Part shown: positions 1-64,000 of the stretch, piece after piece | Numbering within the stretch: the first letter of the stretch is position 1 | How the letters are laid out: each line of letters opens with the position of its first letter | Assembly (NCBI GenBank): GCA_021814695.1 | Contig: JAKAHY010000002.1 | Coordinates: 8,920-72,919 of the forward strand | DNA: 64,000 bases | Source of the DNA: a bacterium | Lineage (GTDB): Bacteria; Patescibacteriota; Minisyncoccia; UBA6257; JAGOQP01 | Reading direction: 5' to 3' | Notes under the pieces: generated by a model | What the model saw: the letters and a program-made list of their open reading frames with translations, nothing else | Told to the model about the DNA's origin: nothing | The model's database searches: none | Made by a program: the position numbers and the translations under genes

Positions 1-705
1 AAAATAATAACTATTGAAGATCCAATTGAATACCATCTGGAAGGGATAGAACAAACTCAAGTTGACGAAGAGGCGGGATATACGTTTGCCGGAGGTTTGC
101 GTTCGCTGATGAGACAGGACCCGGACGTAATACTCGTTGGTGAAATCAGAGACAGAGAAACTGCCGAGATATCTGTCCAAGCGGCTCTTACGGGACACTT
201 GGTCCTTTCAACTATTCACGCCAATGAAGCTTCCGGAGCCATTCCTCGGCTTTTGGATTTGGGAGTGAAAAATGTCAGTCTTGCTCCTGCGTTAAATCTT
301 TTGATTGCCCAACGTTTGGTGAGGCGTTTGTGCAAATATTGTAAAACGGAATCCGAAATATCCGATGAATTAAGAAAAAATATCGAAACTTTTGTAAATG
401 CAATGCCCGATAGAGTCGATAAAAAACATTATCTGGAGAACATGAAGACGTACAAAGTGGTCGGGTGTGAAAAATGCAACATGACCGGATATAAAGGCAG
501 GGTTGGAATTTATGAATTATTGGAGATAAGCAAAAAAATGCAGGACATGATAGTCCAAGGTTCGGGTCAGCTGGCGATAGAAGAGGAGATAAAAAATACC
601 GATTTTGTAAACGTGCAGCAGGATGGGGTATTGAAATTTATTTCGGGAATAACCACTCTTGAAGAAGTTGAAGGGGTGGCGGGTAAAATAAACTGGAAGG
701 CATAA
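1..705 (+). CDS. Type II/IV secretion-system ATPase (GspE/PilB family), C-terminal part; the 5' end lies outside the window
   Basis: Frame 1 is open from nt 1 (KIITIEDPIEYHLEG...) and runs into ORF 97..705. It has RQDPDVILVGEIRD and TGHLVLSTIHAN boxes and a C-terminal CxxC...CxxC (CKYCK, CEKCNMTGYKGR). It is paralogous to 59608..61344. Confidence 0.85.
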   Translation, partial: KIITIEDPIEYHLEGIEQTQVDEEAGYTFAGGLRSLMRQDPDVILVGEIRDRETAEISVQAALTGHLVLSTIHANEASGAIPRLLDLGVKNVSLAPALNLLIAQRLVRRLCKYCKTESEISDELRKNIETFVNAMPDRVDKKHYLENMKTYKVVGCEKCNMTGYKGRVGIYELLEISKKMQDMIVQGSGQLAIEEEIKNTDFVNVQQDGVLKFISGITTLEEVEGVAGKINWKA

Positions 706-735
706 AAAAATCCCGACTTTCGTCGGGATTTTTTA
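706..735. terminator. Bidirectional rho-independent terminator between the ATPase gene and rplT
   Basis: The stem is ATCCCGAC-tttc-GTCGGGAT, flanked by an A-run on one side and a T-run on the other. Confidence 0.8.
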
Positions 736-1077
736 TTTGACAGCCTTTACTATTTCGGAGAAAACTTTCGGATACTTATTGGCAATTTCGGCCAACACTT
801 TTCTGTCCAGAGCGATGTTGTTTTTCTTTAGGGCATCTATAAATTTACTGTAAGTTGTTCCTTCGGCTCTGACTGCGGCGTTAAGCTGGGTTTGCCATAA
901 TGCGCGGTAGTTCCTTTTGTTTTCTTTTCTTCCTTTGAACATCCGGCTTTGAGCGTGCAGCAAAGCCTCTTTTGCCGCGCGTTCTTTTGACTTGCGGCCC
1001 CATCGGTACCCCTTAACTTTTTTTAGCAGCTTCTCTCTCTTTTTATGGGCGAGAGCTCCTCTTTTGACTCTTGTCAT
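733..1077 (-). CDS. rplT: 50S ribosomal protein L20
   Basis: MTRVKRG..HKKREKLLK..KGYRG..S is a typical L20 N-terminus. The gene is last in the infC-rpmI-rplT order. Confidence 0.95.
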   Translation of the reverse strand: MTRVKRGALAHKKREKLLKKVKGYRWGRKSKERAAKEALLHAQSRMFKGRKENKRNYRALWQTQLNAAVRAEGTTYSKFIDALKKNNIALDRKVLAEIANKYPKVFSEIVKAVK

Positions 1078-1103
1078 AGCGTTTAGTAATTAGTAAATAA
1101 AAA

Positions 1104-1286
1104 TTATAAACTTCCGGGCTTTTTGAAAATTCTTTCCGAAATGGCGCGAGCTGCCGGATTCATTCCTTGCAATCTGTGAATCTGAGTTGAACTCTTTTTT
1201 GAGCGAAAATGGCACTGTGCCATAGTGCGTCTCATTACCTTTCCGTTTTTTGTTACCCTGAATCTGGTTGTAATTGATTTTTTCAT
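1104..1286 (-). CDS. rpmI: 50S ribosomal protein L35
   Basis: This is a 60-aa basic protein (MKKSITTRFRVTKNGKVMRR...) lying between infC and rplT. Confidence 0.9.
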   Translation of the reverse strand: MKKSITTRFRVTKNGKVMRRTMAQCHFRSKKSSTQIHRLQGMNPAARAISERIFKKPGSL

Positions 1287-1289
1287 ATT

Positions 1290-1796
1290 CTATTTTCCTT
1301 TCATTATTTGCATTATGAGGCCTCTTCCTCCCGGTCTTATTGTTGTTGTAACCTGATAATCTGCACTGATCATTTTTATAAAATCGTTGAATCTTTTTCT
1401 GGCCCAATCCTGATTGTATTTCTCCCTGCCCCTTAAGGCCATCATTATTTCAACTTTATTTCCTTTCTCAAGAAATTCTTCCGCCTGGAGTGCTCTGATT
1501 TTAAGATCGTTATCGGCAGCTCTTGGAGTTATTCTTACCTGTTTTAACTCTCCGGTTGGTTTGTGCGCACGCTTCTTCTCCTCTTTTCTTTGTTGATATC
1601 GGAATTTATCGTAGCTGATTATTTTTACTACCGGCGGTTTGATATTAGGTGCGATTTCAACCACATCCAGCCCTTTTTCTTCGGCTAGTGCAAGTGCCTC
1701 AGAGAGTTTCATAACGCCCAAATTAGCTCCTGCTTCGTCAACCACGCGCACTTCTGATGCCGTAATTCTTTGGTTGATTCTGACGTAGTTATCGAT
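1290..1796 (-). CDS. infC: Translation initiation factor IF-3, with an inferred non-canonical start codon
   Basis: The ORF track starts at GTG 1751 (MRVVDEAG...). The frame stays open upstream and encodes IDNYVRINQRITASEVRVVD, which is the conserved IF-3 N-terminal RIN..I....VR segment. There is no ATG, GTG or TTG in that stretch. ATC at 1794-1796 is my best guess for the start. Confidence 0.8.
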   Translation of the reverse strand: MDNYVRINQRITASEVRVVDEAGANLGVMKLSEALALAEEKGLDVVEIAPNIKPPVVKIISYDKFRYQQRKEEKKRAHKPTGELKQVRITPRAADNDLKIRALQAEEFLEKGNKVEIMMALRGREKYNQDWARKRFNDFIKMISADYQVTTTIRPGGRGLIMQIMKGK

Positions 1797-1873
1797 GGTG
1801 AGTGGCGTTACTGTTTTTAACGTCCATTAGATTAACACACAAATAAGCCGTTTGCAATACTTTTGCGGCTGAT

Positions 1874-1903
1874 AAAAAAAGCCCACCGGTGTTCTGGTGG
1901 GGC
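1874..1903 (-). terminator. Rho-independent terminator of the GC-rich minigene
   Basis: On the minus strand: GCCCACC-agaacacc-GGTGGGC followed by TTTTTTT. Confidence 0.75.
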
Positions 1904-1930
1904 GCCTCGTTGGAGGCGGTTGGGAAGCGC

Positions 1931-2152
1931 TTAGCCGCGCTTCGCTTTGGAGGATGCCGAGACCTTGTGAGTCCCGGCGACGGCCACGCCGCGGTTGGCG
2001 GTGGCCAGGTCGGCCTGAGTCCTCCGCTTGGCCGCCCGGTTCGCGTGCTTGACGCTGTGACGGTCCTTGGGCGCGGTCTTGCCGCAGCGCCCGTTGGGGT
2101 GGCGGTTGCCGCCACCCGAAACCCGACAGTGACACAGTTCGCACACGGCCAT
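1931..2152 (-). CDS. Small basic Cys-containing protein (73 aa) of unknown function; GC-rich and probably foreign
   Basis: GGGAGG lies 6 nt upstream of the ATG. By hand count, 63 of 73 codons end in G/C, in an AT-rich genome. It has 4 Cys (CxxCxC...C) and is K/R/A/G-rich. It has its own promoter and terminator. The N-terminus MAVCELC only faintly recalls the L28 family. Confidence 0.6.
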   Translation of the reverse strand: MAVCELCHCRVSGGGNRHPNGRCGKTAPKDRHSVKHANRAAKRRTQADLATANRGVAVAGTHKVSASSKAKRG

Positions 2153-2190
2153 ATTACACCTCCCTTGTCGTTTGATTTACCGCTTTTTAT

Positions 2191-2219
2191 AACATAGCAT
2201 AACTAACTACATTTGTCAA
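2191..2219 (-). promoter_or_regulatory. Sigma-70-type promoter of the GC-rich minigene
   Basis: On the minus strand: TTGACA (2214-2219), a 17-nt spacer, then TATGTT (2191-2196). Confidence 0.55.
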
Positions 2220-2229
2220 TATTTATGGG

Positions 2230-2256
2230 AAAACAAAATCACCCGCAAGGGGTGAT
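2230..2256 (-). terminator. Terminator downstream of the GIY-YIG unit
   Basis: On the minus strand: ATCACCCC-ttgc-GGGTGAT followed by TTTGTTTT. Confidence 0.7.
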
Positions 2257-2265
2257 CTTATTTTT

Positions 2266-2290
2266 GTGGAGATGGGAGAGTTGGCTCCGA
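2266..2290 (-). repeat. Duplicate of the tmRNA 3' end (T-loop end, T-stem 3' strand, acceptor 3' strand)
   Basis: The minus strand reads TCGGAGCCAACTCTCCCATCTCCAC. The genuine tmRNA end at 2672-2697 reads GAGTTCAACTCTCGCCATCTCCAC. About 19 nt are shared, with one 1-nt indel. Confidence 0.8.
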
Positions 2291-2530
2291 CTAAACTAAA
2301 TGCTTGTTTCTAAAAGCTATTCCCGAACCACTTTTCAGATATTTTTCAAAGTTGATCGCCTGTTCCTTGTTATGAAAAGTGCAGTGCCAAGCAATAATAA
2401 ATGGCGCTCTACTTGAGCTATATTTGGAACCATAACTATTATGTTCCAATAGTCTTTTCTTAATATCAATTGTGATGCCCGTATAGAAACTCCCATCTTT
2501 TAAACTGCGAAGAATATAGACAAAATACAT
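2291..2530 (-). CDS. GIY-YIG (URI-domain) nuclease family protein, minimal 79-aa form
   Basis: It has MYFVYILRS...GSFYTGITIDIKKRLLEHN (GIY..YIG..R..H-N) and a later E (NKEQA). A TATAAT box (2541-2546) lies 10 nt before the ATG, giving a very short leader. Confidence 0.85.
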   Translation of the reverse strand: MYFVYILRSLKDGSFYTGITIDIKKRLLEHNSYGSKYSSSRAPFIIAWHCTFHNKEQAINFEKYLKSGSGIAFRNKHLV

Positions 2531-2671
2531 ATTATCTATAATTATATGGCCCTCCTTCGCATAAAGCTACGGAGGACTCACTACTCGCACCATAAAACTC
2601 CCCAGATGGGGAGTTTTATTGCAATGCTTCTTGTGCAAGGAGTGCTTGCACTACGAAGCCTTGGCGAAGTA
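2531..2671 (-). other. Hairpin-rich leader ('type B' motif) between the tmRNA and the GIY-YIG ORF
   Basis: It contains CTTCGCCAAGGCTTCGTAGTGCAAGC, a terminator-like AAAACTCCCC-atct-GGGGAGTTTT, and CCTCCGTAGCTTTATGCGAAGGAGG. The first and last motifs recur after tRNA-Gly(UCC), at 47838-47943 and 48066-48174. Confidence 0.6.
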
Positions 2672-2988
2672 GTGGAGATGGCGAGAGTTGAACTCGCGTC
2701 CAGAAAGAGGGATTGAAAGCGTCTACGGGCGTATCTTCTTTTGGAAGCTGATTTGCTTTCTGATTGTCCCTACGGATACGAAAGCGCTTTCCGTGGGTAA
2801 GCCTCAAATATAACACCGGCGATTTCCCCATGAGACATCGGGAGCCGATGGCTTACGCACGAACTAAAAAGTTCTTAAGCGTATGCAAGTGCTACATTTC
2901 TGTTAGCAGATTTGTTTTGGCGGATTTACAAGTCGCCGCTTGACCCGCAACTTTCAAAGAACTCTATCTGTCAAAGCCCAGCATCCCC
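2672..2988 (-). ncRNA. ssrA: tmRNA (SsrA), about 317 nt
   Basis: The 5' GGGGATGCTGGGCTTTGAC pairs with the 3' ...CATCTCCAC, giving G3:U70. The T arm is GCGAG-TTCAACT-CTCGC. An internal tag frame GCT AAC AGA AAT GTA GCA CTT GCA TAC GCT TAA encodes ANRNVALAYA* (2875-2907), which resembles E. coli ANDENYALAA. It is adjacent to smpB. Confidence 0.88.
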
Positions 2989-3426
2989 TTAGGCAATATG
3001 TTTTCTTACTTGGCGCTCGGTTTCCCTTTTTTTAATCGTTTCTCTCTTATCCGTTTTCTTCTTGTGAACGCCCAGTCCTATTTCAAGCTTTATTTTACCG
3101 CGCTTGTTATACAGCTTAAGGGGCACCAGAGTCAAGTTTTTGGATGATGCTTGACCGACAAGAGCGATAATTTCCGACTTTTTTGCCAAAAGTCGGCGCG
3201 ATCGGCGAGGATCGAAATCTTTGGGTGTATTTTTCTCCTGGTAGGGGCCAATTGTTGCGCCAACCAGCCAAAGCTGTCCTCCATAAATTTTAACCAACGA
3301 CCCGACAACACTGGCTTTACCGGAGCGGATAGCTTTAGCCTCATGGCCCAAAAGTTCAATTCCGGCATTTAAAGTGTCGGAAATTTCGTAATCAAAATAG
3401 GCTTTTTTGTTTTGGATTGATTCCAT
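2989..3426 (-). CDS. smpB: SsrA-binding protein SmpB
   Basis: It has NKKAYFDYEI...GIEL.G.E.K and a basic C-terminal tail. Its stop codon directly abuts the tmRNA 5' G. Confidence 0.93.
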   Translation of the reverse strand: MESIQNKKAYFDYEISDTLNAGIELLGHEAKAIRSGKASVVGSLVKIYGGQLWLVGATIGPYQEKNTPKDFDPRRSRRLLAKKSEIIALVGQASSKNLTLVPLKLYNKRGKIKLEIGLGVHKKKTDKRETIKKRETERQVRKHIA

Positions 3427-3469
3427 CTGTTTATTTATGATAGTGCCTTGTGGGATTTTTTTGCAAGCG

Positions 3470-3480
3470 ATGTGATATAA
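3470..3480 (+). promoter_or_regulatory. Extended -10 promoter TGTGATATAAT (copy 1 of 4)
   Basis: TGTGATATAAT sits within a conserved GCAAGCGATGTGATATAATGAAACAAAT block, 18 nt before ATG 3499. No Shine-Dalgarno sequence is present. Confidence 0.65.
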
Positions 3481-3498
3481 TGAAACAAATAAAAAACT

Positions 3499-5643
3499 AT
3501 GAAAAAATCTTCATTAATCGTGGTCATTTTGCTTGTTGTGGCAAGCGTAGGAATGACCGTCATCTTTTCAAATCAAGTGTCGATAAAGGGATTTCTATCG
3601 AGCGTTTATTCTACTGCATCAGGCAGAAATCATATACAGCTGGCAAACGCTCAGTCCTTGGGACAGGGGGTTGTAGTTTTTAAAGCGCAATTTGGCCATT
3701 TGGAAGCAACCGGCCAAGTTGTCTCCGGTATTTCCGGACTAGCGGGGCTGCCGGTGACAAAATTTGTTCCCGACAGAGACCTTTCGGATTCTGAAAAAAA
3801 GCAGGTTGAAGTAAACATCACCGAAGAGAACACCGTTTTCGGATTTATTGTGGCAAAAAACGTTTCATTAGGGCAGGGAATCGGTTTTAACATTCCCCAA
3901 GGAGAAGTTTATAACTACGGTTTTTATGTGAATTCCGACATCCTTCCTCAAGGATGGACATATAACTCTTCTTGCGTAGAGACGGGAGGAAATATTAAAT
4001 TATCTGCCGGCCAACAAAGCGAATGCACGATAGGTTTTTATCTGAAACCAACGCCTGCGCCGGTTACTCCTCCCGCTTCGACGTCCACTCCCGTCTCACC
4101 TCAGGAAGGAGCGTCAGGTACCGTTATTAGTGAAGATTCCGGTTCTGGATCGCTGCAGTTTGTAAAAAATATTTTGGACTTAAGTACGGGGTGGAAAAAC
4201 CCCGGATCGGATAAAATATTGGACGCAAAAATCGTTGAATTATACGGAAAGAAATTTCTTATTGTTTCGACTCAAAACAAACATTTGCTTGTTTACGATG
4301 CTTCAAACCAGTTTTCGCCGGTTCTTTTGAAAGATAATGATTTATCAGGCAGTAACGTGTCGGCGTTTTATCTTGTGGTTTTAGATAATTTCAATTACGT
4401 ATTTGCCTGGGGAGGAAACTCTGCCAACTACGGATCTTTTAAGATTGAACAAGACGGATCTGCGTCTCTGGTAAAAAGTTACAAACCTGACCAATATAGC
4501 GTTACTCAACCGAATTTGGTTTTCGGGTTGTTTAGAGGGTTAGACGGTAAAGCGTATGGATTTGGAGGGAACGGGGGCGATGGATGGCTAACTATTTATG
4601 ACGTGTCCGATCCGGCAAACATCAGCGAAATTGGATCATATCAAGATGGCTTAGTCGGGAATCACTGCGGCAATTATGGTCTGATTGGATTGGACAGGCC
4701 GCTTCAATGGAATACTTCTCAACAAGGGAACAAGCTTTATCTGGTAACTCATGCGGACCAGTGCGTCCAGCGGCTGCATACTTCCGGAGACGCCAGAATT
4801 TATATTTTTGACGTTTCTGATCCAAAAAATCCGCAGCTTTCCCATCAATATGAGCTTTCCGGTTCTTTTAACCACATACCTTCGGACGCGACTAAGGCCG
4901 AACAGACATTTCTTTTTGGCGGGATCGCCGACATTGCCGTTGATTCAAATTCGGGTAAGGTTTTTGATTTTTACAGGACGGTTTTTGATTGGCAGGGGCC
5001 ATCCTGGTCTCAGATAGCAAACATAGTGCATGGTACTTTGTTTAGATACAGAACCGGACTGGTCACTCTTTCACTGCAATCGGACGGTTCTCTAAAAGAA
5101 TTGTCGCGGGCTTTATTGTGCGAACAAAAGGGCCCAATGTATGATGGTGGCGGTCCGCAATATTATCGATGCGGCGACGTGGATGGAAACGACAAAAATA
5201 CCCAAGGCGGATATGATTATTCGGCAAGAAATTCTCAACAAAATTACAACGGAGTTTTTCTCCTCAGTGGGCCGGGAAATAGCGGTCAGGTGGGCTTACT
5301 AAGGAGTGATAATAGTTTTGTTGTCATTCCCGATACCGCCGGAGAGATGACTAAATTTAAGACGGCTATTAAAGATTCATCTTATTATTCGAATATCTAT
5401 AATCCCGCTATCAATGGTGTTGTGACCCAGGTTGACAGTAAAACATTTGCCATCTATCAATTTGATAGTTATTCGTTAAGCGTCGTTAAGGTTTTGTTGT
5501 CGCAATCTCTTGTGGGGGGATCGAAAAATCCCTCTCCTCCAGTGACCGGAGTTGCGCCTTCGGCAAACGTACCACTAACATCACCCGCATTTTCATTTAA
5601 TGCGCTCCTGAACATCTTCAGAAGGATACTTAACAACTACTAA
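3499..5643 (+). CDS. Secreted/surface LVIVD-repeat (beta-propeller-type) protein, paralogue 1
   Basis: It has an N-terminal hydrophobic signal/anchor. LVIVD-like repeats include LTIYDVSDPANISEIG, IYIFDVSDPKNPQLS and LLVYDASNQFSPVL. An S/P/T linker is followed by the C-terminal tail PAFSFNALLNIFRRILNNY. Confidence 0.8.
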   Translation: MKKSSLIVVILLVVASVGMTVIFSNQVSIKGFLSSVYSTASGRNHIQLANAQSLGQGVVVFKAQFGHLEATGQVVSGISGLAGLPVTKFVPDRDLSDSEKKQVEVNITEENTVFGFIVAKNVSLGQGIGFNIPQGEVYNYGFYVNSDILPQGWTYNSSCVETGGNIKLSAGQQSECTIGFYLKPTPAPVTPPASTSTPVSPQEGASGTVISEDSGSGSLQFVKNILDLSTGWKNPGSDKILDAKIVELYGKKFLIVSTQNKHLLVYDASNQFSPVLLKDNDLSGSNVSAFYLVVLDNFNYVFAWGGNSANYGSFKIEQDGSASLVKSYKPDQYSVTQPNLVFGLFRGLDGKAYGFGGNGGDGWLTIYDVSDPANISEIGSYQDGLVGNHCGNYGLIGLDRPLQWNTSQQGNKLYLVTHADQCVQRLHTSGDARIYIFDVSDPKNPQLSHQYELSGSFNHIPSDATKAEQTFLFGGIADIAVDSNSGKVFDFYRTVFDWQGPSWSQIANIVHGTLFRYRTGLVTLSLQSDGSLKELSRALLCEQKGPMYDGGGPQYYRCGDVDGNDKNTQGGYDYSARNSQQNYNGVFLLSGPGNSGQVGLLRSDNSFVVIPDTAGEMTKFKTAIKDSSYYSNIYNPAINGVVTQVDSKTFAIYQFDSYSLSVVKVLLSQSLVGGSKNPSPPVTGVAPSANVPLTSPAFSFNALLNIFRRILNNY

Positions 5644-5657
5644 AAATTTAAAATAAA

Positions 5658-5685
5658 GCCCCCTGTAAATACAGGGGGCTTTTTG
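5658..5685 (+). terminator. Rho-independent terminator
   Basis: AGCCCCCTGT-aaat-ACAGGGGGCT followed by TTTT. Confidence 0.8.
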
Positions 5686-5687
5686 AA

Positions 5688-5698
5688 TGTGATATAAT
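5688..5698 (+). promoter_or_regulatory. Extended -10 promoter TGTGATATAAT (copy 2)
   Basis: This is the same 11-mer. The hexamer ends 7 nt before ATG 5706, which implies a leaderless or nearly leaderless mRNA. Confidence 0.6.
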
Positions 5699-5705
5699 GA
5701 AACAA

Positions 5706-8321
5706 ATGAAAAAAACATTACTCATCGGGTTTATTGTGGTCGGCATTGTAAGCTTTTCGGCATTTACCGCGCATGCTCAGTCGGTCAATTATCTTAGTAA
5801 ATTTTTTGCAGATGTCTACGGAGCGTTTTTTGGGAATTCCCAAACGCAAAAAGTTGACGCCCAAACAGTGGGTAATGGAACACTTACTATTCATGCTCAG
5901 ATATGTCAGACGCTCGGGAATTTCGAAAATCCAAGCAGTGCGACCTGTTCTGGTACTCCTCGCGACCCCAATTCTACGGAGTCTCCGTTATTTGTTTATG
6001 ATGTCCAGCGCATAGTTGGGAATGGAGCGAGCGCTCAAGTTACCACAGTTCTTTCAGGTATCGGTCCCGGACAAAGTTATTCGTTACCGGCGAATACTCC
6101 AAACGCTAGTAATAATAACAGAGATGAGTACGTGATTGTGTTTAAGGGGGCACCGACAAATTATTTGTACGTGAGACAAGGAGGAAATTTTGATTTGCCC
6201 TATAAATTTTCAATTTCTTCCGGACAAAATACTCAAGTAAATATTCCTTATGTTATTTATACGGCGATTGAATCAACGGGTCCTGTTGGCACTACTGTTA
6301 CCGCCGATATTGTTGATGGCAATGGAAATTTTGTCAGAGCGCTGACGGCTTCAGAAATTCAATCGGTATCCTTTGACATCCAGCATTCGGTTCCGGCCAC
6401 CGGAGGATATGTCGGATCGCATGCGAACAATTTTGATACTCAAGTTTCTTCGGGAAAATTAAATACTTCATATCAGCTTGCGACCTATGTCCATTCCGGT
6501 TCAATTTTGACAAATATTAAGCCACCATCCGGTTACGTAGTCAGATCAATTAAGCCGGGAACATATTTTGATCCTACTGATGACGTTACTATTCATTTTA
6601 CCAAGTCTCCTGTTTCGTCTCAGGTTCAAAAAGTTGATCAAATGCTCTATGTTCCTAATGGAATTAGCTATGTAAAAAAAATAGCTCAAACATATTCGGA
6701 CAATGAATACAAATATTCGAATCTTGACGTTGATTTATTTGCTTATTATGGAAACAATAATCGTCCTTTTCCCTTGAACTGGACAGTTGCCAAATATTCG
6801 GGAGTTCCTTATTTGTTTATGAATGGAGCAGGAAAGATAGTTATTTATAATATTTCCGATCCTAAAAATCCCAAACAAGTTAGTGAATATGTTCTTTCCG
6901 GTTTGGAAAAATTTAATCAATACAAAGATCGTCAGGGAAATACTTATGGACAGTGTTCTCCTAACCAAGAAGGTACTCATGATTTTATAACTGGAGCCGG
7001 TAAAGTTTTTGCTCTTGATGATTCCCCTTATCTTTTGATTGACATTCAGAGACCGGGTGGGCCAGGCCCTGGAGGGACGGCAGTTTTGTCCTTAGATCCT
7101 TCAACTATGGCCATAACCGCCTATCCTCAATGGACCGAGTGTAACAGTGGTCAAGATACTCCCGGAACCGCTTTCGGAATGTATAAAGGAAGTGACGGAA
7201 ATACTTATTTTATTTCCCAATTCCCGAATAATGCATATGATACGGGTGGAGTAGATACCGGGAATATTGGTATTTACACAATCAATTCTGCTGGTATTGC
7301 CAATAAAGTTGTCGTTCTCAGCGGAATGTCCGGGATTGCTCCGAGTTTGGATTATTCTAATGGAACAATCTCTGTTGTTTCCGTTGGAAGTAAAAAATAT
7401 CTTATTGGTAATGGAAAATCATCTATCGCAAACATAAATTCGACCAGTGCACCAATTTATATTTACGATATTTCCAATCCAAAAAATATAATCAAAATCA
7501 ATCAACAGATCACGGTGTCTACGTCTGGGTCCGGCAGATTAAAAATTGACGAACAAGCCAATCGTATGTATGTTCAGTCATCCATTCCAAATCCTGCCGC
7601 AACATCAACTTCGTACACCATCCCCAAAACATTACCTATTTGGCAGGTATATGACTTGAGTGTTTTGCCCAGTACTCCAAAATTAATTGCTACTTATAAC
7701 AAACCAACCGACCTACTTAATTCAAGTCAAGTGAATGCTGATTTTTCTCAAATTACCAAGAGATTAAATATTGCATCGTCAGGTAATCTTGTGGATATAA
7801 ATAATTCTTCTTTCACTTACGGCGCCTACGGATATTCTTCTTCACTCCAGTTGATAAATGTTTCAAATAATTTAGCTTATATATCACTGTATACAAACGG
7901 AAAAAACCCTTGGGATACGATTGCCAATCAAGCCGGAGTAACGGACGGAAGCGAATACGGGACCAATGCTATTCAATTTATAGTTGACGTGTCCAATGCG
8001 TCCAGTCCCAAAATACTTGGAATGATATTCGGGCATACGGAATATTCTGCTTACGGACTTTCCGCCGGCGGATGGTTTGATGTTCCTCTTTACGGAAGTA
8101 TCTATAACTATAACGGATATATTTACCGAGCCAATTTCCGCATCGCTGATGTATGGAAATTGGGGAATCCTCCGGCCCAAAGTACGGGAGGTGCTGGAAG
8201 TGGGGCTGGTGCGAGCGGCACTGGAACTACCGAAGGAGGATCTGCGCCATCATCAGTTCAATCTCCATTTTCTTTCAGTTCTCTTTTGAAGATATTCCAG
8301 AGAGTGTTTAATAATCAATAA
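5706..8321 (+). CDS. Secreted/surface LVIVD-repeat protein, paralogue 2
   Basis: I prefer the start at MKKTLLIG, by analogy with its paralogues and because ATG 5697 lies inside the -10 box. Repeats include IVIYNISDPKNPKQVS, IYIYDISNPKNIIKI and FIVDVSNASSPKIL. A G/S/A/T linker is followed by the tail SPFSFSSLLKIFQRVFNNQ. Confidence 0.8.
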   Translation: MKKTLLIGFIVVGIVSFSAFTAHAQSVNYLSKFFADVYGAFFGNSQTQKVDAQTVGNGTLTIHAQICQTLGNFENPSSATCSGTPRDPNSTESPLFVYDVQRIVGNGASAQVTTVLSGIGPGQSYSLPANTPNASNNNRDEYVIVFKGAPTNYLYVRQGGNFDLPYKFSISSGQNTQVNIPYVIYTAIESTGPVGTTVTADIVDGNGNFVRALTASEIQSVSFDIQHSVPATGGYVGSHANNFDTQVSSGKLNTSYQLATYVHSGSILTNIKPPSGYVVRSIKPGTYFDPTDDVTIHFTKSPVSSQVQKVDQMLYVPNGISYVKKIAQTYSDNEYKYSNLDVDLFAYYGNNNRPFPLNWTVAKYSGVPYLFMNGAGKIVIYNISDPKNPKQVSEYVLSGLEKFNQYKDRQGNTYGQCSPNQEGTHDFITGAGKVFALDDSPYLLIDIQRPGGPGPGGTAVLSLDPSTMAITAYPQWTECNSGQDTPGTAFGMYKGSDGNTYFISQFPNNAYDTGGVDTGNIGIYTINSAGIANKVVVLSGMSGIAPSLDYSNGTISVVSVGSKKYLIGNGKSSIANINSTSAPIYIYDISNPKNIIKINQQITVSTSGSGRLKIDEQANRMYVQSSIPNPAATSTSYTIPKTLPIWQVYDLSVLPSTPKLIATYNKPTDLLNSSQVNADFSQITKRLNIASSGNLVDINNSSFTYGAYGYSSSLQLINVSNNLAYISLYTNGKNPWDTIANQAGVTDGSEYGTNAIQFIVDVSNASSPKILGMIFGHTEYSAYGLSAGGWFDVPLYGSIYNYNGYIYRANFRIADVWKLGNPPAQSTGGAGSGAGASGTGTTEGGSAPSSVQSPFSFSSLLKIFQRVFNNQ

Positions 8322-8333
8322 TAATTTGAAACA

Positions 8334-8358
8334 ATCCCCCTAGCTGGGGGATTTTTTT
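8334..8358 (+). terminator. Rho-independent terminator
   Basis: ATCCCCC-tagct-GGGGGAT followed by TTTTTT. Confidence 0.8.
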
Positions 8359-8366
8359 GCAAGCAA

Positions 8367-8377
8367 TGTGATATAAT
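8367..8377 (+). promoter_or_regulatory. Extended -10 promoter TGTGATATAAT (copy 3)
   Basis: GCAAGCAATGTGATATAATAAAACAAAT lies 19 nt before ATG 8397. Confidence 0.65.
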
Positions 8378-8396
8378 AAAACAAATAAAAATAACC

Positions 8397-10580
8397 ATGA
8401 AAAAATATTCATTAATTGTGATTATCTTACTTGTTGTTGCAAGTATAGGGATTACCGCTATCTTTTCAAGTCAAGTGTCGATAACCGGATTTCTTTTGAG
8501 CGTTTACTCAACTGTTTCGGGGAGCAATCAAATACAGAGAGTAAATGCACAAACGACAGGCCAAGGAACCATATTATTCCAAGGCCAATTCGGTCATCTT
8601 GAATCGACCGGAAAGGTCACTACCGGAATTTCGGGCTTATCCGGACTTCCGGTGATGAAATTTGTTAAAGACCGTGACCTATCTAGCGATGAAAAAAATC
8701 AGATTAGAGTGGATGTTATTGAACATAACACTCCTTTTGAATTTGTAGTTGCAAAAAATATTTCGCTTGGAGAGGGTGTTAATTTTAATATTCCCGTAGG
8801 TTCGACATATAGATATAGTTTTTATGTTCACCCCGACTCGATTCCCTCCGGATGGGTTTATTATTCCGGTTGTTTAGAGACCGATGGGAATGTTTCGGTA
8901 CTGGCCGGTCAGCAAAGTACTTGCAGCATAGGATTTTATTTAAAGCCCGAAACAATCTCACCCCCTCCGGTCACATCAACATCTACGATCACGTCTACTC
9001 CTTCGGTAGGTGTTTCGGGAACTGTTGTCGGTGAAGATGCCAGCGCAGGATCGTTGCAGTTTGTAAAAAACGTTTTGGATTTAAGCTCACAAAGAAAGGG
9101 CATTATTTATGGAGTTTTGGACGCAAGAACCGTTAATTTGTATGGAAAAAATCTTCTGATAGTTGCTAGAGGTGGAGCTTACTCTGCTACCACTCCAACC
9201 TGGCATATGCTTGTTTATGATATAACCGATCCGCTTGCCCCGGTTCTTTTGAAGGATAATGATATGTCCGGAAGTGGCATAATCTATAGTTCTCCAATGA
9301 CCGGTTTGGCAGTGCTTGATGGCTTTAATTATGTATTTGTCCGTGGAAATGTCGGTTACGGTTCGTTTAAAATTAATCAGGACGGAACTGCGTCTCTTGT
9401 GAAAAGCTATAAATATTCTGAAGTTCAGCAGATACAGACAGATTTAATCAGGGGATTGTTCAACGGTCTGGATGGAAATATATACGGCTACGGAGGGTTT
9501 GTGCAGGATGGAGGACTCGTGCTTTATAACGTTTCCGATCCCGCTAATATTATTCAAGTTGGAACGTATACTAATGGTCTTGAACCAGCGATTGCCATCT
9601 ATGGACAAATTGGATTGAATCGCCAGAGCACTTGGGGCGTTGTTAAAGAAGGAGGCAAACTTTATCTTATTGCTCATGCGGACCAGTTGGTTCTGCGCCT
9701 TCATACGGATTATGATGGAATGATTTATGTTTTTGATGTGTCCAATCCGGCAAGTCCGCAGCTTTCACATATCTATAAAATGTCCAGCTCCTTTAATCAC
9801 CTTCCTTCCGATATGACTTCGTATGAGAAGATGTTTCTTTACGGAGGAGAAGCTAATATATCGGTTGATCCAATATCAAATAGAGTATTTGATTTTTACA
9901 GAACGGTTTTTGATTGGCAGGGACCCAATCAGCTTAAGATAAAAGACATTCCTAAAGGAGCCTTGTTTCGTTATAGAAATGGAATAGCCGTTCTTTCAAT
10001 AGGAATCGATGGTTCTTTGAAATCAAGTTCCAGTAACATATTATTGTGCGAAAGAATAGCCATTCAAGATAATGGGACGTCAGGCGAAGATAAATGTGAT
10101 ACAAAGAGTCCCGAAACGGTTGGGGGATATTATAGTTCCAGTCTTTATGGAAACAGGAATCCTCAAGAAAATTATAACGGAGTATTTCTTCTTGGCGACG
10201 TGAATAATGTCGGACATGTAGGGCTGTTAAAAAGCGATGGTAGTTTTGTTATCATACCCGATCCAACCGGAGAAATGCTTAAATTCAAATCTGTCTTGGC
10301 TGACCCGTCGTATTATTCCGATCCTGGTTTTCGTTCGTCTCCAATCAATGGCATTGTCACTCAAGTTGATAGCAAAACCTTTGCAATATTTCAGATTGAT
10401 AATTATTCCATAAGTGTTACAAAGCTAAATCTATCACAATCCATAACGAGCGTAACACAAAAATCTTCGCCACCTACCACAAATGCCCCTAGTTCATTAA
10501 ATACATCATCTCCTACTCAGACTCCATTTTCCTTCAGCTCGCTCCTGAGAATATTTCAGAGGGTGTTCAATAGTCAGTAA
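8397..10580 (+). CDS. Secreted/surface LVIVD-repeat protein, paralogue 3
   Basis: It is collinear with paralogue 1 along its whole length. Repeats include LVLYNVSDPANIIQVG and MIYVFDVSNPASPQLS. The tail is TPFSFSSLLRIFQRVFNSQ. Confidence 0.8.
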   Translation: MKKYSLIVIILLVVASIGITAIFSSQVSITGFLLSVYSTVSGSNQIQRVNAQTTGQGTILFQGQFGHLESTGKVTTGISGLSGLPVMKFVKDRDLSSDEKNQIRVDVIEHNTPFEFVVAKNISLGEGVNFNIPVGSTYRYSFYVHPDSIPSGWVYYSGCLETDGNVSVLAGQQSTCSIGFYLKPETISPPPVTSTSTITSTPSVGVSGTVVGEDASAGSLQFVKNVLDLSSQRKGIIYGVLDARTVNLYGKNLLIVARGGAYSATTPTWHMLVYDITDPLAPVLLKDNDMSGSGIIYSSPMTGLAVLDGFNYVFVRGNVGYGSFKINQDGTASLVKSYKYSEVQQIQTDLIRGLFNGLDGNIYGYGGFVQDGGLVLYNVSDPANIIQVGTYTNGLEPAIAIYGQIGLNRQSTWGVVKEGGKLYLIAHADQLVLRLHTDYDGMIYVFDVSNPASPQLSHIYKMSSSFNHLPSDMTSYEKMFLYGGEANISVDPISNRVFDFYRTVFDWQGPNQLKIKDIPKGALFRYRNGIAVLSIGIDGSLKSSSSNILLCERIAIQDNGTSGEDKCDTKSPETVGGYYSSSLYGNRNPQENYNGVFLLGDVNNVGHVGLLKSDGSFVIIPDPTGEMLKFKSVLADPSYYSDPGFRSSPINGIVTQVDSKTFAIFQIDNYSISVTKLNLSQSITSVTQKSSPPTTNAPSSLNTSSPTQTPFSFSSLLRIFQRVFNSQ

Positions 10581-10597
10581 AAATTAAAAATAAAATT

Positions 10598-10630
10598 GCT
10601 CCCATTTTAACGGATGGGGGCTGTTTTTTT
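10598..10630 (+). terminator. Rho-independent terminator
   Basis: GCTCCCAT-tttaacgg-ATGGGGGC followed by TGTTTTTTT. Confidence 0.75.
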
Positions 10631-10651
10631 ATCTTTAAATCTCAAAAAAAT

Positions 10652-10662
10652 TGTGATAAAGT
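10652..10662 (+). promoter_or_regulatory. Extended -10-like promoter TGTGATAAAGT directly upstream of ileS
   Basis: The TG-n-TAAAGT hexamer ends 6 nt before the A of ATG 10669. No Shine-Dalgarno sequence is present. Confidence 0.45.
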
Positions 10663-10668
10663 AACTTA

Positions 10669-13600
10669 ATGTTGAGAAATCTTAAACACTTTAATCCGCC
10701 GGAAATTGAGGAAAAAGTTTTACAGCTTTGGAAAGAAAAAGGGATATTTCAAAAAACACTCAAAGTTCCAAAAGGAAAAAAGGCCCTGCCTACCGGCAGG
10801 CAGGCAAAAATATTTCGGTTTTGGGAAGGTCCACCGACAGCCAATGGCCGTCCCGGAATTCATCATATTTTAGCCCGTTCTTTTAAGGACGTTGTTTTGC
10901 GTTTTAAAACGATGCAAGGGTATACGGTTCCCCGTAAGGGTGGTTGGGATACTCATGGATTGCCCGTTGAAATCCAGGTTGAAAAGCAGCTCGGATTTAA
11001 AACAAAAAAAGATATAGAAGATTACGGAATAGCCGCATTCAACCAAAAATGTAAAGAATCAGTCTGGCTTTATCAAAGCGAATGGGAAAAATTGACCGAA
11101 CGCATGGGTTTTTGGCTGGATTTGAAAAATCCTTATGTCACATACCACAAAGATTACATAGAGTCGCTTTGGTGGATCATCAAACAAGTTTGGGATAAAG
11201 GGTTGATGTATCAAGGGCATAAAGTGGTTCCTTGGTGTACTCGCTGCGGGACAGCTCTTTCTTCCCATGAATTGGCTCAAGGATACAAAGAGCTTACCGA
11301 TACTTCTGTTTACATAAAATTTAAACTTCTTCCAAAACAAAAAATCGGTTCTTTTATAACCGATGATAAAACATACATCTTATCCTGGACGACGACTCCT
11401 TGGACTTTGCCCGGAAACGTCGCTTTGGCAGTCGGAAATAAAATCAAATATATTGCGGCAAAAATCGGAGGAGAGACTTTTATTATTGCGGAAGATCTTG
11501 CCGGATCGGTTTTGGGATCGGAAAATCATAAAGTTATCAATGAATTTAAAGGCGAGTCGATTTCAGGGAAAGAATACGCCCCACTTTTTGAAATTGCGGC
11601 ATTAAAAAAACCGGAATCGTACAAGGTATATCCGGCTAAATTTGTGACAACCACCGATGGAACGGGGGTGGTGCACACGGCCGTAATGTACGGAGAGGAC
11701 GATTATAACCTGGGAAAAGAAGTCGGACTTCCTCAGCATCATACGGTTACCGAACAAGGAACTTTCACAAAAGACGTTAAAGGATTTGAAGGGATGTACG
11801 TCAAAGCCAAGGAGACCGAGGATAAGATACTAGATTATCTAAAGAAAAATAATTTCCTTTTGCAAACACAGGCTTATACCCATGAATATCCTCATTGCTG
11901 GAGATGTGGAACTCCGCTTTTGTATTACGCGCGCAGTTCATGGTTTGTAGCGATGTCGAAACTGAAAGATAATCTGATCGAAAGCAACCAGGGAACCAAC
12001 TGGGTTCCGGCACATATCAAAGAGGGCAGATATGGAGAATGGCTCTCCGAAATTAAAGATTGGAATTTTTCACGGGAAAGATATTGGGGCACCCCACTGC
12101 CGATCTGGACGTGCGAGAATTGTGGAAACCATAAAGCTGTTGGAAGTTATAAAGAGCTTTCGGAACATCTTCCTTCTAGTACCAACAGATATATTCTTGT
12201 CCGTCATGGAGAAGCGGGGCAAAATGTTTCCAATATAATCAACTGCGACCCCAAAGATAAGGATAAATACCCGTTAACAACCAATGGAATAATCCAGGCG
12301 AAGAGAACTTCCCTGAGCCTCAAGAAAAAAATAAAAAAAATAGACGCGATTATCTCGTCGGATTTTATTCGGACAAAGGAAACCGCAAAAATTATCGGCG
12401 ATGAATTTGGAATAAAGAAAATAATCACCGATCCGCTTTTGAGGGAAGTTAACATGGGAGATTTTAACGGGGACAATGTTTCTCGTTACCACGAGTACTT
12501 TTCTTCGCTTGAAGAAAAATTTATGAAACGGACCCCTAACGGAGAAAACCTCAGAGATCTGGCCGCAAGAAGCTACGATTTTATACAAAAATGTGAAAAA
12601 AAATACAGCGGGAAAACTATTGTTGTGGTAGGGCATGAATATCCGCTGTGGATGGCGGAGACCGTTCTTTCTGGATGGAGTCAGGAAGAATCGGTGTCGG
12701 AAAAAGAAAAAAGAGGTCCCGATTTTATAGAAGTCGGAGGATTTGATTCCGTTACTTTTGTTCCGGCATCAAGAGATGAACAGGGAATCTGTGATTATCA
12801 TAAGCCATATGTGGATTCAATCAGCATCCCTTGCGAAAAATGCGGAAAAAAGATGAATCGAGTTAAAGAAGTTGCCGACGTATGGTTTGATTCGGGGTCA
12901 ATGCCATTTGCCCAAGATCATTATCCTTTTGAGAAGGGTGATAAAGTCGGGAAAGCGCCCCAATCGTTTCCGGCCGATTATATCTGTGAGGCAGTCGATC
13001 AGACCCGCGGGTGGTTTTACACTCTTATGGCCGTCTCTACATTATTGGATTATGAAACGCCGTATAAAAACGTCGTTTGCCTAGGGCATATAAACGACAA
13101 GCATGGACAGAAAATGTCCAAATCAAAAGGGAACATTGTTGATCCATGGATGATAATAGATAAATATGGCATTGATGCCGTTAGGTGGTATTTTTACACC
13201 GTTAATGCTCCGGGGGAGCCGAAGAATTTTGACGAGAATGAGGTTGCTAAAGTACTGAGAAAATTCAGCATGACTCTTTATAATTCGTTCGCGTTTTTGG
13301 CGCTTTATGGAAAACAGAAGGTAAGTATCCAAAAGAAACCTTCATCGCCGAATATTTTGGACAGGTGGATTTTGGCAAGGCTAAATCAAACAACTGTCGG
13401 AGTTTCGGACAAAATGGACGCATATGATTTCTTGGCTACCGGACAAATAATAGAATCGTTTATTGACGATCTTTCCAGATGGTACATTCGCCGATCGAGA
13501 AAGAGATTCCAAAAAATTTCGGATAAATCGGATTGGGGTACGGCGACCGGTGTTTTGGCGTATGTTTTGGCCGAATTTTCAAAAGTGATCGCTCCCTTTA

Positions 13601-14223
13601 CTCCATTTTTCGCCGAAGCTCTTTACAGATCCATAGCCGAATTTTGTTCGTTTAGCGCAAAAGAATCCGTTCATCTCGAATCATGGCCGGAGGGCAGGGT
13701 TTTTAATGACGATGCGGTTATGTCGGAAGCCATGAAACAGATAAGAGACTACGCCAGTGCTGTTTTGGCAAAAAGAGCCGAAGTTGGAATCAAAGTGCGG
13801 CAGCCTTTGAGCTTGTTGAAAATAAGAAGCATTAAGTCTAAAGAAAAAGACTCTAAACAATTATTAGAAGTGTTAAGGGATGAAGTTAACGTCAAAGAAG
13901 TTGTGATTGATCCAAAAATAGAAAATGAATTTGAGTTGGATATCAACATCACTCCGGAACTTAAAGCCGAAGGAATTTTGAGGGAAATAGCCCGGACAAT
14001 TCAGGAATTGAGACAAAGTTCGGCATGTGTTCCCAAGGATAAAATAGAAGTTCGCATTTCCGGACCTGCCGACATTGAAGCGGTGGTCAAAAACGGACAA
14101 GCCACGCTTTGCCAATACGTTAACGCCAAAAATATTCTTTTCGGTAAGAGCGGTAAATTTGATTCCGAAATTGAAACCAAAATTGATTCGTCAAAAATTT
14201 GGATAGGTTTAAGAAAAATATAA
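10669..14223 (+). CDS. ileS: Isoleucine--tRNA ligase (type-2-like) with an inserted histidine-phosphatase-family domain
   Basis: It has EGPPTANGRPGIHH, KMSKSKGN, the editing-domain region, and WTCENCG ... CEKCGKKMNRV..DVWFDSGSMP. Between the two Cys pairs (about nt 12175-12790) lie RYILVRHGEAGQN, SSDFIRTKETA, REVNMGDFNG and VVGHEYPL, which is the RHG...H signature of histidine phosphatases. Confidence 0.93.
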   Translation: MLRNLKHFNPPEIEEKVLQLWKEKGIFQKTLKVPKGKKALPTGRQAKIFRFWEGPPTANGRPGIHHILARSFKDVVLRFKTMQGYTVPRKGGWDTHGLPVEIQVEKQLGFKTKKDIEDYGIAAFNQKCKESVWLYQSEWEKLTERMGFWLDLKNPYVTYHKDYIESLWWIIKQVWDKGLMYQGHKVVPWCTRCGTALSSHELAQGYKELTDTSVYIKFKLLPKQKIGSFITDDKTYILSWTTTPWTLPGNVALAVGNKIKYIAAKIGGETFIIAEDLAGSVLGSENHKVINEFKGESISGKEYAPLFEIAALKKPESYKVYPAKFVTTTDGTGVVHTAVMYGEDDYNLGKEVGLPQHHTVTEQGTFTKDVKGFEGMYVKAKETEDKILDYLKKNNFLLQTQAYTHEYPHCWRCGTPLLYYARSSWFVAMSKLKDNLIESNQGTNWVPAHIKEGRYGEWLSEIKDWNFSRERYWGTPLPIWTCENCGNHKAVGSYKELSEHLPSSTNRYILVRHGEAGQNVSNIINCDPKDKDKYPLTTNGIIQAKRTSLSLKKKIKKIDAIISSDFIRTKETAKIIGDEFGIKKIITDPLLREVNMGDFNGDNVSRYHEYFSSLEEKFMKRTPNGENLRDLAARSYDFIQKCEKKYSGKTIVVVGHEYPLWMAETVLSGWSQEESVSEKEKRGPDFIEVGGFDSVTFVPASRDEQGICDYHKPYVDSISIPCEKCGKKMNRVKEVADVWFDSGSMPFAQDHYPFEKGDKVGKAPQSFPADYICEAVDQTRGWFYTLMAVSTLLDYETPYKNVVCLGHINDKHGQKMSKSKGNIVDPWMIIDKYGIDAVRWYFYTVNAPGEPKNFDENEVAKVLRKFSMTLYNSFAFLALYGKQKVSIQKKPSSPNILDRWILARLNQTTVGVSDKMDAYDFLATGQIIESFIDDLSRWYIRRSRKRFQKISDKSDWGTATGVLAYVLAEFSKVIAPFTPFFAEALYRSIAEFCSFSAKESVHLESWPEGRVFNDDAVMSEAMKQIRDYASAVLAKRAEVGIKVRQPLSLLKIRSIKSKEKDSKQLLEVLRDEVNVKEVVIDPKIENEFELDINITPELKAEGILREIARTIQELRQSSACVPKDKIEVRISGPADIEAVVKNGQATLCQYVNAKNILFGKSGKFDSEIETKIDSSKIWIGLRKI

Positions 14224-14224
14224 A

Positions 14225-15139
14225 ATGACTCCATTTTTTATATCGGTTCCCGTATTCCTGGTGATAATAGCCGGGTGGTTGTTTAAGAAGTACAAAATAG
14301 TAGACGAAGTCTGGATTCATGTTTTAAACCGATTTGTCTATCACGTTTCTCTTCCGGCGCTTATCATTGCCAGTTTTTGGAGTATCAATTTTAGCGACAA
14401 AATTTCATTAATGACCGTTGTATGGAGCGCGTCCTTTATGATTGCTTTTATGATATTAGTCGCAATCGTTTTGTCTTTTTTAAGTCTTCCTCATAAAACA
14501 AAAGCGGCCGCATTTCTAATTATTTGCACAGGAAATACTATTTACATGGGCTTTCCGATAATATCGGATGCATTCGGTGGTGGAGCGATGCCGATGGGGT
14601 CGTTAATAGCCGTTCTATATCTCATTTTACCGATATTGGCGTCGATTTTCATGATCAGAATTTGGGCCAACAGCCATCTTTCGTTATCATCCCAATTTAT
14701 TGAATTTATAAAAAATCCACTTATGATTTCGGCTGTTGCCGGGGTGATGGCAAGTTTTATTCCAAGACAGGCAGTTGGCGTGGAGTTGCTTTATAAAGCA
14801 TTGATTTTGGTTGGAGCGACGGCCTCACCGGTGGCGCTTTTTGCACTGGGGAGCTTTTTGTATAAAAGATTTCTAAAAAGTAATTTTAAACTGGTTTTTT
14901 GGTCGTCTTTTTCAAAAGTTGCCGTATTTCCGGTTGCGGTATTTATTGCAGGAAAACTAATGGGAATTGCCAAGCCGGACTTTGGGCTGATGGTCTTGCT
15001 TGCGGTCATGCCCTCTGCAGTGACTACCTTTATTATCGCCGAGAAATTTTCATTAGATGAAATAGCCGTAGGGAACGCTATATTGCTTTCAACAATCCTT
15101 TCGTTTTTTGTGATTCCTCTGGCGGCTTTAATTATTTAA
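14225..15139 (+). CDS. AEC (auxin-efflux-carrier) family permease
   Basis: This 304-aa polytopic membrane protein has an N-terminus and two-lobed layout typical of AEC/YfdV-type transporters. Confidence 0.65.
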   Translation: MTPFFISVPVFLVIIAGWLFKKYKIVDEVWIHVLNRFVYHVSLPALIIASFWSINFSDKISLMTVVWSASFMIAFMILVAIVLSFLSLPHKTKAAAFLIICTGNTIYMGFPIISDAFGGGAMPMGSLIAVLYLILPILASIFMIRIWANSHLSLSSQFIEFIKNPLMISAVAGVMASFIPRQAVGVELLYKALILVGATASPVALFALGSFLYKRFLKSNFKLVFWSSFSKVAVFPVAVFIAGKLMGIAKPDFGLMVLLAVMPSAVTTFIIAEKFSLDEIAVGNAILLSTILSFFVIPLAALII

Positions 15140-15142
15140 CAG

Positions 15143-16384
15143 ATGTTTTTGAGATTTCCAAAAGATTTTTTTTGGGGAACAGCCACTTCCGCTCATCAGG
15201 TGGAGGGAAATAACCGCAACGACTGGACCGAATGGGAAAAAGATAATGCTTCTTGCCTTGCCGATGAGTCTCATAGAAAGTGGCAATCTTGGCAGCAAAA
15301 AAAATTTCCGGAAATGTTTAATCCGGACAATTATATTTCGGGAAAAGCCTGTGACCATTACAATCTTTTTGAGAAAGATTTCGATATTGCAAAAAAATTG
15401 GGCCATAATGCCCATAGATTTTCCATTGAGTGGTCTCGGATAGAGCCGGAAGAGGGGAGGTTTAACGAAAAAGAGATTGAGCATTACCGCAAGGTTATTA
15501 CTGCTCTAAAAAAAAGAGAAATGGAGCCGTTAGTAACTTTGTGGCAATTTACCCTGCCGATGTGGATCGCAAATAATGGCGGAGTCAGCCACAGAAAATT
15601 TACGTCGTATTTTGCTCGATATGCGTCAAAAATTGCCAGCGCCTTTCCGGAGGTTAAGTTATGGATTACTTTAAATGAACCAGACGTCTTTGCCGGCCGC
15701 GCCTATCTTAAAGGGTTTTGGCCGCCCGAAAAACATAACGCCTTCTCATATCTGAGGGCGCTTAACAATCTTGTACAAGCTCACAAAGCGGCGCATAAGG
15801 AAATAAAAAAGGTGAATTTGTCGGCGAGGGTTGGGATTGCTAAACACAACGTCTATTTCGAGATGGCAAAAGATACGGCACTGAACCGAATTTTAAAATT
15901 TGGGGCGGATTTATGGTGGAACCGGTACTTCCTGTGGCGGATAAAAAATTATCAGGATTTTATCGGGCTTAACTATTACAATCGTAACCTGATTAATAAC
16001 GGATATTACAAAAATAAAAATATAAAATTAACCGACTTCGGTTGGGAATATTGGCCCTCATCTTTGTACGGCGCTCTAATGGATTTAAAGATGTATAATC
16101 TTCCCGTGTATATAACCGAGAATGGAATTGCCGATTCCGACGACAACCAACGGTCCGAGTTTTTATCAATCACTCTTGAGTCAGCGGCAAAAGCCATTCG
16201 GGACGGAATTGACGTCCGCGGATATTTTTATTGGTCTTTATTGGATAATTTTGAATGGGACAAAGGTTTTTGGCCGAGGTTCGGGTTGGTTGAGGTTGAT
16301 TATAAAACTCAAAAGAGAACTATTCGCAAAAGCGCCGCGTACTATAGAGACATAATTTTAAAAAATGGAGTAGAATTGGGATAA
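15143..16384 (+). CDS. Glycoside hydrolase family 1 (beta-glucosidase-like)
   Basis: It has FPKDFFWGTATSAHQVEG, the TLNEP acid/base motif and the YITENG nucleophile motif. Confidence 0.88.
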   Translation: MFLRFPKDFFWGTATSAHQVEGNNRNDWTEWEKDNASCLADESHRKWQSWQQKKFPEMFNPDNYISGKACDHYNLFEKDFDIAKKLGHNAHRFSIEWSRIEPEEGRFNEKEIEHYRKVITALKKREMEPLVTLWQFTLPMWIANNGGVSHRKFTSYFARYASKIASAFPEVKLWITLNEPDVFAGRAYLKGFWPPEKHNAFSYLRALNNLVQAHKAAHKEIKKVNLSARVGIAKHNVYFEMAKDTALNRILKFGADLWWNRYFLWRIKNYQDFIGLNYYNRNLINNGYYKNKNIKLTDFGWEYWPSSLYGALMDLKMYNLPVYITENGIADSDDNQRSEFLSITLESAAKAIRDGIDVRGYFYWSLLDNFEWDKGFWPRFGLVEVDYKTQKRTIRKSAAYYRDIILKNGVELG

Positions 16385-16385
16385 T

Positions 16386-17696
16386 ATGATAATTCGTAAT
16401 TACAAATCTCTGGCAACAACGAAACTTCGCAGAGACGGGCTAAAAATTATCGAGAGCGCTTATGAGGCGATTGATATCGAAAAACTTATTAAAAGACGTT
16501 TTTTGCTCAATGGACGAACTCTCGAGGTAAGGGACTTGGCCCAAAAAAACAAAATATTATTGGATAAATATAAGCGGGTTTTTGTAATTGGTTTTGGAAA
16601 GGGGTCATACGCGGCGGTTTCCAAAATGTCGGATATTTTGGGAAAGAAACTTTACGGAGCGATATCGCTTGATATTAATTCTTCGTACAAACCAAAAAGA
16701 CCAAATAAAAAAGTTACAGCTTTTTGGGGGACTCATCCTACGCCATCTAAGGAAAATGTAGAGGCGACAACGACAATAACTTCAATTGCCAGAGATGCGA
16801 ATAAAGACGATTTGATAATTTATTTTATAGGAGGGGGAGGCTCATCTCTTTTGTGCGGTTCTTTGGGAGAGTTGGATTATTCAGGATGGCTTTTTAAAAA
16901 ACTAACCAAGAAGGGAGCGACGATAGAGGAAATCAATACGGTCAGAAAACACATCTCGGAGGTTAAGGGCGGTAATCTGGCCAAGCTTACATATCCGGCA
17001 GACTCCTTTTCACTCATAGTTTCCGATGTTTGCGGCAATTCTTTGGGAACGATCGCTTCGGGCCCCACAATCTATGATAAATCAAAAGTTGAAGATGCTC
17101 TGATGGTGTTGAAAAAATATAAAATACCTGTCGGAAATATCATTTTCACAAAAACTCCCAAAGAAAAGAAATATTTTTCTAAATGTAAGTATTTTCTTCT
17201 GGCTTGTAATCAAGACGCTGTTTTAGCGATGGTAAATACGGCGAGAAAAATCGGATACGATGCTTCCATAGGCTCTCTTCTTGTTAATGGTGAGGCAAGG
17301 AAAGCTATTTTCCCTTTCATTAAAAAAACTAAAGTTGGTCAGGCAACAATTCTTGCCGGTGAAACAACGGTAGTGATAAGAGGAAGGGGAAAGGGCGGCA
17401 GAAATCAGGAGTTGGTACTTTCGGTTATCGCGGCGGCAAGTGATAAAAAAATAGATATGACAGGAACGTTTCTGGCCAGCTTTAATTCGGATGGATTTGA
17501 TAATACTCCGGTTGCCGGAGCGATTGCCGACGATGTTTCGTTTAAAAATTGTAAAAAAAGGAAACTTAATCCTGCCAAATATTTGAATAATAACGACTCG
17601 TTTACTTTCTTCCAAAAAACCGGAGATTTCATCCGGACAGAGAGGAGAGCATTTAATGTTGCCGATTTGATGCTGATTTTGATATCAGATAAATAA
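16386..17696 (+). CDS. Glycerate 2-kinase / hydroxypyruvate-reductase-like protein (DUF4147 + MOFRL type)
   Basis: It has GFGKGSYAA, GGGGSSLL, VRKHISEVKGG and GETTV..RG.GKGGRNQE motifs. Confidence 0.7.
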   Translation: MIIRNYKSLATTKLRRDGLKIIESAYEAIDIEKLIKRRFLLNGRTLEVRDLAQKNKILLDKYKRVFVIGFGKGSYAAVSKMSDILGKKLYGAISLDINSSYKPKRPNKKVTAFWGTHPTPSKENVEATTTITSIARDANKDDLIIYFIGGGGSSLLCGSLGELDYSGWLFKKLTKKGATIEEINTVRKHISEVKGGNLAKLTYPADSFSLIVSDVCGNSLGTIASGPTIYDKSKVEDALMVLKKYKIPVGNIIFTKTPKEKKYFSKCKYFLLACNQDAVLAMVNTARKIGYDASIGSLLVNGEARKAIFPFIKKTKVGQATILAGETTVVIRGRGKGGRNQELVLSVIAAASDKKIDMTGTFLASFNSDGFDNTPVAGAIADDVSFKNCKKRKLNPAKYLNNNDSFTFFQKTGDFIRTERRAFNVADLMLILISDK

Positions 17697-17708
17697 AAAA
17701 ATCGCTTA

Positions 17709-17838
17709 GTTCCGTGGACAACTGTGTGGATGTGAGACCTTTGCCAACAGCAAAGGAGTTCAGAATCTTTCAGAGGTGCACCTCAGCCGGAACCGAGATA
17801 TCCTATGCGTAGAAAAATTCCAAGATTGTCCACGAAAC
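17709..17838. ncRNA. Candidate structured RNA in a 284-bp ORF-free spacer (family and strand unknown)
   Basis: GTTCCGTGGACAA (17709-17721) pairs with TTGTCCACGAAAC (17826-17838) at 12 of 13 positions. This stem encloses the hairpins CCTTTGC-caaca-GCAAAGG and GAGG-tgca-CCTC and a GGAT/ATCC helix. Confidence 0.3.
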
Positions 17839-17980
17839 CAAACGATCTTCTATAAGCTAAATATTATCATAAATAATGGAATTTGTCAAGCATGGGAACA
17901 TTCCATTATCTTTAAAATATTTACTTTTATAATGAGCTCTTTTTTGATACAGTTAGGAATAATAGTGGCATAAGTAAATC

Positions 17981-18979
17981 ATGTCAAGTGGAAAAACTGT
18001 GAACAATTCAACACTTCTGTCAAGAGATGAAACTGTAGATTCGGCATTGAGGCCGCTTAATTTTGGCGATTATATAGGACAGGATAGGGTGAAGGGAAAT
18101 CTTAGGATGATGATAGAAGCGGCCAAAAAAAGAACCGAGCCGATAGATCACCTGCTTTTTTACGGTCAGGCGGGGCTTGGCAAAACTACGCTGGCAATGA
18201 TTGTTGCCAAAGAAATGAATGCAAATATAAAAGTTACTTCTGGTCCCGTTCTGGAAAAAACCGGAGATTTGGCAGCGATTCTGTCGACTTTGGACGAAGG
18301 GGATATTCTTTTTATAGACGAAGCTCATAGAATAAACAGAACTATTGAAGAGATGCTTTATCCGGCGATGGAATCAAGAAAGCTTCACTTGGTTATTGGT
18401 AAGGGTCCGGCAGCTCGGATGATGACTCTGGATTTACCGCAATTTACTCTTATTGCGGCGACGACTCGGGTTAATCTTTTAACGTCTCCGCTTCGTTCCC
18501 GATTCGGGGGATTGTTTAAGCTTGATTACTATAATCCGGTAGATATCGAAAAAATTATCGAACGTTCGGCCAAGATATTGGGAGTTTCTATTAGCCCGGA
18601 GGCGATTACCATACTCGCGTCTGCGTCGCGATTTACGCCAAGAATAGCAAACCGTCTTTTAAAACGCGTTCGCGATCTGGTTGAGGTAAGCGATCGAAGA
18701 GTGGTCGACGAAAATGCGGCGCACAAAGTCCTTTCCATGTTTGAGATAGATGAGCTCGGACTCGAAGAGCATGACCGAAAGCTTCTTTACACTATTATAG
18801 AAAGATTTAATGGAGGCCCTGTCGGTCTGGGGTCAATCTCGGCGGCTTTAGGCGAAGACAGGGGGACTATAGAAGACGTCTACGAGCCCTATCTGCTTAA
18901 AATAGGACTTCTCTCCAGGACTTCTCAGGGAAGGATAGCTACAAAAGAGGCTTATAATCATTTAAAAAAAGACAGATAA
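17981..18979 (+). CDS. ruvB: Holliday junction branch-migration helicase RuvB
   Basis: It has LRP..F.DYIGQ, the Walker A motif GQAGLGKTTLA, DEAHR and RTPRIANRLLKRVRD. Confidence 0.95.
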   Translation: MSSGKTVNNSTLLSRDETVDSALRPLNFGDYIGQDRVKGNLRMMIEAAKKRTEPIDHLLFYGQAGLGKTTLAMIVAKEMNANIKVTSGPVLEKTGDLAAILSTLDEGDILFIDEAHRINRTIEEMLYPAMESRKLHLVIGKGPAARMMTLDLPQFTLIAATTRVNLLTSPLRSRFGGLFKLDYYNPVDIEKIIERSAKILGVSISPEAITILASASRFTPRIANRLLKRVRDLVEVSDRRVVDENAAHKVLSMFEIDELGLEEHDRKLLYTIIERFNGGPVGLGSISAALGEDRGTIEDVYEPYLLKIGLLSRTSQGRIATKEAYNHLKKDR

Positions 18980-19041
18980 TTCCCCGTTCGAGGCCTCTTG
19001 TGATACAATATAAGCGTTATTAATAACGTTTTTTATTTATT

Positions 19042-21477
19042 ATGGCAAAACCTTTTATTCGTGAGATGGCTTCATTAACAATTAAAGATGTTCCTGAAGC
19101 AGGAGGGAAAAATGCATCACTTGGAGAAATGCTTAAGGTCTTGAGGCCCAAAGGAGTTAACATTCCCGATGGCTTTGTGGTTACAGCCACGGCTTATAGG
19201 CATTTTATAAACGAAGGGATGGTTGTAACCAACGGAGAAAAAGTTAACTTAAAGAAATTTATCAAGGATACCCTTAAAGGACTGGACACTAAAAATGTCA
19301 GGGATTTGTATGCTCGTGGAAAATCAATCAGACAAGCAATTGTTTCGGCGGAACTACCTAAAGATCTACAGCGCCAGATTGTAAATTTTTACAGAAAAAT
19401 GGAAAAACAGTATTTTCCCAACGTCGACGTTGCTGTTCGTTCTTCGGCCACGGCCGAAGATCTTCCAGGGGCATCCTTTGCCGGACAGCAGGAAACTTAT
19501 TTGAACGTAGTCGGAGATGAGAAGTTGCTTGAGGCTGTTAAAAAATGCATCGCTTCTCTTTTTACCGACAGAGCCATATCTTACAGGCAGGATAAGGGAT
19601 TTGATCATCTTAAAATTGCGCTCTCGGTCGGGGTTCAAAAAATGGTTCGTTCGGACAAGGCGGCGTCGGGAGTTATGTTTACTGTCGACACCGAATCGGG
19701 GTTTAAAGACATAGTTATTGTCACGGCTACCTTTGGTTTGGGCGAGTTGATTGTTCAGGGAGAAATAGTCCCGGACGAATATCTGGTACACAAATCTTTT
19801 TTGGGCAAAAAAGACATCGTCCCGATAATCAGCAAAAAACACGGCTCAAAGGACAGAAAAATGATTTATTCGTTTGGCGGAAATAAATCCACAAAAATTA
19901 TCGATACGACTCCTAAAGAGAGAGACTCGTACGTCTTGACCGACGAAGAAATCCTAACTCTTTCAAAGTGGGCAACTCTTGTGGAAGAACATTACACGCG
20001 CGTCAGGAAAACGTGGACGCCCATGGACCTTGAGTGGGCCAAAGACGGCAAAAGCGGGAAACTTTATATAGTTCAGGCAAGGCCCGAGACGGTTCAGGCC
20101 GGGAGAGACTTTTCTAAAATTAAGGAATTTGAACTGTTGGGAAAAGGAAGTTTGCTTTGTAAGGGAACTTCCGTGGGAAGCCAAATTGCATCAGGCAAGG
20201 CCCAGATTATTCTTGATGTAAAACATATTGAATCGTTCAAAGCGGGGGAGGTATTGGTAACGGACATGACCGATCCGGACTGGGAGCCAATAATGAAGAT
20301 TGCGTCGGCAATAATTACGGATAAAGGCGGGCGTACTTCGCATGCGGCAATAGTTTCCCGGGAACTAGGAATTCCCTGTATTGTCGGGACGGAAAATGCC
20401 ACTAAAAAAATAAAAACTGGGCAAGCCGTAACGGTGGATACTACCGGAGGCGAGGGGTATGTGTATGATGGATTGATTAAATTTAAAGTTATCGAGCATG
20501 ACGTAAAACACATCCCTAAACTTAAAACGAAGATAATGATGAACATAGCTACTCCTGATACTGCTTTTGAAAAATCATTTTTACCCAATAGCGGGGTAGG
20601 ATTGGCTCGTGAAGAATTTATTATAGCTTCCGATATCGGAATTCATCCGATGGCCCTGCTCGAATTTCCGGAATTGGAAAAAAGAGCCAAGCGGGATCCA
20701 AAAATAAAGAAAATAGTGACGGAAATAGAAAAGCGGACTCGGGGATGGAAAGATAAAAAGAAATATTATGTTGAGAATTTGGCTTATGGGATTGCAAAAA
20801 TCGCCACAGCTTTTTACCCCAAGGATATTATTGTCAGATTCTCGGATTTTAAGACCAATGAGTATAGGCAACTTGTGGGCGGAGAATTATATGAACCACA
20901 CGAAGAAAATCCGATGATAGGATGGCGCGGAGCTTCCCGATATTATAATCCTTCGTTTGCCCCGGCATTTGCTCTTGAAGTAAAAGCCATAAATAAAGTC
21001 AGGGAGGAAATGGGACTCTCTAATGTCCAGGTGATGATTCCTGTATGCCGAACTGTGGATGAGGGTAAAAAAGTTGTTGCGTTGATGGCAAAATACGGCC
21101 TCAAAAAACACGATGGATTTAAAATCTACGTAATGTGTGAAATTCCATCAAATGTTATCTTGGCGGATGATTTTCTGGATATTTTTGATGGTATGAGCAT
21201 TGGCTCCAACGATCTCACCCAAATGACTTTGGGTCTGGACAGAGACGGAAATGAGCGCATCAGAGGTATTGGGAATGAAAAGAACGAAGCGGTAAAGACT
21301 CTGATTTCTCAGGTAATAAAGCGCTGCAATGCCAGAAAAAAATATATAGGCATCTGCGGACAAGCCCCCAGCGATTATCCTGATTTCGCCAAGTTCCTGG
21401 TGGATGAAGGAATTCAAAGCATGTCACTTAATCCCGACTCAATCGTAAAAACAATTTTGTATTTGGCCAAAAAATAA
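19042..21477 (+). CDS. ppsA: Phosphoenolpyruvate synthase (pyruvate, water dikinase)
   Basis: The protein is 811 aa. It has GGKNASLGEM, the phospho-His region GGRTSHAAIVSRELGIPCIVG, and a C-terminal PEP-utilising TIM domain (GSNDLTQ). The promoter TTGTGATACAAT is at 18999-19010. Confidence 0.92.
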   Translation: MAKPFIREMASLTIKDVPEAGGKNASLGEMLKVLRPKGVNIPDGFVVTATAYRHFINEGMVVTNGEKVNLKKFIKDTLKGLDTKNVRDLYARGKSIRQAIVSAELPKDLQRQIVNFYRKMEKQYFPNVDVAVRSSATAEDLPGASFAGQQETYLNVVGDEKLLEAVKKCIASLFTDRAISYRQDKGFDHLKIALSVGVQKMVRSDKAASGVMFTVDTESGFKDIVIVTATFGLGELIVQGEIVPDEYLVHKSFLGKKDIVPIISKKHGSKDRKMIYSFGGNKSTKIIDTTPKERDSYVLTDEEILTLSKWATLVEEHYTRVRKTWTPMDLEWAKDGKSGKLYIVQARPETVQAGRDFSKIKEFELLGKGSLLCKGTSVGSQIASGKAQIILDVKHIESFKAGEVLVTDMTDPDWEPIMKIASAIITDKGGRTSHAAIVSRELGIPCIVGTENATKKIKTGQAVTVDTTGGEGYVYDGLIKFKVIEHDVKHIPKLKTKIMMNIATPDTAFEKSFLPNSGVGLAREEFIIASDIGIHPMALLEFPELEKRAKRDPKIKKIVTEIEKRTRGWKDKKKYYVENLAYGIAKIATAFYPKDIIVRFSDFKTNEYRQLVGGELYEPHEENPMIGWRGASRYYNPSFAPAFALEVKAINKVREEMGLSNVQVMIPVCRTVDEGKKVVALMAKYGLKKHDGFKIYVMCEIPSNVILADDFLDIFDGMSIGSNDLTQMTLGLDRDGNERIRGIGNEKNEAVKTLISQVIKRCNARKKYIGICGQAPSDYPDFAKFLVDEGIQSMSLNPDSIVKTILYLAKK

Positions 21478-22746
21478 ATGATTCTTTCGGAAACAAAAAT
21501 CGTAGCCATTAAAGATTCAAGAGGCAGTCAAACGCTTGAAGCGCACATCACAGCCCATGAAGGCGATAGTAAGGAAATTTCCGTTGTGGCAAGCGTTCCT
21601 GCCGGGAAAAGTACCGGAATTCACGAAGTAAAGTCGTTGAGTCCGGCTCTTGCATTTGAACAGTTTGAAAAAATAAAACGCAATATCATCGGAGTTAACT
21701 TTCATGACCAGCAGGAATTTGATGCTTTGTTGATCGCATTAGACGGAAGTTTGGATAAGCATGTTTTGGGAGGTAATTTAATCCTTGTTTTGTCGGAAGG
21801 ATTTGCGCGGGCTTTTGCTGCAACCCGAGATCTAGGGCTTAACCAATACCTTCATCAGCTGCTTGGGTCAAAACATAAAATTCCGGACCGGTTTCCCAGA
21901 CCTTTATTTAATATAATAAACGGAGGGGCTCATGTGACGATTCCCTCGGACTGGGATAAAAAATTCGGAGTTTCAAAATCTCTGGATATCCAGGAATTTC
22001 AGGTGGTTCCAGCGACAGATGATTTTGCTTTAGGATTAAGTGTGGGAAAAGAATTTTATTCAAAACTTGGATATGAGCTTGGAAAAATATATGGAGCAGA
22101 AAATGTAATCTTAGGGGATGAGGCGGGATATGTCTGTCCGTTTAAAACAAATGAAGAAGCGCTCGAAATTATCCAAGAGCTGATTAATCGGTATTTATAT
22201 CCACTCAAAATAGGGCTGGATGCGGCAGCATCCCAATTTCATAATGATGCCGACGATTCTTATATGATAGAAGGAGCCGAAAGGACCCCAGAAGAGTTGA
22301 CGATGCTTTATTACGACCTTGCTCATGCTTACGAATTGATATCGCTTGAGGATCCTTTTAACGAAGAGGCATTTGATGATTTTGCCGGTCTTCAAGAAAA
22401 AATTCCCAAGACTATTCTTATTACCGACGATCTTACGACAACCAATCCCGAAAGATTATCCAAGGCGATTTCTAAAAAATCGGCCAATGCCATACTTATT
22501 AAACCCAATCAAATCGGAACAATAACAGAAACGATTGATGTTATTTCTATGGCTTATGAAAACGGATGGAAGACAATAGTCAGTCACCGGAGCGGTGAAA
22601 CCAAAGATGATTTTATCGCCGACTTAGCTGTTGGTGTCGGAGCTTGGGGATTAAAATCCGGAGCGCCGGCGACAGAATACAGAATGGCAAAATATTCCAG
22701 GGCTCTCGATCTATGGCAAAAAATTAACCCTTCCGGCCCCTTTTAA
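21478..22746 (+). CDS. eno: Enolase (divergent)
   Basis: It has I.AIKDSRGSQTLEA, SVPAGKSTGIHE, IKPNQIGTITET and SHRSGETKD. Its ATG follows the ppsA TAA directly. Confidence 0.85.
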   Translation: MILSETKIVAIKDSRGSQTLEAHITAHEGDSKEISVVASVPAGKSTGIHEVKSLSPALAFEQFEKIKRNIIGVNFHDQQEFDALLIALDGSLDKHVLGGNLILVLSEGFARAFAATRDLGLNQYLHQLLGSKHKIPDRFPRPLFNIINGGAHVTIPSDWDKKFGVSKSLDIQEFQVVPATDDFALGLSVGKEFYSKLGYELGKIYGAENVILGDEAGYVCPFKTNEEALEIIQELINRYLYPLKIGLDAAASQFHNDADDSYMIEGAERTPEELTMLYYDLAHAYELISLEDPFNEEAFDDFAGLQEKIPKTILITDDLTTTNPERLSKAISKKSANAILIKPNQIGTITETIDVISMAYENGWKTIVSHRSGETKDDFIADLAVGVGAWGLKSGAPATEYRMAKYSRALDLWQKINPSGPF

Positions 22747-22788
22747 ATATTTTCAGGTATGAGGCGACGGATTTCTGCCCTAGCTTTT

Positions 22789-24330
22789 TTATTGCAAAAG
22801 CTGTTTTATCAGGCTCTCTCCGGTCATGTCTTGAGGTTTAGGAAGTTCCATTAGTTCAAGAATTGTCGGTCCTATATCGGCCAACATTCCGGACATAAAA
22901 CGCTCCCTTTCTTTTACATCAAATGGATTTTGGGGTTTTTTGTATTTGCTTCCCACTAAGTAAATCGGCACCGGACTCGTGTCATGTTTAGTCTCCGGCT
23001 CTCCGGTAAGAGGATTAAAAAGCCGTTCTATGTTGCCATGGTCGGACGTTATAATAGCCGTTGAATTGTGCTGAAGTATCGTTTGGACGATTTTTCCTAT
23101 TTGCTCATCAATTACTTCGATAGCTTTCATAGAGGCGTCAAAATTTCCGGTATGTGCAACCATATCGGCATTGGCATAGTTAACCAATATAAAATCGAAA
23201 GTTTCTTCTTCAATTGCCTGTAGCAGGCGAGTTGTTATTTCGGGAGCCATCATTACCGGATCCTGGTCCTGCTGAGGGACGATTCTCGATGGAATCAAAA
23301 TTCTATATTCATTTTGAAACGCCTTATCGTTAAGACCATTGAAAAAGAAAGTAACATGAGCATATTTTTGAGTTTCGGCCATTCTGAGCTGGCTTTTCTG
23401 GTTGTCAGCGATAACTTTTCCTACGGGATTATTCACTCGTTGGGGTGGAAAAGCTACGGGGATGGTAAAATCTTCCCTGAGCTGAGTCATGGAAGCGACC
23501 AAAAGATTATCGAACTTTTTTATAGGAAATTGGGTAAATGACGGATTAATAAACCCTTCGGCCAGTTGTCTGGTTCGGTCTTCCCTAAAATTAAAAAAGA
23601 AAATCGAATCTCCGTCTTTGATGGCATTGTCGGCCGAACCAATAAGCGCCGGTAATATAAACTCATCATCCAATTTTTTATCGTAGGCTTGTTGAAGATG
23701 GTTTTTTATCTCCGTAATAGGCATTATTGTTCCGTTACCGACAAGCATTTCATAAGCCCGCTGGGTCAGGTCCCACCTGCTGTCTCTGTCCATTGCATAA
23801 AATCTTCCCGCAATACTTCCGATTTTATCTTGGGGAAGTTTTTCTATAAGTGAAAAGGCCGATTGGGGAGCGCTGTCACGACCGTCGGTTATGACATGAA
23901 TTCTGTAGTCAATTTTGCGCCTATTTGCCAGATCTATTAAAGCTTGGAGGTGTTCCATTGAAGAATGAACATTGGCTTCTCCAACGAGGCCTATTAAATT
24001 TATTTTGGAGTTGTTTTTTTGGGCATGGTCAAAAGCGCCGTTAATCGTCGGATTAGAAAAAAAAGAACCGTCCCGAATCGCCAAGCTTATGCGGGGATAG
24101 TGTTGGTAAATTATTTTCCCCGCCCCCATTGTCAAATGGCCCACTTCGCTGTTACCCTCCTCTCCCCAAGGGAGGCCTACGGCAATGCCGGATGCCTGCA
24201 AGGCTCCGGAAGGAAAGTTGTTTTTTACATATTCTATATTTTTAGGCTTGGCAACATGAATCGGGTTCGAGTCGCCCTCCACTCCAATTCCCCAGCCATC
24301 AAGAACTATAAGAACTACGGTATTTCGCAT
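22789..24330 (-). CDS. gpmI: 2,3-bisphosphoglycerate-independent phosphoglycerate mutase
   Basis: It has LIVLDGWG, SEVGHLTMGAG, DGRD and ITSDHGN motifs. The protein is 513 aa. Confidence 0.93.
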   Translation of the reverse strand: MRNTVVLIVLDGWGIGVEGDSNPIHVAKPKNIEYVKNNFPSGALQASGIAVGLPWGEEGNSEVGHLTMGAGKIIYQHYPRISLAIRDGSFFSNPTINGAFDHAQKNNSKINLIGLVGEANVHSSMEHLQALIDLANRRKIDYRIHVITDGRDSAPQSAFSLIEKLPQDKIGSIAGRFYAMDRDSRWDLTQRAYEMLVGNGTIMPITEIKNHLQQAYDKKLDDEFILPALIGSADNAIKDGDSIFFFNFREDRTRQLAEGFINPSFTQFPIKKFDNLLVASMTQLREDFTIPVAFPPQRVNNPVGKVIADNQKSQLRMAETQKYAHVTFFFNGLNDKAFQNEYRILIPSRIVPQQDQDPVMMAPEITTRLLQAIEEETFDFILVNYANADMVAHTGNFDASMKAIEVIDEQIGKIVQTILQHNSTAIITSDHGNIERLFNPLTGEPETKHDTSPVPIYLVGSKYKKPQNPFDVKERERFMSGMLADIGPTILELMELPKPQDMTGESLIKQLLQ

Positions 24331-24513
24331 TCATTAAGTATAACAAATAAAGACTATTTTTCATTATATTGACGTCGCTATTCCACAATAGTATTATAGA
24401 TTTGTGAAACTAAATTAACTTTTGACTTGAGATGAATTCTCGGATTTTATTTGGTCAGCCAATTTCAAAACTGAATAAAGCAGAAGGGAAGAGTCTGCAA
24501 GCCAGCAAAACGT

Positions 24514-26040
24514 ATGAACACGATAGATTTTATGTATCTTGGAATAGCCCTACTTGCGGGAGCGGTAGTCGGCTACATTGTTAGGCAAAACGTCGTTTCA
24601 AAACAAGCGGCGTCGGTCGAAGAAAAAATAAAGCATCAACTTGAGGAAAGTAGGGCCAAATCGAAAGAGGTCATCTTGGAGGCACAGCAAAAATCAGCTC
24701 AAATTCTTGAAGATATAAAACGCGACGAGCGTGACAGGAAGTTGCAGCTGGATAAAGTAGAAGAGAGACTTTTAAAAAAAGAAGAACTCTTGGAACGCGA
24801 AGGGCTTGAGTTGAAGGACAAGGAAAAATCCATACAGACGGATGTCCAAAAATTAATCGACGCCAAAGCTCATATTGAAGAGCTTAAGTCGAATGTTATC
24901 AAGGAGTTGGAAAAAGTATCCGGTCTCAGCGCTGAAGAGGCTAAAAAAATCATTTTAAAGGACGTTGAACAAAAATATCAGCAGGATTTGGCCGAATACG
25001 TCAAAAAAATGATGGGCGAAAGACGGGAAGAAATCGAAAAACAGGCAATCGGAATTTTATCCACGGCAATCCAGCGCTACAGCCGCTCATCGGCAGCTGA
25101 ATTGACAACTACCACCGTTCAGTTACCCGACGAAGAATTTAAGGGTAAAATTATCGGAAAAGAGGGCAGAAACATCCGGACGTTCGAAAAAGTTACGGGC
25201 GTTGAGCTCGTTATCGACGAAACTCCAGATAGTATAGTTATTTCTTCGTTTGATCCGGTCAGAAGAGAAGTGGCCAGGATGGCATTGGAGAAACTTATAA
25301 AAGACGGAAGAATCCAGCCGGCAAAAATCGAGGAAAAAGTGGAAGAGGCTACTCAGGAAATAAACAAAAAAATCGGAGAAGCCGGAGAAGCGGCAGCTTA
25401 TGAAGTCGGAGTTTATGACTTACCCAAAGAAATAATCCAACTTCTCGGTCGGCTTAATTTCAGAACCAGCTATGGTCAAAATGTTCTCAGGCATTCAACG
25501 GAAGTTGCTCATTTTGCCGGAATGATTGCCGAAGAGCTTGGTCTTAATGCCGATATCGCCAAAAAAGGAGCGCTTCTGCATGATATCGGAAAATCGATTG
25601 ACCACGAGGTTGCCGGAAGCCACGTAGACATAGGAAGAAAAATCTTAAAAAAATATGGAGTCAGTGATGTCGTTATCCAGTCAATGGAGGCTCATCATGA
25701 GGAATATCCTTTTGCAATACCCGAAGCGTATGTAGTAGCTGCAGCTGATGCATTATCTGCGGCCAGGCCGGGAGCCAGAAGGGATACTCTTGAAAACTAC
25801 ATCAAACGCCTGGGAGATTTGGAAAATATCGCTTCCGGATTTGAAGGAGTTAAGAATGCATATGCCATTTCTGCGGGAAGAGAGCTTAGGATATTCGTCA
25901 CTCCGGAAAAAATAGACGATTTCGGATCACTCCAATTGGCCCGTGAAATCGCAAAGAAAATAGAGTCGGAATTGAAATATCCCGGAGAAATCAAGGTTGT
26001 AGTTATGAGGGAGACCAGGGCGGTAGAATACGCCAAATAA
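24514..26040 (+). CDS. rny: Ribonuclease Y
   Basis: It has an N-terminal TM helix, a coiled coil, a KH domain (GKIIGKEGRNIR) and an HD domain (LLHDIGK). Confidence 0.93.
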   Translation: MNTIDFMYLGIALLAGAVVGYIVRQNVVSKQAASVEEKIKHQLEESRAKSKEVILEAQQKSAQILEDIKRDERDRKLQLDKVEERLLKKEELLEREGLELKDKEKSIQTDVQKLIDAKAHIEELKSNVIKELEKVSGLSAEEAKKIILKDVEQKYQQDLAEYVKKMMGERREEIEKQAIGILSTAIQRYSRSSAAELTTTTVQLPDEEFKGKIIGKEGRNIRTFEKVTGVELVIDETPDSIVISSFDPVRREVARMALEKLIKDGRIQPAKIEEKVEEATQEINKKIGEAGEAAAYEVGVYDLPKEIIQLLGRLNFRTSYGQNVLRHSTEVAHFAGMIAEELGLNADIAKKGALLHDIGKSIDHEVAGSHVDIGRKILKKYGVSDVVIQSMEAHHEEYPFAIPEAYVVAAADALSAARPGARRDTLENYIKRLGDLENIASGFEGVKNAYAISAGRELRIFVTPEKIDDFGSLQLAREIAKKIESELKYPGEIKVVVMRETRAVEYAK

Positions 26041-26077
26041 AATAATAAGAAAATAAGCCAATTTTGTGTGAATAACC

Positions 26078-26107
26078 AAAAAACCGGACATTAATTCCGG
26101 TTTTTTG
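26078..26107 (+). terminator. Rho-independent terminator after rny
   Basis: AACCGGA-cattaat-TCCGGTT followed by TTTTG. Confidence 0.75.
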
Positions 26108-26258
26108 TTATAAAAAAGTGAGTATTTAAGCGGTTTTTTGCTATTTCACAGGAAATGCACAAAACACCGCATATTTGCTTGTTTTTTTAAAACAGTATCT
26201 GCTACAATTATCTAAAGTAATAAAAGGTCGTTTATTTAGCGCGTAAAATGTGTTTAAT

Positions 26259-26534
26259 ATGAAAAAGCCAGAATTAGTAGAAGCAGTAATGAAAGCGGCT
26301 GGACTCGAAGTGAAAAAGCAAGCGACAGAAGCCGTTGAAGCTGTATTCGATACTATCTCAAAGGTTTTGAGCAAGGGAGAAGAGGTTGCTATTTCGGGAT
26401 TTGGAACTTTTAAAGTCGCCAAGAGAGCGGCTCGCGAAGGAATCAATCCTCGAACCGGAGAAAAAATCCAGATTGCAGCTTCAATCAAGCCCAAGTTCAG
26501 AGCAGCAAAAGCACTTAAGGAAGCTGTCAAATAA
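26259..26534 (+). CDS. HU/IHF-family DNA-binding protein
   Basis: It has MKKPELVEAV...ISGFGTFKV..RAAREGINPRTGEKI. I prefer the start at ATG 26259 to the GTG at 26250. Confidence 0.9.
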   Translation: MKKPELVEAVMKAAGLEVKKQATEAVEAVFDTISKVLSKGEEVAISGFGTFKVAKRAAREGINPRTGEKIQIAASIKPKFRAAKALKEAVK

Positions 26535-26643
26535 TCGTTTCTATAGAAATATAAAAATAACCCTAAGGTGAGGTCTTTGGGGTTATTTTTTATATACAAA
26601 GACAAACAAAAAACCGCTTTCAGCGGCTTTTTAGAAAAGATGT

Positions 26644-27585
26644 TTATTGAAGATATTTTTTAACGTTGACGCTCATATTGATGAATGTATCGTAAGCGTT
26701 CTTTATGTTGTTGTATGCTTCCGAAACGGTGTTTGCGATGTAAGAATCTATATCATCCTGGGTAACTCTAATGGTTGAGGTGTCCGTAAGGGGATACTGA
26801 GCTTCAATTGAGGATATTTTTTGGGAAAGTATTTTTTCCTTAAGTGTAGCCACAAATTCGTCAGTTGAGGTGGTGGTTGTGCTCGTATAAAGATTCAGTA
26901 TTGCCTGGCTTGAATCGTCGTTGAGTGCGTGGGCATTCTTTAGATTTTCGGCCGCTTGATTATAAAGGTTTCTGAGCGCCTGATTTTGGGTCAATTTATT
27001 CGAATAAATTCTATTAACGTCGATTCCTACCTTGGACAATCTGTCATCGGCCACCGAAAGGACGCTATTTATATTAACTGCCGCCAAGACATTGTTGGCT
27101 CTCGCTACGTCTTTGTCTATGTTGTTGGATTTCATCGCCTCAAGAGCTCTGGCAAAGCTTTTCAGATCCGCAGCCGTCATATCCTGATTATCTTGGAGTG
27201 AGGATTGGGTATTGTCGTAGTAGGATGAGTCTTGATTTAAAATGTTCAAAAGGTAATTACGAACGTTATTCCATTCGTCGTTTTTCGGAAGAGTGCTGCT
27301 GGAAAGTTGATTCTGGACATCTGAAAGTTGGGATTGAGCGACATCAATTACATTGGATATGATTTCGCGCCTGAGATCAATTTCCATCTTTTGTTTAGGT
27401 CCCGTGGGGATAGTCATGTCGTCCTGAATCTTGAGAAGCTTGGCTACATCATCTTTAGTCTGGGAAAGCTTTGCGTTTATTGAGTCGTCGGCAAACGCCG
27501 ATTTTGTACCGGCTAAGGTCGTTAAAATTAATACTGTCACGAACAATACGACCAGGACATGTTTTGTTTTATAAAAAATTTTCAT
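26644..27585 (-). CDS. Secreted alpha-helical protein of unknown function; last gene of the sigma-factor operon
   Basis: It has a signal peptide (...TKSAFADD) and long N/Q/S/D-rich helical segments. Its start is 2 nt after the stop of the upstream gene. Confidence 0.6.
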   Translation of the reverse strand: MKIFYKTKHVLVVLFVTVLILTTLAGTKSAFADDSINAKLSQTKDDVAKLLKIQDDMTIPTGPKQKMEIDLRREIISNVIDVAQSQLSDVQNQLSSSTLPKNDEWNNVRNYLLNILNQDSSYYDNTQSSLQDNQDMTAADLKSFARALEAMKSNNIDKDVARANNVLAAVNINSVLSVADDRLSKVGIDVNRIYSNKLTQNQALRNLYNQAAENLKNAHALNDDSSQAILNLYTSTTTTSTDEFVATLKEKILSQKISSIEAQYPLTDTSTIRVTQDDIDSYIANTVSEAYNNIKNAYDTFINMSVNVKKYLQ

Positions 27586-27587
27586 AT

Positions 27588-28133
27588 TTATTTAGTAATT
27601 GAATTTAAAATATCATTCACGTCGCTTGTAGTAGATGACGTCGAATCGGATGGATTTGCCGAATTTATCTTTGTTTGCTCCCCTTTAATCACGGACTCGC
27701 TTAAATGAGCGGGGGTGTTGGCAGCTACCTCTTTAAGGGCTGACGCGCTTTCGCTCGCGTCTTGTTCAAAGCGTTGTATATGTGAAAGTTGAACGTCTAT
27801 TGATGCGTTTATCATATCGGCCTCCGCTACAACTCCGCGCTGGTTTAATCCGGGCAAAAATAGGGGAGAAAGCTGGGAGGTGGCCAAATAAATTATTATA
27901 AATAAGCCGACGGTTGCAGTTGCAACGGCTAATCCGCGCCACACATTTTGGAACAAAGAAGTGAATGAAATCGTTCTCAAATCTGCGGTAGCAGCGGCAA
28001 ATGACGGGCTTTCCTGGATAGTGGGTGTAAATGGAGTAGCCAGAATTATATTTTTGGAACGCTCCGAATACGCCTTATCGGGCGTTATGGTTCTGAATTG
28101 TTCCAATATTTTTATAATTTGATTATGCTTCAT
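27588..28133 (-). CDS. Single-pass membrane protein, candidate anti-sigma factor
   Basis: It overlaps the sigma gene by 11 nt and has a central TM segment (GLAVATATVGLFIIIYLA). The anti-sigma role is inferred from position only. Confidence 0.45.
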   Translation of the reverse strand: MKHNQIIKILEQFRTITPDKAYSERSKNIILATPFTPTIQESPSFAAATADLRTISFTSLFQNVWRGLAVATATVGLFIIIYLATSQLSPLFLPGLNQRGVVAEADMINASIDVQLSHIQRFEQDASESASALKEVAANTPAHLSESVIKGEQTKINSANPSDSTSSTTSDVNDILNSITK

Positions 28134-28683
28134 ATTTTTCCAGTTCCTTTTTCAGTTGCCGGAGCGCCCTGAATTGCAGCACGCGTACGGCGCCATGGTT
28201 TTTTCCGGTGATTTTAGCTATTTCTTTGGGAGATAGTCCTTCTACGAACCTCATAAGTATAATTTCCTGATAATCCGATGGTAGTCGCTTGATTGTTTTG
28301 TAAACCGTTTCCACCTCTAATTTATTGGAGAGCATTTCCTCGCTGCTTTTTGTGGTCAGTGACAAAACTTCATCGGGGATATCATCAATGTTGGTTATTT
28401 GTTTTTTTGTCCTATAAAAATCAATGACCTTATTTCTGGCAATTTTATATAACCAACTTGCCATAGGAAGGCCCTGATCCTGAAACATCTCAATGTTCTG
28501 CCAAGCACTTAAAAATACCTGATGGGTGAGGTCCTCAGCTTCCTCACGCTGGCTTACTTTTAGGAATATAAACCGAAATAGTTTCGGTTGATATTTGTCG
28601 TAAAGCAAGCCAAAAGCCGAGGCCTCACCCCGGATAGCGCGCTCTAGTAAGTCTCTTTCGTTGTCTATGCGCTCATCTTTCAT
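28123..28683 (-). CDS. RNA polymerase sigma-70 family factor (ECF-like, regions 2 and 4)
   Basis: Region 2 is FGLLYDKYQPKLFRFI...EDLTHQVFLSAW. Region 4 is LPSDYQEIILMRFVEGLSPKEIAKITGKNHGAVRVLQFRAL. Confidence 0.88.
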   Translation of the reverse strand: MKDERIDNERDLLERAIRGEASAFGLLYDKYQPKLFRFIFLKVSQREEAEDLTHQVFLSAWQNIEMFQDQGLPMASWLYKIARNKVIDFYRTKKQITNIDDIPDEVLSLTTKSSEEMLSNKLEVETVYKTIKRLPSDYQEIILMRFVEGLSPKEIAKITGKNHGAVRVLQFRALRQLKKELEKYEA

Positions 28684-28846
28684 AATAAACGAATAAGAAT
28701 GCCTTGTGTTTCAGTTGTTTTAGCAGGCATTCTCGTAGTTTTAAGCCCCCTTTTCTGGGGGCATACCACATTATGGCATATATCCTTGAGAAAGGGAAGG
28801 AATATTCAAAGGATGGCTACTTTAGTAACCGAACGGAATAGTAGTA

Positions 28847-28875
28847 TTGACTAATATGTTATATTATGTTAATAT
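28847..28875 (+). promoter_or_regulatory. Sigma-70-type promoter of the second GC-rich minigene
   Basis: TTGACT (28847-28852), a 17-nt spacer, then TAATAT (28870-28875). Confidence 0.55.
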
Positions 28876-28897
28876 TATGGCAGAAAGGAGATTGCCC

Positions 28898-29116
28898 ATG
28901 AACAGCACGAATAAGCGGAGGGGTTGGATCGGCGTGATCGGGGCGGCGGGGTTGGCGGTTCTGTTATACGCCAACACTCTCAATGTTGTGGCTCATATGG
29001 CCAGCGGCCGCGGCTCGTTGGGTTTGGGCATCCCGCTCGCCCTCATATTCGGTGGCGGGACCTACTTCTTCGGGGACATCGCGCTCAAGAAGGCGAGGTA
29101 TCTCGCCAGCCACTAG
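28898..29116 (+). CDS. Small two-TM membrane protein (72 aa) of unknown function; GC-rich and probably foreign
   Basis: AAAGGAG lies 7 nt before ATG 28898. By hand count, 59 of 72 codons end in G/C. It has two hydrophobic segments (WIGVIGAAGLAVLLY, LGLGIPLALIFGGGTYFF). I prefer this ATG to the upstream TTG at 28847. Confidence 0.6.
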   Translation: MNSTNKRRGWIGVIGAAGLAVLLYANTLNVVAHMASGRGSLGLGIPLALIFGGGTYFFGDIALKKARYLASH

Positions 29117-29139
29117 CAGTTCTTTGTTTCGTTCGACGT

Positions 29140-29170
29140 GAACGGTTCTACGGAGCCGTTCCTTTTTTTA
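29140..29170 (+). terminator. Rho-independent terminator
   Basis: GAACGG-ttctacggag-CCGTTC followed by CTTTTTTT. Confidence 0.7.
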
Positions 29171-29233
29171 TCCCACACCTTTTATTTGCAAATAAAAGAT
29201 GCGGGATTTTATAAACCCTGGTAATATGAGGCA

Positions 29234-30157
29234 ATGCTTTTTTCGCGAATAACAAAAAAAGATATTTTGATATTTATCGTCGTTTTCCTGGTTTTGGGCG
29301 CTATTTTTGTTTTACATAAGCCCACATCGTTTATCGGAGATAATTATGCCGTTGTGGAAAATTCGAGCATCCCCAAACTTCAGGTGGCTACCTCATTTCC
29401 ATTGGCGGCTGATTGGATAAATTCCGTCGGCAAAGACCGGGTTCAGGTACAGGTTTTTGCATCACCCACGGATGATGGGCTGATTCAGTGGCTAAAAAAG
29501 CCCTCTTCGGATGCTCCACAGGAGACCAAAGTTTTTGTTTCTATGGGAAATAATTTTGACCAATGGGCCCAAGAACTGTCCGGGGGAGATCCCAAAATAA
29601 AAATTGATGTTATGATTTTGAGTAATTTTGCGTCTCCGGTTAAAACATATCCTACTTTATCGGGTTCTTCTAAGAACGCTGAAAATTCCTCACCTTACTA
29701 TTGGCTTTCACTTGAGAATGTCCGGGAGTCAGTTCAGGGCATTGCCCGGGAATTTGGAAAAGTTGATGCTGCCGATAGGGAATATTTTATAAACAATGCA
29801 TATGAATATTCTGTCAGACTCGATTCGCTGCTGCACGAAACTGTGGATGTTTTGGGAAGTATCAGAAATACCGCAGTGGCACTTGATGGCGCCAGATGGG
29901 CTCCTTTTGTAGACAGTTTGCAGTTGCGGGTTGTCGGGTTGTTTGATTCAAACTCCACAGAAGACATCAAGGCTATTCTTAAAAAAAATAAAATCACCAC
30001 AGTTGTGACCGATAGCGATTCGAACGGCCGATTTTTGGAACCGGCATTATCCGGGACGACCGTATCGGTTGCTGTCATAGATCCCTGGGGACTTAATAGC
30101 AATAACTACGTGGATTTTATGCGCTCTAATATTTCGGAACTGATGAAAGCGCTTTAG
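29234..30157 (+). CDS. ZnuA/TroA-like solute-binding-protein homologue lacking the metal-ligand histidines
   Basis: VATSFPLAADWINSVGKDRVQVQV aligns with IATTIFPVFDIARNIVGDKIQVIQV of the SBP at 43054. SPH and DPHYW of that protein are replaced here by SPTDDG and SPYYW. No ABC partner genes are adjacent. Confidence 0.5.
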   Translation: MLFSRITKKDILIFIVVFLVLGAIFVLHKPTSFIGDNYAVVENSSIPKLQVATSFPLAADWINSVGKDRVQVQVFASPTDDGLIQWLKKPSSDAPQETKVFVSMGNNFDQWAQELSGGDPKIKIDVMILSNFASPVKTYPTLSGSSKNAENSSPYYWLSLENVRESVQGIAREFGKVDAADREYFINNAYEYSVRLDSLLHETVDVLGSIRNTAVALDGARWAPFVDSLQLRVVGLFDSNSTEDIKAILKKNKITTVVTDSDSNGRFLEPALSGTTVSVAVIDPWGLNSNNYVDFMRSNISELMKAL

Positions 30158-30227
30158 TTTTTATAAAAAAGTTTATTAACATGATGGACTTTTTTTAAAA
30201 ATCACGATAACATAAACTCACAAATTT

Positions 30228-30299
30228 GCGGGTATCGTATAGCGGCTATTATACTTCCTTGCCAAGGAAGAGATACGGGTCCGACTCCCGTTACCCGCT
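30228..30299 (+). tRNA. tRNA-Gly (anticodon GCC)
   Basis: The acceptor stem is GCGGGTA/TACCCGC. The anticodon arm is CTTCC-TTGCCAA-GGAAG. The T arm is ACGGG-TCCGACT-CCCGT. CCA is not encoded. The T loop has C at position 55. Confidence 0.9.
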
Positions 30300-30337
30300 C
30301 AAAAACAAAAATTACCCAAACGGGTAATTTTTGTTTT

Positions 30338-30466
30338 GGGTGTTGACGGGGTAGGATGCGGGGTGGTCGAGGGGCTGCAAGCCCCTCGTGTTGGAAATTA
30401 TTCAAAACCGAGGGTTTTGAAGGAGCGAATATAATGAGCGACGTCCGATTTCCCGTTACCCGCTCA
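30338..30466 (+). repeat. tRNA-3'-end-capped structured repeat ('type A' unit), Gly(GCC) copy
   Basis: It reads GGGGTGGT, P1 CGAGGGGCT-gca-AGCCCCTCG, TGTTGGAAA, P3 TTCAAAACC-gag-GGTTTTGAA, then ...GAGCGACGTCCGATTTCCCGTTACCCGCTCA. The last ~20 nt repeat the tRNA-Gly 3' end. Confidence 0.8.
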
Positions 30467-30502
30467 AAAACAAAAAGCACCACAAGGGTGTTTTTTGTTT
30501 TC

Positions 30503-30653
30503 TGTCCGCCCGGAAGGGAGTCTCACGTCGCTCCGACATTGCGTCGGAGCTCCCAAGACACCCTCGGTTTCTTGACGCTCCTCCGGAGCTTTTTCCTACA
30601 CGGGAGATTAAGCATCTCCCGACCCCTCTCTATTCAATTCCTTGTTGACGAAC
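30503..30653 (-). repeat. Type A unit, Lys copy 2
   Basis: On the minus strand it reads GGAATTGAATAGAGAGGGGT, P1 CGGGAGAT-gctta-ATCTCCCG, TGTAGGAAAAAG, CTCC-gga-GGAG, CAAGAAACC-gag-GGTGTCTTG, GCTCCGAC-gcaat-GTCGGAGC, then GACGTGAGACTCCCTTCCGGGCGGACA. Confidence 0.8.
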
Positions 30654-30689
30654 AAAACAAAAAATATTCACAAAGGATATTTCTTATTT

Positions 30690-30827
30690 TGTCCGCCCGG
30701 AAGGGAATCTCACGTCGCTCCGACCTTGCGTCGGAGCTCCTTAAAACCATTCGGTTTTAATATTTCCTCCACGGAAAACCTTCGGTTTCCCGACCCCATC
30801 CGATTTGATTCCTTTACTGACGAATAT
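30690..30827 (-). repeat. Type A unit, Lys copy 1
   Basis: On the minus strand it reads GGAATCAAATCGGATGGGGT, P1 CGGGAAACC-gaa-GGTTTTCCG, TGGAGGAAA, AAAACC-gaat-GGTTTT, GCTCCGAC-gcaag-GTCGGAGC, then GACGTGAGATTCCCTTCCGGGCGGACA. Confidence 0.8.
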
Positions 30828-30865
30828 AAAACAAAAAGCACCACAAGGGTGTTTTTTGTTTTCTG

Positions 30866-30938
30866 TCCGCCCGGAAGGGATCGAACCTTCGACCGTCTCC
30901 TTAAGAGGGAGCTGCTCTACCAGCTGAGCTACGGGCGG
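30866..30938 (-). tRNA. tRNA-Lys (anticodon CTT)
   Basis: The acceptor stem is CCGCCCG/CGGGCGG (C1:G72). The D arm is GCTC-AGCTGGTA-GAGC. The anticodon loop is CTCTTAA. The T arm is GAAGG-TTCGATC-CCTTC. CCA is not encoded. Confidence 0.88.
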
Positions 30939-30978
30939 TACGAAACCATTCTGCCATCAAAAAAATAATTTTGCAATC

Positions 30979-31920
30979 TTATGGCTGAAAAATCGGTTGG
31001 GTTTGTCCATCAATTGAAAGCGTTATGGATTTTATTGTTGGAAATTGAAGGAGTGTTTGTTTTATTTGTGCCACACGCATTGCCATGGAACATGAACCGC
31101 CCCCAGATTCTGTTAGCGAATTAAAATCGGCATGCGCATTGTCGTTGCTGTCTATGGAAAGAGAATTTAAATCAGAACCTGGTGGCAAGGAGCTTGTATA
31201 TCCGGAATCACTTTCGTCTTGAGTTGGCCCGGCAAAAAGCAATTCCAGTGCTGCCGTCGCTATTTTGGGAGTGGTTATTATCTGTCTTTCTACGGGAACA
31301 ACTTCTTTGCAGGTTTTTTCCGGCTTTATTTTATTGTTGGCAAAATAAACCTTGATTGAAACGAATTCCGGCATGGACGATTTGGAAGAGCTTACTTGTA
31401 AAGATTGGATAATTTTTAATGATTCATCAACCGGTTTCTTCAGATGAGCAATGACAAAACCGGGTGTTTGGGCAAAAATTATCCATTCGTCGGTAATATT
31501 TGAATAAGTAGCAACATCATTCGTCTTATAAGAAAAATTATTTAAAGAAGGTAAACAATCCGGACATTGTGACTTATATTGATTTTCCCAAAAATCTTTT
31601 GCCGAAGGGAAACCGGCAGCACCGTTATAGAAAAAAGAAACCGTATTTATCTGATTATTTGAAAGATTTTCTATGGTAACAAGCGATGGCAATGTAACTT
31701 TTGACTTAAGAGAAAATTTATCTTTGGGGTATGAAAATTGGTAAGCGATATTTTGAAAATCGCCTTCATATCCGACAACGTAAGAGTTTGAGAAGGTTGC
31801 CAGTTCCGGAGAAGGAGATGGGGCATTAACGGTTGAAATGGGATTATTTTTTATGAATCCAAAATAAGCGGCTATTGTCGCCAATAAAAATAATAAAATA
31901 AAAATAATTGTTTTCTTCAT
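30979..31920 (-). CDS. Membrane-anchored protein with a C-terminal GerMN-like domain
   Basis: It has an N-terminal TM helix. The C-terminal region ...ALELLFAGPT..E...GYTSSLP.G..L.S..I....A..DF.. is GerMN (germane) domain-like. Confidence 0.6.
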   Translation of the reverse strand: MKKTIIFILLFLLATIAAYFGFIKNNPISTVNAPSPSPELATFSNSYVVGYEGDFQNIAYQFSYPKDKFSLKSKVTLPSLVTIENLSNNQINTVSFFYNGAAGFPSAKDFWENQYKSQCPDCLPSLNNFSYKTNDVATYSNITDEWIIFAQTPGFVIAHLKKPVDESLKIIQSLQVSSSKSSMPEFVSIKVYFANNKIKPEKTCKEVVPVERQIITTPKIATAALELLFAGPTQDESDSGYTSSLPPGSDLNSLSIDSNDNAHADFNSLTESGGGSCSMAMRVAQIKQTLLQFPTIKSITLSIDGQTQPIFQP

Positions 31921-31925
31921 TGTTG

Positions 31926-31997
31926 TGCCCCCGCCAGGATTTGAACCCGGAATTCATGGTTCGAAGCCATGCGTGATATCCATTTCACTACAGGGGC
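31926..31997 (-). tRNA. tRNA-Arg (anticodon TCG)
   Basis: The acceptor stem is GCCCCTG/CGGGGGC. The anticodon arm is CATGG-CTTCGAA-CCATG. The T arm is CCGGG-TTCAAAT-CCTGG. It lies 5 nt upstream of the start of CDS 30979..31920. Confidence 0.88.
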
Positions 31998-32149
31998 AAA
32001 TTTCGGCGGGCAGGGAAGCCAGATATTCTACCTGCCCCGTTAAAATTGCTATGCAATTTTTTCGGGGTCCGTTGAAATAAGGGGGCTTATTTTTTTCAGT
32101 AATTTTACTATGCCAGTATGGTATGATTTAATCAATACCTCTTATTAAT

Positions 32150-40254: not shown

Positions 40255-41457
40255 ATGAAAAAACCAACCCTATCGGAACTTTTTAAAACAGCTCTTTATA
40301 TAGGTGCTATCGGCTACGGCGGAGCAGCAAATTTGGCACTGATGAAAAAGACCTTTGTACATGAAAAGGAATGGATCTCAGAAAAGGATTTTATGGAAGC
40401 GCTTAGTTTATCGCAGATTATTCCAGGTTCTACGGGGGTTAGTTTGATGGGAAATATTGGATTTAGATTTCACCGCATATTGGGTGGCATTTTAATCCCA
40501 CTTGCATTTATGTTCCCGGCAACTATCGCGATTCTTATTCTTTCGTGGGCATATTTTTATTTTGGCAACACTTCATTTGTTCAGTCGTTATTTCTCGGTT
40601 TGGGCGCGCTGGTAGTAGCGCTTCTGGTTAATGCGACGTGGATGTTGGGTAAATCGGTTTTTAAAAAGGTATCTATTAATGATTGGAAAGGTTTCTTTAT
40701 TACTATAATTACCTTTGTTGGTGTTTTTTTTATTAAGGTTAATGTGATTTATCTTATTCTAACCGCTGGATTGTTGGGTTTTGTATTTTATTATTTTACT
40801 AAAGAATTTGAAGGTGAAAAGACAAAAGAGGGAAAATCAATTTTATCCGAACCGACGATATCGGCATGGAAATTAATGAGTGTTGAAGATTGGGGTGCGT
40901 TGTCCATATTACTCATTCTTGTTGTTATTGGATTTATCTTTCCATTAGTTAGTAAATTGTTTGCGACATTCGTTAAAATCGGGCTCTTTGCTTTTGGTGG
41001 AGGATTTGCGGTTATCCCTCTTATTCAGAATCAGGTTGTTGCCGTTCATGGCTGGATGACCACTAAAGAATTTATCGACGGAATCGCGCTGGGACAAGTA
41101 ACGCCGGGACCGGTATTGGTAACCGCAACGTTTGTGGGGTATCGCGTGGCCGGAATTTTGGGTGCGCTGTTTTCTACATTGGCTATATTTTTGATTCCGA
41201 TTCTTTCAGTGATCGCTCTCGCCGATATTCATGCAAAAGTCCGTAATTTAAAAGCGGTAAAAGTTGTCGTAAAGGGATTTTTGTCTGGTTTTATTGGATT
41301 ATTGATTGCCATAACTTTACAATTTGCCTCCAAATCTTTATTGGGTTGGCAAACGTGGCTAATTTTTATCGCGTCATTGGTGTGGATCATGTATTTAAAA
41401 AAAGATTCCATTTGGGCGATATTGGGAACGATCGCGCTATCGTTATTAATATTTTAA
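40255..41457 (+). CDS. chrA: Chromate-ion transporter (CHR family, two-domain form)
   Basis: It has IGAIGYGGAAN...SQIIPGSTG, and a second half with FAFGGGFAVIPL...ALGQVTPGPV. Confidence 0.85.
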   Translation: MKKPTLSELFKTALYIGAIGYGGAANLALMKKTFVHEKEWISEKDFMEALSLSQIIPGSTGVSLMGNIGFRFHRILGGILIPLAFMFPATIAILILSWAYFYFGNTSFVQSLFLGLGALVVALLVNATWMLGKSVFKKVSINDWKGFFITIITFVGVFFIKVNVIYLILTAGLLGFVFYYFTKEFEGEKTKEGKSILSEPTISAWKLMSVEDWGALSILLILVVIGFIFPLVSKLFATFVKIGLFAFGGGFAVIPLIQNQVVAVHGWMTTKEFIDGIALGQVTPGPVLVTATFVGYRVAGILGALFSTLAIFLIPILSVIALADIHAKVRNLKAVKVVVKGFLSGFIGLLIAITLQFASKSLLGWQTWLIFIASLVWIMYLKKDSIWAILGTIALSLLIF

Positions 41458-41467
41458 AAATAATTTT

Positions 41468-42436
41468 ATGGACATTTTTTATCCTTTACAGGCGCTTGCC
41501 GATTGGCTGACTTATTCGGTTTTCGGTATTATTCCCAAAACGCTTCTGGCCAGCGCGGTAAATTTTTTTATTTTTGACACGACAAAGATATTAGTTCTTT
41601 TGTCGGTGATTATATTTTTTGTTTCAATTATCCGCTCATATCTGCCACCGGAAAAAATCAGGGCTGTTTTGGCACACAAAAATGAATTTGTTGGGAATAT
41701 TTTAGCGTCTCTCTTGGGGATAATTACTCCGTTTTGTTCCTGCTCGGCCATCCCGCTTTTTTTGGGATTTGTTCAGGCTGGAGTTCCATTGGGGACAACT
41801 TTTTCTTTTTTGGTTTCTTCGCCTATGGTCAACGAGGTGGCCTTGGTAATGCTTCTTGGACTTTTTGGCTGGAAAATTGCCCTAATTTATATTATCAGCG
41901 GACTGATTATTGCCATTTTTTCCGGAATTGTTATTGGAAAAATGAAAATGGAAAATTTAGTTGAGCCATTTGTTTATCAGAACGCTCTTAGTGGTGACAG
42001 CATTGATTTTCCGAGAATGTCTTGTAAGGAAAGAATAATTTACGCCAAAGATTACACGTTGGATATTTTAAAAAAAGTTTGGTTGTATGTTTTAATCGGT
42101 ATTGGTATGGGAGCTTGGATACATGGTTATGTGCCAGCAGATTTTTTGGCACAATACGCCGGATCGGGAAAGTGGTATGCAGTTCCATTGGCGGTACTGA
42201 TTGGCATTCCGCTTTATTCCAATGCCGCCGGAGTAATTCCACTGGTTAGTGCTTTAACCGAAAAAGGAGTGGCAATGGGAACAACGTTGGCTTTCATGAT
42301 GTCGGTAACGGCACTTTCGTTGCCGGAGTTTATGATTTTAAAAAAAGTTATGAAAGTCAGGTTAATTTTGATTTTTGCTGGAATTGTTGGTATTGGAATT
42401 ATGCTCATCGGATTTTTGTTTAACTGGATTTTGTAA
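41468..42436 (+). CDS. COG0701-type permease (ArsP-like)
   Basis: It has ITPFCSCSAIPLFLGF..AGVPLG.TFSFL.SSPMVNE and is a polytopic membrane protein. Confidence 0.75.
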   Translation: MDIFYPLQALADWLTYSVFGIIPKTLLASAVNFFIFDTTKILVLLSVIIFFVSIIRSYLPPEKIRAVLAHKNEFVGNILASLLGIITPFCSCSAIPLFLGFVQAGVPLGTTFSFLVSSPMVNEVALVMLLGLFGWKIALIYIISGLIIAIFSGIVIGKMKMENLVEPFVYQNALSGDSIDFPRMSCKERIIYAKDYTLDILKKVWLYVLIGIGMGAWIHGYVPADFLAQYAGSGKWYAVPLAVLIGIPLYSNAAGVIPLVSALTEKGVAMGTTLAFMMSVTALSLPEFMILKKVMKVRLILIFAGIVGIGIMLIGFLFNWIL

Positions 42437-42519
42437 TTTAATTAAATTTTAAACCCTTGCCAGTCGTTCATTTTTGACGTATTGTTTGGTTAGTATTTTT
42501 CAAACGAAAGGAGACAATA

Positions 42520-43005
42520 ATGGACGCCGACGATGTTGTTATCAATGATAGTATGGAAGTCGTTTATGAAGATGATTATCACATCAAGAAATGCCCGACT
42601 GATGGATTTATCCAATTCAGCGAAGTGGTTGAATTAGAAGACCAGAAAATTTACAGATCGGTTCTTTTGGATGAATCTAAAAAAGAGATAGCGGTCGGAT
42701 TTTTCCACCGTTCGGAAATTAAACCATTTGATGCGGTTTATGTAAAAATCATGGACGAAAAAAAGGGTGGATATTTGGTTTATTACAATGCCACATCCCA
42801 AAGCTATGGGTTTATGCAGGGGGGCGCTGTCTGGATTCCCAAGGATTTGTTATCGGTAATGACAAATCGCACAATCAGAGGTATTGTCGATGGCAGAATG
42901 GTAACTCTCAAGTGCAAATGCGGGGAAGAACTGGTGATGGCTGCTGGCCTGCCGAGAACTTTGGCCGCGTGTCCCAAGTGCAAACGTGCTGATCATGTTG
43001 TTTAA
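42520..43005 (+). CDS. Hypothetical protein with a C-terminal CxC...CxxC zinc-ribbon-like motif
   Basis: AAAGGAG is the ribosome-binding site. The C-terminal motif is LKCKCGEE...ACPKCKRADHVV. I do not recognise the family. Confidence 0.55.
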   Translation: MDADDVVINDSMEVVYEDDYHIKKCPTDGFIQFSEVVELEDQKIYRSVLLDESKKEIAVGFFHRSEIKPFDAVYVKIMDEKKGGYLVYYNATSQSYGFMQGGAVWIPKDLLSVMTNRTIRGIVDGRMVTLKCKCGEELVMAAGLPRTLAACPKCKRADHVV

Positions 43006-43053
43006 TTAATATATTTTTGGGCGCGAAGCGCCCTTTTTTGTTACAATAAAATA

Positions 43054-43938
43054 ATGAGAAAAACATTTTATATTATCTTAATCATACTGCCGGTTGTATT
43101 CGCAGTAGCCATTTATTTATTTTCAAGAAGTTCCACTTCAAAAGAAAGCGGATTAAAAATAGCGACGACTATTTTCCCTGTTTTTGACATCGCAAGAAAT
43201 ATTGTTGGCGATAAAATTCAGGTTATTCAGGTAGTTCCTCCGGGAGCCAGTCCGCATACTTTTGAGGTAACTCCCCAAACGGCATTGGAACTGCAAGGCG
43301 TCAAGGCGATATTTAAAATAGGAAATGGGCTTGATGACTGGATTGACGGCGTTGCCCAAAGCGGCGCCCCAAACGCTCGGATTTTTACGCTCTCGCAAGG
43401 AATAGATTTGAGGAAATTTTCAGACGGCAGTGTTGATCCTCACTACTGGCTGGCGTTAAATAATGCGCAAATAATCGCTCAAAATATTTTTCAGGATGTT
43501 TTGGAAATTGATCCTGCCAATAAAGATTATTATCAATCTAATCTGGATGCTTACTTGAAAAAACTTGATACTGCCGACAAAAAGATATCGGCAACTTTGG
43601 CCGACGTTTCTCAAAAAAACATCGCCACTTTCCATGATGCTTGGTATTATTTTGCCCAAAGATATGGACTTAACGTTATCACCGCTTTTGAGCCGTTTCC
43701 CGGAAAAGAACCCACCCCCCAATATCTTTCGCAATTTATAAACGATATAAAAAAATATAATTTGAAAGTTGTTTTTATAGAACCTCAATTTTCGTCTCAA
43801 AGTTTGGAACAAATCGCTAAAGACCAGGGAGTTAATTTGGTCTTAATCAATCCGGCTGATGGCGGAGCTTCGGGAAATGACGATTTGATAACGCTGCTTG
43901 AAAATGATGCTCAAATAATGGCTTCCGTGCTAAAATAG
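43054..43938 (+). CDS. Zn/Mn-type ABC transporter substrate-binding protein (ZnuA/TroA family)
   Basis: It has a signal anchor and the motifs TTIFPVFDIARNI.GDK, GASPHTFE, DPHYWL and FHDAW.YFA. Confidence 0.88.
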   Translation: MRKTFYIILIILPVVFAVAIYLFSRSSTSKESGLKIATTIFPVFDIARNIVGDKIQVIQVVPPGASPHTFEVTPQTALELQGVKAIFKIGNGLDDWIDGVAQSGAPNARIFTLSQGIDLRKFSDGSVDPHYWLALNNAQIIAQNIFQDVLEIDPANKDYYQSNLDAYLKKLDTADKKISATLADVSQKNIATFHDAWYYFAQRYGLNVITAFEPFPGKEPTPQYLSQFINDIKKYNLKVVFIEPQFSSQSLEQIAKDQGVNLVLINPADGGASGNDDLITLLENDAQIMASVLK

Positions 43939-43942
43939 AAAA

Positions 43943-44653
43943 ATGGATCCGCTACTGGATGTTAAAAATTTATCGGTAAAATTTGGTGATGTTTCCGTCT
44001 TGGAAAACGTCAATTTTTCTTTGAACAAGGGAGATATCTTGACGATTATCGGTCCTAACGGAGCCGGCAAAACGGTATTGGTAAAATCCATACTCGGATT
44101 AATTAGTCACGAGGGAATAGTTGAATTTAACGGCCGACCGGTTTTGTCCCAACTTTCAAAAATAGGTTATGTTCCTCAGCGGCTTGATTTTGACCGGACA
44201 TTTCCGATTACCGCCAAAGAATTACTGGATTTGGTTTCAAAAAAAACAACTTCCGAAGAAACAAAAACCGTTTGTCAGCATCTTGAAATAGAAAATATTC
44301 TTTCAAAAAAGATTGGAACGCTTTCAGGTGGTCAAATGCAAAGAGTTTTAATCGCTCGGGCGGTTATGGGTGGTCCCGAACTTTTGATTATGGATGAGCC
44401 GACGGCGGGAGTGGATATCGGCGGCGTTAAAAATTTTTACGACATAGTCGGTCATTTAAACAAAGAACACGGGATGACGATTATATTAATATCCCATGAA
44501 ATAAATATGGTCTATTCGCTGGCAAGCAAGGTTTTGTGTTTGAATAAACAAATGCTTTGCGTTGGAACTCCCAAGCAGGCGATTACCAGAAAAATTTTGG
44601 ATAAGCTTTATGGAGGAAGTGTCGGCCCCAGGGAACATAATCACTTAAATTAG
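43943..44653 (+). CDS. Zn/Mn-type ABC transporter ATP-binding protein
   Basis: It has the Walker A motif GPNGAGKT, the signature LSGGQMQR and the Walker B motif LLIMDEPT. Confidence 0.92.
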   Translation: MDPLLDVKNLSVKFGDVSVLENVNFSLNKGDILTIIGPNGAGKTVLVKSILGLISHEGIVEFNGRPVLSQLSKIGYVPQRLDFDRTFPITAKELLDLVSKKTTSEETKTVCQHLEIENILSKKIGTLSGGQMQRVLIARAVMGGPELLIMDEPTAGVDIGGVKNFYDIVGHLNKEHGMTIILISHEINMVYSLASKVLCLNKQMLCVGTPKQAITRKILDKLYGGSVGPREHNHLN

Positions 44654-44677
44654 CAAGCAATAATCGATATTCGATAA

Positions 44678-45487
44678 ATGGAAAACATAATCAATCTAAT
44701 TTCATATCCGTTTGTTTTGAGGGCAATATTTGCCGGAATTGTTACTGCGGCACTGCTGGCTTTCTTAGGGGTTTTTGTGGTGTTAAGAAAAATGTCTTTT
44801 TACAGCGACGGTATCGCGCATGCGTCTTTGGCCGGAGTGGCGGCGGGAATTTTGCTTTCCAGCCAGCCGCTTTTGTGGGCAATGATTGTTGGAATTATTT
44901 TTGCGATTTTGGTTTTTTGGCTGGAAAAAAGAACTTCGGTTTCGGTTGATGCGATTATCGGAGTTTTGTTTACCGCTAGTTTGGCCTTGGGTGTGGTTTT
45001 GATGAATTTCAAATCGGGATATCAGCCAGATTTAATCAGTTTTCTTTTTGGAAATATTCTGACGATTCAATATTCGGATATCTGGCTTATTTTAATTATC
45101 GCTTTAATTACCGGAATTTTTATGACAATTAATTACAAAAAATATTTGCTTTTATCGTTAAATAAGGACTTGGCTTATCTTTCGGGAATAAATCTTTCTT
45201 TATATCAATTGTTGTTTTATATCGCCTTATCGGTTTCGGTTATTTTGGGAATAAAAATTGTAGGAGTGGTTTTGGTTAGTGCTTTAGTGATTATTCCCGT
45301 TTCTATCGCGAAACTTTTTTCGGTCTCAGCAAAGTCCTTGGTAGTTTGGAGCATTGTCTTATCGGAAATAATTATGCTTTTAGGCGTAATGCTGTCTTTA
45401 ATATTTAATTTGCCTACCGGAGCGACAATCGTTCTTGTTGGAGCAGTTATATTTTTTGGAGGAGTTTTAATTTTAAAAAAATTATAA
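44678..45487 (+). CDS. Zn/Mn-type ABC transporter permease
   Basis: This 269-aa polytopic protein has the ZnuB/TroC-like layout and is third in the SBP-ATPase-permease order. Confidence 0.88.
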   Translation: MENIINLISYPFVLRAIFAGIVTAALLAFLGVFVVLRKMSFYSDGIAHASLAGVAAGILLSSQPLLWAMIVGIIFAILVFWLEKRTSVSVDAIIGVLFTASLALGVVLMNFKSGYQPDLISFLFGNILTIQYSDIWLILIIALITGIFMTINYKKYLLLSLNKDLAYLSGINLSLYQLLFYIALSVSVILGIKIVGVVLVSALVIIPVSIAKLFSVSAKSLVVWSIVLSEIIMLLGVMLSLIFNLPTGATIVLVGAVIFFGGVLILKKL

Positions 45488-45539
45488 TTTTAACCGGCTG
45501 GAAATGCCGGAGCACAAGTGTATAATCAAGTTAATTTTT

Positions 45540-46055
45540 ATGAATAAGAAAAAATTTTTACCGGCAGCTATAGTGGCTTTTTTTGTGGGAATTTTCTGGG
45601 CATTTCCCGCTCAAGCCGTATGTCCCGTTTGCACCGTTGCCGTTGGGGCGGGCGTGGGATTGGCGAGGTATCTTGGAGTTGACGATACAATTACCGGAAC
45701 TTGGATAGGAGGATTAATGATTTCGTTAATATTTTGGACTCTCAGTTGGTTTGATAAAAAAAAGATATTCTTTAAAGGCAAAGTCGCACTAACGGTAGTC
45801 TTGTATTACGGATTGGTTGTCGTTCCTCTCGTCTGGATAGATGTCATTGGCCACCCTCTCAATAAATTATGGGGTTTTGACAAATTATTGCTTGGGATAA
45901 CATTCGGCAGCGCGGTATTTCTCGCGGCGAATTATTTGTACGAAATATTAAAAAGAAAAAACGGAGGGAGGGCTTGGTTTCCATTCCAAAAAATAATTAT
46001 GCCTGTTTTAGCTCTTATAATAACAAGCGGAATATTTTATTTTATAACCAAATAA
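45540..46055 (+). CDS. Membrane protein with an N-terminal CPVC motif, unknown function
   Basis: I prefer the start at MNKKKF, because ATG 45504 would place a TGTATAAT -10 box inside the ORF. It has four hydrophobic segments. Confidence 0.5.
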   Translation: MNKKKFLPAAIVAFFVGIFWAFPAQAVCPVCTVAVGAGVGLARYLGVDDTITGTWIGGLMISLIFWTLSWFDKKKIFFKGKVALTVVLYYGLVVVPLVWIDVIGHPLNKLWGFDKLLLGITFGSAVFLAANYLYEILKRKNGGRAWFPFQKIIMPVLALIITSGIFYFITK

Positions 46056-46059
46056 ATCT

Positions 46060-46590
46060 ATGAATAATCCGATAAAAAACGTTGACGAGTTCATAAAAAA
46101 AGTCGGTGAAATGAAAAAACAAGACAAGTTCGATTTGTCTTCGGACGAAGACCTGTCTATTGCGGTCATGAATCTGGTTAGTATAGAGGAGCATTTTTTC
46201 TTTACGGCCGAGAAAACCGGCAGGAGTGAATATTTTGACCTGCTCAAGGAGGTGAGAGAAATGCGCAAAGAACTCCTTAAGAAATTAATAAAAGAATATG
46301 AAGGCGAAGTCTGGTGTATTTCAAAACATTTATTGGCTGCTTCTATGCGATTAATGGAGGTTGGCACAAAACAGCTTGGGGCCGGAAATAAAAAGGAGGC
46401 AAGAGAACTTTTTGAAAAGGCCTACAATCTTTATTCGTTGTTCTGGGGAGTAAATATGAAATTAATCGGTTCCAAGGATTTGAAAAAAATAGACGATAAC
46501 GCCTTAAATCGTCATGATTCCAAAAAAAGCGGATTCATGGGCAAACTAGGAGAATTGGTCAAAAAAGCGATTGATTGTTGCATTGAATAA
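46060..46590 (+). CDS. Hypothetical soluble helical protein
   Basis: This is a 176-aa ORF that ends ...AIDCCIE. I do not recognise the family. Confidence 0.5.
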   Translation: MNNPIKNVDEFIKKVGEMKKQDKFDLSSDEDLSIAVMNLVSIEEHFFFTAEKTGRSEYFDLLKEVREMRKELLKKLIKEYEGEVWCISKHLLAASMRLMEVGTKQLGAGNKKEARELFEKAYNLYSLFWGVNMKLIGSKDLKKIDDNALNRHDSKKSGFMGKLGELVKKAIDCCIE

Positions 46591-46672
46591 AACCTCCAGT
46601 GAGTAGCCACAGATAAATACGGATTAAACAGATTTATGCGGATAATAAAAAAGAGTCGCTAACAGCGATTCT

Positions 46673-46993
46673 TTATTTTTTGGATTTATTTGCGGCTCGG
46701 CGCAGCTGCCAATTGATGTGACGGTAAAAACGGGGAAGGTGCTTACGATCAGTTGCGCGAAGCAAGGATTCCAACCCCCGTTTATCAAGAGACAATCCCA
46801 AGCATCTGAATTTATTCAGCAAAGCGGCATCTTCCTTATAGCCGCACGGATAAAAATTTAATACGCGCTTGAATTGTTTAAATGTTTCAACAAGTTCAAT
46901 GAGCCGTATGATTCTTGGGTCGTTTTTGTCCAATAACGGGATTTGGCTTGTGTGGATATTGCGCAGTTGTTTTCCGAAGGCAGTAGGAACCAC
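46673..46993 (-). CDS. Hypothetical basic protein
   Basis: This 106-aa ORF is followed by a terminator hairpin (AAGAGTCGCT-aaca-GCGATTCTT in plus-strand reading). Confidence 0.4.
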   Translation of the reverse strand: MVPTAFGKQLRNIHTSQIPLLDKNDPRIIRLIELVETFKQFKRVLNFYPCGYKEDAALLNKFRCLGLSLDKRGLESLLRATDRKHLPRFYRHINWQLRRAANKSKK

Positions 46994-47164
46994 AAGACCT
47001 CCTTGTGATAAGTTCTAACGGGTAGTATCTGATATTTTTGGATATGAATCAAGTATTTGGTCCAATTGTTTATCGGGATAATTATTGACATTATTCTTTT
47101 ATAGTGGTATAAAATAATCAGCAGCTTGATTCAAATACGGCTGCGGAAAAGGACGGACATACAC

Positions 47165-47791
47165 ATGTCCGAAGAAGCTATCCGCATCAGCAACACCGCA
47201 GGGATTTTTCTGGTTATTCTTCCATCTTCAGGCGAGACGGAAGTGAAGACGGTATTGGTATTGGGAAAGTCTGAATTGGTAGAGCAGAGCAACGGCACTG
47301 TTTTTTCCAAGCCGCGCATGTGGGGATTGCCCAAGGGAAGGATGAAGTCCGATACGGATGAAGACGTTGTCACAACCGCCCTCCGAGAGTTTCAGGAGGA
47401 AACCGGAATCACCGAGATTTCCAAGGGTATGATCAATTGGGAGTTGTCCGTAACGGAGAAGGAATGTTCACTCCGTCCGGGCTCAGACGAACATCACAAG
47501 ACGTTTTTCCTGGTGGTTATGAAGAAAACGCCCAAGATCGGAATTCCTGTCGATCCCAAGATTGAGAAAGCCCAGATTTTTTCCATCAGCGAACTTCCCA
47601 TCACGGGCGGAACAAAGTTGGCCAAAAGTCATGCTCGGGCCATGAGCGCACTTCTGGAAAAGTGCCGGCCACAGCTTTTGGCAGAAGGCGTCCATCCCAT
47701 GGTTTTGGCTATGTGCGAGGTAGGCCTGTCCCACAAGCCGGGAGAAAATAAACCCGATGACGAAAAGAACAATTTCCGCAATCAGCGGTAA
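47165..47791 (+). CDS. NUDIX hydrolase
   Basis: The Nudix box is GLPKGRMKSDTDEDVVTTALREFQEETGI. I prefer ATG 47165 to TTG 47126 as the start. Confidence 0.85.
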   Translation: MSEEAIRISNTAGIFLVILPSSGETEVKTVLVLGKSELVEQSNGTVFSKPRMWGLPKGRMKSDTDEDVVTTALREFQEETGITEISKGMINWELSVTEKECSLRPGSDEHHKTFFLVVMKKTPKIGIPVDPKIEKAQIFSISELPITGGTKLAKSHARAMSALLEKCRPQLLAEGVHPMVLAMCEVGLSHKPGENKPDDEKNNFRNQR

Positions 47792-47818
47792 CTCCGAGCA
47801 TGTCTCGGAGATTTTTTT
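47792..47818 (+). terminator. Rho-independent terminator
   Basis: CTCCGAG-catgt-CTCGGAG followed by ATTTTTTT. Confidence 0.8.
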
Positions 47819-47837
47819 AATCAAAAAATAATATTTG

Positions 47838-47960
47838 AAAATATCCCGACAAGTGAGGGGATTTTGTATAGTCCTTCTTCGCATAAAGCTTCGAAGGACA
47901 CTTTTCGTCTGGCTTGCACTTCGTAGCTCGCCAGGGCGAAGAAGTGAGCGGGTAAGGGGA
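47838..47960 (-). repeat. 123-nt direct repeat, copy 1 (tRNA-Gly 3' end + type B motif)
   Basis: By eye it is identical to 48066-48188, at an offset of 228 nt. On the minus strand it reads CCCCTTACCCGCTCA, then CTTCTTCGCCCTGGCGAGCTACGAAGTGCAAGC...GTCCTTCGAAGCTTTATGCGAAGAAGGAC...ATCCCCTCACTTGTCGGGAT. Confidence 0.85.
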
Positions 47961-48062
47961 AGTCTTACGCTCACCCCCGACCCCCGCTTAAGAAACCTTC
48001 GGGTTTCTTACGTCCCTATTTTCCAACACGGGGGTTCGCATTCGACTCCCAAACTCACCCAC
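47945..48062 (-). repeat. Type A unit, Gly(UCC) copy (variant arrangement)
   Basis: On the minus strand it reads GGGAGTCG-aatg-CGAACCCCCG, TGTTGGAAAATA, TAAGAAACC-cgaa-GGTTTCTTA, then GGGGGTCGGGGGTGAGCGTAAGACTTCCCCTTACCCGCTCA. Confidence 0.7.
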
Positions 48063-48065
48063 AAA

Positions 48066-48188
48066 AAAATATCCCGACAAGTGAGGGGATTTTGTATAGT
48101 CCTTCTTCGCATAAAGCTTCGAAGGACACTTTTCGTCTGGCTTGCACTTCGTAGCTCGCCAGGGCGAAGAAGTGAGCGGGTAAGGGGA
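48066..48188 (-). repeat. 123-nt direct repeat, copy 2 (overlaps the genuine tRNA-Gly(UCC) 3' end)
   Basis: See copy 1. Its upstream end is the real T-stem and acceptor 3' strand of the tRNA at 48175-48245. Confidence 0.85.
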
Positions 48189-48245
48189 GTCGGACCCCTC
48201 TCATCAGCTTGGAAAGCTGAGGTAATACCGATATACGATACCCGC
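48175..48245 (-). tRNA. tRNA-Gly (anticodon TCC)
   Basis: The acceptor stem is GCGGGTA/TACCCGC. The anticodon arm is TCAGC-TTTCCAA-GCTGA. The T arm is AGGGG-TCCGACT-CCCCT, again with C at position 55. CCA is not encoded. Confidence 0.85.
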
Positions 48246-48307
48246 TTAATGTGAATAAAGGTAACAAATTTTCTTGATTTTTTCAATAACTCAGGTAATC
48301 TGAGCGT

Positions 48308-48922
48308 ATGTTTTTGGACAGGTTCGATAGATTGCCTAAAAAAATTAGAAGGACCGCATGGGTTGTTATCGGATTGGTGGTTTTGATGTTGATTGCATAT
48401 TTGGCGTGGAGTTACTTCGGTTCCCATGTGCCGGGAGATTTCAACGAGGCCAGGATAGCGGCGTCCGTGGAAGCTAAAACGATTGCCGATACCCTGAAAG
48501 ATTCTCCTGAGAATCTTCAAAAAATACAACAACTTCAGGAAAAGTGGAAAGACGATCAGGCGCTGACACTTTTGGTTGCGGAGTTCCAAAAAAACCAGGC
48601 AGCCAGAGATGCATCGGTTAAACTTGCGGGAGAACTGGAAAGAATGGCTCAGGCCATTCCCGACATTCGTCCCAAAAAATCCGCCGAAAATGCTTTAGTT
48701 GCAATAACTACCGAAACTCAGTTGATTTATAAACTGGTCTCGTTTAATGATGATATGAGTCAGTTGCTTAAGTTGATGCAGGATAAAATTACGAATAAAA
48801 TCTACGGGGTGGATAAAGTAAATCAATTAGTGGATGCCATTAATTCCGAAGTCGATTCGATAAATCAGCTCAATAATCAGTTTGAAGATTATCTGAAAAC
48901 GTTTGACGGGTCGTTTAATTAA
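48308..48922 (+). CDS. Membrane-anchored coiled-coil protein, unknown function
   Basis: It has an N-terminal TM segment (WVVIGLVVLMLIAYLAW), and the remainder is helical. Confidence 0.55.
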   Translation: MFLDRFDRLPKKIRRTAWVVIGLVVLMLIAYLAWSYFGSHVPGDFNEARIAASVEAKTIADTLKDSPENLQKIQQLQEKWKDDQALTLLVAEFQKNQAARDASVKLAGELERMAQAIPDIRPKKSAENALVAITTETQLIYKLVSFNDDMSQLLKLMQDKITNKIYGVDKVNQLVDAINSEVDSINQLNNQFEDYLKTFDGSFN

Positions 48923-48941
48923 TTTAGGTTTTTATAAAATT

Positions 48942-49014
48942 GGGCCGTTAGCTTAGTTGGTAGAGCGCCTCGTTTGCAACGAGGAGGTCACCGGTTCGAA
49001 TCCGGTACGGTCCA
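48942..49014 (+). tRNA. tRNA-Ala (anticodon TGC)
   Basis: The acceptor stem is GGGCCGT/ACGGTCC with G3:U70. The anticodon arm is CCTCG-TTTGCAA-CGAGG. The T arm is ACCGG-TTCGAAT-CCGGT. Confidence 0.92.
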
Positions 49015-49052
49015 CATAACAAAAAAATTGCCTAGCGCAATTTTTTTGTTAT

Positions 49053-49184
49053 GATGAATCAGGGTCGGTTTGAATATTTAGGGGTCGGGGTATTTGTAAA
49101 TACCCCGAGTAAGAAAATTTGAGAAACCGTGGGTTTCTCACGAACGAATGAAATGAGTGAGGTGAGATTCCGGTACGGTCCACA
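49053..49184 (+). repeat. Type A unit, Ala(UGC) copy
   Basis: It reads GGTTTGAATATTTAGGGGT, P1 CGGGGTATTT-gta-AAATACCCCG, AGTAAGAAA, TGAGAAACC-gtg-GGTTTCTCA, then ...GAGGTGAGATTCCGGTACGGTCCACA. The last 19 nt repeat the tRNA-Ala 3' end. It ends 4 nt before ATG 49189. Confidence 0.8.
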
Positions 49185-49188
49185 AAAT

Positions 49189-49500
49189 ATGAAAAAATCA
49201 GAATATCTTTTGAGAAGTTTTATAAATGCGGCTGGAGTATTTGTTTATGTAGCATTGATTGCCTGGCTGGGTTTTAACAGCAAAACAATTTTTGGAGAAG
49301 CTCCAAGTTTTATTGCGCCATTGTTTATGCTTCTTTTGTTTGTCGTGTCGGCTTGTATAACGGGCCTATTGGTCTTGGGTAAGCCAATTCTTATGTATTT
49401 GAACAATCAGAGAAGAGAGGCCATTGTTTTATTTTCGGTTACTCTTAGCTGGCTCGTATTGTTTTTGGCGATTATCGCGACTGCTCTTGCCTTAAGATAA
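49189..49500 (+). CDS. Small membrane protein (3 TM), unknown function
   Basis: I prefer the start at MKKSEYLL. The upstream 20 codons of ORF 49129 are a translation of the type A repeat. Confidence 0.6.
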   Translation: MKKSEYLLRSFINAAGVFVYVALIAWLGFNSKTIFGEAPSFIAPLFMLLLFVVSACITGLLVLGKPILMYLNNQRREAIVLFSVTLSWLVLFLAIIATALALR

Positions 49501-49569
49501 ATTAATATAGAAGGCGGTTAATTTGCATTTGGAAAAAAGTGCGCTATTTTATAACCAGAACGCAAAGAG

Positions 49570-50097
49570 GTGAGCGTGCGCGCTCTTTCCCATCCGATAT
49601 CCGTTTTTGTTTGCGGTTTTGAGGAACTGGACGAACAGGAGCAGGCGTTACTGCTTGTAGCGGCGGATGCTATGACTAAGGCTCAAGCGCCGTATTCGCA
49701 TTATCTGGTTGGTGCTGCCGTGTTGGATGGTGACGGCCACATAACTGCCGGATGTAACGTTGAGCGGTGTACGTATACGCAGACGACGCATGCGGAACAG
49801 GCGGCCGTGGATGCGATGGTTGTTCATGGCAAATCCAGAAAAATTCAAGCGGTTGCGGTTGTCGGGGGACCGGATGGCACGATCAATGGACCCATTGAGA
49901 GATTTCCCAAAGGAGAAGTTGTTGCTTCTTTTGATGAAATTCCGGCGCCATCTTGCGGGCATTGCCTTCAGATTATCTGGGAGAATTGCCGGGGCGATAA
50001 CAAGGTTAAGTTGTATTCCTGGGCCGATGGCTGGGTTTACATCACGACCATTGGTGATGCGCTTCCGATGAAGTTCGGGCCCAATGATTTGTTGTAA
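49570..50097 (+). CDS. cdd: Cytidine/deoxycytidine deaminase-family protein
   Basis: The zinc motifs are THAEQAAV and PSCGHCLQ. The start may instead be GTG 49576, which has better spacing from GAGG. Confidence 0.75.
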   Translation: MSVRALSHPISVFVCGFEELDEQEQALLLVAADAMTKAQAPYSHYLVGAAVLDGDGHITAGCNVERCTYTQTTHAEQAAVDAMVVHGKSRKIQAVAVVGGPDGTINGPIERFPKGEVVASFDEIPAPSCGHCLQIIWENCRGDNKVKLYSWADGWVYITTIGDALPMKFGPNDLL

Positions 50098-50171
50098 TTT
50101 GCGAGTGCTCTTGTTTGGAGCACTTTTTCTTTGACTGAATTTCGGGTATCGTGTATAAAAGTAACATTACT

Positions 50172-50258
50172 GGAGGGGTGTGTGAGTGGTTGAAACAAAC
50201 GGTCTTGAAAACCGTTATGCCCGCAAGGGCATCGCGAGTTCGAATCTCGCCCCCTCCG
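50172..50258 (+). tRNA. tRNA-Ser (anticodon TGA)
   Basis: The acceptor stem is GGAGGGG/CCCCTCC. The anticodon arm is ACGGT-CTTGAAA-ACCGT. It has a long variable arm (TATGCCCGCAAGGGCATC). The T arm is GCGAG-TTCGAAT-CTCGC. Confidence 0.92.
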
Positions 50259-50342
50259 CTTTGTGCGGAAAATAAAATATCACCATTTTTTTGACAGTTG
50301 TATTTTATATGATATCTTTTTGTCAGTACTAAAAAACATGGA

Positions 50343-50960
50343 GTGACCGTGCCTGACAACTGCGTGTTTTGCGATCGGGTGAAGGTTGAAGAAAGAATCG
50401 TCGGAGAGACTGCCGATTTCTTTATTGTTGCAACTATTGGCCAGATCAGTGACGGGGGATATCTTCTTTTGATCCCCAAGCGTCATGTGGCATGCATTGC
50501 CGCAATGAGTGAACCGGAAATTCGTCTTGCTTATTACGCGATTCAAGAAGTGCGCACGGCAGTTTCATGGGAATATTCATTCGCGCCAGTGACGATTTTT
50601 GAACATGGGATTGTCGGACAAACGGTAGAGCATGCGCACATTCATTTTGTTCCTGCTGCGTGCGACATTACCGCCAGAGTTAGAAAGGATTTTCCGGATT
50701 GCAGAATCATCTCTCCGATAACGCTGGAGGAAATCCGACATTCTTATTTGATTGATCCTCGTCCGTATTTGATGTGGCGGGACCAGAATTTTAACATCAG
50801 TGTTTGCTGGAATCCTCCTGCTCCGCCAATGTACTTTAGGATTGTTGTCGCCGAAGCGCTTGGGCGTCCCGAAAGAGCCAACTGGCGCACGATGGACAGG
50901 GAAGTCGATAATCGTCTGGTCTCTGAAACTATTGCCCATTTGAAGCCGTATTTTTCATAA
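50343..50960 (+). CDS. HIT-family nucleotide hydrolase/transferase with a C-terminal extension
   Basis: It has an N-terminal CVFC and the histidine triad EHAHIHFVP. The start may instead be GTG 50349. Confidence 0.75.
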   Translation: MTVPDNCVFCDRVKVEERIVGETADFFIVATIGQISDGGYLLLIPKRHVACIAAMSEPEIRLAYYAIQEVRTAVSWEYSFAPVTIFEHGIVGQTVEHAHIHFVPAACDITARVRKDFPDCRIISPITLEEIRHSYLIDPRPYLMWRDQNFNISVCWNPPAPPMYFRIVVAEALGRPERANWRTMDREVDNRLVSETIAHLKPYFS

Positions 50961-51099
50961 GCCCGCATATTTGGGGCTTTTATTTTAGAGCCATAATATT
51001 TGACAAAAATATAAATATGTATTATCTTATAAATATCTTTAGTGAGAATCCTGCACATAGTAGCAATAAAAGGTTCTTACCCGAGGATTTTTTATTTCT

Positions 51100-52479
51100 A
51101 TGAACAACAGATTCGGCAACAAAAGGCCCGTTCACGGGCACAGTAATCACGCAGGCTCGTCTCATTCTTCCAGCTCATATCCGCAGCATAATGCCGGCGG
51201 CAGTTCGAGGCGGAGAAATTTCGGTCGTGGCCGCGGCGCATCGTCAAAAAGCCAAAGGATCAATGAAACGCGATTTATAAACAAATCAAGCGTTGTAAAC
51301 TCGACTCTTGCTTATGAACCCAAAAATTCTTTTGCCGATTTTGAAATCGACGGCCGCTTAAAAGAAAATATTGCCAAAAAAGGATTTACAAAACCGACTT
51401 CAATCCAGGACAAAACCATCCCGGAGATTTTATCCGGCAAGGATGTTGCGGGACTGGCAGATACCGGCACCGGAAAAACCGCAGCTTTTCTTATTCCATT
51501 AATAAATAAAATACTTAAAGATAAAAACCAGAGAATATTGATTTTGGCTCCGACAAGAGAGTTGGCGTTACAGATAAATGCCGAGTCAATGGATTTTTGC
51601 AGAGGGTTGGGAATTTATTCAGTTGAGGCTGTGGGAGGCGAAAGCATCCGCGAACAAATATACCAGATAAGGAGGGGATTCAACCTGCTTATAGGCACTC
51701 CCGGAAGACTTCGGGATTTGGCCGACCGCAAAGCGGTGAACTTGGGAATTTTTCAAAACGTTGTATTGGATGAAGCCGATAGAATGTTGGATATGGGATT
51801 TTTGCCGGATGTTAAATTTTTACTCGGCTTATTGAGAAAGGAGCGGCAAACCGTATTTTTCTCGGCGACATTTTCTCAGGAGATTAGCGACCTGACCAAA
51901 CAATTTTCTCAAAATCCGATAAAGATAGAAACCAAGATCAGAGATACCTCATCCGATGTTGACCAGGATATAGTACGTGTCGGGCTTTCTGATAATAAAA
52001 TAGAGATATTGGAAGAATTATTGAACAAGAAAGAATTTCAAAAAGTTCTGATCTTCGGAAAAACAAAAGTCGGCGTTCAGCACGTGGCCGATGAATTGAA
52101 AAAACATGGATTTGCTGCAGAGGCTATTCATGGAGATAAGTATCAGGCCAGTAGAGAAAAAACCCTCCGCGCCTTCAAGCAGGGGAGATTTAACATTCTT
52201 GTAGCAACCGATGTGGCCGCCAGAGGACTGGATATTCCCGATGTCACTCATGTAATAAACTATGACATTCCATCGACATATGAAGATTATATTCATCGTA
52301 TCGGTAGAACTGGGCGTGCGGGTAAGAAAGGAATGGCGCTCACTTTTATCGGCGGGAAAGAGCATCGTCACGATCTAAGGGCTCAAGGGGGAAATAAAAA
52401 GTTTTTCGGATCAAGTCACGGGCATCCGGGAAGGCGGCCGTTTTCCAAAAGAGGCCGCAGAGATAGAAGGGGAAGATAG
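51100..52479 (+). CDS. DEAD-box RNA helicase with R/G/S-rich termini
   Basis: It has the Q motif (F.K.TSIQ), ADTGTGKTAAF, DEAD, SAT and HRIGRTGRAG. Confidence 0.93.
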   Translation: MNNRFGNKRPVHGHSNHAGSSHSSSSYPQHNAGGSSRRRNFGRGRGASSKSQRINETRFINKSSVVNSTLAYEPKNSFADFEIDGRLKENIAKKGFTKPTSIQDKTIPEILSGKDVAGLADTGTGKTAAFLIPLINKILKDKNQRILILAPTRELALQINAESMDFCRGLGIYSVEAVGGESIREQIYQIRRGFNLLIGTPGRLRDLADRKAVNLGIFQNVVLDEADRMLDMGFLPDVKFLLGLLRKERQTVFFSATFSQEISDLTKQFSQNPIKIETKIRDTSSDVDQDIVRVGLSDNKIEILEELLNKKEFQKVLIFGKTKVGVQHVADELKKHGFAAEAIHGDKYQASREKTLRAFKQGRFNILVATDVAARGLDIPDVTHVINYDIPSTYEDYIHRIGRTGRAGKKGMALTFIGGKEHRHDLRAQGGNKKFFGSSHGHPGRRPFSKRGRRDRRGR

Positions 52480-52582
52480 GCGCAAAGCCTTGCTGCGGGA
52501 GTCAGTATACCAAGGGTGGCGGGAATTTTTCCGCCACTTGTTTTTATCGGATGAATTTTGACCTAAGCTATTAAGGCAATAA

Positions 52583-52593
52583 TGTGATATAAT
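52583..52593 (+). promoter_or_regulatory. Extended -10 promoter TGTGATATAAT (copy 4)
   Basis: This is the same 11-mer (with a preceding A) as upstream of the three LVIVD genes. Confidence 0.6.
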
Positions 52594-52625
52594 AATAACT
52601 TAGGATAATAATTAAAAAAACAAAC

Positions 52626-53384
52626 ATGAGAAACAAATTATTTGTATTATTCGTAGCAGTGGCTCTTGTTTTCGGTGGAATATACTATGCTTTCGCTCAA
52701 GAAAGCGGAGGAGCAAAAGTCCAACTACAAGGACAAGTCGAGACCCAAAACAGTGGGGGAGAAGTCCAGGTTCAGGTCCAATCCCGGAACGAGGTACAAA
52801 GTGGGAATGACAGCGAAAAGAATTCTACCGGCACCGAGTCCGAGATGAACCAGAAAAACGAAATTCAAGGCCAGAATGAGATTAAGGGAGAAAATGAAAT
52901 TGAAGCAACGAGCTCACAGGAAGGAACGAGCAGCGATCAGGAAGTCGAAAAAACCGAGCCGGTAAAAATGGCCGAGCAAACCAGAAGCGAAGTCGCTAAC
53001 GCAGTTCAGGAAATGCTTAGCGTTGCCGACAGAGCCGGAGGAATCGGAAGCGAAATCAAAGTTATTGCACAAGCCCAAAATGAAAATCAGCTGAAAATAG
53101 AAAACAGCATAAAAAATATTGAAGGGCGAAACGGCTTCGTTAAATTTTTGATAGGTCCGGACTACAATGAAGTTGATAATGCCCAAAAGGCCTTGAGCCA
53201 AAACAAGGAACAAATTACCCAACTCAACCAAATTAAGGCTAAAATTACCAATCAGGCCGATCAGCAGGTGTTGGCTAACCAAATCTCCATTCTTGAAAAA
53301 GCCAACGTGAATATTGAAACGTCTCTGAATCAATCGCAAGGAGGTTTTAGTCTTTTTGGCTGGCTGTTTAGGATAGTTAAATAA
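52626..53384 (+). CDS. Secreted Q/N/E-rich repeat protein, unknown function
   Basis: It has a signal peptide (...YYAFAQE) and short repeats (EVQVQVQS, NEIQGQNEIKGENEIEA). The C-terminal tail is GGFSLFGWLFRIVK. Confidence 0.65.
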   Translation: MRNKLFVLFVAVALVFGGIYYAFAQESGGAKVQLQGQVETQNSGGEVQVQVQSRNEVQSGNDSEKNSTGTESEMNQKNEIQGQNEIKGENEIEATSSQEGTSSDQEVEKTEPVKMAEQTRSEVANAVQEMLSVADRAGGIGSEIKVIAQAQNENQLKIENSIKNIEGRNGFVKFLIGPDYNEVDNAQKALSQNKEQITQLNQIKAKITNQADQQVLANQISILEKANVNIETSLNQSQGGFSLFGWLFRIVK

Positions 53385-53765
53385 TAGCGAACAAAAAAGC
53401 CGCGAAAGATAAATGTCCGAGCGGCTTTTTGTTTTATCGGCGGGTATTGTAATGAATATATGAAAAATATAATTATAAGCGTTGTTATAACGCCGTTGGT
53501 TGTGGCAGCGGGTTTTTCGCTTGGCAGTATTTTACAAATAAAAACCAAGCGCCGTTTATGATATAAACTCAAAAACTTATCAGACGCCAGAAACGTCATT
53601 TCCGATGGAACTTAAGACGGGGGCAATATCGGATGTGGTACTTTGTCCCAGCAGGTGGGAGTATATGAATACAAATTATATCTGGACAATATTCTCGTGG
53701 AGATTATTCCGTTTCGGGTTAAATAGATTATAATAAGCAAAAGGTCATAAAATTAGAAAAATAAT

Positions 53766-54158
53766 ATGAGTATTACAGATGCGATTTTTCTTATCGGCCG
53801 GATAATTTACGGCGGGTATCTTATAAAAAGTTCCTGGAACCATTTTGCCCATCATAAAGATTTGGTCGGATACGCTTCGTCAAAAAATGTCCCGATGCCA
53901 AATATTTCTGTCTTGTTAGCGGGGATATTTTTACTACTTGGTGGATTGGGAATAGTATTTGGGGTTTATGTGCAATGGGCGGTTATCTCTATCGCATTAT
54001 TCTTTATTCCGGTGACATTTATGATGCACCAATATTGGAAAGAGCAGGATGGCCAAAGAATGTCGGATAATGTCAATTTTTACAAAAACTTGGCATTGCT
54101 TGGAGCAGCGCTGATATTTTTGGCGATTCCGCTCCCTTGGCCGTTGGCGTTATTTTAA
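53766..54158 (+). CDS. DoxX-family membrane protein
   Basis: It is 130 aa with 4 TM segments, and the LIGRIIYGGYLI..S..HF N-terminus is typical of DoxX. Confidence 0.7.
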   Translation: MSITDAIFLIGRIIYGGYLIKSSWNHFAHHKDLVGYASSKNVPMPNISVLLAGIFLLLGGLGIVFGVYVQWAVISIALFFIPVTFMMHQYWKEQDGQRMSDNVNFYKNLALLGAALIFLAIPLPWPLALF

Positions 54159-54261
54159 AGCTGTCAGTTATCAGGATATTATGCGGATAAAAACACCCCA
54201 AATAATTTGGGGTGTTTTCCACTTTTTATTTTGTATAAAAAGGTACAATTAAAGGAAAACT

Positions 54262-54495
54262 ATGTCTACTAAAAAAACAACAATTGTGATTATTCTCCTG
54301 GTTATACTGGTGGCAGCAGCCATTCTTGCATATTCCTGGTATACAAAGAAAGCTTCGGTTTCTACTACAGAAACATCTACCGCGCCCACATCCGGATTGG
54401 GTAGTCAATTATATCAGCAGACAGGAGCTCCGGCAGCCAGCCCGCTTCAAAATACCAACCCCTTCGACAAGGTAAAAACTAATCCTTTTGAGTAA
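54262..54495 (+). CDS. Small membrane-anchored protein, unknown function
   Basis: It has an N-terminal TM segment (TTIVIILLVILVAAAILAY) and an S/T/P-rich tail. Confidence 0.5.
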   Translation: MSTKKTTIVIILLVILVAAAILAYSWYTKKASVSTTETSTAPTSGLGSQLYQQTGAPAASPLQNTNPFDKVKTNPFE

Positions 54496-54496
54496 T

Positions 54497-56239
54497 ATGA
54501 AAAAAAATATCTTACGGCACCTTCCTCATTTGATTATTTTTTCCGCAATCATTATTTCGGGGATAATTATCGGAGGGGCTGCTTATGCTCAACAAGTAAG
54601 TTCGACATCGACATCAAATATAACTTTTCCGATAGCGGAATTGGGAAATTGTACTGATCAGGTAGCTTGTAAGGCGTATTGTGATATTGATGCCAATAAG
54701 ATTGCCTGCGTCAATTACGCTCAATCTCATGGACTAATGTCTTCTGATGATACCAATCGTGCCAAAAAATTTCTGCAGGCCGGTCCGGGACCGGGAGGCT
54801 GTACCGATGCCCAAACTTGTCGTTCGTATTGTTCCGATATTAATCATATCGATGAATGTTTAGCTTATGCCAAGAAAACGGGAATCCTTTCGAGTAGTGA
54901 ATTGGACGAAGCCCAAAAAATCGCCAGCGCACTTTCTCAAGGCGCACAACTTCCGGGCGGGTGCACCACTAAGGATCAATGCGAGGCTTATTGTAAAGAC
55001 TCGTCTCATTTAACCGAATGCGTTGCCTTTGCCGAAAAGGCGGGAATGATTTCCCAGCAAGAGGCCGACATAGTCCGTAAAACCGGAGGCAAGGGTCCCG
55101 GCGGATGTGATTCACAACAATCGTGTGATGCCTATTGTAACAATAAAGATAATGCCAATACGTGTTTCGCATTTGCCCAGGAACACGGATTGATATCACA
55201 AGATCAGATTGACCAAATGAAAGAAGGAATGACTCGTCTACGAGCGGGATTAACTCAGGCTCCTGAGGAAGTTGTCCAGTGTCTAAAAGATGCTTTGGGC
55301 TCGGATATTATAGGGAAAATAGAGTCGGGAAATTTTACTCCGACACAATCGGACGGACAGACAATCCAAAATTGCTTCAATCAGTTTAAGAGTCAATCAA
55401 CACAAAAAATGTTGGAAGGATTTAATCAGGTTCCTGGCGCTGAGGCGTGTATTCAAAATAAATTAGGCACCAGCACTCTTGACCAAATAAAACAGGGGAA
55501 TATGCCAAATGACCCCAATATTGGAGATCAAATCCGATCCTGTTTTGAAGAAAATGCAAAAGAGGCCCAACAAAAAGGATTGGAGCAGATAAAAAATGCC
55601 CTTGAAAACGCTCCCGAATCGGTCAAGGCGTGTCTTCAAGATGCGATAGGAGCTGACGGTCTTGCCAAAATTCAACAGGGAGATTCATCGGTTTTAACTC
55701 AAGATTCGGAAAATAAAATCAAACTGTGTTTTTCCCAGATGCAGCAACAGGGAGTTAACCAACTACAAAGCGCCCCCGCCGAGATTCAAAGTTGCCTCAA
55801 AGAACAAATGGGTAGTGAGAGATACGGCAGAATTATAAGCGGCCAGGGAACAGCCGAAGACCAAAAAGAAATGCCTCAGGCAATCCAGGAATGCACAAAA
55901 AAATATCAGGAACAAATGCAGAATCAGATTCAGGAAAGAATGCAGCAAATCCCCGGATCCGGAGAGGGATTGCCGGGAATGCCGATTAACGGACTTAATG
56001 TTATTCAGAATCAGGGAGGGTCCGGCACTCAGGGAATGATGCCTCCGCAAGGACAGCAAGGAATAACCGGCCAGCAAGTTCCTTCGTTTCCCAGTGGTGT
56101 AAAAGATTGTTTGGAACAAGTATATGGAAGCGATATAGTGGATAAAATTCAAAGCGGACAGTCTCAACTTCCGGCTGATTATATGCAAAAGATAGGCTCT
56201 TGCATGGCTCAAAAAATGGGAGCTCCGAGCGGTAATTAG
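54497..56239 (+). CDS. Secreted protein built from two families of Cys-containing repeats, unknown function
   Basis: It has an N-terminal anchor. There are four repeats of C-x5-C-x3-C-x8/9-C...(Y/F)A...G(L/I/M)(M/L/I)S (about nt 54644-55184). These are followed by five repeats of about 45 aa of the form (V/I)xxCLK(D/E)xxG...I..G.......I..C(F/T/M). A Q/G/M/P-rich linker lies before the last repeat. Confidence 0.7.
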   Translation: MKKNILRHLPHLIIFSAIIISGIIIGGAAYAQQVSSTSTSNITFPIAELGNCTDQVACKAYCDIDANKIACVNYAQSHGLMSSDDTNRAKKFLQAGPGPGGCTDAQTCRSYCSDINHIDECLAYAKKTGILSSSELDEAQKIASALSQGAQLPGGCTTKDQCEAYCKDSSHLTECVAFAEKAGMISQQEADIVRKTGGKGPGGCDSQQSCDAYCNNKDNANTCFAFAQEHGLISQDQIDQMKEGMTRLRAGLTQAPEEVVQCLKDALGSDIIGKIESGNFTPTQSDGQTIQNCFNQFKSQSTQKMLEGFNQVPGAEACIQNKLGTSTLDQIKQGNMPNDPNIGDQIRSCFEENAKEAQQKGLEQIKNALENAPESVKACLQDAIGADGLAKIQQGDSSVLTQDSENKIKLCFSQMQQQGVNQLQSAPAEIQSCLKEQMGSERYGRIISGQGTAEDQKEMPQAIQECTKKYQEQMQNQIQERMQQIPGSGEGLPGMPINGLNVIQNQGGSGTQGMMPPQGQQGITGQQVPSFPSGVKDCLEQVYGSDIVDKIQSGQSQLPADYMQKIGSCMAQKMGAPSGN

Positions 56240-56279
56240 TGATGAGTAAAAAATATCCCGAATCGATTCGGGATATTTT

Positions 56280-56978
56280 TTATGCCTTTGCCACCACTAA
56301 GCCGATTATTTTTTGGGCGCCATATTTTTTAAGAAGAAGAGAAATTTCGTTAAGCGTTGCCCCTGATGTTGAAACGTCATCTATCAGGATAATGTTTTTG
56401 CCCGAAACCGACTCCGGGCCGGTAATTTGAAAACATTCGGAAATATTTTTTATTCTTTCGGAAAAATCTTTGGTTTTGGCCTGGGGTGGATTATTTTTTA
56501 CTCTTTTCAGGACATCAAGACAGGGGAGAGAAAAATAATCCGAAACAACAGAGGCAATAATTTGCGCCTGATTGAATCCTCGGGCGCGAAATTTGGATTT
56601 ATGAAGGGGAACGAATGTTATAACATATCGGCTCAAATCGATTCCGGTTTCTTTAAGATATGAAATTAACATGGCACATAATATTGTTCCTATGCCCTCT
56701 ATTTTTTTATATTTAAATGTATGGATCAGGGACGGTATGGGTGCTTCAAATCTGCTTGCGGGCGCCAAGACATAGCTTGTGTCGTGGCATTTATCTGTCC
56801 CCGGCAGGCGGGACATACACTTCGGGCAATAAAGAGCCGAGTTGAGACGTATTTCATCAAAGCATGATTGGCAAAGAAATTGTTTCTGATCGGGAATGGA
56901 GGATTTGCAGTTTACGCATACAGGAGGAAAAACGGTGTCCGAGGCTAATTTATTCAATTGAGCGATGATTTTTATCAT
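56280..56978 (-). CDS. comFC: ComF-family protein (ComFC-type phosphoribosyltransferase-fold competence protein)
   Basis: It has N-terminal CxxC pairs (CVNC...CQSC...CPKC), RGFNQA, and the PRT motif IILIDDVSTSGATL. Confidence 0.85.
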   Translation of the reverse strand: MIKIIAQLNKLASDTVFPPVCVNCKSSIPDQKQFLCQSCFDEIRLNSALYCPKCMSRLPGTDKCHDTSYVLAPASRFEAPIPSLIHTFKYKKIEGIGTILCAMLISYLKETGIDLSRYVITFVPLHKSKFRARGFNQAQIIASVVSDYFSLPCLDVLKRVKNNPPQAKTKDFSERIKNISECFQITGPESVSGKNIILIDDVSTSGATLNEISLLLKKYGAQKIIGLVVAKA

Positions 56979-57047
56979 AAATTCGGATATAATAATTATA
57001 AAAGATAGAGGTTACCGGTTTCCAGATCTTCGTGATCGGCAATCTTT

Positions 57048-58142
57048 TTGTCTTATACGACCATGTTTGATCTCTTAAAAAAAATTATTCCCGGACGATC
57101 TTCTTATCTTGGCGTTGATATCGGGACTACCTCAATTAAAGCTGTCGAACTTACCAAAGGAGCGCAAAATCCGACTCTGACGAATTACGGACTTTTGGAA
57201 AGTTATGGCCACTTTGAGCGTGCTAATAATGTCATACAGGCCAACGCCCTTAAGCTTTCAGAAAAAGAGACAACGTTTATGCTTAAGACTCTTGTAAAAC
57301 AATCGGGATTTAAAACCAGCGCGGCGATTGCATCCATTCCTTCGTTTGCTTCTTTCATAACAATGATTGAAATGCCCTCCATGTCAGAAGAAGAGACTAA
57401 TAAAGCTATGGGATTTCAGATAAGACAGAGCGTTCCTCTGCCCCTATCGGAAATTGCCGTAGATTGGATTAGGGTCGGCGAACGCAATGATGAAAACGGG
57501 TTTGCTAAACAGCAGATGGTTCTCATCGCAATTCCAAACGAAACGGTTTCCAGATATAAATCTATTTTCAAGGGAGCGGGACTTTCTTTAAAAGCGCTCG
57601 AAGTGGAAAGCCTGTCCTATATACGATCGGTTATTGGAGGAGATAAAACTCCTTCGATGATTATTGATATCGGTGCGCGCTCCACAAACATCACTGTCGT
57701 TGACCAGGGATTTTTGAAACATAATTCTCAGATAGATTATGCCGGAGATTCTTTAACGCAAGCGATTACCAAGGGACTGGGTATAAGCTACAAGAGAGCC
57801 GAGGAGCTCAAGAAACAACGGGGCATAAGCGGAGGGTCCGGAGAATATGAGTTATCCACATTGGAACTACCTTTCATAGATGTTATAATTAGTGAGGTAA
57901 ATAAGGTTAAGGACAATTTTGAGTCCAATTTTGGCTTAAAAATTCAGCGGGCCATACTCATAGGGGGAGGCTCAAGCTTGATAGGAATAGATAAATATTT
58001 TGAAAGCCAAATGCAAATAACCTCAGTGTTGGGCAATGGATTACTTTTTGTGAATACTCCAAGTCAGTTGAACGTTGTTGAAAAAGAGTTGCAGGTAAGA
58101 TTTGCGACAGCGATAGGGCTTGCGATAAAGAATTTCGTTTAG
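57048..58142 (+). CDS. pilM: Type IV pilus assembly protein PilM (actin-like ATPase fold)
   Basis: It has LGVDIGTTSIKAVEL, IDIGARSTNI and LIGGGS. The true start is probably ATG 57063 rather than TTG 57048. Confidence 0.85.
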   Translation: MSYTTMFDLLKKIIPGRSSYLGVDIGTTSIKAVELTKGAQNPTLTNYGLLESYGHFERANNVIQANALKLSEKETTFMLKTLVKQSGFKTSAAIASIPSFASFITMIEMPSMSEEETNKAMGFQIRQSVPLPLSEIAVDWIRVGERNDENGFAKQQMVLIAIPNETVSRYKSIFKGAGLSLKALEVESLSYIRSVIGGDKTPSMIIDIGARSTNITVVDQGFLKHNSQIDYAGDSLTQAITKGLGISYKRAEELKKQRGISGGSGEYELSTLELPFIDVIISEVNKVKDNFESNFGLKIQRAILIGGGSSLIGIDKYFESQMQITSVLGNGLLFVNTPSQLNVVEKELQVRFATAIGLAIKNFV

Positions 58143-58155
58143 TTTTAAATTTTTC

Positions 58156-58719
58156 ATGGCAGATTTAAATACAACAGTAAATCGAGCGCGAGCGGCAGGA
58201 GCGGCATCCGCCGGTTTTCCTTGGCGGCTTTTAATTATATCTTTCGTTGTGTTCGGGCTGACGATTCTTGTCTGGGCCGGAATTCAATTTGGATACATTC
58301 CGTTTTTGAATTCCCAGTTATCGAACGCTATGGCTAATTTTAATTCCCTTTCCGGAAAAATCAGCGAGCAACAGCAGAAAGACCTGACCGGTTTTTATTC
58401 TCAGCTCTATAATATTCAGTCTTTGCAAGCGTCACATATTTATTCCGCGAAACTGTTTGATTTTTTGGAGAAAAATATTTATCCCAACGTTGTTTTAACC
58501 AGTTTTCAGGCGAGCCTTACCGGAGGAAGTATCCGTTTTGATGGAATTGCTTCCGACTACTCTACCCTAACTAACGAGCTGGCAATACTTAAATCCGATC
58601 CGAACGTAACTTTGGTAACGCTGGATTCGTCGCGCCAAAAAGATGTTAAAGAAGGAGGGGGAGTGGCATTTACAATAAGCGTATCCATTTCGCCAAAATT
58701 ATTTGATTCCGCCCAATAA
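58156..58719 (+). CDS. pilN: PilN-like pilus assembly protein
   Basis: It is a single-TM protein of PilN size and position, between pilM and pilO. The call rests on context and topology only. Confidence 0.6.
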   Translation: MADLNTTVNRARAAGAASAGFPWRLLIISFVVFGLTILVWAGIQFGYIPFLNSQLSNAMANFNSLSGKISEQQQKDLTGFYSQLYNIQSLQASHIYSAKLFDFLEKNIYPNVVLTSFQASLTGGSIRFDGIASDYSTLTNELAILKSDPNVTLVTLDSSRQKDVKEGGGVAFTISVSISPKLFDSAQ

Positions 58720-58720
58720 T

Positions 58721-59305
58721 ATGAAAACAAGCTCCAGAAGAATTCTATTTGTCATATTATCTCTAACCTTGGTTATTGCGGCTGCTTTTGTATATTCCTC
58801 TTTTATTTCTCCGGCCTATGACAATGTCATGACTTTAAGAAGCCAAATTGCGTCCCAGAACTCCGTTATTCAGAGATTCCAGATTACATTCGGAAAGGTG
58901 CAAAAACTTTTATCGGATCTTCAGACCGCTCCGGATGTCCAAAAACAGGTATCTCTGATTCTCCCGACGTCCCGTGACGTGAGTTATTTGGTCGGCCAGA
59001 TTTCAGGACTTGCCGAAGCAAACGGAATGACGCTTTCGCTTCTTTCAACAAATGTTCTTCCGGTTCAGCCGGCACAATCCAAAGTTATTCAGTCTGTGGG
59101 AAAATTGCGAGCGGATATCAAGTTGAACGGAAGTTATGCCGGATTCAAATCTTTTCTGAGGCAATTGCAATCAAATATTCTTCTGCTTGATGTGACGGAT
59201 ATTAAAATAGACAGCAGCGTGGTCAGTGGCACTACCGGTAGGGCCGGCTCAACATCTTTATCGTATTCCATATCTGTAAATAGTTATTATCAAACGAGTC
59301 AATAA
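58721..59305 (+). CDS. pilO: PilO-like pilus assembly protein
   Basis: It has an N-terminal TM segment, a coiled coil and a C-terminal alpha/beta domain. I prefer the start at ATG 58721, just after the pilN stop. Confidence 0.6.
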   Translation: MKTSSRRILFVILSLTLVIAAAFVYSSFISPAYDNVMTLRSQIASQNSVIQRFQITFGKVQKLLSDLQTAPDVQKQVSLILPTSRDVSYLVGQISGLAEANGMTLSLLSTNVLPVQPAQSKVIQSVGKLRADIKLNGSYAGFKSFLRQLQSNILLLDVTDIKIDSSVVSGTTGRAGSTSLSYSISVNSYYQTSQ

Positions 59306-59308
59306 TTT

Positions 59309-59605
59309 ATGGCAATTTTTATTGAAGAAGAAAAAAAGGGAGGTGGCAGGTGGTTTGGTTTCGGGATAATATTTATTTCCCTCATAATTGTTGGGGCAGC
59401 GGTTTATTATCTGTTTTTTGTACAGACTCAATTATTCAACGTAGTCCTTCCGATAAAACTTCAATCCATTGACGAACTGACAAAGATCGCGAATTTTGAC
59501 CCTCAGACGGTTATCAACAGCGATTTTTATAAAAGTCTAAGACAGGTGATTCCGCCGCCGAGTCCTCCTCCGGCCGGCAACGCATCCCCATTTAATGTTT
59601 TTTAG
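59309..59605 (+). CDS. Small single-TM protein in the pilus operon, unknown function
   Basis: It has a TM segment (FGFGIIFISLIIVGAAVYYLFF) and a proline-rich C-terminus PPPSPPPAGNASPFNVF. Confidence 0.55.
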   Translation: MAIFIEEEKKGGGRWFGFGIIFISLIIVGAAVYYLFFVQTQLFNVVLPIKLQSIDELTKIANFDPQTVINSDFYKSLRQVIPPPSPPPAGNASPFNVF

Positions 59606-59607
59606 AT

Positions 59608-61344
59608 ATGGAGAACAAAGTTCTCATTGACAAGTTAATTGCATCGGGCGCACTGAGTCAGGATAACGGGCAGAAGCTTCTTCAAGAAGCTTCTTTTGCC
59701 AAACGACCAGTGGAAGAACTCATGTACGAAAGGAGAATTATTCCCGAACAAGCGCTGATGGATGCAAAGAGCCAGCTTCTTAAAGCGCCGTATAAAAAAA
59801 TTGACCCGCAGTCTATTACCGACCAAGTTTTGAAAACAATTCCGGAAACTACCGTAAGAAATTTTAAAGTTGTTCCGATTGAGTTAAAAGAAGATCTGTT
59901 AGTTGTCGGTATGGTTAATCCCGACGATGAGAAGGCCCAGGATGCGCTAAAATTCATAGCCAGGCAACTGAGGGTGAATCTTGGAATATATCTTATTCCC
60001 ATGTCTTTGTGGGACACGATCCTGAGAAGATATTCTCCATACCGGAGTGAAGTTGAAGCGGCAGTGAAATCTATTTCGGCTTTTGGTAAAAAAATGACGC
60101 CGGCATCCCAGATTGTTCAATTGGAAGCTGGCCAGACCGGAGCGGAAGATGCTCCAATCATCCGCATAGTGGCATCAACTTTAAAAGAAGCGGTTTTTGA
60201 GCAGGCGTCAGATATACATATAGAGCCTCAGCGTAATCGACTGCGTATTCGTTTCAGGCTTGATGGGGAATTGAGGGAAGTGGCCTCAATGCCTCTTGAG
60301 CTTTATCAGCCAATCGTTTCGCGCATAAAAGTCCTTTCGGATTTGAAAATAGACGAGACTCGTGTTCCTCAAGATGGGCGCTTTAGGACAATGTTAATGG
60401 GAAGGGATATAGACTTTCGTGTTGCGACATTTCCGACTCCGGTAGGGGAAAAAGTAGCAATACGTGTTTTGGACCCGACTGTCGGGCTGAAGGGGCTTAA
60501 GGAGCTGGGGCTTATGGGAAGAAATTTGGATATTATTCAGCAGGGAATAGAAAAGCCTTACGGCATGGTACTTATCACCGGACCAACCGGTTCGGGTAAA
60601 ACAACGACGCTGTATGCTTTGATGCAGGGACTTAACAACGATTCGGTTAATATCGTCAGCTTGGAAGATCCTGTGGAATATTATATGGACGGATTAAACC
60701 AGTCCCAAGTACACCCCGAAATAGGATACGACTTTGCTTCCGGACTCAGACAGATTCTAAGACAAGATCCCGATATTATTATGGTCGGTGAAATTCGCGA
60801 TAATGAAACTGCGGCACTGGCCGTTCATGCGGCTCTGACCGGACACATTGTTCTATCGACGCTGCACACCAATAACGCAGTCGGAGTTATTCCTCGTCTT
60901 TTGGATATGAAAGTCGATTCATTCCTTATCCCGGCATCGCTAAACTTGATGGTTGGCCAGCGCCTGATTCCAAAACTTTGCCAGCAATGCAAAGAAGAGA
61001 AGCAACTCACTCCGGATTTAACCAGAGAAATGGAAGCTACTCTTAAGGAAATATCCGAAGAGGACAAAAAATCTTTTGGTATAGAAGCTCCTTATAAAGT
61101 TTACGAATCCAAGGGTTGCTCCGCGTGTAAGGGCAAAGGAATTTCCGGACGTATAGCAATGTTTGAAATATTAAGAATGACTCGGGAATTGGCGGAAGTC
61201 ATCAGTCGTAAGGGAACCGAGGGCGATATTGTTAAGGAGGCGGAGCGACAACATATGATTACTTTGCGCCAGGATGGGGTGATGAAGGCGGTTAAAGGTT
61301 TGGTATCTTTGGAAACCGTTCTTCGTGAAACGGAATTGATGTAA
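59608..61344 (+). CDS. pilB: Type IV pilus assembly ATPase PilB (GspE family)
   Basis: It has a T2SSE N-terminal domain, the Walker A motif GPTGSGKTTT, RQDPDIIMVGEIRD, TGHIVLSTLHTN and CxxC...CxxC. Confidence 0.92.
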   Translation: MENKVLIDKLIASGALSQDNGQKLLQEASFAKRPVEELMYERRIIPEQALMDAKSQLLKAPYKKIDPQSITDQVLKTIPETTVRNFKVVPIELKEDLLVVGMVNPDDEKAQDALKFIARQLRVNLGIYLIPMSLWDTILRRYSPYRSEVEAAVKSISAFGKKMTPASQIVQLEAGQTGAEDAPIIRIVASTLKEAVFEQASDIHIEPQRNRLRIRFRLDGELREVASMPLELYQPIVSRIKVLSDLKIDETRVPQDGRFRTMLMGRDIDFRVATFPTPVGEKVAIRVLDPTVGLKGLKELGLMGRNLDIIQQGIEKPYGMVLITGPTGSGKTTTLYALMQGLNNDSVNIVSLEDPVEYYMDGLNQSQVHPEIGYDFASGLRQILRQDPDIIMVGEIRDNETAALAVHAALTGHIVLSTLHTNNAVGVIPRLLDMKVDSFLIPASLNLMVGQRLIPKLCQQCKEEKQLTPDLTREMEATLKEISEEDKKSFGIEAPYKVYESKGCSACKGKGISGRIAMFEILRMTRELAEVISRKGTEGDIVKEAERQHMITLRQDGVMKAVKGLVSLETVLRETELM

Positions 61345-61382
61345 ATTAGCCAATAAATATTCGATAAGTTATACTTAAATAT

Positions 61383-62453
61383 ATGACTGACTACAAACAG
61401 AAACTGAACGATCTTTTGTTGATGTGCGCCAAACAAGATGCTTCCGACCTGCATATTGCCGTTGGGCGCCACCCGACTTTGCGTATAGACGGAGCATTGG
61501 TTCCGCTGACAAAAGAATTAATATTGACACCCCAGGATGCCGAAGGCCTTGTTTTGGCTTTATTGACCGAATCTCAGAAGGGCGAACTTGCCTTGAAAAA
61601 ACAAGTCGACTTTTCTTATTCCTATGAAGACAAAGCGCGGTTCAGGGTAAATACTTATTATCAGCGCGGATATATGGCTGCGGCTTTGCGTTTAATTCCG
61701 GCCCAAATCAGAACAATTGAGGAACTTAAATTACCTCCGATACTGCATGATTTTGCCAATCTGTCACAGGGATTCGTGCTTGTTGTGGGTCCGGCGGGAC
61801 ACGGCAAGTCAACGACGCTGGCCGCCGTTTTGGATGAGGTAAACCATAATCGCACGGAACACATTGTCACCATTGAAGATCCGATAGAATATATTTTCGT
61901 TCAGGATAAAAGTATCGTTTCCCAAAGAGAGGTGCGGACCGATGCTATGGATTTTTCGCAGGCATTGAGATCGCTTCTCAGACAGGACCCGGACGTAGTT
62001 ATGATAGGAGAAATGCGCGATACGGAATCTATTGCAACTGCCTTAACCGCAGCCGAAACCGGACACTTGGTTCTTTCAACTCTTCACACCAACTCCGCTT
62101 CTCAAACAATCGACAGAATCATAGACAGCTTTCCGGCCGAACAGCAAAGTCAGATAGCTTCTCAACTTGCGGCAACGCTTGTGGGAATCGTTTCCGAGCG
62201 TCTTATTCCACGAATCGAAGGAGGCCGTGTTCCGACTTGTGAAATTATGATAGCCAATCCGGCCATAAGAAATTTAATTCGGGAAAGAAAAACCTATCAG
62301 ATAGATTTGGTTATAGAAACTAATGCTCAAGAAGGAATGATCACGCTCAATCGTTCGTTGGCGGATTTGGTGCGCCGCAGGGAAATAAGCTTGGAAAATG
62401 CCGAGTTGTACTCTCTCAATCCTTCCGAGTTAAGAATCCTTTTGGAAAAATAA
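61383..62453 (+). CDS. pilT: Twitching-motility (retraction) ATPase PilT
   Basis: It has ASDLHI, GPAGHGKSTT, RQDPDVVMIGEMRD, TGHLVLSTLHT and AIRNLIRE. Confidence 0.92.
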   Translation: MTDYKQKLNDLLLMCAKQDASDLHIAVGRHPTLRIDGALVPLTKELILTPQDAEGLVLALLTESQKGELALKKQVDFSYSYEDKARFRVNTYYQRGYMAAALRLIPAQIRTIEELKLPPILHDFANLSQGFVLVVGPAGHGKSTTLAAVLDEVNHNRTEHIVTIEDPIEYIFVQDKSIVSQREVRTDAMDFSQALRSLLRQDPDVVMIGEMRDTESIATALTAAETGHLVLSTLHTNSASQTIDRIIDSFPAEQQSQIASQLAATLVGIVSERLIPRIEGGRVPTCEIMIANPAIRNLIRERKTYQIDLVIETNAQEGMITLNRSLADLVRRREISLENAELYSLNPSELRILLEK

Positions 62454-62459
62454 ATAGAA

Positions 62460-63674
62460 ATGAAGTTCAAATATCAAGCCAGAAATAAAACAGGGGAATT
62501 ACAGGTGGGATTTGTTGAGGCTACCACGAGAGATGCGGCTTCCAACACCCTTACTTCCCATGACCTCTACGTTCTTAGCATTGAATCGGCGGAGAAAAAG
62601 AGCGTCTTTGACGCACTAACCAAAGTTTTCAAGAGAGTAAAAACAAAAGACCTGATGATATTTACCAGACAGCTGGCGACTCTTTTGGAATCCCAAATGC
62701 CTCTTAATAATGCACTGCAATCTTTGTATCAGCAGACTAATAACGAAACACTCAAAGAGTCGGTTTTTTTGATACTTCAGGACGTAGAAGCGGGACTTTC
62801 TTTGTCACAAGCTCTTGAGAGGCAGCGGCCGATATTTTCCGAATTTTATGTGAGCATGGTACGTTCGGCCGAAGTCACCGGACGTCTTGAGGAGGCGATG
62901 ACTTTTTTGGCTTATTACATAGAACGCGAAGCTAAATGGAAAGGAAAAATCGGCAATGCTCTTATTTATCCGGCAGTTCTTTTGGGTATGTTTGTCATAG
63001 TTGCCGGAATTATGGTTGCGGTGGTATTTCCTAAAATTCAGCCTGTTTTTACCGAAAGCAATGTCCAGCTTCCGTTTGTCACCCAGGCTTTAATGTCCGG
63101 GGGACAGTTAATTAGCAATTGGTGGTGGTTGGTGATTTTGGTTATGGCGGGCATAGTTTTTATTATCGTCGACTATCTTAGGAGCAATGAAGGAAAGGCG
63201 GTGGGCAACCAGCTGATATTGGTCATCCCCGTATTTGGAGAGCTTTTTAAAAAAATATATATCGCCCGTTTTTGCCAATCCCTTAGCGTTTTAATCAAAG
63301 GAGGCATTCCCATAACTCAGGCAATCGAAATAGCATCTTCTACTATTAACAACGTTATATACGAAGAAGTATTAAAACAAATAGCCGAAGGCGTCAGAGG
63401 TGGCGCGCTGTTTTCCCAGCTTCTGGGGGACAACATTAAATATTTTCCGATAATGGTCAGTCAAATGGCGGCAGTAGGAGAAACTACCGGCAGAGTGGAC
63501 GAAATGATGAATAAAATCGCGGATTTTTATGACAGCGAAGTAAACGATATGATGGCCAATCTTTCGGAATTAATTCAACCTATTTTAATTCTTATTATCG
63601 GCGTATTAATTGCCCTGCTATTTGCCGCCATTCTTCTTCCTATTTACAATATGGCCCAAACATTTAAAATATAA
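62460..63674 (+). CDS. pilC: Type IV pilus platform protein PilC (GspF family)
   Basis: The protein is 404 aa with two GspF repeats (FTRQLATLLESQMPL, FCQSLSVLIKGGIPI) and 3 TM segments. Confidence 0.92.
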   Translation: MKFKYQARNKTGELQVGFVEATTRDAASNTLTSHDLYVLSIESAEKKSVFDALTKVFKRVKTKDLMIFTRQLATLLESQMPLNNALQSLYQQTNNETLKESVFLILQDVEAGLSLSQALERQRPIFSEFYVSMVRSAEVTGRLEEAMTFLAYYIEREAKWKGKIGNALIYPAVLLGMFVIVAGIMVAVVFPKIQPVFTESNVQLPFVTQALMSGGQLISNWWWLVILVMAGIVFIIVDYLRSNEGKAVGNQLILVIPVFGELFKKIYIARFCQSLSVLIKGGIPITQAIEIASSTINNVIYEEVLKQIAEGVRGGALFSQLLGDNIKYFPIMVSQMAAVGETTGRVDEMMNKIADFYDSEVNDMMANLSELIQPILILIIGVLIALLFAAILLPIYNMAQTFKI

Positions 63675-63699
63675 TTATAAATTTATAAATAAAATAAGT

Positions 63700-64000
63700 A
63701 TGAAAAAAATATTTTTATCGGCATCGGGATTCACTTTGATCGAAATGATGGTCGTTATCGCAATTATCGCAATTTTGGCGTCCATCTTCCTGGTGGGACT
63801 GGGAGGATTTAGAAGCAGCGCTTACGACACCAGAAGGATTTCCGACTTACAACACGTCCAAAGCTATCTTGAGCTTTATTATAATAGCGCTCATCATTAT
63901 CCGTCATCTGTGGACTATACGGCTCTTGGCACGGATTTGATTGGGGCCGGAATTGGAGTTACGGCATTGCCTCAAGATCCTCAATACAGTAATGGAACCG
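63700..64000 (+). CDS. Type IV pilin (prepilin); the 3' end lies outside the window
   Basis: MKKIFLSASG/FTLIEMMVVIAIIAILASI is a class III signal with G-1 and E+5. Confidence 0.9.
   Translation, partial: MKKIFLSASGFTLIEMMVVIAIIAILASIFLVGLGGFRSSAYDTRRISDLQHVQSYLELYYNSAHHYPSSVDYTALGTDLIGAGIGVTALPQDPQYSNGT

Follow-up and report, generated by a model that had tools for sequence, protein, structure and literature searches.

A GC-rich membrane-protein minigene that appears endemic to one Paceibacteria subclade, with third codon positions possibly held G+C-rich by a force on the ORF alone

The stretch of DNA analyzed here, 64 kb in length and referred to as the window, contains a GC-rich minigene for a 72-amino-acid (aa) membrane protein, located between the genes of an ECF-type sigma factor and a znuA-like solute-binding protein. 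We favor, with moderate confidence, the view that this minigene is an endemic, vertically inherited, and very fast-evolving orphan of a single Paceibacteria subclade and not a recent foreign insert, and that a force confined to the open reading frame (ORF) keeps the G+C content of its third codon positions (GC3) high. Atypical composition is routinely read as proof of recent horizontal transfer, and the minigene, which combines an extreme GC3 with an endemic distribution and a syntenic position, would represent a clean counter-example.

The ORF has a GC content of 61%, with values of 0.52, 0.48, and 0.82 at the three codon positions, and the earlier hand count of 59 of 72 codons ending in G or C was correct. 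The GC3 of native genes, analyzed as 192 pieces of 73 codons each, was 0.397 ± 0.064 with a maximum of 0.562, as compared to 82% in the ORF, and the log-likelihood of synonymous codon choice was -1.54 for the ORF versus -1.09 ± 0.08 for the native pieces. The first-pass annotation had considered that the composition might fall within the native range; the ORF is far outside it. In all six orthologues the GC3 was between 0.73 and 0.88, and their flanks had a GC content of 41 to 47%. At the fourfold degenerate sites of the minigene, G+C accounted for 78%, with G and C used equally (0.38 and 0.40), whereas A and T amounted to 6% and 16%, respectively. The spacers on both sides (100 nt 5' of the promoter and 80 nt past the terminator) contained 24 to 51% GC in every orthologue, and this native-or-lower GC content indicates that the bias is not regional and ends at the ORF boundaries. 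The 3' untranslated region (UTR) of 24 nt is transcribed yet AT-rich, so that a translation-linked force fits better than a purely RNA-stability one. Two further explanations of the codon usage were rejected. The codons CTA, CGA, GTA, AGT, and CCA were never used in the six orthologues (423 codons) and rare G/C-ending codons were frequent; selection for rare codons or slow translation is thus out, as rare A-ending codons remain unused across all 423 codons. The use of optimal codons is likewise out, since the genes for L20, L35, and IF3 have a GC3 of just 0.38 to 0.48.

Independent assemblies recovered the locus many times. Several samples together yielded at least 10 contigs with the identical minigene, and five orthologues (P0002-P0006) were retrieved from other assemblies; the minigene is not an assembly artifact, and the assembly chimera envisaged in the first-pass annotation can be discarded. 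Homology searches, also proposed there, yielded the five orthologues as relatives, all of them from one subclade of the Paceibacteria (Patescibacteria). In a protein search of 1.84 billion representatives there were four true matches, which were all orthologues from this subclade. No relative of the minigene was detected by tblastn in 80 related genome loci, searches of the phage, plasmid, and viral-contig collections were likewise negative, and peptide-pattern and DNA-pattern scans of the JGI metagenomes returned no true relative, the 110 chance matches having been checked by tblastn. All orthologue comparisons reported here are based on six sequences, including that of the window, which were all derived from metagenome assemblies.

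The minigene was found at the same site in every contig of the subclade recovered with its flanks. The order of ECF sigma operon, minigene, and znuA-like gene was seen in four contigs; orthologues occupied the same site in loci L006, L088/L089, and L093, and the orthologue in L092 was located beside znuA with a different upstream neighbor. The conserved left-hand neighbor is the divergently oriented ECF-type sigma factor gene (28123-28683, - strand; Pfam Sigma70_r2 and r4), the first gene of an operon that also encodes a putative anti-sigma protein of 181 aa and a protein of 313 aa. The conserved right-hand neighbor, a znuA-like solute-binding protein gene (29234-30157, + strand; Pfam ZnuA, E = 1.1e-23), is of native composition and adjoins the minigene in the window, L088, L092, and L093. 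The local genes, namely, those for RNase Y, HU, the ECF sigma operon, the znuA-like protein, tRNAs, and the CCA-adding enzyme, are housekeeping genes. The distant relatives L008 to L010, with sigma factors that are 69 to 71% identical, contained no minigene at the corresponding place; the gene order there differs, so no empty site was observed. Within so narrow a clade, synteny is poor evidence that the minigene is functionally linked to znuA or the sigma module, and inspection by eye revealed no ECF-type promoter conserved among the orthologues 5' of the minigene.

Promoter, ribosome-binding site, ORF, and terminator were all located within positions 28847 to 29170, exactly as initially annotated. 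The sigma-70-type promoter (28847-28875, + strand) is composed of a -35 box TTGACT (28847-28852), a 17-nt spacer that includes the TG of an extended -10 element (28867-28868), and a -10 box TAATAT (28870-28875); it is near-identical in L006 and L088 and similar in L091. Transcription would start at about position 28883, which would put the Shine-Dalgarno sequence AAAGGAG (28884-28890, + strand) at the extreme 5' end of the mRNA or very close to it. This sequence is separated by 7 nt (attgccc) from the ATG at 28898, and its core is kept in all six orthologues (exactly in four, with one base changed in L092 and L093). The ORF (28898-29116, + strand) comprises 72 codons and a TAG stop codon (29114-29116) and encodes a two-helix membrane protein. 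The TTG at 28847, from which the ORF list starts an 89-aa version, lies inside the promoter, and every orthologue begins at the equivalent of ATG 28898. An intrinsic terminator (29140-29169, + strand) follows, in which a 9-bp stem (29140-29148 and 29153-29161) encloses a 4-nt loop, reading GAACGGTTC-tacg-GAGCCGTTC (29140-29161), ahead of a T-run (29163-29169). It was present in all orthologues, and in L006 the pairing of the stem is retained through a U-G/U-A swap. The conserved 3' UTR also contains a small hairpin, CGTTC-gacgt-GAACG (29130-29144, + strand), whose 3' arm also forms the beginning of the terminator stem. In the RNAalifold consensus, columns 304 to 308 pair with columns 314 to 318, each pair occurring in five or six of the six orthologues; the hairpin is absent in L092 and could be a weak alternative structure. 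Judged from these elements, the minigene is an independent transcription unit whose signals look strong. The gene is self-contained: a promoter close to consensus and a very short leader, consisting of almost nothing but a strong ribosome-binding site, precede the 72 codons of the ORF, and a terminator follows. On the strength of its consensus signals, it is probably strongly expressed.

The minigene is a true coding gene. In most pairs of orthologues, differences were most frequent at the third codon position, followed by the first and the second (24/16/8 between the window and L006), and the only internal indel of the ORF, present in L093, is in frame. The dN/dS ratio ranged from 0.13 to 0.62 and was below 1 in every pair, with the values of dS and dN/dS being rough, given the saturation of synonymous sites and the interdependence of the 15 pairs. 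A non-coding RNA was rejected on the basis of the codon-periodic substitutions, the lack of an Rfam match at the gathering score or a meaningful E-value, a fold z score of -1.65, and a positive RNAalifold covariation term (+1.56).

The initial description of the product as a small hairpin membrane protein is supported by its hydropathy, with hydrophobic segments at approximately residues 9 to 32 and 39 to 63, and by an AF2 model with helices at residues 3 to 35 and 41 to 71 (pLDDT 83.5). Invariant residues are W10, G12, V13, G15, G18, G39, F51, F58, G59, and K65; helix 1 carries an invariant W-x-G-V-x-G-x-x-G face, and helix 2 is rich in glycine and phenylalanine. The connecting loop is short and usually contains a His. 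From its charges, namely, a basic N terminus (KRR) and a basic C-terminal tail, an N-in/C-in topology is predicted, and the small-residue faces of the modeled helices suggest that the protein packs against itself or a partner membrane protein; it may oligomerize or serve as an accessory subunit. No credible match to the product was found in Pfam, NCBIfam, PHROGs, PADLOC, or the sequences of the Protein Data Bank (PDB), and a Foldseek search against the PDB returned generic helical hairpins alone, with E values of 2 or more. Small bacterial membrane proteins such as KdpF, AcrZ, MgrB, and MntS act as accessory or regulatory subunits. The minigene product resembles them in being tiny and hydrophobic, in its helix-packing faces, and in being encoded near a transport-related gene and an envelope-signaling module; however, it shares no sequence or family relation with them and has two helices instead of one. 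The product represents an uncharacterized, fast-evolving family of small membrane proteins encoded next to a sigma module for envelope stress and a gene for metal uptake.

Sequence change at the minigene was rapid. DNA identity among orthologues was 43 to 88% in the ORF versus about 70 to 100% in the flanks, and genomes with sigma factors that are 90 to 96% identical had minigene products sharing 35 to 76% identity. This is illustrated by L006 and L088, in which the sigma factors are 96% and the minigene products 58% identical, with promoters and terminators that are nearly the same. The dN of the minigene was 4 to 15 times that of the neighboring sigma gene. Alleles are mosaic, and the history of the minigene is not entirely that of its flanks; the window and L006 have the first half of the ORF in common. 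At fourfold sites at which both members of a pair carry G or C (S-S pairs), G versus C differences amounted to 41% in the minigene as compared to 2% in the sigma gene. According to a GTR model derived from the flanks, a G/C swap level of 41% would require approximately 1.5 substitutions per site per lineage, after which the GC content would be approximately 0.58, as against the observed 0.78. Passive decay under the flank process can thus not yield the GC3 pattern, in a test that takes the sigma and znuA fourfold sites as neutral and the history of the minigene as that of its flanks. The high GC3 persists through near-saturating synonymous turnover.

A force acting on the ORF alone would hold third positions G+C-rich in such a way that any G or C is favored, A is nearly banned, and codon rarity is ignored. 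Such a force may operate at the level of mRNA or translation, where its outcome would be a compact, nuclease-resistant, and well-translated message; neither donor composition nor tRNA-optimal codons nor regional biased gene conversion would have to be invoked. The single-sequence fold was unremarkable and the consensus fold of the six orthologues contained no conserved mRNA structure, and hence selection does not act on structure as such. In Bacillus, 5' ribosome-binding sites of the STAB-SD type stabilize mRNAs. The minigene resembles these in the strong Shine-Dalgarno sequence at what would be the extreme 5' end, the short transcript, and the stable terminator hairpin, but a GC-rich ORF is not part of the STAB-SD mechanism, and the transcript start is a predicted one. 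If the mRNA-level explanation is true, the minigene would show how Patescibacteria protect or privilege certain short messages. Patescibacteria are otherwise thought to evolve mainly through drift and AT-biased mutation, and the minigene points to strong gene-specific synonymous selection in these tiny-genome bacteria.

The layout of the locus had been described as matching that of another GC-rich island in the window, and this is the case. Island 1 (1931-2152, - strand) has a promoter, GGGAGGTG, an ORF with a GC3 of 0.85, and a terminator, and its product is a basic Cys/His-rich protein. The sequences of the two islands showed no similarity, so that a single cassette behind both was rejected. 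A shared donor, for which a comparison of codon usage had been suggested, found no support either: just the G/C-ending, A-avoiding style is common to both, which are separate endemic families. The fourfold sites of island 1 contain 80% GC and 7% A, and its synonymous divergence is below that of the flanking smpB, the fourfold sites of which are 58 to 68% different. Another minigene, encoding a 109-aa membrane protein in the sister genomes L008/L009, has 76% GC and 4% A at fourfold sites. No additional GC-rich minigene was encountered in the approximately 10 kb walked past each end of the window. We tentatively propose, while considering it somewhat doubtful, that this Paceibacteria lineage possesses a class of tiny autonomous genes, made up of at least three unrelated families, with synonymous sites that are actively held at approximately 75 to 85% G+C, some 40 points above the genome, and from which A is nearly excluded. 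If true, this would imply that synonymous sites of particular genes are under strong selection, independently of tRNA-optimal codons, and possible purposes would be short mRNAs that resist A/U-directed endoribonucleases (RNase Y, toxin mRNases) or condition-selective translation.

The first-pass annotation had regarded the minigene as horizontally acquired, which is not supported: homologues beyond one Paceibacteria subclade are absent, the site is conserved wherever flanks were recovered, and GC3 stays at 73 to 88% despite 41% G/C swaps. The searches gave no homologue in a plausible donor lineage, presence among close relatives was not patchy, and the composition of the six sequences was not relaxing toward that of the host, as would mark a recent import. 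An old transfer, in which a high-GC donor gene that acquired or brought its promoter and terminator entered the ancestor of the subclade and its GC3 is a relic drifting slowly toward that of the host, appears unlikely to us. It would agree with the lack of the minigene at the corresponding place in L008 to L010, and the column distribution would be consistent with an ancestor of about 95 to 100% GC3 from which each lineage, in star-like fashion, lost 12 to 27% of its S sites. Naive parsimony also favors it, with 24 singleton W (A or T) among S columns and none of the reverse, but this polarization was discarded because it is biased by outgroups saturated at 80% S, and a stationary binomial (6, 0.8) fits the columns equally well. 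Furthermore, a donor homologue was found in no collection searched, the flank-derived model cannot give both the near-saturated G-to-C turnover and the observed GC content, island 1 has kept its fourfold composition next to the strongly diverged smpB, and there are no mobility genes adjacent, only housekeeping neighbors. In principle, the locus might be reseeded time and again from a GC-rich reservoir that sampling has missed. In the Lawrence and Ochman model, atypical gene composition is said to reflect horizontal transfer followed by amelioration; the codon usage and GC3 of the minigene far outside the host range agree with this model, whereas the missing donor, the syntenic orthologues, the high GC3, and the same trait in two other endemic minigene families do not. 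Phage morons are autonomous promoter-ORF-terminator cassettes with deviant GC content (Cumby et al. 2012, PMC3594210). Their architecture fits that of the minigene, which has a single small ORF, its own sigma-70-type promoter and terminator, and a GC content unlike that of its neighbors. The minigene differs in residing in a chromosome among housekeeping genes and not in a prophage, in having no phage or plasmid relatives, in its constant site in all flanked contigs of the subclade, and in the maintenance of its deviant composition.

The orphan could instead be a conflict gene, such as a membrane-active toxin, a holin-like pore, or a superinfection-exclusion or bacteriocin-immunity protein, in which an arms race drives rapid mosaic evolution. 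We consider this quite improbable, and the toxin, immunity, and holin functions suggested initially received neither positive evidence nor a family match. The small size of the product, its two hydrophobic helices with glycine-rich faces, a dN far exceeding that of the sigma gene, alleles that are mosaic between species, and an autonomous unit with strong-looking expression signals are what such a gene might show, and an antisense RNA could arise from a weak promoter-like match on the minus strand (29234 to 29206). However, this match is a 9-of-12 consensus hit inside the AT-rich znuA promoter. No family member matched a PADLOC model, and PHROGs, which had no family for the window protein, gave marginal single-member hits alone (best E = 0.021), none of which was a holin. 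Phages, plasmids, and viral contigs contained no relatives, and no endolysin, bacteriocin, antitoxin, partner ORF, or lysis gene lay adjacent, in line with the initial remark that a partner gene could not be seen. The dN/dS ratios below 1 and the implausibility of an unopposed toxin under constitutive strong expression also argue against this role. The product shares with type I toxins and holins its size class, hydrophobic helices with charged ends, and a stand-alone gene, but the locus has neither a conserved antisense RNA gene nor a lysis cassette and no holin or defense model match, and whereas toxins are usually under tight repression, both its ribosome-binding site and its promoter are strong and unsequestered.

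Local GC-biased gene conversion at a recombination hotspot, with allele exchange lifting both divergence and G+C at unconstrained positions, is very unlikely. Recombination does occur at the minigene, as evidenced by mosaic alleles and an ORF tree that disagrees with the flank tree, and the equal use of G and C is what a strand-symmetric force at the DNA level would predict. Nevertheless, the poorly conserved spacers within 50 to 150 nt on both sides have a GC content of 0.24 to 0.51 in every orthologue, so that the effect does not extend past either end of the ORF; island 1 shows this composition although its divergence is not raised; and the asymmetry between A and T at fourfold sites is strand specific. 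The minigene as target or template repeat of a diversity-generating retroelement was rejected, as the 64-kb window contains no second copy of the ORF (best match, 12 nt).

Hardly any weight can be given to the possibility that the minigene is a regulatory leader ORF whose translation controls terminator read-through into the znuA-like gene. ORF, terminator, and znuA follow each other on one strand in four genomes, including L092 with its different upstream neighbor, and the CGTTC/GAACG hairpin, kept in five of six orthologues, competes for the 5' arm of the terminator. Yet the ORF has 72 codons, specifies a protein whose fold pattern is conserved, and contains no run of regulatory codons, and the alternative hairpin, missing in L092, has 5 bp versus 9 bp in the terminator. 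Moreover, the znuA-like gene has a separate promoter, whose -35 box (TTGCAA) is overlapped by a perfect 20-bp palindrome (29179-29198) with the halves CTTTTATTTG and CAAATAAAAG. This palindrome is, from its sequence, probably a repressor operator and suggests that znuA is under its own control and not merely reached by read-through from the minigene; a related inverted repeat was observed at the equivalent place in L092.

The second GC-rich minigene of the window is a 72-codon ORF on the forward strand (ATG at 28898 to TAG at 29114-29116). It is preceded by a promoter (TTGACT at 28847-28852, a 17-nt spacer, and TAATAT at 28870-28875, with a TG one base 5' of the -10 element) and a ribosome-binding site (AAAGGAG, 28884-28890) located 7 nt before the ATG, and it is followed by a terminator that consists of a 9-bp stem with a 4-nt loop (29140-29161) and then seven T. 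The window has 41.4% G+C and, in gene content and relatives, fits a Patescibacteria/Paceibacterota genome. In the minigene, G or C is the third base of 59 of the 72 codons; the G+C content at codon positions 1, 2, and 3 is 0.52, 0.48, and 0.82. All elements read here by the first-pass annotation, namely, the promoter, the AAAGGAG motif, the 59 G/C-ending codons, and the terminator, were borne out, as was the similarity to the first GC-rich minigene, island 1, which also has a promoter, GGGAGGTG, a terminator, and a G+C content at third codon positions (GC3) of 0.85. In 192 minigene-sized pieces of 39 confident native genes, GC3 averaged 0.397 ± 0.064 and did not exceed 0.562, and the log-likelihood of the synonymous choices of the minigene was about 5 standard deviations below these pieces.

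At least 10 contigs from several samples, the longest of 245 kb, encode an identical protein, and the neighbors are the same in every case. The exact minigene is present in the metagenome-assembled genome (MAG) GCA_027423275.1, and orthologues were retrieved from further independent assemblies (ENA, Logan, and other projects). Within the limits of sequence data, these independent assemblies exclude an assembly chimera, considered at first reading. Differences between orthologues rank third > first > second codon position in most pairs (24/16/8 between the window and locus L006 of another assembly), the sole internal indel is in frame, and dN/dS ranges from 0.13 to 0.62 (Nei-Gojobori, orthologue pairs). 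By these comparisons, the locus is genuine and the minigene does code for a protein. An RNA gene was ruled out by the lack of an Rfam match, transcript folding no better than that of shuffles (z = -1.65), and a positive, hence unfavorable, covariation term in the consensus fold of six orthologues.

A word-indexed search of 5.8 billion protein clusters matched the minigene protein and one orthologue, and an exhaustive HMMER scan of 1.84 billion representatives added four proteins of 70 to 72 amino acids and one spurious repeat protein. The nearest relatives of the neighboring ECF-type sigma factor are found in Paceibacterota, Wolfebacteria, and Liptonbacteria MAGs. None of 80 loci around the sigma orthologues of other Paceibacteria species encodes a minigene relative, and none were found in JGI metagenomes, phages, plasmids, or viral contigs; the family is thus confined to a subclade whose members share a sigma protein at 90% identity or more. 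Where flanks were available, the usual site had the divergent sigma operon on one side and a znuA-like gene on the other. Both neighbors are seen in the window and in loci L088/L089 and L093, and the sigma side only in L006 and L007. Locus L092 has znuA downstream and a pilin-like gene upstream; at 15-436 (+), the minigene lies without a promoter of its own 4 nt 3' of this gene, which weakly matches the pilin N-terminal methylation motif, below the Pfam cut-off, and the terminator, operator, and znuA 3' of the minigene are unchanged.

The DNA identity of the minigene ORF was 43 to 88%, as opposed to about 70 to 100% for sigma and znuA in the same genome pairs, and protein identity fell to 33 to 39%, whereas sigma held at 90 to 96%. 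By these alignments, divergence is locally concentrated in the minigene. Sigma, promoter, and terminator group L006 and L088 as nearest relatives. Over the first ORF half, the window matches L006 almost exactly and L088 stands apart; in part of helix 2 (a GGG-x-Y stretch), the window agrees with L088 against L006. This mosaic of affinities indicates that alleles recombined between lineages.

GC3 was 0.73 to 0.88 in all six orthologues, with flanks of 41 to 47% G+C. At fourfold sites of codons for the same residue, the composition was 0.38 G, 0.40 C, 0.16 T, and 0.06 A. Among fourfold pairs in which both bases were G or C, G and C differed in 41% for the minigene, 2% for sigma, and 27% for znuA. 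Considering that the limit is 50%, the minigene sites must have been replaced repeatedly, yet they are still G or C. We modeled decay with a general reversible substitution matrix derived from fourfold sites of the flanking genes, with two lineages starting at 100% or 90% G+C. In this model, 41% swaps need about 1.5 substitutions per site per lineage, leaving a G+C content of about 0.58, whereas a content held at 0.78 permits merely 6 to 12% swaps; under its assumptions, passive amelioration cannot give both 41% swaps and 0.78 G+C. A parsimony polarization (24 apparent changes from G/C to A/T, 0 in the reverse direction) was set aside because outgroups saturated at 80% G+C bias it that way. 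Across six metagenomic orthologues, the G/C-rich, A-poor synonymous sites of the minigene appear to be actively maintained, which we regard as moderately established. The horizontal acquisition proposed in the first-pass annotation is unsupported. The minigene is an endemic, fast-evolving small membrane-protein gene.

As to the force behind this composition, a preference for optimal codons was excluded by the GC3 of 0.38 to 0.48 in the L20, L35, and IF3 genes, and a preference for rare codons by the absence of the rare A/T-ending codons CTA, CGA, GTA, AGT, and CCA from all 423 codons of the orthologues, in which the rare G/C-ending codons CTC, CTG, GGG, GGC, and TTC are abundant. No specific codon is preferred, because G and C interchange at conserved residues. 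In every orthologue, the 100 nt 5' of the promoter and the 80 nt past the terminator had 24 to 51% G+C, and much of this spacer is poorly conserved. The G/C bias ends at the ORF, which speaks against biased gene conversion on a regional scale and against a local mutational bias. This leaves selection acting on the translated message. We favor a short mRNA that would be built for persistence and translation, with a ribosome-binding site at its presumed 5' end, an A-poor, G/C-rich body, and a stable 3' hairpin; the consensus fold of the six orthologues revealed no conserved structure backing a structural version of this proposal.

The early description of the product as a small hairpin membrane protein is correct. 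Hydropathy analysis revealed two hydrophobic segments (approximately residues 9 to 32 and 39 to 63), and AlphaFold2, with a six-sequence alignment, predicted a helical hairpin (helices 3 to 35 and 41 to 71; mean pLDDT 83.5). The N terminus (KRR) and the C-terminal tail are basic, and the positive-inside rule suggests an N-in/C-in topology. Residues W10, G12, V13, G15, G18, G39, F51, F58, G59, and K65 are invariant; such small and aromatic residues are of the kind that mediates helix packing. There was no credible match in Pfam, NCBIfam, PHROGs, PADLOC, or PDB sequences, and Foldseek returned generic hairpins only. Our best guess is an abundant, putative accessory membrane subunit, and the main functional rival is a conflict-related role. 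Among known classes, the product is most like small accessory membrane proteins as a broad group and, more loosely, like type I toxins and holins. It could be assigned to none of these, as there is no family match, partner, lysis gene, or convincing antisense gene. A role as leader peptide for znuA is unlikely, given that the minigene encodes a conserved protein, that its alternative hairpin is a weak one, and that the znuA-like gene has an apparent promoter of its own (TTGCAA-N18-TATAAA, read by eye).

The -35 element of that promoter is overlapped by a perfect 20-bp palindrome (CTTTTATTTG/CAAATAAAAG, 29179-29198), probably the operator of a metal-responsive repressor; a related inverted repeat occupies the equivalent place in L092. 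The window also contains a complete operon of znuA-znuC-znuB-like order (43054-45487), which makes the product of the znuA-like gene adjoining the minigene a second binding protein, an orphan of greater divergence (Pfam E = 1e-23 versus 1e-67 in the operon). The divergent sigma operon has in its 5' region a block (28723-28782) that is 82 to 92% conserved between genomes and contains the hairpin GCCCCC-TTTTCT-GGGGGC (28745-28762); this block may serve to regulate the operon.

Island 1 (1931-2152, reverse strand) encodes a very basic, Cys/His-rich protein of 73 amino acids (MAVCELCHC...) that matched no Pfam or NCBIfam family and could be a nucleic-acid-binding or ribosome-associated protein. 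It forms its own endemic family (proteins P0009 to P0011; GC3 0.77 to 0.85), whose site, with smpB/tmRNA on one side and infC-rpmI-rplT on the other, is conserved. At fourfold sites, island 1 has 80% G+C and 7% A; these sites differ between genomes by 29 to 50%, below the 58 to 68% of the flanking smpB, which suggests constraint on synonymous sites. A stand-alone gene for a 79-residue GIY-YIG nuclease domain (2291-2530, reverse strand; Pfam E = 5e-14) separates island 1 from the tmRNA gene. The two islands share no sequence, and both favor G/C-ending codons and avoid GGA, AAA, AGA, and TTT; the codon-usage comparison proposed as a test for a common donor thus revealed a common style and no evidence of such a donor. 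A third, unrelated minigene, for a multi-helix membrane protein of 109 amino acids, has known orthologues only in L008 (1101-1430, reverse strand) and L009 (876-1205, reverse strand), from the closest GTDB relatives (genomes of 37% G+C). It has a TTGACA-17-TATAAT promoter, a 5' UTR hairpin, a terminator, a GC3 of about 0.7, and A at 4% of fourfold sites. No further GC-rich minigene was found in about 10 kb past each window end. In a Wolfebacteria genome of 43% G+C, an ORF for a soluble-looking protein of 148 amino acids (L077 3100-3546, forward strand; GC3 0.78; no Pfam match) lies directly 5' of the orthologous sigma gene.

The architecture closest to the minigene locus is that of the phage moron, a promoter, ORF, and terminator with deviant G+C content (PMC3594210), but the locus fails its defining context: it does not lie in a phage and shows no visible sign of transfer. 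As orphans go, the protein is ordinary; what is unusual is the compositional behavior, which recurs in three families.

Two further regions of the window concern possible integration sites. Between tRNA-Gly (30228-30300) and tRNA-Lys (30865-30938), three decayed direct copies of the 3' ends of these two tRNAs, each with the terminator hairpin (30286-30880), resemble remnants of repeated integration events at tRNA genes. The region 47126-50097, with G+C raised to about 50 to 54%, contains a cytidine deaminase gene (49570-50097), a NUDIX gene (47126-47791; GC3 0.60), and tRNA genes, and may be a small integrated island; an exact 123-nt direct repeat (47838-47960 and 48066-48188) overlaps the start of its tRNA-Gly(TCC).

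Follow-up and report, generated by a model that had tools for sequence, protein, structure and literature searches.

What are the six repeats that follow tRNA genes in the window (the whole 64-kb stretch of DNA analysed here), three of which are packed between tRNA-Gly(GCC) and tRNA-Lys(CUU), and how did each come to carry a duplicate of its neighbour's 3′ end? A sequence-only reading had proposed one family that is either a functional RNA or a structure-dependent mobile element, and not a set of random scars. We find that all six are members of a hitherto undescribed family, small DNA/RNA elements with a strong fold that are spread across the Patescibacteria (CPR), and that no known enzyme or RNA family accounts for it.

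Copies in the window and in other genomes

A covariance model built from nine copies has exactly six matches at E≤1e-3 in the 64-kb window (the next-ranked match, E=0.05, is inside an ORF), and their cores fall within the intervals first proposed for six copies. These copies (G1, K1, K2, P, G2 and A; Table 1) lie 18–94 nt 3′ of a tRNA, are followed by a 16–19-nt exact duplicate of that tRNA's 3′ end, and occupy five of the eight tRNA genes present. ARAGORN and Rfam place the nine tRNA-type genes of the window where the sequence-only reading had them. The duplicated ends match at 19/19 nt for tRNA-Lys, 24/25 for tRNA-Gly(GCC), 21/21 for tRNA-Gly(UCC) and 21/24 for tRNA-Ala(UGC), and tRNA-Pro has an 18-nt exact run (27/34 across the whole T-arm). 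The tmRNA has a duplicate as well (18/19, located at +389), as does tRNA-Ala(CGC), there scaffold-less (23/34), and none was found at tRNA-Arg and tRNA-Ser in the window; the earlier count of seven of nine tRNA-type genes with a 3′-end duplication stands. Positions 30467–30519 (hairpin plus Lys end copy) are indeed 100% identical to 30828–30880, and the 123-nt segments 47838–47960 and 48066–48188 are likewise 100% identical. The AT-rich terminator hairpins that the earlier reading had described can be seen by direct reading of the sequence, but a simple terminator scan of the window did not call them.

Table 1. Elements, neighbouring tRNA genes and hairpins, in window coordinates
Feature	Position	Strand	Basis
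tRNA-Gly(GCC), gene entered by G1	30228–30300	+	ARAGORN, Rfam
AT-rich terminator-type hairpin after tRNA-Gly(GCC), between functional tRNA end and lead	30302–30337	+	Read from sequence
G1 lead and purine linker, complementary (with G·U pairs) to tRNA-Gly 3′ part	30338–30362	+	Folds
G1 scaffold core (P1, J1/2 GUGUUGGAAA, P2, P3, ...CGAC)	30355–30442	+	Model match, 92 bits, E=2e-27
G1 tail, displaced tRNA-Gly(GCC) T-loop to 3′ end	30443–30466	+	24/25 identity to tRNA
Hairpin common to the ends of G1 (+) and K1 (-)	30467–30502	.	Repeat search
K1 tail, tRNA-Lys 3′ end copy after GTGAGAC	30503–30526	-	Repeat search, sequence comparison
K1 scaffold core, distal Lys copy; extra hairpin between J1/2 and P2	30527–30634	-	Model match, 43 bits, E=2e-11
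K1 lead and linker; GTTCGTCAACAAGGAATTGAATAGAGA reaches 30661	30635–30653	-	Sequence, folds
Second hairpin type H(b), after K2 tail	30654–30689	-	Homologous to hairpin after tRNA-Lys in relative L133
K2 tail, GTGAGAT plus 17-nt exact tRNA-Lys 3′ end copy	30690–30713	-	Sequence comparison
K2 scaffold core, proximal Lys copy	30714–30805	-	Model match, 60 bits; comparison with L133
K2 lead and linker	30806–30827	-	Sequence, folds
Terminator-type hairpin H(a), directly 3′ of tRNA-Lys	30828–30864	-	Sequence, repeat search
tRNA-Lys(CUU), gene entered by K2 and K1	30865–30938	-	ARAGORN, Rfam
tRNA-Pro(CGG), gene entered by P	35430–35501	+	ARAGORN, Rfam
Hairpin, P lead and linker (…CTCCGGAAATTGAATCAGAA)	35502–35554	+	Sequence, fold
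P scaffold core	35555–35655	+	Model match, 42 bits
P tail, GACGTGAGAT plus tRNA-Pro 3′ end copy, 18-nt exact run	35656–35680	+	Repeat search
Diverged hairpin copy, then scaffold-less solo lead and linker (GGGGAATTGAATCGGAAG, 35728–35745)	35681–35745	+	Read from sequence
G2 displaced repeat, tRNA-Gly(UCC) 3′ end plus ~105-nt downstream segment	47838–47960	-	Repeat search
G2 scaffold core, divergent copy	47970–48064	-	Model match, 19 bits, E=1e-3; fold z-score -4.8
tRNA-Gly(UCC) (48174–48245) and gene-proximal 123-nt repeat copy (48066–48188)	48066–48245	-	ARAGORN, repeat search
tRNA-Ala(UGC), gene entered by A	48942–49015	+	ARAGORN, Rfam
Hairpin and A lead (…GGGTCGGTTTGAAT…)	49016–49072	+	Sequence, fold
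A scaffold core	49073–49161	+	Model match, 84 bits
A tail, GTGAGAT plus 16-nt tRNA-Ala 3′ end copy; no hairpin behind	49162–49184	+	Sequence comparison

The part common to all copies, a scaffold of ~90 nt, clearly recurs beyond this genome: at least 140 copies are present in at least 110 CPR assemblies. The covariance model has 140 matches among the collected loci, and a pattern scan gave at least 120, all or nearly all of them in CPR assemblies among the matches listed. Loci in other genomes and relatives that were compared with the window copies are labelled L011–L133 below. The six window copies are only 27–61% identical to one another in the model alignment, and with such mutual divergence the window bears no sign of a recent burst. 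Short contigs terminate at the repeats at tRNA loci of CPR assemblies.

The scaffold is absent from the viral (0 pattern matches in viral contigs), phage and plasmid collections searched (the latter by BLAST). Rfam 15, whose families include tRNA-like elements, small ribozymes, HEARO/omega-RNA and group I/II introns, reports the tRNAs and the tmRNA and has no scaffold match when run over the whole window at the gathering threshold, and at E≤10 the region 30200–30960 yields chance-level matches only, far below threshold, in agreement with the first impression that this is no known RNA family. The full-text literature searched holds no description of the element; it yielded only group I introns of Patescibacteria tRNA anticodon loops (PMC13011429) and TIGR-Tas arrays (PMC12045711), and neither fits.

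Fold of the scaffold

The scaffold (~90 nt, or 90–130 nt with its variable parts) runs in the order purine linker, P1, J1/2 'GUGUAGGAAA', P2 '..AAACC-loop-GGUUU..', J2/3 'AGGAG', a variable P3 and a closing ...CGAC, and its consensus structure is a multi-helix junction. Since RNAalifold on a small MAFFT alignment recovered only P1 and a doubtful GGU/ACC pairing, the structure was set by hand and tested by pair counts. Across 115 homologues 97.4% of the cells in P1 and P2 are paired (83.7% in shuffles, and 32–71% in slid controls), 15 of the 19 pairs have changes on both sides, and compensatory cells number 270, against 65 in shuffles. The compensatory changes that had been noticed in two helices are thus borne out, and such strong covariation upholds the view that the units are a functional RNA or a structure-dependent mobile element and not random scars.

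All six window units fold better on the tRNA-sense strand, by 4.7–16 kcal/mol (z-scores -1.3 to -4.8), and the G·U pairs in the helices assign the fold to that strand. The purine linker mirrors the 5′ strand of P1 (z=10 against permutation), a relationship that suggests a putative triple helix.

Lead, tail and direct repeat

Every unit has the same layout, in which the gene body is followed in turn by the functional gene end, a lead of complementary sequence, the scaffold and the displaced old end; the whole element is ~150–250 nt long and protein-less. The functional end is a replacement copy of the last 10–120 nt of the entered gene, which for a tRNA extends from the T-loop to the 3′ end and usually includes a terminator hairpin. 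The lead (10–20 nt) is complementary to the start of this replacement segment, and the 3′ end of the scaffold adjoins the displaced original gene end, which is kept as a direct repeat. In 72 of 103 copies a direct repeat of at least 10 nt begins right after the scaffold; repeat lengths range from 10 to 123 nt, the maximum being reached in the window and 96 nt being the longest in other genomes, and the repeat-to-scaffold gap is confined to 50–120 nt. The 3′ junction is precise, and the 5′ extent and the repeat length vary. Of 44 copies, 33 have a lead that pairs better with the functional copy of the gene than it does with the tail, and four show the opposite (p=4e-6); gene end and lead together form one long hairpin in 33 of 35 copies; the fold has the hairpin at 30302–30337 nested within that of G1. 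The leads of the Lys copies in the window are only ~60% complementary to their target.

The tRNA-like tail on the 3′ side is a target duplication, namely the original end of the gene in displaced form, and no conserved part of the RNA. Two pieces of the sequence-only reading have to be redrawn: the 'GAGCGACGTGAGA' segment that it took for a part of its own is the 3′ closing strand (…CGAC) joined to a mutated T-loop copy (GTGAGAT), and the 5′ 'GGAATTGAAT' lead that it took for an independent motif is the reverse complement of the T-loop and T-stem. A T-loop complement is present in many leads, and chimeric tails in which CGAC-GTGAGAT is joined to a new tRNA end occur at many different tRNAs. 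The evidence supports extending the earlier interpretation in three respects, the CPR-wide spread, the nature of the tail as a displaced gene end and the complementarity of the lead to the target.

K1 and K2 have P3, tail and lead in common, K2 and the L133 copy have a nearly identical P1–P2 in common, and two 95%-identical scaffolds in L038 carry different leads, each matched to its own target; these patterns suggest exchange between copies. Perfect long repeats beside old scaffolds require frequent gene conversion.

Targets and the replacement gene end

A same-strand tRNA is found 18–94 nt upstream of 51 of 108 copies (14 amino-acid types), and in tRNA-linked copies the identity begins 13–24 nt before the tRNA end. 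About half of the copies are at the ends of protein genes; among these are EF-G (3′ and 5′ ends), PGK (3′ end, the repeat terminating with the stop codon), MurC and S9. The family spans the CPR without being tRNA-specific, and the tRNA linkage is a special case of gene-end targeting. The T-loop motif is frequent among tRNA targets, and the non-tRNA targets have no common motif. One sub-family lies upstream of the start codons of unrelated genes and has a conserved 21-nt extension; in it the repeat and the lead pairing are both undetectable.

Displaced protein-gene ends keep their frame and stop codon, and at L011 the functional and displaced ends differ by five synonymous and no nonsynonymous codon changes. 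The replacement gene end is foreign in origin. A pure target-site-duplication model is weakened because functional and displaced gene ends diverge at synonymous sites only.

Orthologous sites in relatives

Orthologous loci, whose comparison for empty sites the earlier reading had proposed, were obtained by protein search and contig look-ups; a metagenome scan with a GerMN-like neighbour protein found no close relatives. In L129 the tRNA-Lys, tRNA-Gly and tRNA-Pro sites are all empty, and in L130 the first two are. A single copy is present at the orthologous site in L133, and L131 retains a lead and a decayed scaffold. A Lys-type copy, with its degenerate lead, is common to the window and a relative whose neighbour protein is only 59% identical, and Lys copies in distant relatives show a compensatory change in P2. 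For the Lys copy in the distant relative, old vertical inheritance under selection fits as well as homing does.

Search for a linked enzyme

Pfam analysis of 30 window ORFs agrees with the observation that no integrase or transposase is nearby: it found housekeeping genes and one small GIY-YIG ORF, and no recombinase, transposase, reverse transcriptase, TnpB, IscB, Cas or IS110-type gene. When the ORFs lying up to 2.5 kb from ~120 related loci were clustered, no recurrent enzyme emerged, only target genes and scattered small GIY-YIG ORFs. The longer recombinase- or nuclease-bearing version that had been envisaged was found neither in these ORF clusters nor in a search for distant repeats up to 8 kb off. 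One relative has a DGR-type reverse transcriptase.

Comparison with introns, miniature elements and retrons

Introns are abundant in the tRNA genes of Patescibacteria, whose anticodon loops carry the group I type (PMC13011429). The element resembles group I/II introns in being structured, residing in conserved genes, base pairing with flanking 'exon' sequence and keeping gene function, but it keeps the gene by duplication and not by splicing, is ~90 nt as against ≥200 nt, sits at the T-loop and gene ends and not in the anticodon loop, and has no intron-model match. The upstream tRNA is already complete, and RF00028 has no match.

Like MITEs, REP/REPIN, Correia and RUP elements, the units are multi-copy, short, intergenic, foldable and protein-less. 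They differ in having no shared terminal inverted repeats and no fixed-length duplication (10–123 nt here), and in lying strictly at gene ends. In contrast to MITEs, it is the centre that is conserved and the ends that vary, lead and tail changing from copy to copy in step with the target. Retron-like inverted repeats of lead and tail are present, and no adjacent reverse transcriptase gene was found.

A proposed site-specific mobile element

We consider it an even call that the six units are copies of a Patescibacteria-wide, protein-less mobile element, non-autonomous and site-specific, whose structured module is matched to the target and for which we infer the mechanism throughout. Directly supported are the architecture, the single-stranded fold of the sense strand, the targeting of conserved gene ends, the foreign source of the replacement end, the lack of a linked enzyme gene and the occurrence of occupied, empty and decayed states among orthologous sites. 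The scaffold and lead would act together in cis, most likely as RNA. In the free, pre-integration form the lead would pair with the element's own target copy and so close the scaffold, which would bring the 3′ end of the scaffold precisely to the point of exchange, and the same sequence identity would then guide exchange with the chromosomal gene end. The agent of exchange might be machinery supplied in trans, catalysis by the scaffold itself or host recombination after DNA uptake. The target would be regenerated on the gene-proximal side, so tandem copies such as K2 and K1 would be possible.

The element has features that hint at a self-cleaving ribozyme (a conserved junction, tertiary-type covariation and multi-copy intergenic placement). 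More tentatively, the scaffold might be a ~90-nt catalytic or recombination-directing RNA or ssDNA of a new kind, with a triple-helix-type core and a variable, target-copying closing helix that sets the module's own 3′ end where exchange takes place; it could thereby bring about protein-less homing into CPR gene ends with a replacement end. The solo leads after a distal repeat (35728–35745 in the window, L035 and L064; L110 is a similar solo-lead case) and the back-to-back scaffolds of L109 fall outside the mobile-element explanation.

Two ideas about the lead were given up. The first, in which its resemblance to a tRNA 5′ acceptor strand makes the unit a mimic of the acceptor/T-arm minihelix, was dropped because non-tRNA copies show equal complementarity between lead and target. 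The second, snap-back synthesis off the terminator hairpin as the general origin of leads, had been attractive in that gene end, hairpin and lead form one long quasi-palindrome; it was rejected because the leads of long-repeat copies (L025, L011, L013 and L018) complement only the junction-proximal 10–15 nt, and because the Lys leads of the window, L133 and L131 have derived differences in common.

Alternative explanations

A less probable but serious alternative is that the scaffold is a cis-acting RNA useful to the host (a self-cleaving ribozyme, an insulator of 3′-end processing or termination, or a tRNA-end mimic), the duplications being by-products of old copying. Conservation of the scaffold across CPR classes is very strong and extends to the tertiary-type mirror covariation; the tRNA-Lys copy, with its compensatory P2 change, persists in distant relatives; each unit except copy A has a terminator-type hairpin behind it; and the sub-family with the 21-nt extension stands directly 5′ of unrelated start codons. 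The placement is also similar to that of known small ribozymes, which are multi-copy, intergenic and of unknown role. Such a host function sits badly with sites that are empty in the closest relatives and hold a decayed remnant in another, with insertions within the coding or structural ends of unrelated genes that leave displaced ends behind, with copy numbers that vary per site (K1/K2, L109) and with a scaffold not bound to a single gene class.

It is rather improbable that scaffold and variable segment form a guide RNA, of omega-RNA or bridge-RNA type, for a nuclease or recombinase whose gene lies elsewhere in the genome, the target being set by lead or tail. As with the omega-RNA of TnpB/IscB and the bridge RNA of IS110, a structured scaffold is joined to short target-matching variable segments at the end of a mobile element: the conserved scaffold lies between 10–20-nt segments whose match to the target is exact at the junction, a T-loop complement, present in many leads, would serve as a shared handle for every tRNA gene, and the two L038 scaffolds have differing target-matched leads. 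These segments stand on both sides of the scaffold and are complementary to each other (lead with tail or gene end), unlike one free guide or two internal loops. None of the effector genes sought (TnpB, IscB, Cas, IS110-type) occurs among the 30 window ORFs screened or recurs within 2.5 kb of the ~120 loci, so the copies do not mark the end of a TnpB/IscB-encoding IS there; neither a linked DEDD-type recombinase nor a pair of split-guide loops was found, and the guide-RNA families present in Rfam give no match. A guided nuclease would be self-targeting, since the genome also holds the intact gene-proximal copy, which offers it a perfect target. We know of no RNA-guided transposon that makes duplications as large as those of this element.

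Also improbable is a SINE-like retroelement, whose read-through transcript (scaffold, old target copy and terminator) would anneal by its 3′ tail in a new genome and undergo target-primed reverse transcription. The units are short, protein-less, structured and found in tandem, with a target-derived 3′ end, as in SINEs, R2-type TPRT elements and retrozymes, and they show the variable-length duplication (10–123 nt), precise 3′ junction and variable 5′ end of non-LTR elements and SINEs. The chimeric tails at many tRNAs point the same way, as do an L019 copy that carries part of a tRNA-Gln end, hairpin and lead at a non-tRNA site and the DGR-type reverse transcriptase of a relative. But the units have no A-rich tail and no known ribozyme motif, no reverse transcriptase was found in the window or linked to copies, and Patescibacteria reportedly have no group II introns (PMC13011429). 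The lead is unaccounted for, it and the carried replacement gene end having no counterpart in SINEs, R2 or retrozymes, and the synonymous-only differences between replacement and displaced ends fit a carried gene end better than a fresh duplication.

Very improbably, the units are attL/attR scars of integrase islands or prophages that were later deleted from a T-loop site. The similarity to tyrosine-integrase islands and prophages is real, in that the element sits inside the 3′ part of tRNA or tmRNA genes, brings a foreign replacement 3′ end and leaves the old end as a direct repeat, and in that protein-gene ends are also targets. The repeat (16–19 nt exact in the window) flanks the insert and runs from the T-loop to the tRNA 3′ end, which we take to be the classical T-loop sublocation of tRNA-integrating elements, reportedly described by Williams in 2002. 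Against this reading, one conserved, covarying 90-nt scaffold adjoins the junction at no fewer than 140 sites; the element is only 150–250 nt, without integrase or cargo (none in the 30 window ORFs screened or recurrently at the ~120 loci), its repeat length is variable, its junction has a single-strand-folded scaffold and a target-complementary lead, and it has no matches in the viral, phage and plasmid collections. Its helices covary with G·U on one strand, unlike a double-stranded protein-binding arm.

The tandem tRNA-Lys arrangement and the identical 53-nt and 123-nt repeats might suggest that the similarity is due to chance, or to plain tandem duplication of the sequence beside tRNAs, but this is already refuted by E-values down to 1e-27, occurrence in at least 110 other genomes and covariation.

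Implications

An unannotated, highly conserved, multi-copy structured element is present in a large share of CPR bacteria, where its copies break assemblies at tRNA loci and generate false tRNA fragments and false ORFs. Systems that combine a scaffold with a target helix have repeatedly been turned into genome-engineering tools, and this element may have such value. An entered gene stays intact because a replacement 3′ end is supplied with the insertion. If the element is mobile, it would represent a third harmless route into essential genes, different from introns, which splice, and from integrase-borne islands: a protein-less cassette made of a spare gene end and a target-matched structured module.

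Scaffold copies in the window

The window (41% G+C) holds housekeeping neighbours (IleRS, enolase, RNase Y, CCA-adding enzyme, ZnuA, pilus genes) and, by ARAGORN and Rfam, one tmRNA and eight tRNA genes, none with an encoded CCA. We aligned the six intervals of the sequence-only reading and then used nine clean copies, with the structure set by hand, to build a covariance model; run over both strands with filters off, it returns exactly six copies at E ≤ 1e-3 and no other credible match, in agreement with that reading. All six lie 3′ of a tRNA on that tRNA's strand, and every scaffold (the conserved core of about 90 nt) is followed by a copy of its own tRNA's 3′ end, exact over 16–19 nt. This repeat often extends into the downstream flank, with 53 nt identical at tRNA-Lys and 123 nt, flank included, at tRNA-Gly(UCC). 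The previously described downstream 3′-end copy at 7 of the 9 tRNA-type genes was also found; those of the tmRNA and tRNA-Ala(CGC) have no scaffold, the latter being a degenerate (23/34) copy from T-arm to 3′ end that lies 22 nt downstream with no scaffold between. Hairpin types in the Lys array alternate H(a)-H(b)-H(a). The Pro copy's distal hairpin is followed by a solo lead plus linker (GGGGAATTGAATCGGAAG) that has no scaffold after it and extends into the promoter region of an AI-2E transporter gene; solo lead-plus-linker segments also follow the distal repeat in two loci from other genomes (L035, L064), and a degenerate one is present in L110.

Features and loci. Positions are those of the window unless a locus (L-number) is named; percentages are identities of the GerMN-like protein to the window copy.
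Feature	Position	Strand	Details
G1, tRNA-Gly(GCC)	30355-30442	+	covariance-model match
K1, tRNA-Lys, distal	30527-30634	-	covariance-model match
K2, tRNA-Lys, proximal	30714-30805	-	covariance-model match
P, tRNA-Pro	35555-35655	+	covariance-model match
G2, tRNA-Gly(UCC)	47970-48064	-	covariance-model match
A, tRNA-Ala(UGC)	49073-49161	+	covariance-model match
tRNA-Ala(CGC)	37356-37415		3′-end copy, no scaffold
Solo lead plus linker	35728-35745		Pro copy
tmRNA-associated region	2266-2671	-	contains GIY-YIG ORF
GIY-YIG ORF	2291-2530		79 aa
~105-nt repeat	47838-47960, 48066-48188, 2540-2670		also L131, L133 after tRNA-Gly(GCC)
IleRS ORF	10669-14223		1184 aa
L130			78%; tRNA-Lys then directly tRNA-Gly(GCC); no scaffold
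L129			67%; tRNA-Lys then directly tRNA-Gly(GCC); tRNA-Pro(CGG) site empty too
L133			59%; single copy 3′ of tRNA-Lys; 49-nt perfect repeat
L131			56%; homologous lead, then scaffold with internal deletion
L131 retroelement	1-2295 (L131)		reverse transcriptase, bAvd, variable protein
L109 double scaffold	5809-5984 (L109)		back to back
L011			EF-G 3′ end; 63-nt repeat
L034			PGK 3′ end; 66-nt repeat, ends exactly at stop codon
L025			5′ end and promoter region of EF-G-like gene, opposite strand; 96-nt repeat
Further protein-gene targets			include MurC, S9, LemA

The scaffold is a conserved, folded module

The module of about 90 nt is conserved across the CPR and folded on the sense strand. In a 115-sequence alignment, which was fitted to the model and so is biased toward the structure, standard pairs occupy 97.4% of cells as against 83.7% in column shuffles (P1 99.7%, P2 94.9%), 15 of the 19 scaffold pairs show changes on both sides, and compensatory cells number 270 as against 65 in shuffles, in line with the covarying helices proposed from the window copies. 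Sliding the partners by 1–3 columns lowers pairing to 32–71%. Despite the fitted alignment, the effect size and the many pair types leave little doubt that the P1/P2 structure is real. The tRNA-sense strand is the folded one because of its G·U pairs; it also gives the more stable lead/tail duplexes (Wilcoxon p=2e-7), and in all six window units its fold is 4.7–16 kcal/mol better than the antisense fold. A mutual-information scan showed that a purine linker 5′ of GGGG-UC mirrors the P1 5′ strand, e.g. AAGGAGGG-G-UC-GGGAGGAA (identity 0.53 vs 0.37 permuted, z=10). Mirror repeats are incompatible with a Watson-Crick helix and are what a purine·purine-pyrimidine triple helix would need; the linker may form such a triplex on P1.

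When one genome per prokaryotic species was scanned for the exact pattern GGGGTCGGG-N8-24-CCGTGKAGGAAA, at least 120 stretches matched, and almost all of the matches listed are labelled Patescibacteria (many Parcubacteria lineages, Saccharibacteria, Berkelbacteria). The same pattern has no match in 2.9 million viral contigs, and the whole unit has none by BLAST in phage or plasmid collections. The covariance model finds 115 copies in the window taken together with the first 99 loci; a further set of loci adds 25. The short contigs of other assemblies of the window organism (L124–L126) stop about 70 nt after the gene adjoining tRNA-Lys, a point at which the tandem scaffold copies seem to interrupt the assembly of short reads.

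Target gene ends and direct repeats

The module always sits at a fixed junction within the terminal part of a conserved gene. The constant order is gene body, gene-proximal repeat (the copy that completes the gene), short spacer/terminator hairpin, lead, linker, scaffold and distal repeat; the tail opens the distal repeat, and the other repeat copy lies 50–120 nt 5′ of the scaffold. The repeat is exact over at least 10 nt in 72 of 103 copies and reaches 96 nt outside the window. A same-strand tRNA lies within 400 nt upstream of 51 of 108 copies, an opposite-strand tRNA in one; 33 of the 51 have a tail that matches the tRNA 3′ end over at least 12 nt (14 amino-acid types), with identity that starts within or immediately 5′ of the T-loop, 13–24 nt from the tRNA end. 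Many tails, at various tRNAs, are chimeric: they open with CGAC-GTGAGAT or CGAC-GTGAAAT (a mutated T-loop) and match the local tRNA only past this point. The tRNA association accounts for only half of the cases, and the remaining copies are at protein-gene ends. Two different scaffolds lie back to back in L109 (…GGCGAC|GGGGTCGG…), without a lead. They are situated within the 3′ end of an ORF for a membrane protein, and its reading frame now continues into the first of them.

The lead complements the opening 10–20 nt of the repeat (median -11.9 kcal/mol vs -9.3 for permuted partners, p=3e-7), an effect still significant in 35 copies distant from any tRNA. It pairs more strongly with the gene-proximal copy and the sequence upstream of that copy than with the tail in 33 of 44 cases, the reverse holding in 4 (p=4e-6; medians -20.7 vs -15.5 kcal/mol). 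In L030 the lead and the entire T-arm are exact reverse complements, and gene end, hairpin and lead fold as one long hairpin in 33 of 35 cases.

Gain, loss and exchange

Orthologous loci, retrieved through homologues of the GerMN-like protein adjoining tRNA-Lys, show both presence/absence and decay of the unit at the same sites. P1-P2 of L133 and K2 are nearly identical, with one compensatory change, and P3 is different; K1 and K2 have lead, P3 and tail in common and differ in P1-P2. Two scaffolds of L038 are 95% identical, with different leads that each match their own tRNA. This mosaic and this shared scaffold show that modules are exchanged between copies, and perfect long repeats beside old scaffolds imply gene conversion. 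L019 has a rearranged second copy. In L131 the same tRNA cluster has a diversity-generating retroelement at a distance of about 3 kb; the window has no counterpart.

The module comes with a replacement gene end of foreign origin and with a lead complementary to the target. When the two copies of a protein gene's end are not identical, the displaced one retains reading frame and stop codon, and the last six codons in L011 show five synonymous and no nonsynonymous differences; this indicates that the replacement end was shaped as a functional gene end in a different lineage before being imported, the same logic as in integrative elements directed at gene ends.

The module has no linked coding capacity. 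The sequence-only reading saw no integrase or transposase nearby, and more broadly the scaffold has no accompanying enzyme gene: clustering of ORFs up to 2.5 kb from the copies yields only target genes (EF-G, RF2, MurC, others) and a few scattered GIY-YIG proteins of about 85 aa. In the window, a GIY-YIG nuclease ORF is flanked by the tmRNA 3′ end and by an 18/19-nt copy of it, the same replace-and-duplicate plan with a nuclease gene in place of the scaffold. A second repeat of about 105 nt (…CTTCGCCCTGGCGAGCTACGAAGTGCAAGCC…GTCCTTCGAAGCTTTATGCGAAGAAGGAC), 3′ of tRNA-Gly genes, resembles the leader of this ORF and may be a remnant of GIY-YIG cassettes. Elsewhere in the window, the isoleucyl-tRNA synthetase carries an inserted His_Phos_1 histidine-phosphatase domain (residues 509–673).

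Nature of the element

We consider it an even chance that the scaffold unit is a non-autonomous, site-specific mobile element. In any form of it that joins the scaffold 3′ end to the element's own gene-end copy, be this circular or an RNA transcribed across tandem copies, the lead:gene-end helix would close the scaffold, exactly as the closing stem with the tail does today. The point of exchange would then coincide with the scaffold 3′ end, and exchange with the chromosomal gene could be steered by the same sequence identity. Candidates for the exchange are a trans-acting protein guided by the module, the scaffold's own catalysis, target-primed reverse transcription, or host recombination after DNA uptake (the window has pilus genes).

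The main rival is a cis-acting RNA of use to the host, for instance a new motif for self-cleavage or processing. It seems to us improbable, although it is favoured by the deep conservation of the scaffold, the tRNA-Lys copy common to the window and L133, and a sub-family directly 5′ of start codons without repeats. In the eight loci of that sub-family (L015, L016, L026, L032, L044, L056, L081, L096) the scaffold directly precedes the start codon of unrelated genes (S14, S18, Hsp20-like, MgtC-like, others), with no target repeat evident; six (L015, L016, L032, L044, L056, L096) share a 21-nt 3′ extension (TAACTYTNNNRTACCACT-ATG) and several, including L026, L044 and L081, a 5′ CCCNNATCGGAGA. 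Guide-RNA, SINE-like and att-scar readings were also considered.

The scaffold unit replaces and duplicates gene ends as tRNA-targeting integrative elements do, but it has neither integrase nor cargo and so is not one of them. Its ends and repeat length are variable, unlike those of a MITE; it has no linked effector as omega-RNA and bridge-RNA systems do and differs from them in architecture; nor is it an intron or a retron. Rfam has no family for it (nothing at gathering score or at E ≤ 10), as the earlier failure to recognise it had suggested, and full-text literature searches found no description. Target-primed insertion shares its variable repeats and precise 3′ junction, with no reverse transcriptase known for the scaffold element. 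On these comparisons and the literature we place the element outside the known kinds, with its mechanism as a proposal only.

Follow-up and report, generated by a model that had tools for sequence, protein, structure and literature searches.

The window analysed here, a 64-kb stretch of DNA, carries seven small structured units downstream of six of its eight tRNAs, and each of them closes with a copy of the 3' end of the tRNA that precedes it. They belong to a protein-less structured element located just 3' of tRNA genes and of some protein genes in Patescibacteria, which apparently has not been described before; a literature search found no description of it. We propose, with a probability of about one half, that the units are integrated copies of a small (about 130-230 nt), non-autonomous insertion element lacking protein genes, widespread in Patescibacteria and homing to conserved gene ends. 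Their general order is the 3' end of the gene (copy 1), a spacer, an antisense lead, a core and a second copy of the gene 3' end (the tail). The units contain no ORF, lie directly 3' of the upstream gene and are oriented like it. ARAGORN and Rfam called only the eight tRNAs and the tmRNA in the window, without matching any unit even at E<=10. The units and their host genes, the latter called by both ARAGORN and Rfam, are the following:

30228..30300 (+): tRNA-Gly(GCC), host gene of the GlyGCC unit
30332..30476 (+): GlyGCC unit, with a degenerate lead at about 30332-30360, core 30361-30442 and tail 30443-30466; covariance-model match of 91.6 bits
30451-30476 (+): repeat of the GlyGCC unit, a 26-nt copy of the tRNA-Gly 3' end and trailer
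30467..30526 (-): tail of the Lys1 unit; 30520-30526 is a pseudo T loop, GUGAGAC, and 30467-30519 repeats the tRNA-Lys 3' end and terminator exactly over 53 nt
30527..30628 (-): core of the Lys1 unit (GGGGUCG, P1, CGUGUAGGAAA, P2, P3, GGAG, P4, CGAC), a four-way junction; covariance-model match of 39 bits, E=9e-8
30632..30643 (-): lead of the Lys1 unit, AAGGAATTGAAT / AAGGAAUUGAAU, antisense to tRNA-Lys over the T loop, the 3' strand of the T stem and a portion of the acceptor strand
30654-30689 (-): Lys2's own, different terminator
30690..30814 (-): Lys2 unit, with lead 30803-30814, core 30714-30799, pseudo T loop 30706-30713 and a 17-nt copy of the tRNA-Lys 3' end at 30690-30706; covariance-model match of 57.9 bits
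30828-30880 (-): tRNA-Lys copy 1, the 3' end from T-loop position 59 with trailer and terminator hairpin; 53-nt repeat, 100% identical to 30467-30519
30865..30938 (-): tRNA-Lys(CTT), host gene of both Lys units
35430..35501 (+): tRNA-Pro(CGG), host gene of the Pro unit
35537..35680 (+): Pro unit, with lead at about 35537-35556, core 35561-35655 and tail GUGAGAUUCCCGGCAGCCCGAC at 35659-35680; covariance-model match of 44 bits
47838..48188 (-): variant unit of type 2 at about 47945-48058, flanked by two 123-nt copies (48066-48188 and 47838-47960) that are 100% identical; weak covariance-model match of 19 bits
48174..48245 (-): tRNA-Gly(UCC), host gene of the type-2 unit
48942..49015 (+): tRNA-Ala(UGC), host gene of the Ala unit
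49056..49192 (+): Ala unit, with a degenerate lead, a core (49079-49161) substituted at conserved positions and tail GUGAGAUUCCGGUACGGUCCACA; covariance-model match of 62 bits

The two tandem units behind tRNA-Lys differ in P2, which is present in one and absent from the other, and are members of different sublineages. In the type-2 unit, each 123-nt copy comprises the tRNA-Gly(UCC) 3' end, a 108-nt trailer and a terminator, and this variant was also found 3' of a tRNA-Pro in another locus (L124). The Ala unit is a sixth type-1 unit, missing from the list given in the preliminary description of this DNA.

The lead is about 12-20 nt long and is separated from the core by a purine-rich linker. 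In tRNAs, its target comprises the T loop together with the 3' strand of the T stem and a portion of the acceptor strand, and copy 1 runs from the T loop onward. In protein genes (fusA, rpsG, gap, pgk and genes for an M23 peptidase, a glycosyl hydrolase and PolX), the target is a conserved motif 6-30 codons before the stop, copy 1 is the end of the gene up to the stop codon, amounting to 18-96 nt in fusA, rpsG, gap and pgk, and the lead begins -2 to +28 nt from that codon. The genes concerned are highly expressed, and the stretches targeted in them are conserved motifs. A terminator usually lies 3' of the tail, and our search for a promoter belonging to the element itself found none.

Direct repeats of the target 3' end, 15-123 nt long over tRNA and protein genes, flank the insert in the manner of attL and attR. 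Those of protein genes span 15-96 nt up to the stop (e.g., 96/96, 69/72 and 53/54 identical positions), while repeats of 53 and 123 nt in the window are 100% identical. Because these repeats reach beyond the part paired with the lead, they reflect a duplication of DNA. No second lead was found 3' of the tail; the repeat thus consists of the gene end only, and a duplication including the lead can be rejected. A conserved nucleotide preceding copy 1, namely a C at the insertion point, was considered and rejected (C 6, G 5, A 5, T 2). Each site has a lead and a tail of its own, derived from the target, and the units display neither conserved terminal inverted repeats nor the short duplications of fixed length expected of MITE or REP families.

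The two gene-end copies are not equivalent with respect to the lead, which matches copy 1, and not the tail, in 14 of the 15 units that are informative and, among tRNA units, in 28 of 31. The mean duplex energy of tRNA-unit leads is -26.8 kcal/mol with copy 1 against -18.9 kcal/mol with the tail, the non-cognate control giving -17.0 kcal/mol; for Lys1, the values are -19.6 kcal/mol with the genuine tRNA-Lys 3' part and -13.2 kcal/mol with its own tail. In older copies the tails are degraded and the leads stay complementary to the real gene. The perfect complementarity of lead and copy 1 could perhaps be kept by quasi-palindrome correction instead of selection. In the Pro unit, the tRNA 3' part, terminator and lead fold as a single long hairpin. 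A fold-back palindrome was also considered as the general origin of copy 1, spacer and lead, and was rejected because the 60-100-nt spacer of the protein-gene units is not self-complementary.

The core, about 100 nt long, is a four-way junction of the form GGGGUCG-P1-CGUGUAGGAAA-(P2)-P3-GGAG-P4-CGAC. Its sequence is strongly conserved across very divergent Patescibacteria, GGGGUCGGG being near-invariant (at least 90% conserved over 111 aligned copies). In the 111-copy alignment, which had been fitted to the covariance model's own structure, 95% of the cells are paired and changes on both sides affect 317 cells against 79 in shuffles, while slid controls collapse. P1 and P3 were predicted independently by RNAalifold. 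The core helices contain 44 G.U against 25 A.C combinations, a weak preference for the strand of folding that is partly an alignment artefact. The preliminary description had made its model depend on a junction that is fixed and not scattered, and fixed it is: the core ends with CGAC and the next base is tRNA position 53. Beyond this junction we found either an intact T loop, a conserved altered loop (GUGAGAUU, as in Lys1) or a loop broken by a mini-hairpin. Rfam in gathering mode over the whole window returned only tRNAs, the tmRNA and noise, and in E-value mode over 30100-31000 it returned no match to self-cleaving ribozyme or group I/II intron models.

The family extends well beyond the window. 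A genome scan revealed at least 120 loci, about 100 of which are genuine among the matches listed, nearly all from Patescibacteria MAGs, and the covariance model built in this analysis found 111 copies. Among 99 copies selected by pattern, the tail is the last 15-22 nt of a same-strand tRNA located 46-79 nt upstream in 31-41 cases, covering more than 16 isoacceptors. In 686 kb picked independently of the motif, 11 of 12 matches lie directly downstream of tRNAs, and 11 of 179 tRNAs (6%) are occupied. Copies from the scan are uniform in size and complete rather than randomly truncated. The units sit 3' of tRNAs, fusA, rpsG, gap, pgk, a peptidase, a glycosyl hydrolase and PolX, and not 5' of a functionally coherent set of genes as riboswitches or leaders would. 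Near-twin units (96% identical) adjoin different genes in different MAGs, and the rpsG and fusA sites recur in 12 loci from several divergent genomes. Occupancy of these two sites could reflect long residence and a host function instead of mobility.

Individual sites appear to be gained or lost. At the orthologous tRNA-Pro(CGG) site, a unit is present in 7 of 52 loci; the variants found there differ in structure between genomes, and other genomes have no unit at this position. Sites in L127 and L125 are also empty. Such polymorphism of presence and absence, together with several sublineages at one site, is the behaviour expected of mobile elements. A protein partner was sought around the units. 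Within 3 kb of units at about 95 loci among the matches listed, no recombinase, reverse transcriptase or transposase recurs, and all-against-all clustering of 634 neighbouring ORFs recovered just housekeeping synteny (fusA, rpsG, rpsL, gatA and others). Pfam annotation detected no recombinase among 28 ORFs of the window. The single exception is a large serine recombinase gene beside the unit in L022. Larger autonomous versions were considered on account of three units with a cognate repeat 1-2 kb away, one of them enclosing a serine recombinase, but these cases are too sparse to generalise.

Four other explanations have to be weighed against an insertion element. The preliminary description read the unit at 30503-30653 (-), where a core of about 100 nt precedes the tRNA-Lys 3' copy, as a tRNA 3' half whose T loop is split by an insert, which would act in trans through its acceptor 3' strand or serve as a substrate of tRNA enzymes. 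Part of its observations are correct. The 10-mer GAGAGGGGTC common to the unit and tRNA-Gly(UCC) occurs exactly twice in the window, at 30621-30630 (-) and 48193-48202 (-), where 0.06 would be expected by chance. The distal end is indeed a tRNA 3' end, since TCCCTTCCGGGCGGACA exactly copies tRNA-Lys(CTT) from T-loop position 59, and tails are exact reproductions of the 3' strands of T stem and acceptor and of the discriminator. The D and anticodon arms are absent as stated, and neither ARAGORN nor Rfam calls a tRNA or tRNA-like match in the units. From the split T arm proposed there we retain the pseudo T loop, T-stem 3' strand and acceptor 3' strand of the adjacent tRNA at the 3' end of the unit, pairable with a 5' segment across an insert of about 100 nt, but not the 5' GGGG(T) as the T-stem 5' strand. 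While single-sequence folds of some units do pair this G-rich 5' end with the CCC of the tail, comparative data reject the helix: GGGG is constant whatever the T-stem 3' strand (CCTTC, CCGGC, CCGGT and others) and does not covary with it, an outcome that the preliminary description had itself named as refuting. GGGGUCGGG is likewise unchanged where the tail is not derived from a tRNA, e.g., in ATTTGCTCATTTC after rpsG; the presence of GGGG also in units 3' of protein genes shows that it is no T-stem strand. The segment that does covary with the tail lies 8-10 nt 5' of GGGG and is antisense rather than a tRNA-like 5' half. The T loop of the tail is moreover often destroyed (GUGAGAU, or a hairpin insertion). 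Mimicry of tRNA is not the essence of a family whose core also occurs behind the stop codons of fusA, rpsG, gap, pgk and further genes, flanked by copies of the last codons. With tails decaying in older copies and leads retained, a trans-acting tRNA 3'-half mimic is hardly credible any longer. Recombination at the T loop, which the same description had also suggested, comes closest to the evidence provided that it is generalised to conserved gene 3' ends. Direct repeats of a gene 3' end are indeed a classic signature of integration, and the units might be scars of phages or islands inserted by an integrase at tRNA and gene 3' ends and later deleted, leaving the attL/attR duplicates and an arm proximal to attP. 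A related genome does contain a genuine integration scar (L121, a partial tRNA-Lys 3' of a complete tRNA-Lys), and the serine recombinase gene of L022 points the same way. Decaying attP arms would nonetheless not be expected to show compensatory base-pair changes, with junction nucleotides conserved, over more than 100 copies, nor would any single integrase family place the same core on dozens of attachment sequences. Given also the complete units of uniform size and the lack of an integrase recurring near them, we regard such scars as a very improbable source of the family.

The remaining two explanations assign the units a role as RNA. A host cis-acting module of the 3' trailer or 3'-UTR would have a core binding a factor or ligand, and alternative pairings of the lead with copy 1 or with the tail would control 3' processing, stability, termination or read-through, the local duplications being kept as the switch needs two partners. 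Conservation of the core across very divergent Patescibacteria, constant orientation and position directly after the upstream gene, the lack of a promoter of its own, the terminator usually following the tail, leads that stay complementary to the functional gene end, recurrence of the rpsG and fusA sites in 12 loci and a 1:2 / 2:3 layout of alternative pairings resembling that of attenuators are all in line with this proposal. Yet the direct repeats, up to 96-123 nt and 100% identical, exceed what pairing needs, and since the tail decays when the lead does not, a switch with two partners is not maintained. Occupancy is patchy (6% of tRNAs, 7 of 52 tRNA-Pro sites), one and the same site holds core variants that differ from genome to genome, terminators separate tandem units, and a lead paired to the T arm and the acceptor strand would disturb the folding of the very tRNA that it is supposed to serve. 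On balance we find a cis-acting module doubtful. Alternatively, the unit could serve as guide RNA to an effector (recombinase, nuclease or repressor) whose gene lies elsewhere in the genome, with the core as a protein-binding scaffold and the lead, the tail or both addressing the two strands of the host gene 3' end, as in IS110 bridge RNA or TnpB/IscB omega RNA. This would suit a scaffold whose sequence and structure are both conserved, the 12-24-nt segments matching the target on either side of it, and the many copies that a genome contains, every one fitting a target of its own. A scaffold with a 3' guide had in fact been suggested in the preliminary description; a conserved guide-like segment does exist, but it is the 5' lead and not the 3' tail. 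The guide RNAs of IS110, TnpB and IscB are encoded beside their protein, whereas no candidate effector gene is linked to any unit and no gene of the IS110, TnpB or IscB type was found near them. The target, furthermore, always lies immediately upstream of the guide, a self-targeting without obvious purpose, viral contigs searched with the pattern gave no match, and lead and tail would mask each other as they are mutually complementary. A guide RNA of this kind therefore appears improbable.

The architecture, the covariation, the distribution, the varying occupancy of sites and the preference of leads for copy 1 are observed, while mobility itself, guiding by the lead and the chemistry are inferred. 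Under the insertion-element reading that we prefer, the host gene remains intact because there are two copies of the stretch reaching from the lead target to the gene end. Copy 1 would be part of the working gene and the tail its displaced duplicate, analogous to attR. The lead would function as an internal guide whose pairing partner is copy 1, or the tail where the unit is young. Such pairing would bring the junction between gene body and copy 1 beside the junction between core and tail at the base of the core, a geometry that strand exchange would require in order to insert or excise the element, whether at the level of RNA or of single-stranded DNA. The catalyst may be the core itself or a factor encoded elsewhere, and the element is probably transcribed by read-through from its highly expressed host genes. 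Counting against this scheme, we know of no mechanism by which a new antisense lead of 12-20 nt could be written for each new target. A bolder version, which we consider unlikely, is a protein-independent mobile RNA, intron-like or viroid-like, with the four-way junction as a new ribozyme. Strand exchange guided by the lead at the gene-body/copy-1 and core/tail junctions would release a circle of about 150-230 nt (gene end, lead and core) and reseal the host RNA; the reverse reaction would insert the circle into abundant RNAs near their 3' ends, and the insertion would then be fixed in DNA. If true, such a mobile RNA would account for a duplication running from a point defined by the guide to the end of the transcript or ORF, for the choice of tRNAs and very highly expressed mRNAs as targets, for the absence of a linked protein and for the conservation of the lead over the tail.

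Several known systems share features with these units. Integrative elements of tRNA or protein-gene 3' ends (tRNA-integrating phages and islands, phage 21 and e14 in icd) likewise occupy a site in or after a conserved gene 3' end, keep the gene intact through a duplicated segment, leave a displaced direct repeat at the far end, occur in tandem and have empty sites in relatives. Unlike them, the element described here measures just about 130-230 nt, is devoid of an integrase, carries an antisense lead and RNA-type covariation, and places one conserved core on dozens of target sequences. IMEX of the CTX-phi type integrate at dif as a folded single-stranded attP using host XerCD, and carry a phage genome. 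The order would be comparable (site, element body, inverted site copy, about 90 nt, direct site copy), and the inverted and direct copies may fold into a duplex imitating the target. The CTX-phi site is fixed (dif), whereas the sites found here are arbitrary gene ends, the part of about 90 nt is a conserved four-way junction, and no recombinase was identified.

A short segment of the element complementary to the flanking target, which would align the two junctions of the element, recalls the internal guides of mobile introns (the group I IGS forming P1/P10, the group II EBS/IBS), IS110 bridge RNA and the guide bases of IS200/IS605. In contrast to these systems, the units match no group I or II model, their core is far too small, the gene is uninterrupted, no transposase or reverse transcriptase is adjacent, and a guide of 12-20 nt is combined with a target duplication. 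The group I introns reported in tRNAs of Patescibacteria lie in the anticodon loop at position 35/36 and are distinct from the element (PMC13011429). REP/BIME, ERIC, Correia and MITE sequences are similarly short, multi-copy, protein-less, intergenic, co-transcribed with their neighbours and rich in hairpins with compensatory changes, but their terminal repeats are conserved and their own, and their target duplications are short and constant in length; the units described here take their arms from each target, and their long duplication stops at the gene end. Finally, riboswitch and attenuator leaders share a conserved multi-helix junction closed by a variable stem and alternative pairings among three similar or complementary segments, although the units differ from them in lying 3' of unrelated genes, in repeats longer than pairing needs and in patchy occupancy.

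Patescibacteria possess some of the smallest bacterial genomes. If our description holds, they harbour an abundant and unrecognised class of structured nucleic-acid elements, with seven copies in this 64 kb, whose insertion site is recognised through a long target-specific antisense segment, the gene end being duplicated and the host gene preserved in the absence of a linked protein gene. The movement of protein-less elements, possibly through a new ribozyme or a recombination route guided by RNA or single-stranded DNA in bacteria, would then be open to testing, as would the reason why tRNA 3' fragments abound in these genomes. Copies of the element account for the spurious 'tRNA fragments' and the odd repeats between genes that annotations of CPR genomes contain, and the covariance model allows them to be annotated. 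An ORF beginning with MEFNKYE beside some units, considered as a small gene or leader peptide, is actually the duplicated C-terminus of EF-G.

Lys1, the minus-strand unit behind tRNA-Lys(CTT) from which the preliminary description started, consists of an antisense lead, a short purine linker separating it from a structured core, and a tail that copies the 3' end of the host gene. Its parts and the tRNA are arranged as follows:

30865-30938, minus strand, tRNA-Lys(CTT), with a hairpin (A and T runs) and two units, in that order, downstream
30643-30632, minus strand, Lys1 lead, AAGGAAUUGAAU
30628-30527, minus strand, Lys1 structured core
30526-30520, minus strand, Lys1 GUGAGAC
30519-30467, minus strand, Lys1 TCCCTTCCGGGCGGACA and terminator

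The last 53 nt of Lys1 are identical (100%) to the tRNA-Lys 3' end and its terminator (repeat D5 of the repeat search), and folding within the window joins the tRNA 3' part, terminator and lead into one long hairpin. The preliminary description had read such units as tRNA 3' halves whose T loop is split by an insert of about 100 nt, with GGGG as the T-stem 5' strand. The 10-mer common to Lys1 and tRNA-Gly(UCC) behind that reading holds as a raw observation (2 occurrences versus 0.06 expected). GGGG is the start of a near-invariant core, unchanged whatever the T stem of the attached tRNA and also present in units whose tail is not tRNA-derived; the GGGG/CCC helix is therefore rejected by the test proposed with it, co-variation of the GGGG lead with the CCC segment. 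The segment co-varying with the tail is the lead, located 8-10 nt upstream of GGUCG; its sequence is complementary to the T loop, to the 3' strand of the T stem and to some of the acceptor strand (e.g., GGAAUCGAAC).

Pattern search, repeat search and a covariance model built in this analysis revealed five to six units of one type in the window, behind tRNA-Lys (two units, from different sublineages), tRNA-Gly(GCC), tRNA-Pro(CGG) and tRNA-Ala(UGC), and one divergent type-2 unit behind tRNA-Gly(UCC). Every one of them terminates in the 3' end of the tRNA it follows. Units thus occupy 5-6 of the 8 tRNAs of the window, none being found there behind tRNA-Arg, tRNA-Ala(CGC) or tRNA-Ser.

Scanning 185,579 species genomes with the core pattern returned at least 120 loci. 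Among the matches listed, genuine copies number about 100. Nearly all of these come from MAGs of Patescibacteria (Saccharibacteria, Paceibacterota, Staskawicz-, Colwell-, Niyogi- and Jorgensenbacteria), and the rest of the list fell by chance within coding sequence from other phyla. The core pattern found nothing in viral contigs, a search of the window against Rfam returned no family for the element, and no description of it was found in the literature searched. RNAalifold predicted helices P1 and P3, with compensatory changes, from 24 cores. In our model, the core would comprise, from 5' to 3', a 3-bp closing helix GUC/GAC, P1, the conserved single strand CGUGUAGGAAA, an optional P2, P3 carrying the conserved ACCGAGGGU, GGA, a variable P4 often with tandem G.A pairs, and CGAC; its consensus is anGGGGUCGGG...CCGUGuaGGAAA...AAACCGAGgGUU...AG...GAc. 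Across 111 copies, 95% of cells are paired and changes on both sides affect 317 cells versus 79 in shuffles, a signal that collapses when partners are slid, the alignment itself having been fitted to the model.

Some window units depart from this form. The tRNA-Ala(UGC) unit (49079-49161, plus strand), absent from the preliminary description, has a partly degenerate core in which CGAGUAAGAAA replaces CGUGUAGGAAA, ACCGUGGGU replaces ACCGAGGGU and GUGAG replaces GCGAC at otherwise conserved positions; its lead is degenerate, an ORF starts 4 nt past its tail, and it is probably a decaying copy. The type-2 variant (47945-48058, minus strand; also at 2700-2860 of metagenome locus L124) has a GGAGCGAAGCGAC module 5' of P3, a GGGGUCGGGGG block near the 3' end rather than at the 5' end as in the main type, and a 5' hairpin resembling the antisense of a tRNA T arm; it may be a permuted or recombinant core form. 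On the antisense strand, at 30577-30602 and 35592-35616, the P2 hairpin with UUUUUCC after it (complementary to GGAAAAA) is scored as an intrinsic terminator, which could block antisense transcription or be a coincidence.

Units not linked to tRNAs have the same layout: copy 1 (the working gene's own 3' end, repeated directly in the tail), a spacer of 0-100 nt, antisense lead, linker, core and tail. At protein genes, copy 1 is contained in the terminal part of a long ORF, the lead begins at -2 to +28 nt relative to the stop codon, and the repeat reaches the stop (15-18 nt in rpsG, 72 nt in fusA, 61 nt in both pgk and gap; maximum 96/96 nt). Repeats start at conserved protein motifs (TFTMEF, AFAHF, NEWAY, STGGGA) in these genes and at the T loop in tRNAs. 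The repeat is longer than the stretch with which the lead pairs; copies in the window cover 53 and 123 nt, are 100% identical and extend to the terminator T run. Pairing alone therefore does not account for the repeat, which reflects duplication of DNA. Neither a second lead 3' of the tail nor a conserved base at the left repeat boundary was found. A small ORF adjoining some units was rejected as a component, being the duplicated C-terminus of EF-G.

The two gene ends are not equivalent. In 28 of 31 tRNA-linked units, the duplex of the lead with the genuine tRNA is more stable than that with the unit's tail; mean energies are -26.8 and -18.9 kcal/mol, respectively, versus -17.0 kcal/mol for non-cognate tRNAs. 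Where copy 1 and tail differ within the paired stretch, the lead matches copy 1 in 14/15 units, even though these had been selected for lead/tail pairing. In tails, the T loop is frequently of a conserved but non-canonical form (GUGAGAUU) or carries an inserted hairpin, and at loci L182 and L184 the tail is visibly degraded while the lead is perfect. Consequently, the tail resembles a by-product, and the lead seems to be the part that functions or is maintained.

Using a homologue of the window's CCA-adding enzyme, and ignoring the motif, we sampled 80 metagenome loci (686 kb). The covariance model detected 12 units, 11 of which lie 42-144 nt 3' of a same-strand tRNA, so that 11/179 tRNAs have a unit behind them. 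At the orthologous tRNA-Pro(CGG) site, 7/52 loci contain a unit; type-1 units with and without P2, a type-2 unit and units with an interrupted T loop are all represented there, and other relatives have an empty site. Units that share 96% identity adjoin different genes in different MAGs. Together with the two Lys sublineages, these observations argue for repeated gains and losses and against a fixed structure of the host.

Clustering of 634 ORFs neighbouring the units revealed no recurrent recombinase, reverse transcriptase or transposase, only housekeeping synteny, and neighbours in the window are ordinary (ZnuA-like proteins, CCA-adding enzyme, sigma factor, RNase Y, RuvB, glycolysis enzymes). 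The only recombinase adjoining a unit among the loci examined is an isolated case, a 470-aa large serine recombinase encoded between tRNA-Met and a unit (L022, 1606-3260); the tail of that unit is the 3' end of another tRNA. No promoter-like site was found 5' of the units, which are therefore probably expressed by read-through.

We propose, with a probability of about 0.5, that the unit is a small non-autonomous insertion element that homes to conserved stretches close to the 3' termini of highly expressed genes. The duplicated end would keep the host gene intact, and the element would contain a guide antisense to the same gene end. Pairing of lead and copy 1 would bring the gene-body/copy-1 junction beside the core/tail junction, a geometry suited to strand exchange (insertion or excision) on RNA or single-stranded DNA; this step and its catalyst are putative. 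Closest in working are integrative elements targeting gene 3' ends, with which the units share an att-like duplication but not an integrase. Folded attachment sites of the CTX-phi type likewise place an inverted and a direct target copy around a segment of about 90 nt. The units also resemble the internal guides of mobile introns, but match no intron model, and IS110 or IS200/605 guides, but lack an adjacent transposase. Conserved terminal repeats are missing from them as well. Since defining features of each of these families are thus absent, we rate the element as outside known kinds.

Other explanations carry less weight. A regulatory or processing module of host 3' trailers is a doubtful alternative, and an RNA akin to an intron or viroid that needs no protein and has a new ribozyme as its core is somewhat more so. 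A guide RNA for an unlinked effector seems unlikely. Scars of ordinary integrase-borne elements would leave comparable duplications, but the units contain no integrase, and we consider this origin improbable. The tRNA 3'-half mimic and 3' guide of the preliminary description are both contradicted by a tail that resembles a by-product and a lead that seems functional or maintained, which leaves the mimic very little credence.

Gene order around tRNA-Lys varies. In relatives (L121-L123, L127, L130), tRNA-Arg, tRNA-Lys and tRNA-Gly(GCC) lie on one strand beside the CCA-enzyme gene, while in the window tRNA-Gly(GCC) (30228-30300) is inverted, a Germane-domain ORF separates tRNA-Arg from tRNA-Lys, and the unit arrays of tRNA-Gly and tRNA-Lys converge on a common terminator. 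The closest relative found (L121, 440-585, minus strand) carries a full tRNA-Lys(CTT) whose acceptor stem differs, then the 3' two-thirds of another tRNA-Lys, whose 3' end is that of the window's tRNA-Lys and which lacks a structured core; the fragment represents, at the same site, a classical scar of the integrase type.

What appears to be another small structured motif, with GUCCUUCGAAGCUUUAUGCGAAGAAGGAC and CUUCGCC...UACGAAGUGCAAGC, lies within the 108-nt trailer of tRNA-Gly(UCC), present in two perfect copies:

47838-47960, minus strand, tRNA-Gly(UCC) 3' end, trailer and terminator, one copy
48066-48188, minus strand, tRNA-Gly(UCC) 3' end, trailer and terminator, other copy

Related sequence lies 3' of the tmRNA gene (2540-2672, minus strand), and in L130 (8737-8835) a similar motif (…GGAAGCUUUACGCGAAGGAGG) follows tRNA-Pro and precedes a tRNA 3'-end copy (GCAGCCCGAC). 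The motif had no Rfam match across the whole window and may represent another element family that behaves alike. Some 20 nt past tRNA-Ala(CGC) there is an orphan tRNA 3' fragment with encoded CCA (GUGGGUUCGGUUCUCGCUGGAUCUACCA; 37376-37405, plus strand), which does not match that tRNA and has no core attached. Elsewhere on the plus strand, an isoleucyl/class-I tRNA synthetase ORF (10669-14223) is interrupted at residues 509-673 by a histidine-phosphatase (His_Phos_1) domain, and three consecutive large paralogous ORFs of 714, 874 and 727 aa (3449-10580) share near-identical upstream sequences (repeats D1, D7, D10, D11, D15-D17 and D20).

Follow-up and report, generated by a model that had tools for sequence, protein, structure and literature searches.

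A structured repeat element between two copies of a tRNA-Gly(UCC) 3′ flank

Repeats linked to tRNA genes have been known in E. coli since 1978 and have no accepted function or origin (PMC8144298). They were described by Egan and Landy (1978) and by Rudd (1999), and they include the 178-bp repeats of tyrT with the RtT RNA as well as the sRNAs RrA, RrB, and RrF (PMC8144298). [quoted passage not shown] The repeats of the rrn operons have a terminator on either side and owe their transcription to read-through, and those in tRNA operons have no known function (PMC8144298).

Here, a stretch of 64,000 nt of bacterial DNA (GCA_021814695.1, JAKAHY010000002.1:8920-72919), hereafter the window, was analysed with a focus on the 3′ flank of its tRNA-Gly(UCC) gene. 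The E. coli tRNA-linked repeats are the closest known kind to the units called type A here, to which they are analogous and not homologous. Like the E. coli repeats, type A units lie directly downstream of a gene in the same orientation and end in a copy of the 3′ end of that gene. This was found for all six units of the window, which lie just downstream of a tRNA gene, are co-oriented with it, and end in the 3′ 15-26 nt of their own tRNA. As in E. coli, there may be one to several copies in tandem, and two are present at the tRNA-Lys locus of the window.

The tRNA-Gly(UCC) locus

As shown in Table 1, the tRNA-Gly(UCC) gene is followed on the minus strand by a type B module, a variant type A unit, a copy of the tRNA 3′ end, and the same type B module again. 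This order, with its coordinates, had been given in a first-pass annotation of the sequence and proved correct. The gene itself belongs to the tRNA family, scoring 53.2 bits with RF00005 against a threshold of 29. The annotation had also called a perfect repeat with a period of 228 nt, and a repeat scan verified it as a direct repeat whose two copies are identical at 123 of 123 positions with a start-to-start spacing of 228 nt. Such a perfect 123-nt repeat cannot have arisen by chance. The first type B copy has a predicted fold of -37.5 kcal/mol (z = -4.27). Two ORFs that had been read as translations of the repeat do exist, at 47835..48254 on the plus strand and 48008..48589 on the minus strand; since they overlie the tRNA-Gly gene and the repeats, they are not credible genes. 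The neighbours of the locus are a NUDIX gene and a gene for an unassigned protein of 204 aa.

Table 1. Positions of features at the tRNA-Gly(UCC) locus, and the type A units of the window with their scores in the covariance model R1
Feature	Position	Strand	Remarks
tRNA-Gly(UCC) gene	48174-48245 (ARAGORN) or 48175-48245 (Rfam RF00005)	minus	CCA not encoded
Repeat copy 1	48066-48188	minus	last 15 nt of tRNA-Gly, type B trailer and T-run hairpin; 100% identity
Type B module copy 1, 108 nt	48066-48173	minus	abuts the tRNA-Gly end
Type B copy 1, long-range stem region	48128-48173	minus	
Type B copy 1, conserved hairpin GTCCTTC-GAAGCTTTATGCGAA-GAAGGAC	48099-48127	minus	
Type B copy 1, terminator-like hairpin ATCCCC..GGGAT, then T-run	48066-48090	minus	
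Unique 105-nt segment (divergent type A unit)	47961-48065	minus	between the repeat copies; cmsearch with R1
Whole type A unit as predicted RNA	47945-48062	minus	minimum-free-energy and centroid structures
Gly-UCC unit, T-run, then 5′ arm GTGGGTGAG	48054-48062 (arm)	minus	
Gly-UCC unit, core, P4 hairpin AAGAAACCCGAAGGTTTCTT	47990-48009	minus	
Gly-UCC unit, GGGGGTCGGGGG block	47974-47985	minus	near the 3′ side, then T-arm-like end
Repeat copy 2	47838-47960	minus	tRNA 3′-end copy (47945-47959) and type B copy 2
tRNA 3′-end copy CCCCTTACCCGCTCA	47959-47945	minus	within repeat copy 2
Type B module copy 2	47838-47945	minus	conserved hairpin 47871-47899
228-nt segment (unit and one repeat)	47838-48065		present/absent block; register within the repeat arbitrary
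Gly-UCC unit, match to R1	47982-48062	minus	33 bits, E 1e-7; not in R1 seed; 3′-end copy 15 nt, inside the 123-nt repeat
Gly-GCC unit			63 bits; not in R1 seed; 3′-end copy 26 nt
Lys1 unit			55 bits; in R1 seed; 3′-end copy at the Lys locus 16 nt
Lys2 unit			69 bits; in R1 seed; in tandem with Lys1
Lys locus, 53-nt perfect repeat	30467 and 30828		
Pro unit			69 bits; in R1 seed; 3′-end copy 18 nt
Ala-UGC unit			69 bits; in R1 seed; 3′-end copy 15 nt

The covariance model R1 was built from 87 aligned cores, four of them from units of the window and the rest from other genomes, with the Gly-UCC unit left out. A search of the window with R1 without speed filters returned exactly six units. The Gly-UCC unit is among them with 33.1 bits, against 55-69 bits for the other five, and this match supports the variant type A unit that the annotation had placed at 47945-48062. 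P4 and CGUGUUGGAAA are kept in it. The canonical 5′ GGGGUCGGG and helix P2 are missing, and a long-range pairing is found in their place: in the predicted fold, ACCCCCG at the 5′ side pairs with the block GGGGGUCGGGGG, which lies close to the 3′ end of the unit. The rearrangement for which the annotation had singled out this unit, with the GGGGGTCGGGGG block near the 3′ side and a pairing with ACCCCCG, was thus recovered in the minimum-free-energy fold. The whole unit is predicted to fold as a rod of -57.5 kcal/mol (z = -5.05), and none of 200 shuffled sequences was equally stable. The predicted pairing of GTGGGTGAG with CTTACCCGC comprises 9 bp, that is, the 5′ arm is complementary to the copy of the host end. 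The 5′ arm GUGGGUGAG and the tRNA 3′ copy CUUACCCGC are predicted to pair in the register of the tRNA-Gly acceptor stem (G1-C72, U2-G71, G3-C70, G4-C69, G5-C68, U6-A67, G7-U66, and two more pairs). Because of its low score and the lack of the canonical 5′ GGGGUCGGG and of helix P2, the Gly-UCC unit may be a relic in decay and no longer a working copy. The six units of the window share 60-78% identity with one another. A recent origin of the Gly-UCC unit as a copy of another unit of the window was rejected, since its identity to those is only 60-66%. Since the units are only 60-78% identical while the flanks of this one are perfect repeats, the unit is old and the repeat, or the last event that homogenised it, is young.

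The type B module is palindromic and very widespread, and it belongs to a different family. In JGI metagenomes, its hairpin, CCTYC-GWAGCTTTATGCGAA-GRAGG, is matched exactly at least 120 times, and among the matches listed most are not near tRNAs. It is present in both copies at the tRNA-Gly(UCC) locus, at the tmRNA locus of the window, and in three other contigs (L225, L203, and L178). At five loci and at the tmRNA locus of the window, a small GIY-YIG ORF starts 20-60 nt past the type B hairpin; the ORF of the window encodes 79 aa (2291-2530, minus strand; Pfam PF01541, E 5e-14). In L225, a tmRNA gene is followed by type B, a GIY-YIG ORF, a type B hairpin, and a copy of the tmRNA 3′ end, which is the same order as at the tmRNA locus of the window, and L203 has the order tRNA-Gly, type B, and GIY-YIG. 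A tblastn search for the GIY-YIG ORF in the window returned the ORF of the tmRNA locus only, at 2294-2530, and none at the Gly-UCC copies. Thus, the type B copies at the tRNA-Gly(UCC) locus have no ORF. I conclude that type B is a flanking module of miniature GIY-YIG elements at the 3′ ends of tRNA and tmRNA genes and that the Gly-UCC copies are solos. No type A unit was found in 100 type B loci, corresponding to 515 kb of contigs, and the idea that type A and type B form one system was rejected on this ground. I conclude that two unrelated families are juxtaposed at the tRNA-Gly(UCC) locus and that type B was merely caught in the duplicated host segment.

Distribution and layout of type A units

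Type A units are structured, measure about 80-130 nt, and are found almost only in Patescibacteria. Its motif, GGGGTCGGG-N(10-20)-CCGWGKARGAAA, occurs four times in the window, where 0.00 occurrences are expected. With one genome taken per species, the motif was found at 120 or more genome loci at least, nearly all of them in Patescibacteria and mostly in the Parcubacteria group, and the few matches outside Patescibacteria are chance matches in high-GC sequences. A search of 2.9 million viral contigs gave a single match, which fails the covariance model; a phage origin of type A was therefore rejected. With Rfam 15, both at gathering thresholds and at E <= 10, no family was found over type A or type B, and the only matches were tRNA and tmRNA. 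A cmscan at E <= 10 over 47700-49300 and 30150-31000 did not find RtT (RF00391). Known ribozymes, RtT, Y RNA, and HEARO are excluded as the identity of the element, since Rfam has no match at E <= 10. No description of type A or type B was found in the searchable literature.

The helices P2 and P4 are strongly supported by covariation. In the two helices together, 95.3% of the cells in the alignment are paired, compared with 83.1% in shuffles, and 221 cells show double changes, compared with 59 in shuffles, with none of 500 shuffles reaching as many. This signal vanishes once the partner columns are slid. It was revealed that the core is conserved with compensatory changes across distant lineages of Patescibacteria. 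The variable hairpins (P3, P5, and insertions in the loop of P4) are optional, and C-GAA-G loop ends are frequent.

The layout of the type A loci is invariable: the 3′ end of the host gene, a spacer or terminator, the 5′ arm, the core, and a second copy of the host 3′ end. In the window, a tRNA gene followed by a T-run hairpin, a GC-rich unit of about 120 nt, and a copy of the 3′ end of that same tRNA was found at five of the eight tRNAs. About 40% of type A units lie behind a tRNA or tmRNA gene. Among 102 units in other genomes, 44 are at most 300 nt downstream of a co-oriented tRNA, and 30 more start at most 200 nt (many of them 12-50 nt) past the stop codon of a co-oriented ORF. The extent of the exact copy was determined at 33 loci linked to a tRNA, where it begins 13-18 nt, most often 15 nt, ahead of the tRNA end and covers the 3′ strand of the T-stem, the 3′ strand of the acceptor stem, and the discriminator, together with CCA where the gene encodes it. 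The identity usually ends 0-2 nt past the tRNA end, while it extends for 9-68 nt at some loci and for 108 nt at the tRNA-Gly(UCC) locus. Thus, the boundary of the copy tracks the boundary of the tRNA. The tRNA 3′ copies stay identical while the units have diverged to 60-78% identity, which shows a constraint that holds each copy to the sequence of its tRNA.

In the 5′ arm, just upstream of the core, the T-arm is repeated in inverted orientation, as in the ATTTGAA arms that go with the T-loop TTCAAAT, and the arm ends 10-13 nt before the core. By pairing with the start of the downstream host-end copy, it would form the helix P1, which would close the core. At least 8 of 9 pairs of the inner P1 are formed in 37% of the units, compared with 9.6% of swapped controls. 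Pairing of the acceptor strands at 7 of 7 positions was found in 11% of units and 3% of controls. A tRNA minihelix was rejected as a rule for the family, since this acceptor pairing is barely above the controls, and was kept for the Gly-UCC unit and a few other loci. Duplex energies of the whole flanks (-20.0 versus -16.3 kcal/mol) were dropped as a test of P1 in favour of anchored tests, because conserved T-arm sequences pair across units.

The same layout was found behind protein genes. The last 73 nt of the EF-G coding sequence are duplicated in L011, where the two copies, beyond their perfect part, both encode IIEGKRR followed by a stop codon and differ at synonymous sites only. In L036, the last 66 nt of pgk are duplicated, and in L027, 113 nt at the 5′ end of fusA. 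At all three loci, the first part of the downstream repeat recurs almost exactly, in inverted orientation, as the 5′ arm. In a further form (L066, L037, and L118), the repeat spans the host end, the spacer, and the arm, giving an H-core-H arrangement in which the core is central within an inverted repeat. The Pro locus of the window has a degenerate version of this form, and an extra arm without a core lies there at 35729-35746.

A terminator-like hairpin lies between the tRNA and the unit at 24 of 42 loci, so that any transcription of the unit needs read-through; no sigma-70-like promoters were found in the unit arrays. When the ORFs within 1.2 kb of about 110 units were clustered, no reverse transcriptase, transposase, or integrase was enriched. 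The recurring ORFs were EF-G (nine loci) and a small GIY-YIG protein (seven loci, about 6%, which is about the background).

Recent recombination and possible explanations

Related contigs were found in public assemblies through exact matches of the neighbouring 204-aa protein. Two of them (L121 and L123) are identical to the window and have the two-copy form, while in the other two (L122, GCA_027423305.1, and L124) exactly 228 nt are missing, corresponding to the unit and one repeat. All four are 100% identical to the window over 3.6 kb downstream, with 0 differences. Such a comparison with relatives had been proposed in the first-pass annotation, and the two contigs that lack the 228 nt between identical flanks support its view that the repeat reflects a duplication of very recent date or a gene conversion still under way. 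L124 has a 68-nt difference upstream of the tRNA-Gly gene and is thus a separate haplotype. By its name, L124 is a MEGAHIT k141 contig; since a k-mer of 141 is longer than the 123-nt repeat, a collapse of the repeat is unlikely in this contig, judging from how the assembler behaves. For L122, the single copy could result from a collapse of the repeat. Since two assemblies lack exactly 228 nt and are otherwise identical, the 228-nt block is, as far as the assembled sequences tell, real and was gained or lost very recently among otherwise identical strains. Because the Gly-UCC unit is old and its flanks are perfectly identical, the young event concerns the repeat. Either this event was the one that duplicated or integrated the segment, or the copies were homogenised recently and a deletion followed in some strains. 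A search of JGI metagenomes with the 204-aa protein, aimed at dating the event by orthologous loci, found no relatives. At the Gly-GCC/Lys cluster, the strain L126 is identical up to a point inside the Lys1 unit and about 10% diverged beyond it, and the P2 helix of this unit combines parts of the Lys1 and Lys2 versions. This breakpoint and the chimeric helix indicate that the units are also sites of recombination.

On balance, the 3′ flank of tRNA-Gly(UCC) probably consists of a solo type B module and an old type A unit, which are unrelated to each other, in a duplicated host segment that recombines. The 123-nt repeat would be this duplicated segment, comprising the tail of the tRNA, type B, and the hairpin. 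The two copies may recombine with each other, which would delete the 228-nt block of the unit and one repeat by looping it out, and the reverse route would be a Campbell-type integration of a circle consisting of the unit and the homology. In the family at large, recombination between host ends may gain or lose units, build arrays, and leave arms without a core as footprints. The unit itself would be transcribed by read-through from the tRNA, would fold as a rod closed by an acceptor-like helix P1, and might be processed by the enzymes that trim the tRNA, a route that has been proposed for the tRNA-linked repeats of E. coli.

Several other explanations have to be weighed. It is possible, although less probable, that type A is not selfish but a functional small RNA, a domesticated trailer RNA like RrA, RrB, and RrF of E. 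coli. RNase P, 3′ trimming, and the CCA-adding enzyme would then release it from read-through tRNA transcripts, selection would keep the tRNA 3′ copy identical, and the polymorphism between strains would be an incidental deletion between repeats. The compensatory changes in the core across distant Patescibacteria lineages fit this well, as does a copy boundary that coincides with the tRNA boundary and remains 100% identical while the units diverge to 60-78%. The predicted fold of the Gly-UCC unit, which reproduces the acceptor-stem register, points the same way, and there is the precedent of processed repeat RNAs between two terminators in E. coli (PMC8144298). However, the core is also found behind protein genes, with coding copies of up to 113 nt and matched arms, for which a processing signal is an insufficient explanation. 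In addition, the units are dispensable within a clonal population, their copy number and position vary, and a promoter was not found in the arrays. In a further reading, which I regard as rather unlikely, type A is a new class of element without an ORF, able to take up the 3′ end of any gene or transcript that it follows through a circle or an RNA-derived form. The active form would be a small circle of the core and the host-end homology, or an RNA-derived copy, closed by P1. Entry and exit by recombination in the homology would account for the long direct repeats and the inverted arm as well as for the arrays and the polymorphism between strains, and the core would be recognised by some enzyme or be itself catalytic. 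If this were true, the same logic of capture might also explain the E. coli tRNA-linked repeats.

The remaining explanations concern how the repeat itself came about. Replication slippage or unequal crossing-over at this locus alone, with no biology specific to an element, would typically leave a perfect direct repeat with a short spacer, and a deletion between the repeats would account for the one-copy strains. Such a plain tandem duplication is nevertheless improbable, as the spacer here can be assigned, as a divergent copy, to a family that occupies at least 120 loci in genomes, and the layout recurs with the same tRNA boundary at five other places of the window and in dozens of genomes. 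A scar of an integrase-type element, most of which was deleted between an attL and an attR sharing the tRNA 3′ end, is highly improbable. The gene and Pfam lists show no integrase within about 3 kb, and integrases are not enriched near the units; neither between the repeats, which are 105 nt apart, nor beside them, where NUDIX and the 204-aa protein are encoded, was a tyrosine or serine recombinase found. The supposed element would measure only 105 nt and be a conserved structured core, and one site-specific recombinase cannot explain dozens of target genes with matching arms. In its favour, tRNA 3′ ends are classic sites of integration, where direct repeats starting in the T-loop region arise, and units at protein genes carry what appears to be a replacement gene end with synonymous differences only (L011). 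Since perfect repeats are prone to assembly errors, the second 123-nt copy and the spacer might also have been mis-joined, or the true copy number might be different. This is the least probable of all and close to negligible: the two-copy structure is present in three independent assemblies (the window, L121, and L123), the contig names imply a final MEGAHIT k-mer of 141, which exceeds the 123 nt of the repeat, and the spacer, judged by its match to R1, belongs to the family and sits where, and in the direction in which, a unit is expected.

Comparison with known systems

Like MITEs, REP/BIME, ERIC, Correia, BOX, and RPE, type A is short, multi-copy, intergenic, strongly folding, and ORF-less. 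As with such small non-autonomous repeats, arrays are possible, and the presence of units varies between strains. MITEs have terminal inverted repeats conserved across the family and short target duplications of fixed length. In type A, by contrast, it is the interior that is conserved, while the arms are specific to the host site and the flanking duplication spans 15-123 nt; no cognate transposase was found. Since the arms vary with the local host gene, which they match, and the flanking duplications are long and variable, a classification of type A as a MITE was rejected.

In organelle and phage genomes, insertions of free-standing homing endonucleases duplicate the 3′ end of the host gene. 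The resulting layout of a gene, an insert, and a displaced 3′ end is shared by the tmRNA locus of the window with its GIY-YIG ORF and type B. The tRNA-Gly(UCC) locus differs from it in having no ORF, and GIY-YIG is found at about 6% of type A loci, where it is not enriched. Plant mitochondrial t-elements and mascRNA are tRNA-like processing elements. As in these, the acceptor-like helix and the tRNA-type 3′ end of type A could recruit RNase P, trimming enzymes, and CCA-adding enzymes, although a true T-loop and a full mimic of the acceptor stem are present in a minority of type A units only. The group I introns of Patescibacteria tRNAs (PMC13011429) are unrelated, as they insert in the anticodon loop.

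Compared with the E. coli tRNA-linked repeats, type A shows no homology in sequence or structure, with RtT (RF00391) unmatched at E <= 10. Only type A has a covarying multi-helix core together with a 5′ arm in which the host end is repeated in inverted orientation, and only type A also lies behind tmRNA and protein-coding genes whose ends it duplicates. It is, moreover, nearly confined to Patescibacteria, and six units in 64 kb are a notable load for the very small genomes of this group. Rfam has no entry for the family. In metagenome-assembled genomes, its units and the perfect repeats that flank them lead to false ORFs, broken contigs, and wrong copy numbers. Type A is thus an independent and much larger family with the same hallmark as the E. 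coli repeats, namely a repeat that ends in the 3′ end of the upstream gene. With its covarying core, its host-matched arms, its tmRNA, EF-G, and pgk hosts, and its filled and empty alleles, it makes the long-standing puzzle of the E. coli tRNA-linked repeats testable.

Convergent type A arrays and the tRNA-Gly(UCC) upstream region

It was found that the two convergent arrays of type A units at tRNA-Gly(GCC) and tRNA-Lys(CUU) have one bidirectional hairpin in common. A perfect 53-nt repeat is present in these arrays (30467-30519 and 30828-30880), and the hairpin of the middle copy differs. The sequence of the sister strain L126 (ERZ27237563) was compared with window positions 30690-30980; it is identical up to a point within Lys1, one of the two tandem units at tRNA-Lys, and then diverges by about 10%. 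The P5 hairpin of the L126 Lys1 differs from that of the window, and the 3′ strand of its P2 helix resembles that of Lys2, the other tandem unit. The L126 Lys1 thus contains a recombination breakpoint, or a conversion between units, in its interior.

Directly upstream of the 5′ end of tRNA-Gly(UCC), another difference was found in L124 (ERZ27237587), which has the one-copy haplotype of this locus. About 25 nt in the stretch corresponding to window positions 48246-48275 are swapped for an unrelated sequence of about 90 nt, and the rest is identical. This amounts to a small replacement in the promoter region of tRNA-Gly(UCC).

Features of the convergent arrays and of the tmRNA locus (window coordinates)
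Feature	Position	Strand	Remarks
tRNA-Gly(GCC) array	within 30228-30938	plus	one type A unit
tRNA-Lys(CUU) array	within 30228-30938	minus	two tandem type A units
tmRNA gene	2672-2988	minus	within tmRNA locus 2266-2988
Type B module at tmRNA locus, hairpin	2549-2577	minus	3′ of tmRNA gene
GIY-YIG ORF, 79 aa	2291-2530	minus	Pfam PF01541, E 5e-14; after type B module
tmRNA 3′ end, diverged copy	2266-2284	minus	beyond GIY-YIG ORF

Possible remnants, duplications, and hosts of type A units

At tRNA-Pro, the type A unit and the second hairpin belonging to it are followed, at 35729-35746, by an extra 5′ arm without a core, GGGGAATTGAATCGGAAG. This coreless arm looks like either a trace left by a second unit that was lost or the terminal part of a host segment that was duplicated. 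The tRNA-Ala(CGC) gene carries no type A unit; the sequence downstream of it at 37382-37407, GGGTTCGGTTCTCGCTGGATCTACCA, is a fragment similar to a T-arm and an acceptor strand, which is mismatched to tRNA-Ala(CGC) and may be a leftover of the 3′ end of a different tRNA. A larger, diverged duplication of about 1.5 kb (3449-5000 and 8345-9925, offset by about 4.9 kb), with blocks that are 70-94% identical, looks like a paralogous gene pair whose upstream regions are conserved.

Outside the window, the commonest protein-coding neighbor of type A units is the EF-G gene fusA (9 of about 110 loci: L011, L027, and seven more), where units were found at the 3′ end and at the 5′ end. Locus L095 has two units (at 928 and 1784, 856 nt apart) whose 100% identity also extends over about 130 nt of upstream sequence. 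Both are preceded by a sequence ending in ...GAAGCCCCCGCAA, in which no tRNA was called by ARAGORN. The host of the L095 units may be a different small RNA gene.

Spread of the type B hairpin and the tmRNA locus

I found that at least 120 contigs of JGI metagenomes (L136-L255), whose GC contents range from 23% to 59%, share the 25-nt type B hairpin base for base, and that it frequently sits within additional palindromes rich in CGAAG/CTTCG. The type B hairpin is a palindromic repeat of very wide spread, and no description of this repeat was found in the literature searched. At the tmRNA locus of the window, the type B module is accompanied by a GIY-YIG ORF. The metagenome locus L225 has a matching layout, and its GIY-YIG ORF is 70% identical to that of the window. 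In its layout, the window locus corresponds to a miniature homing-endonuclease-like insertion with duplication of the 3′ end of its host.
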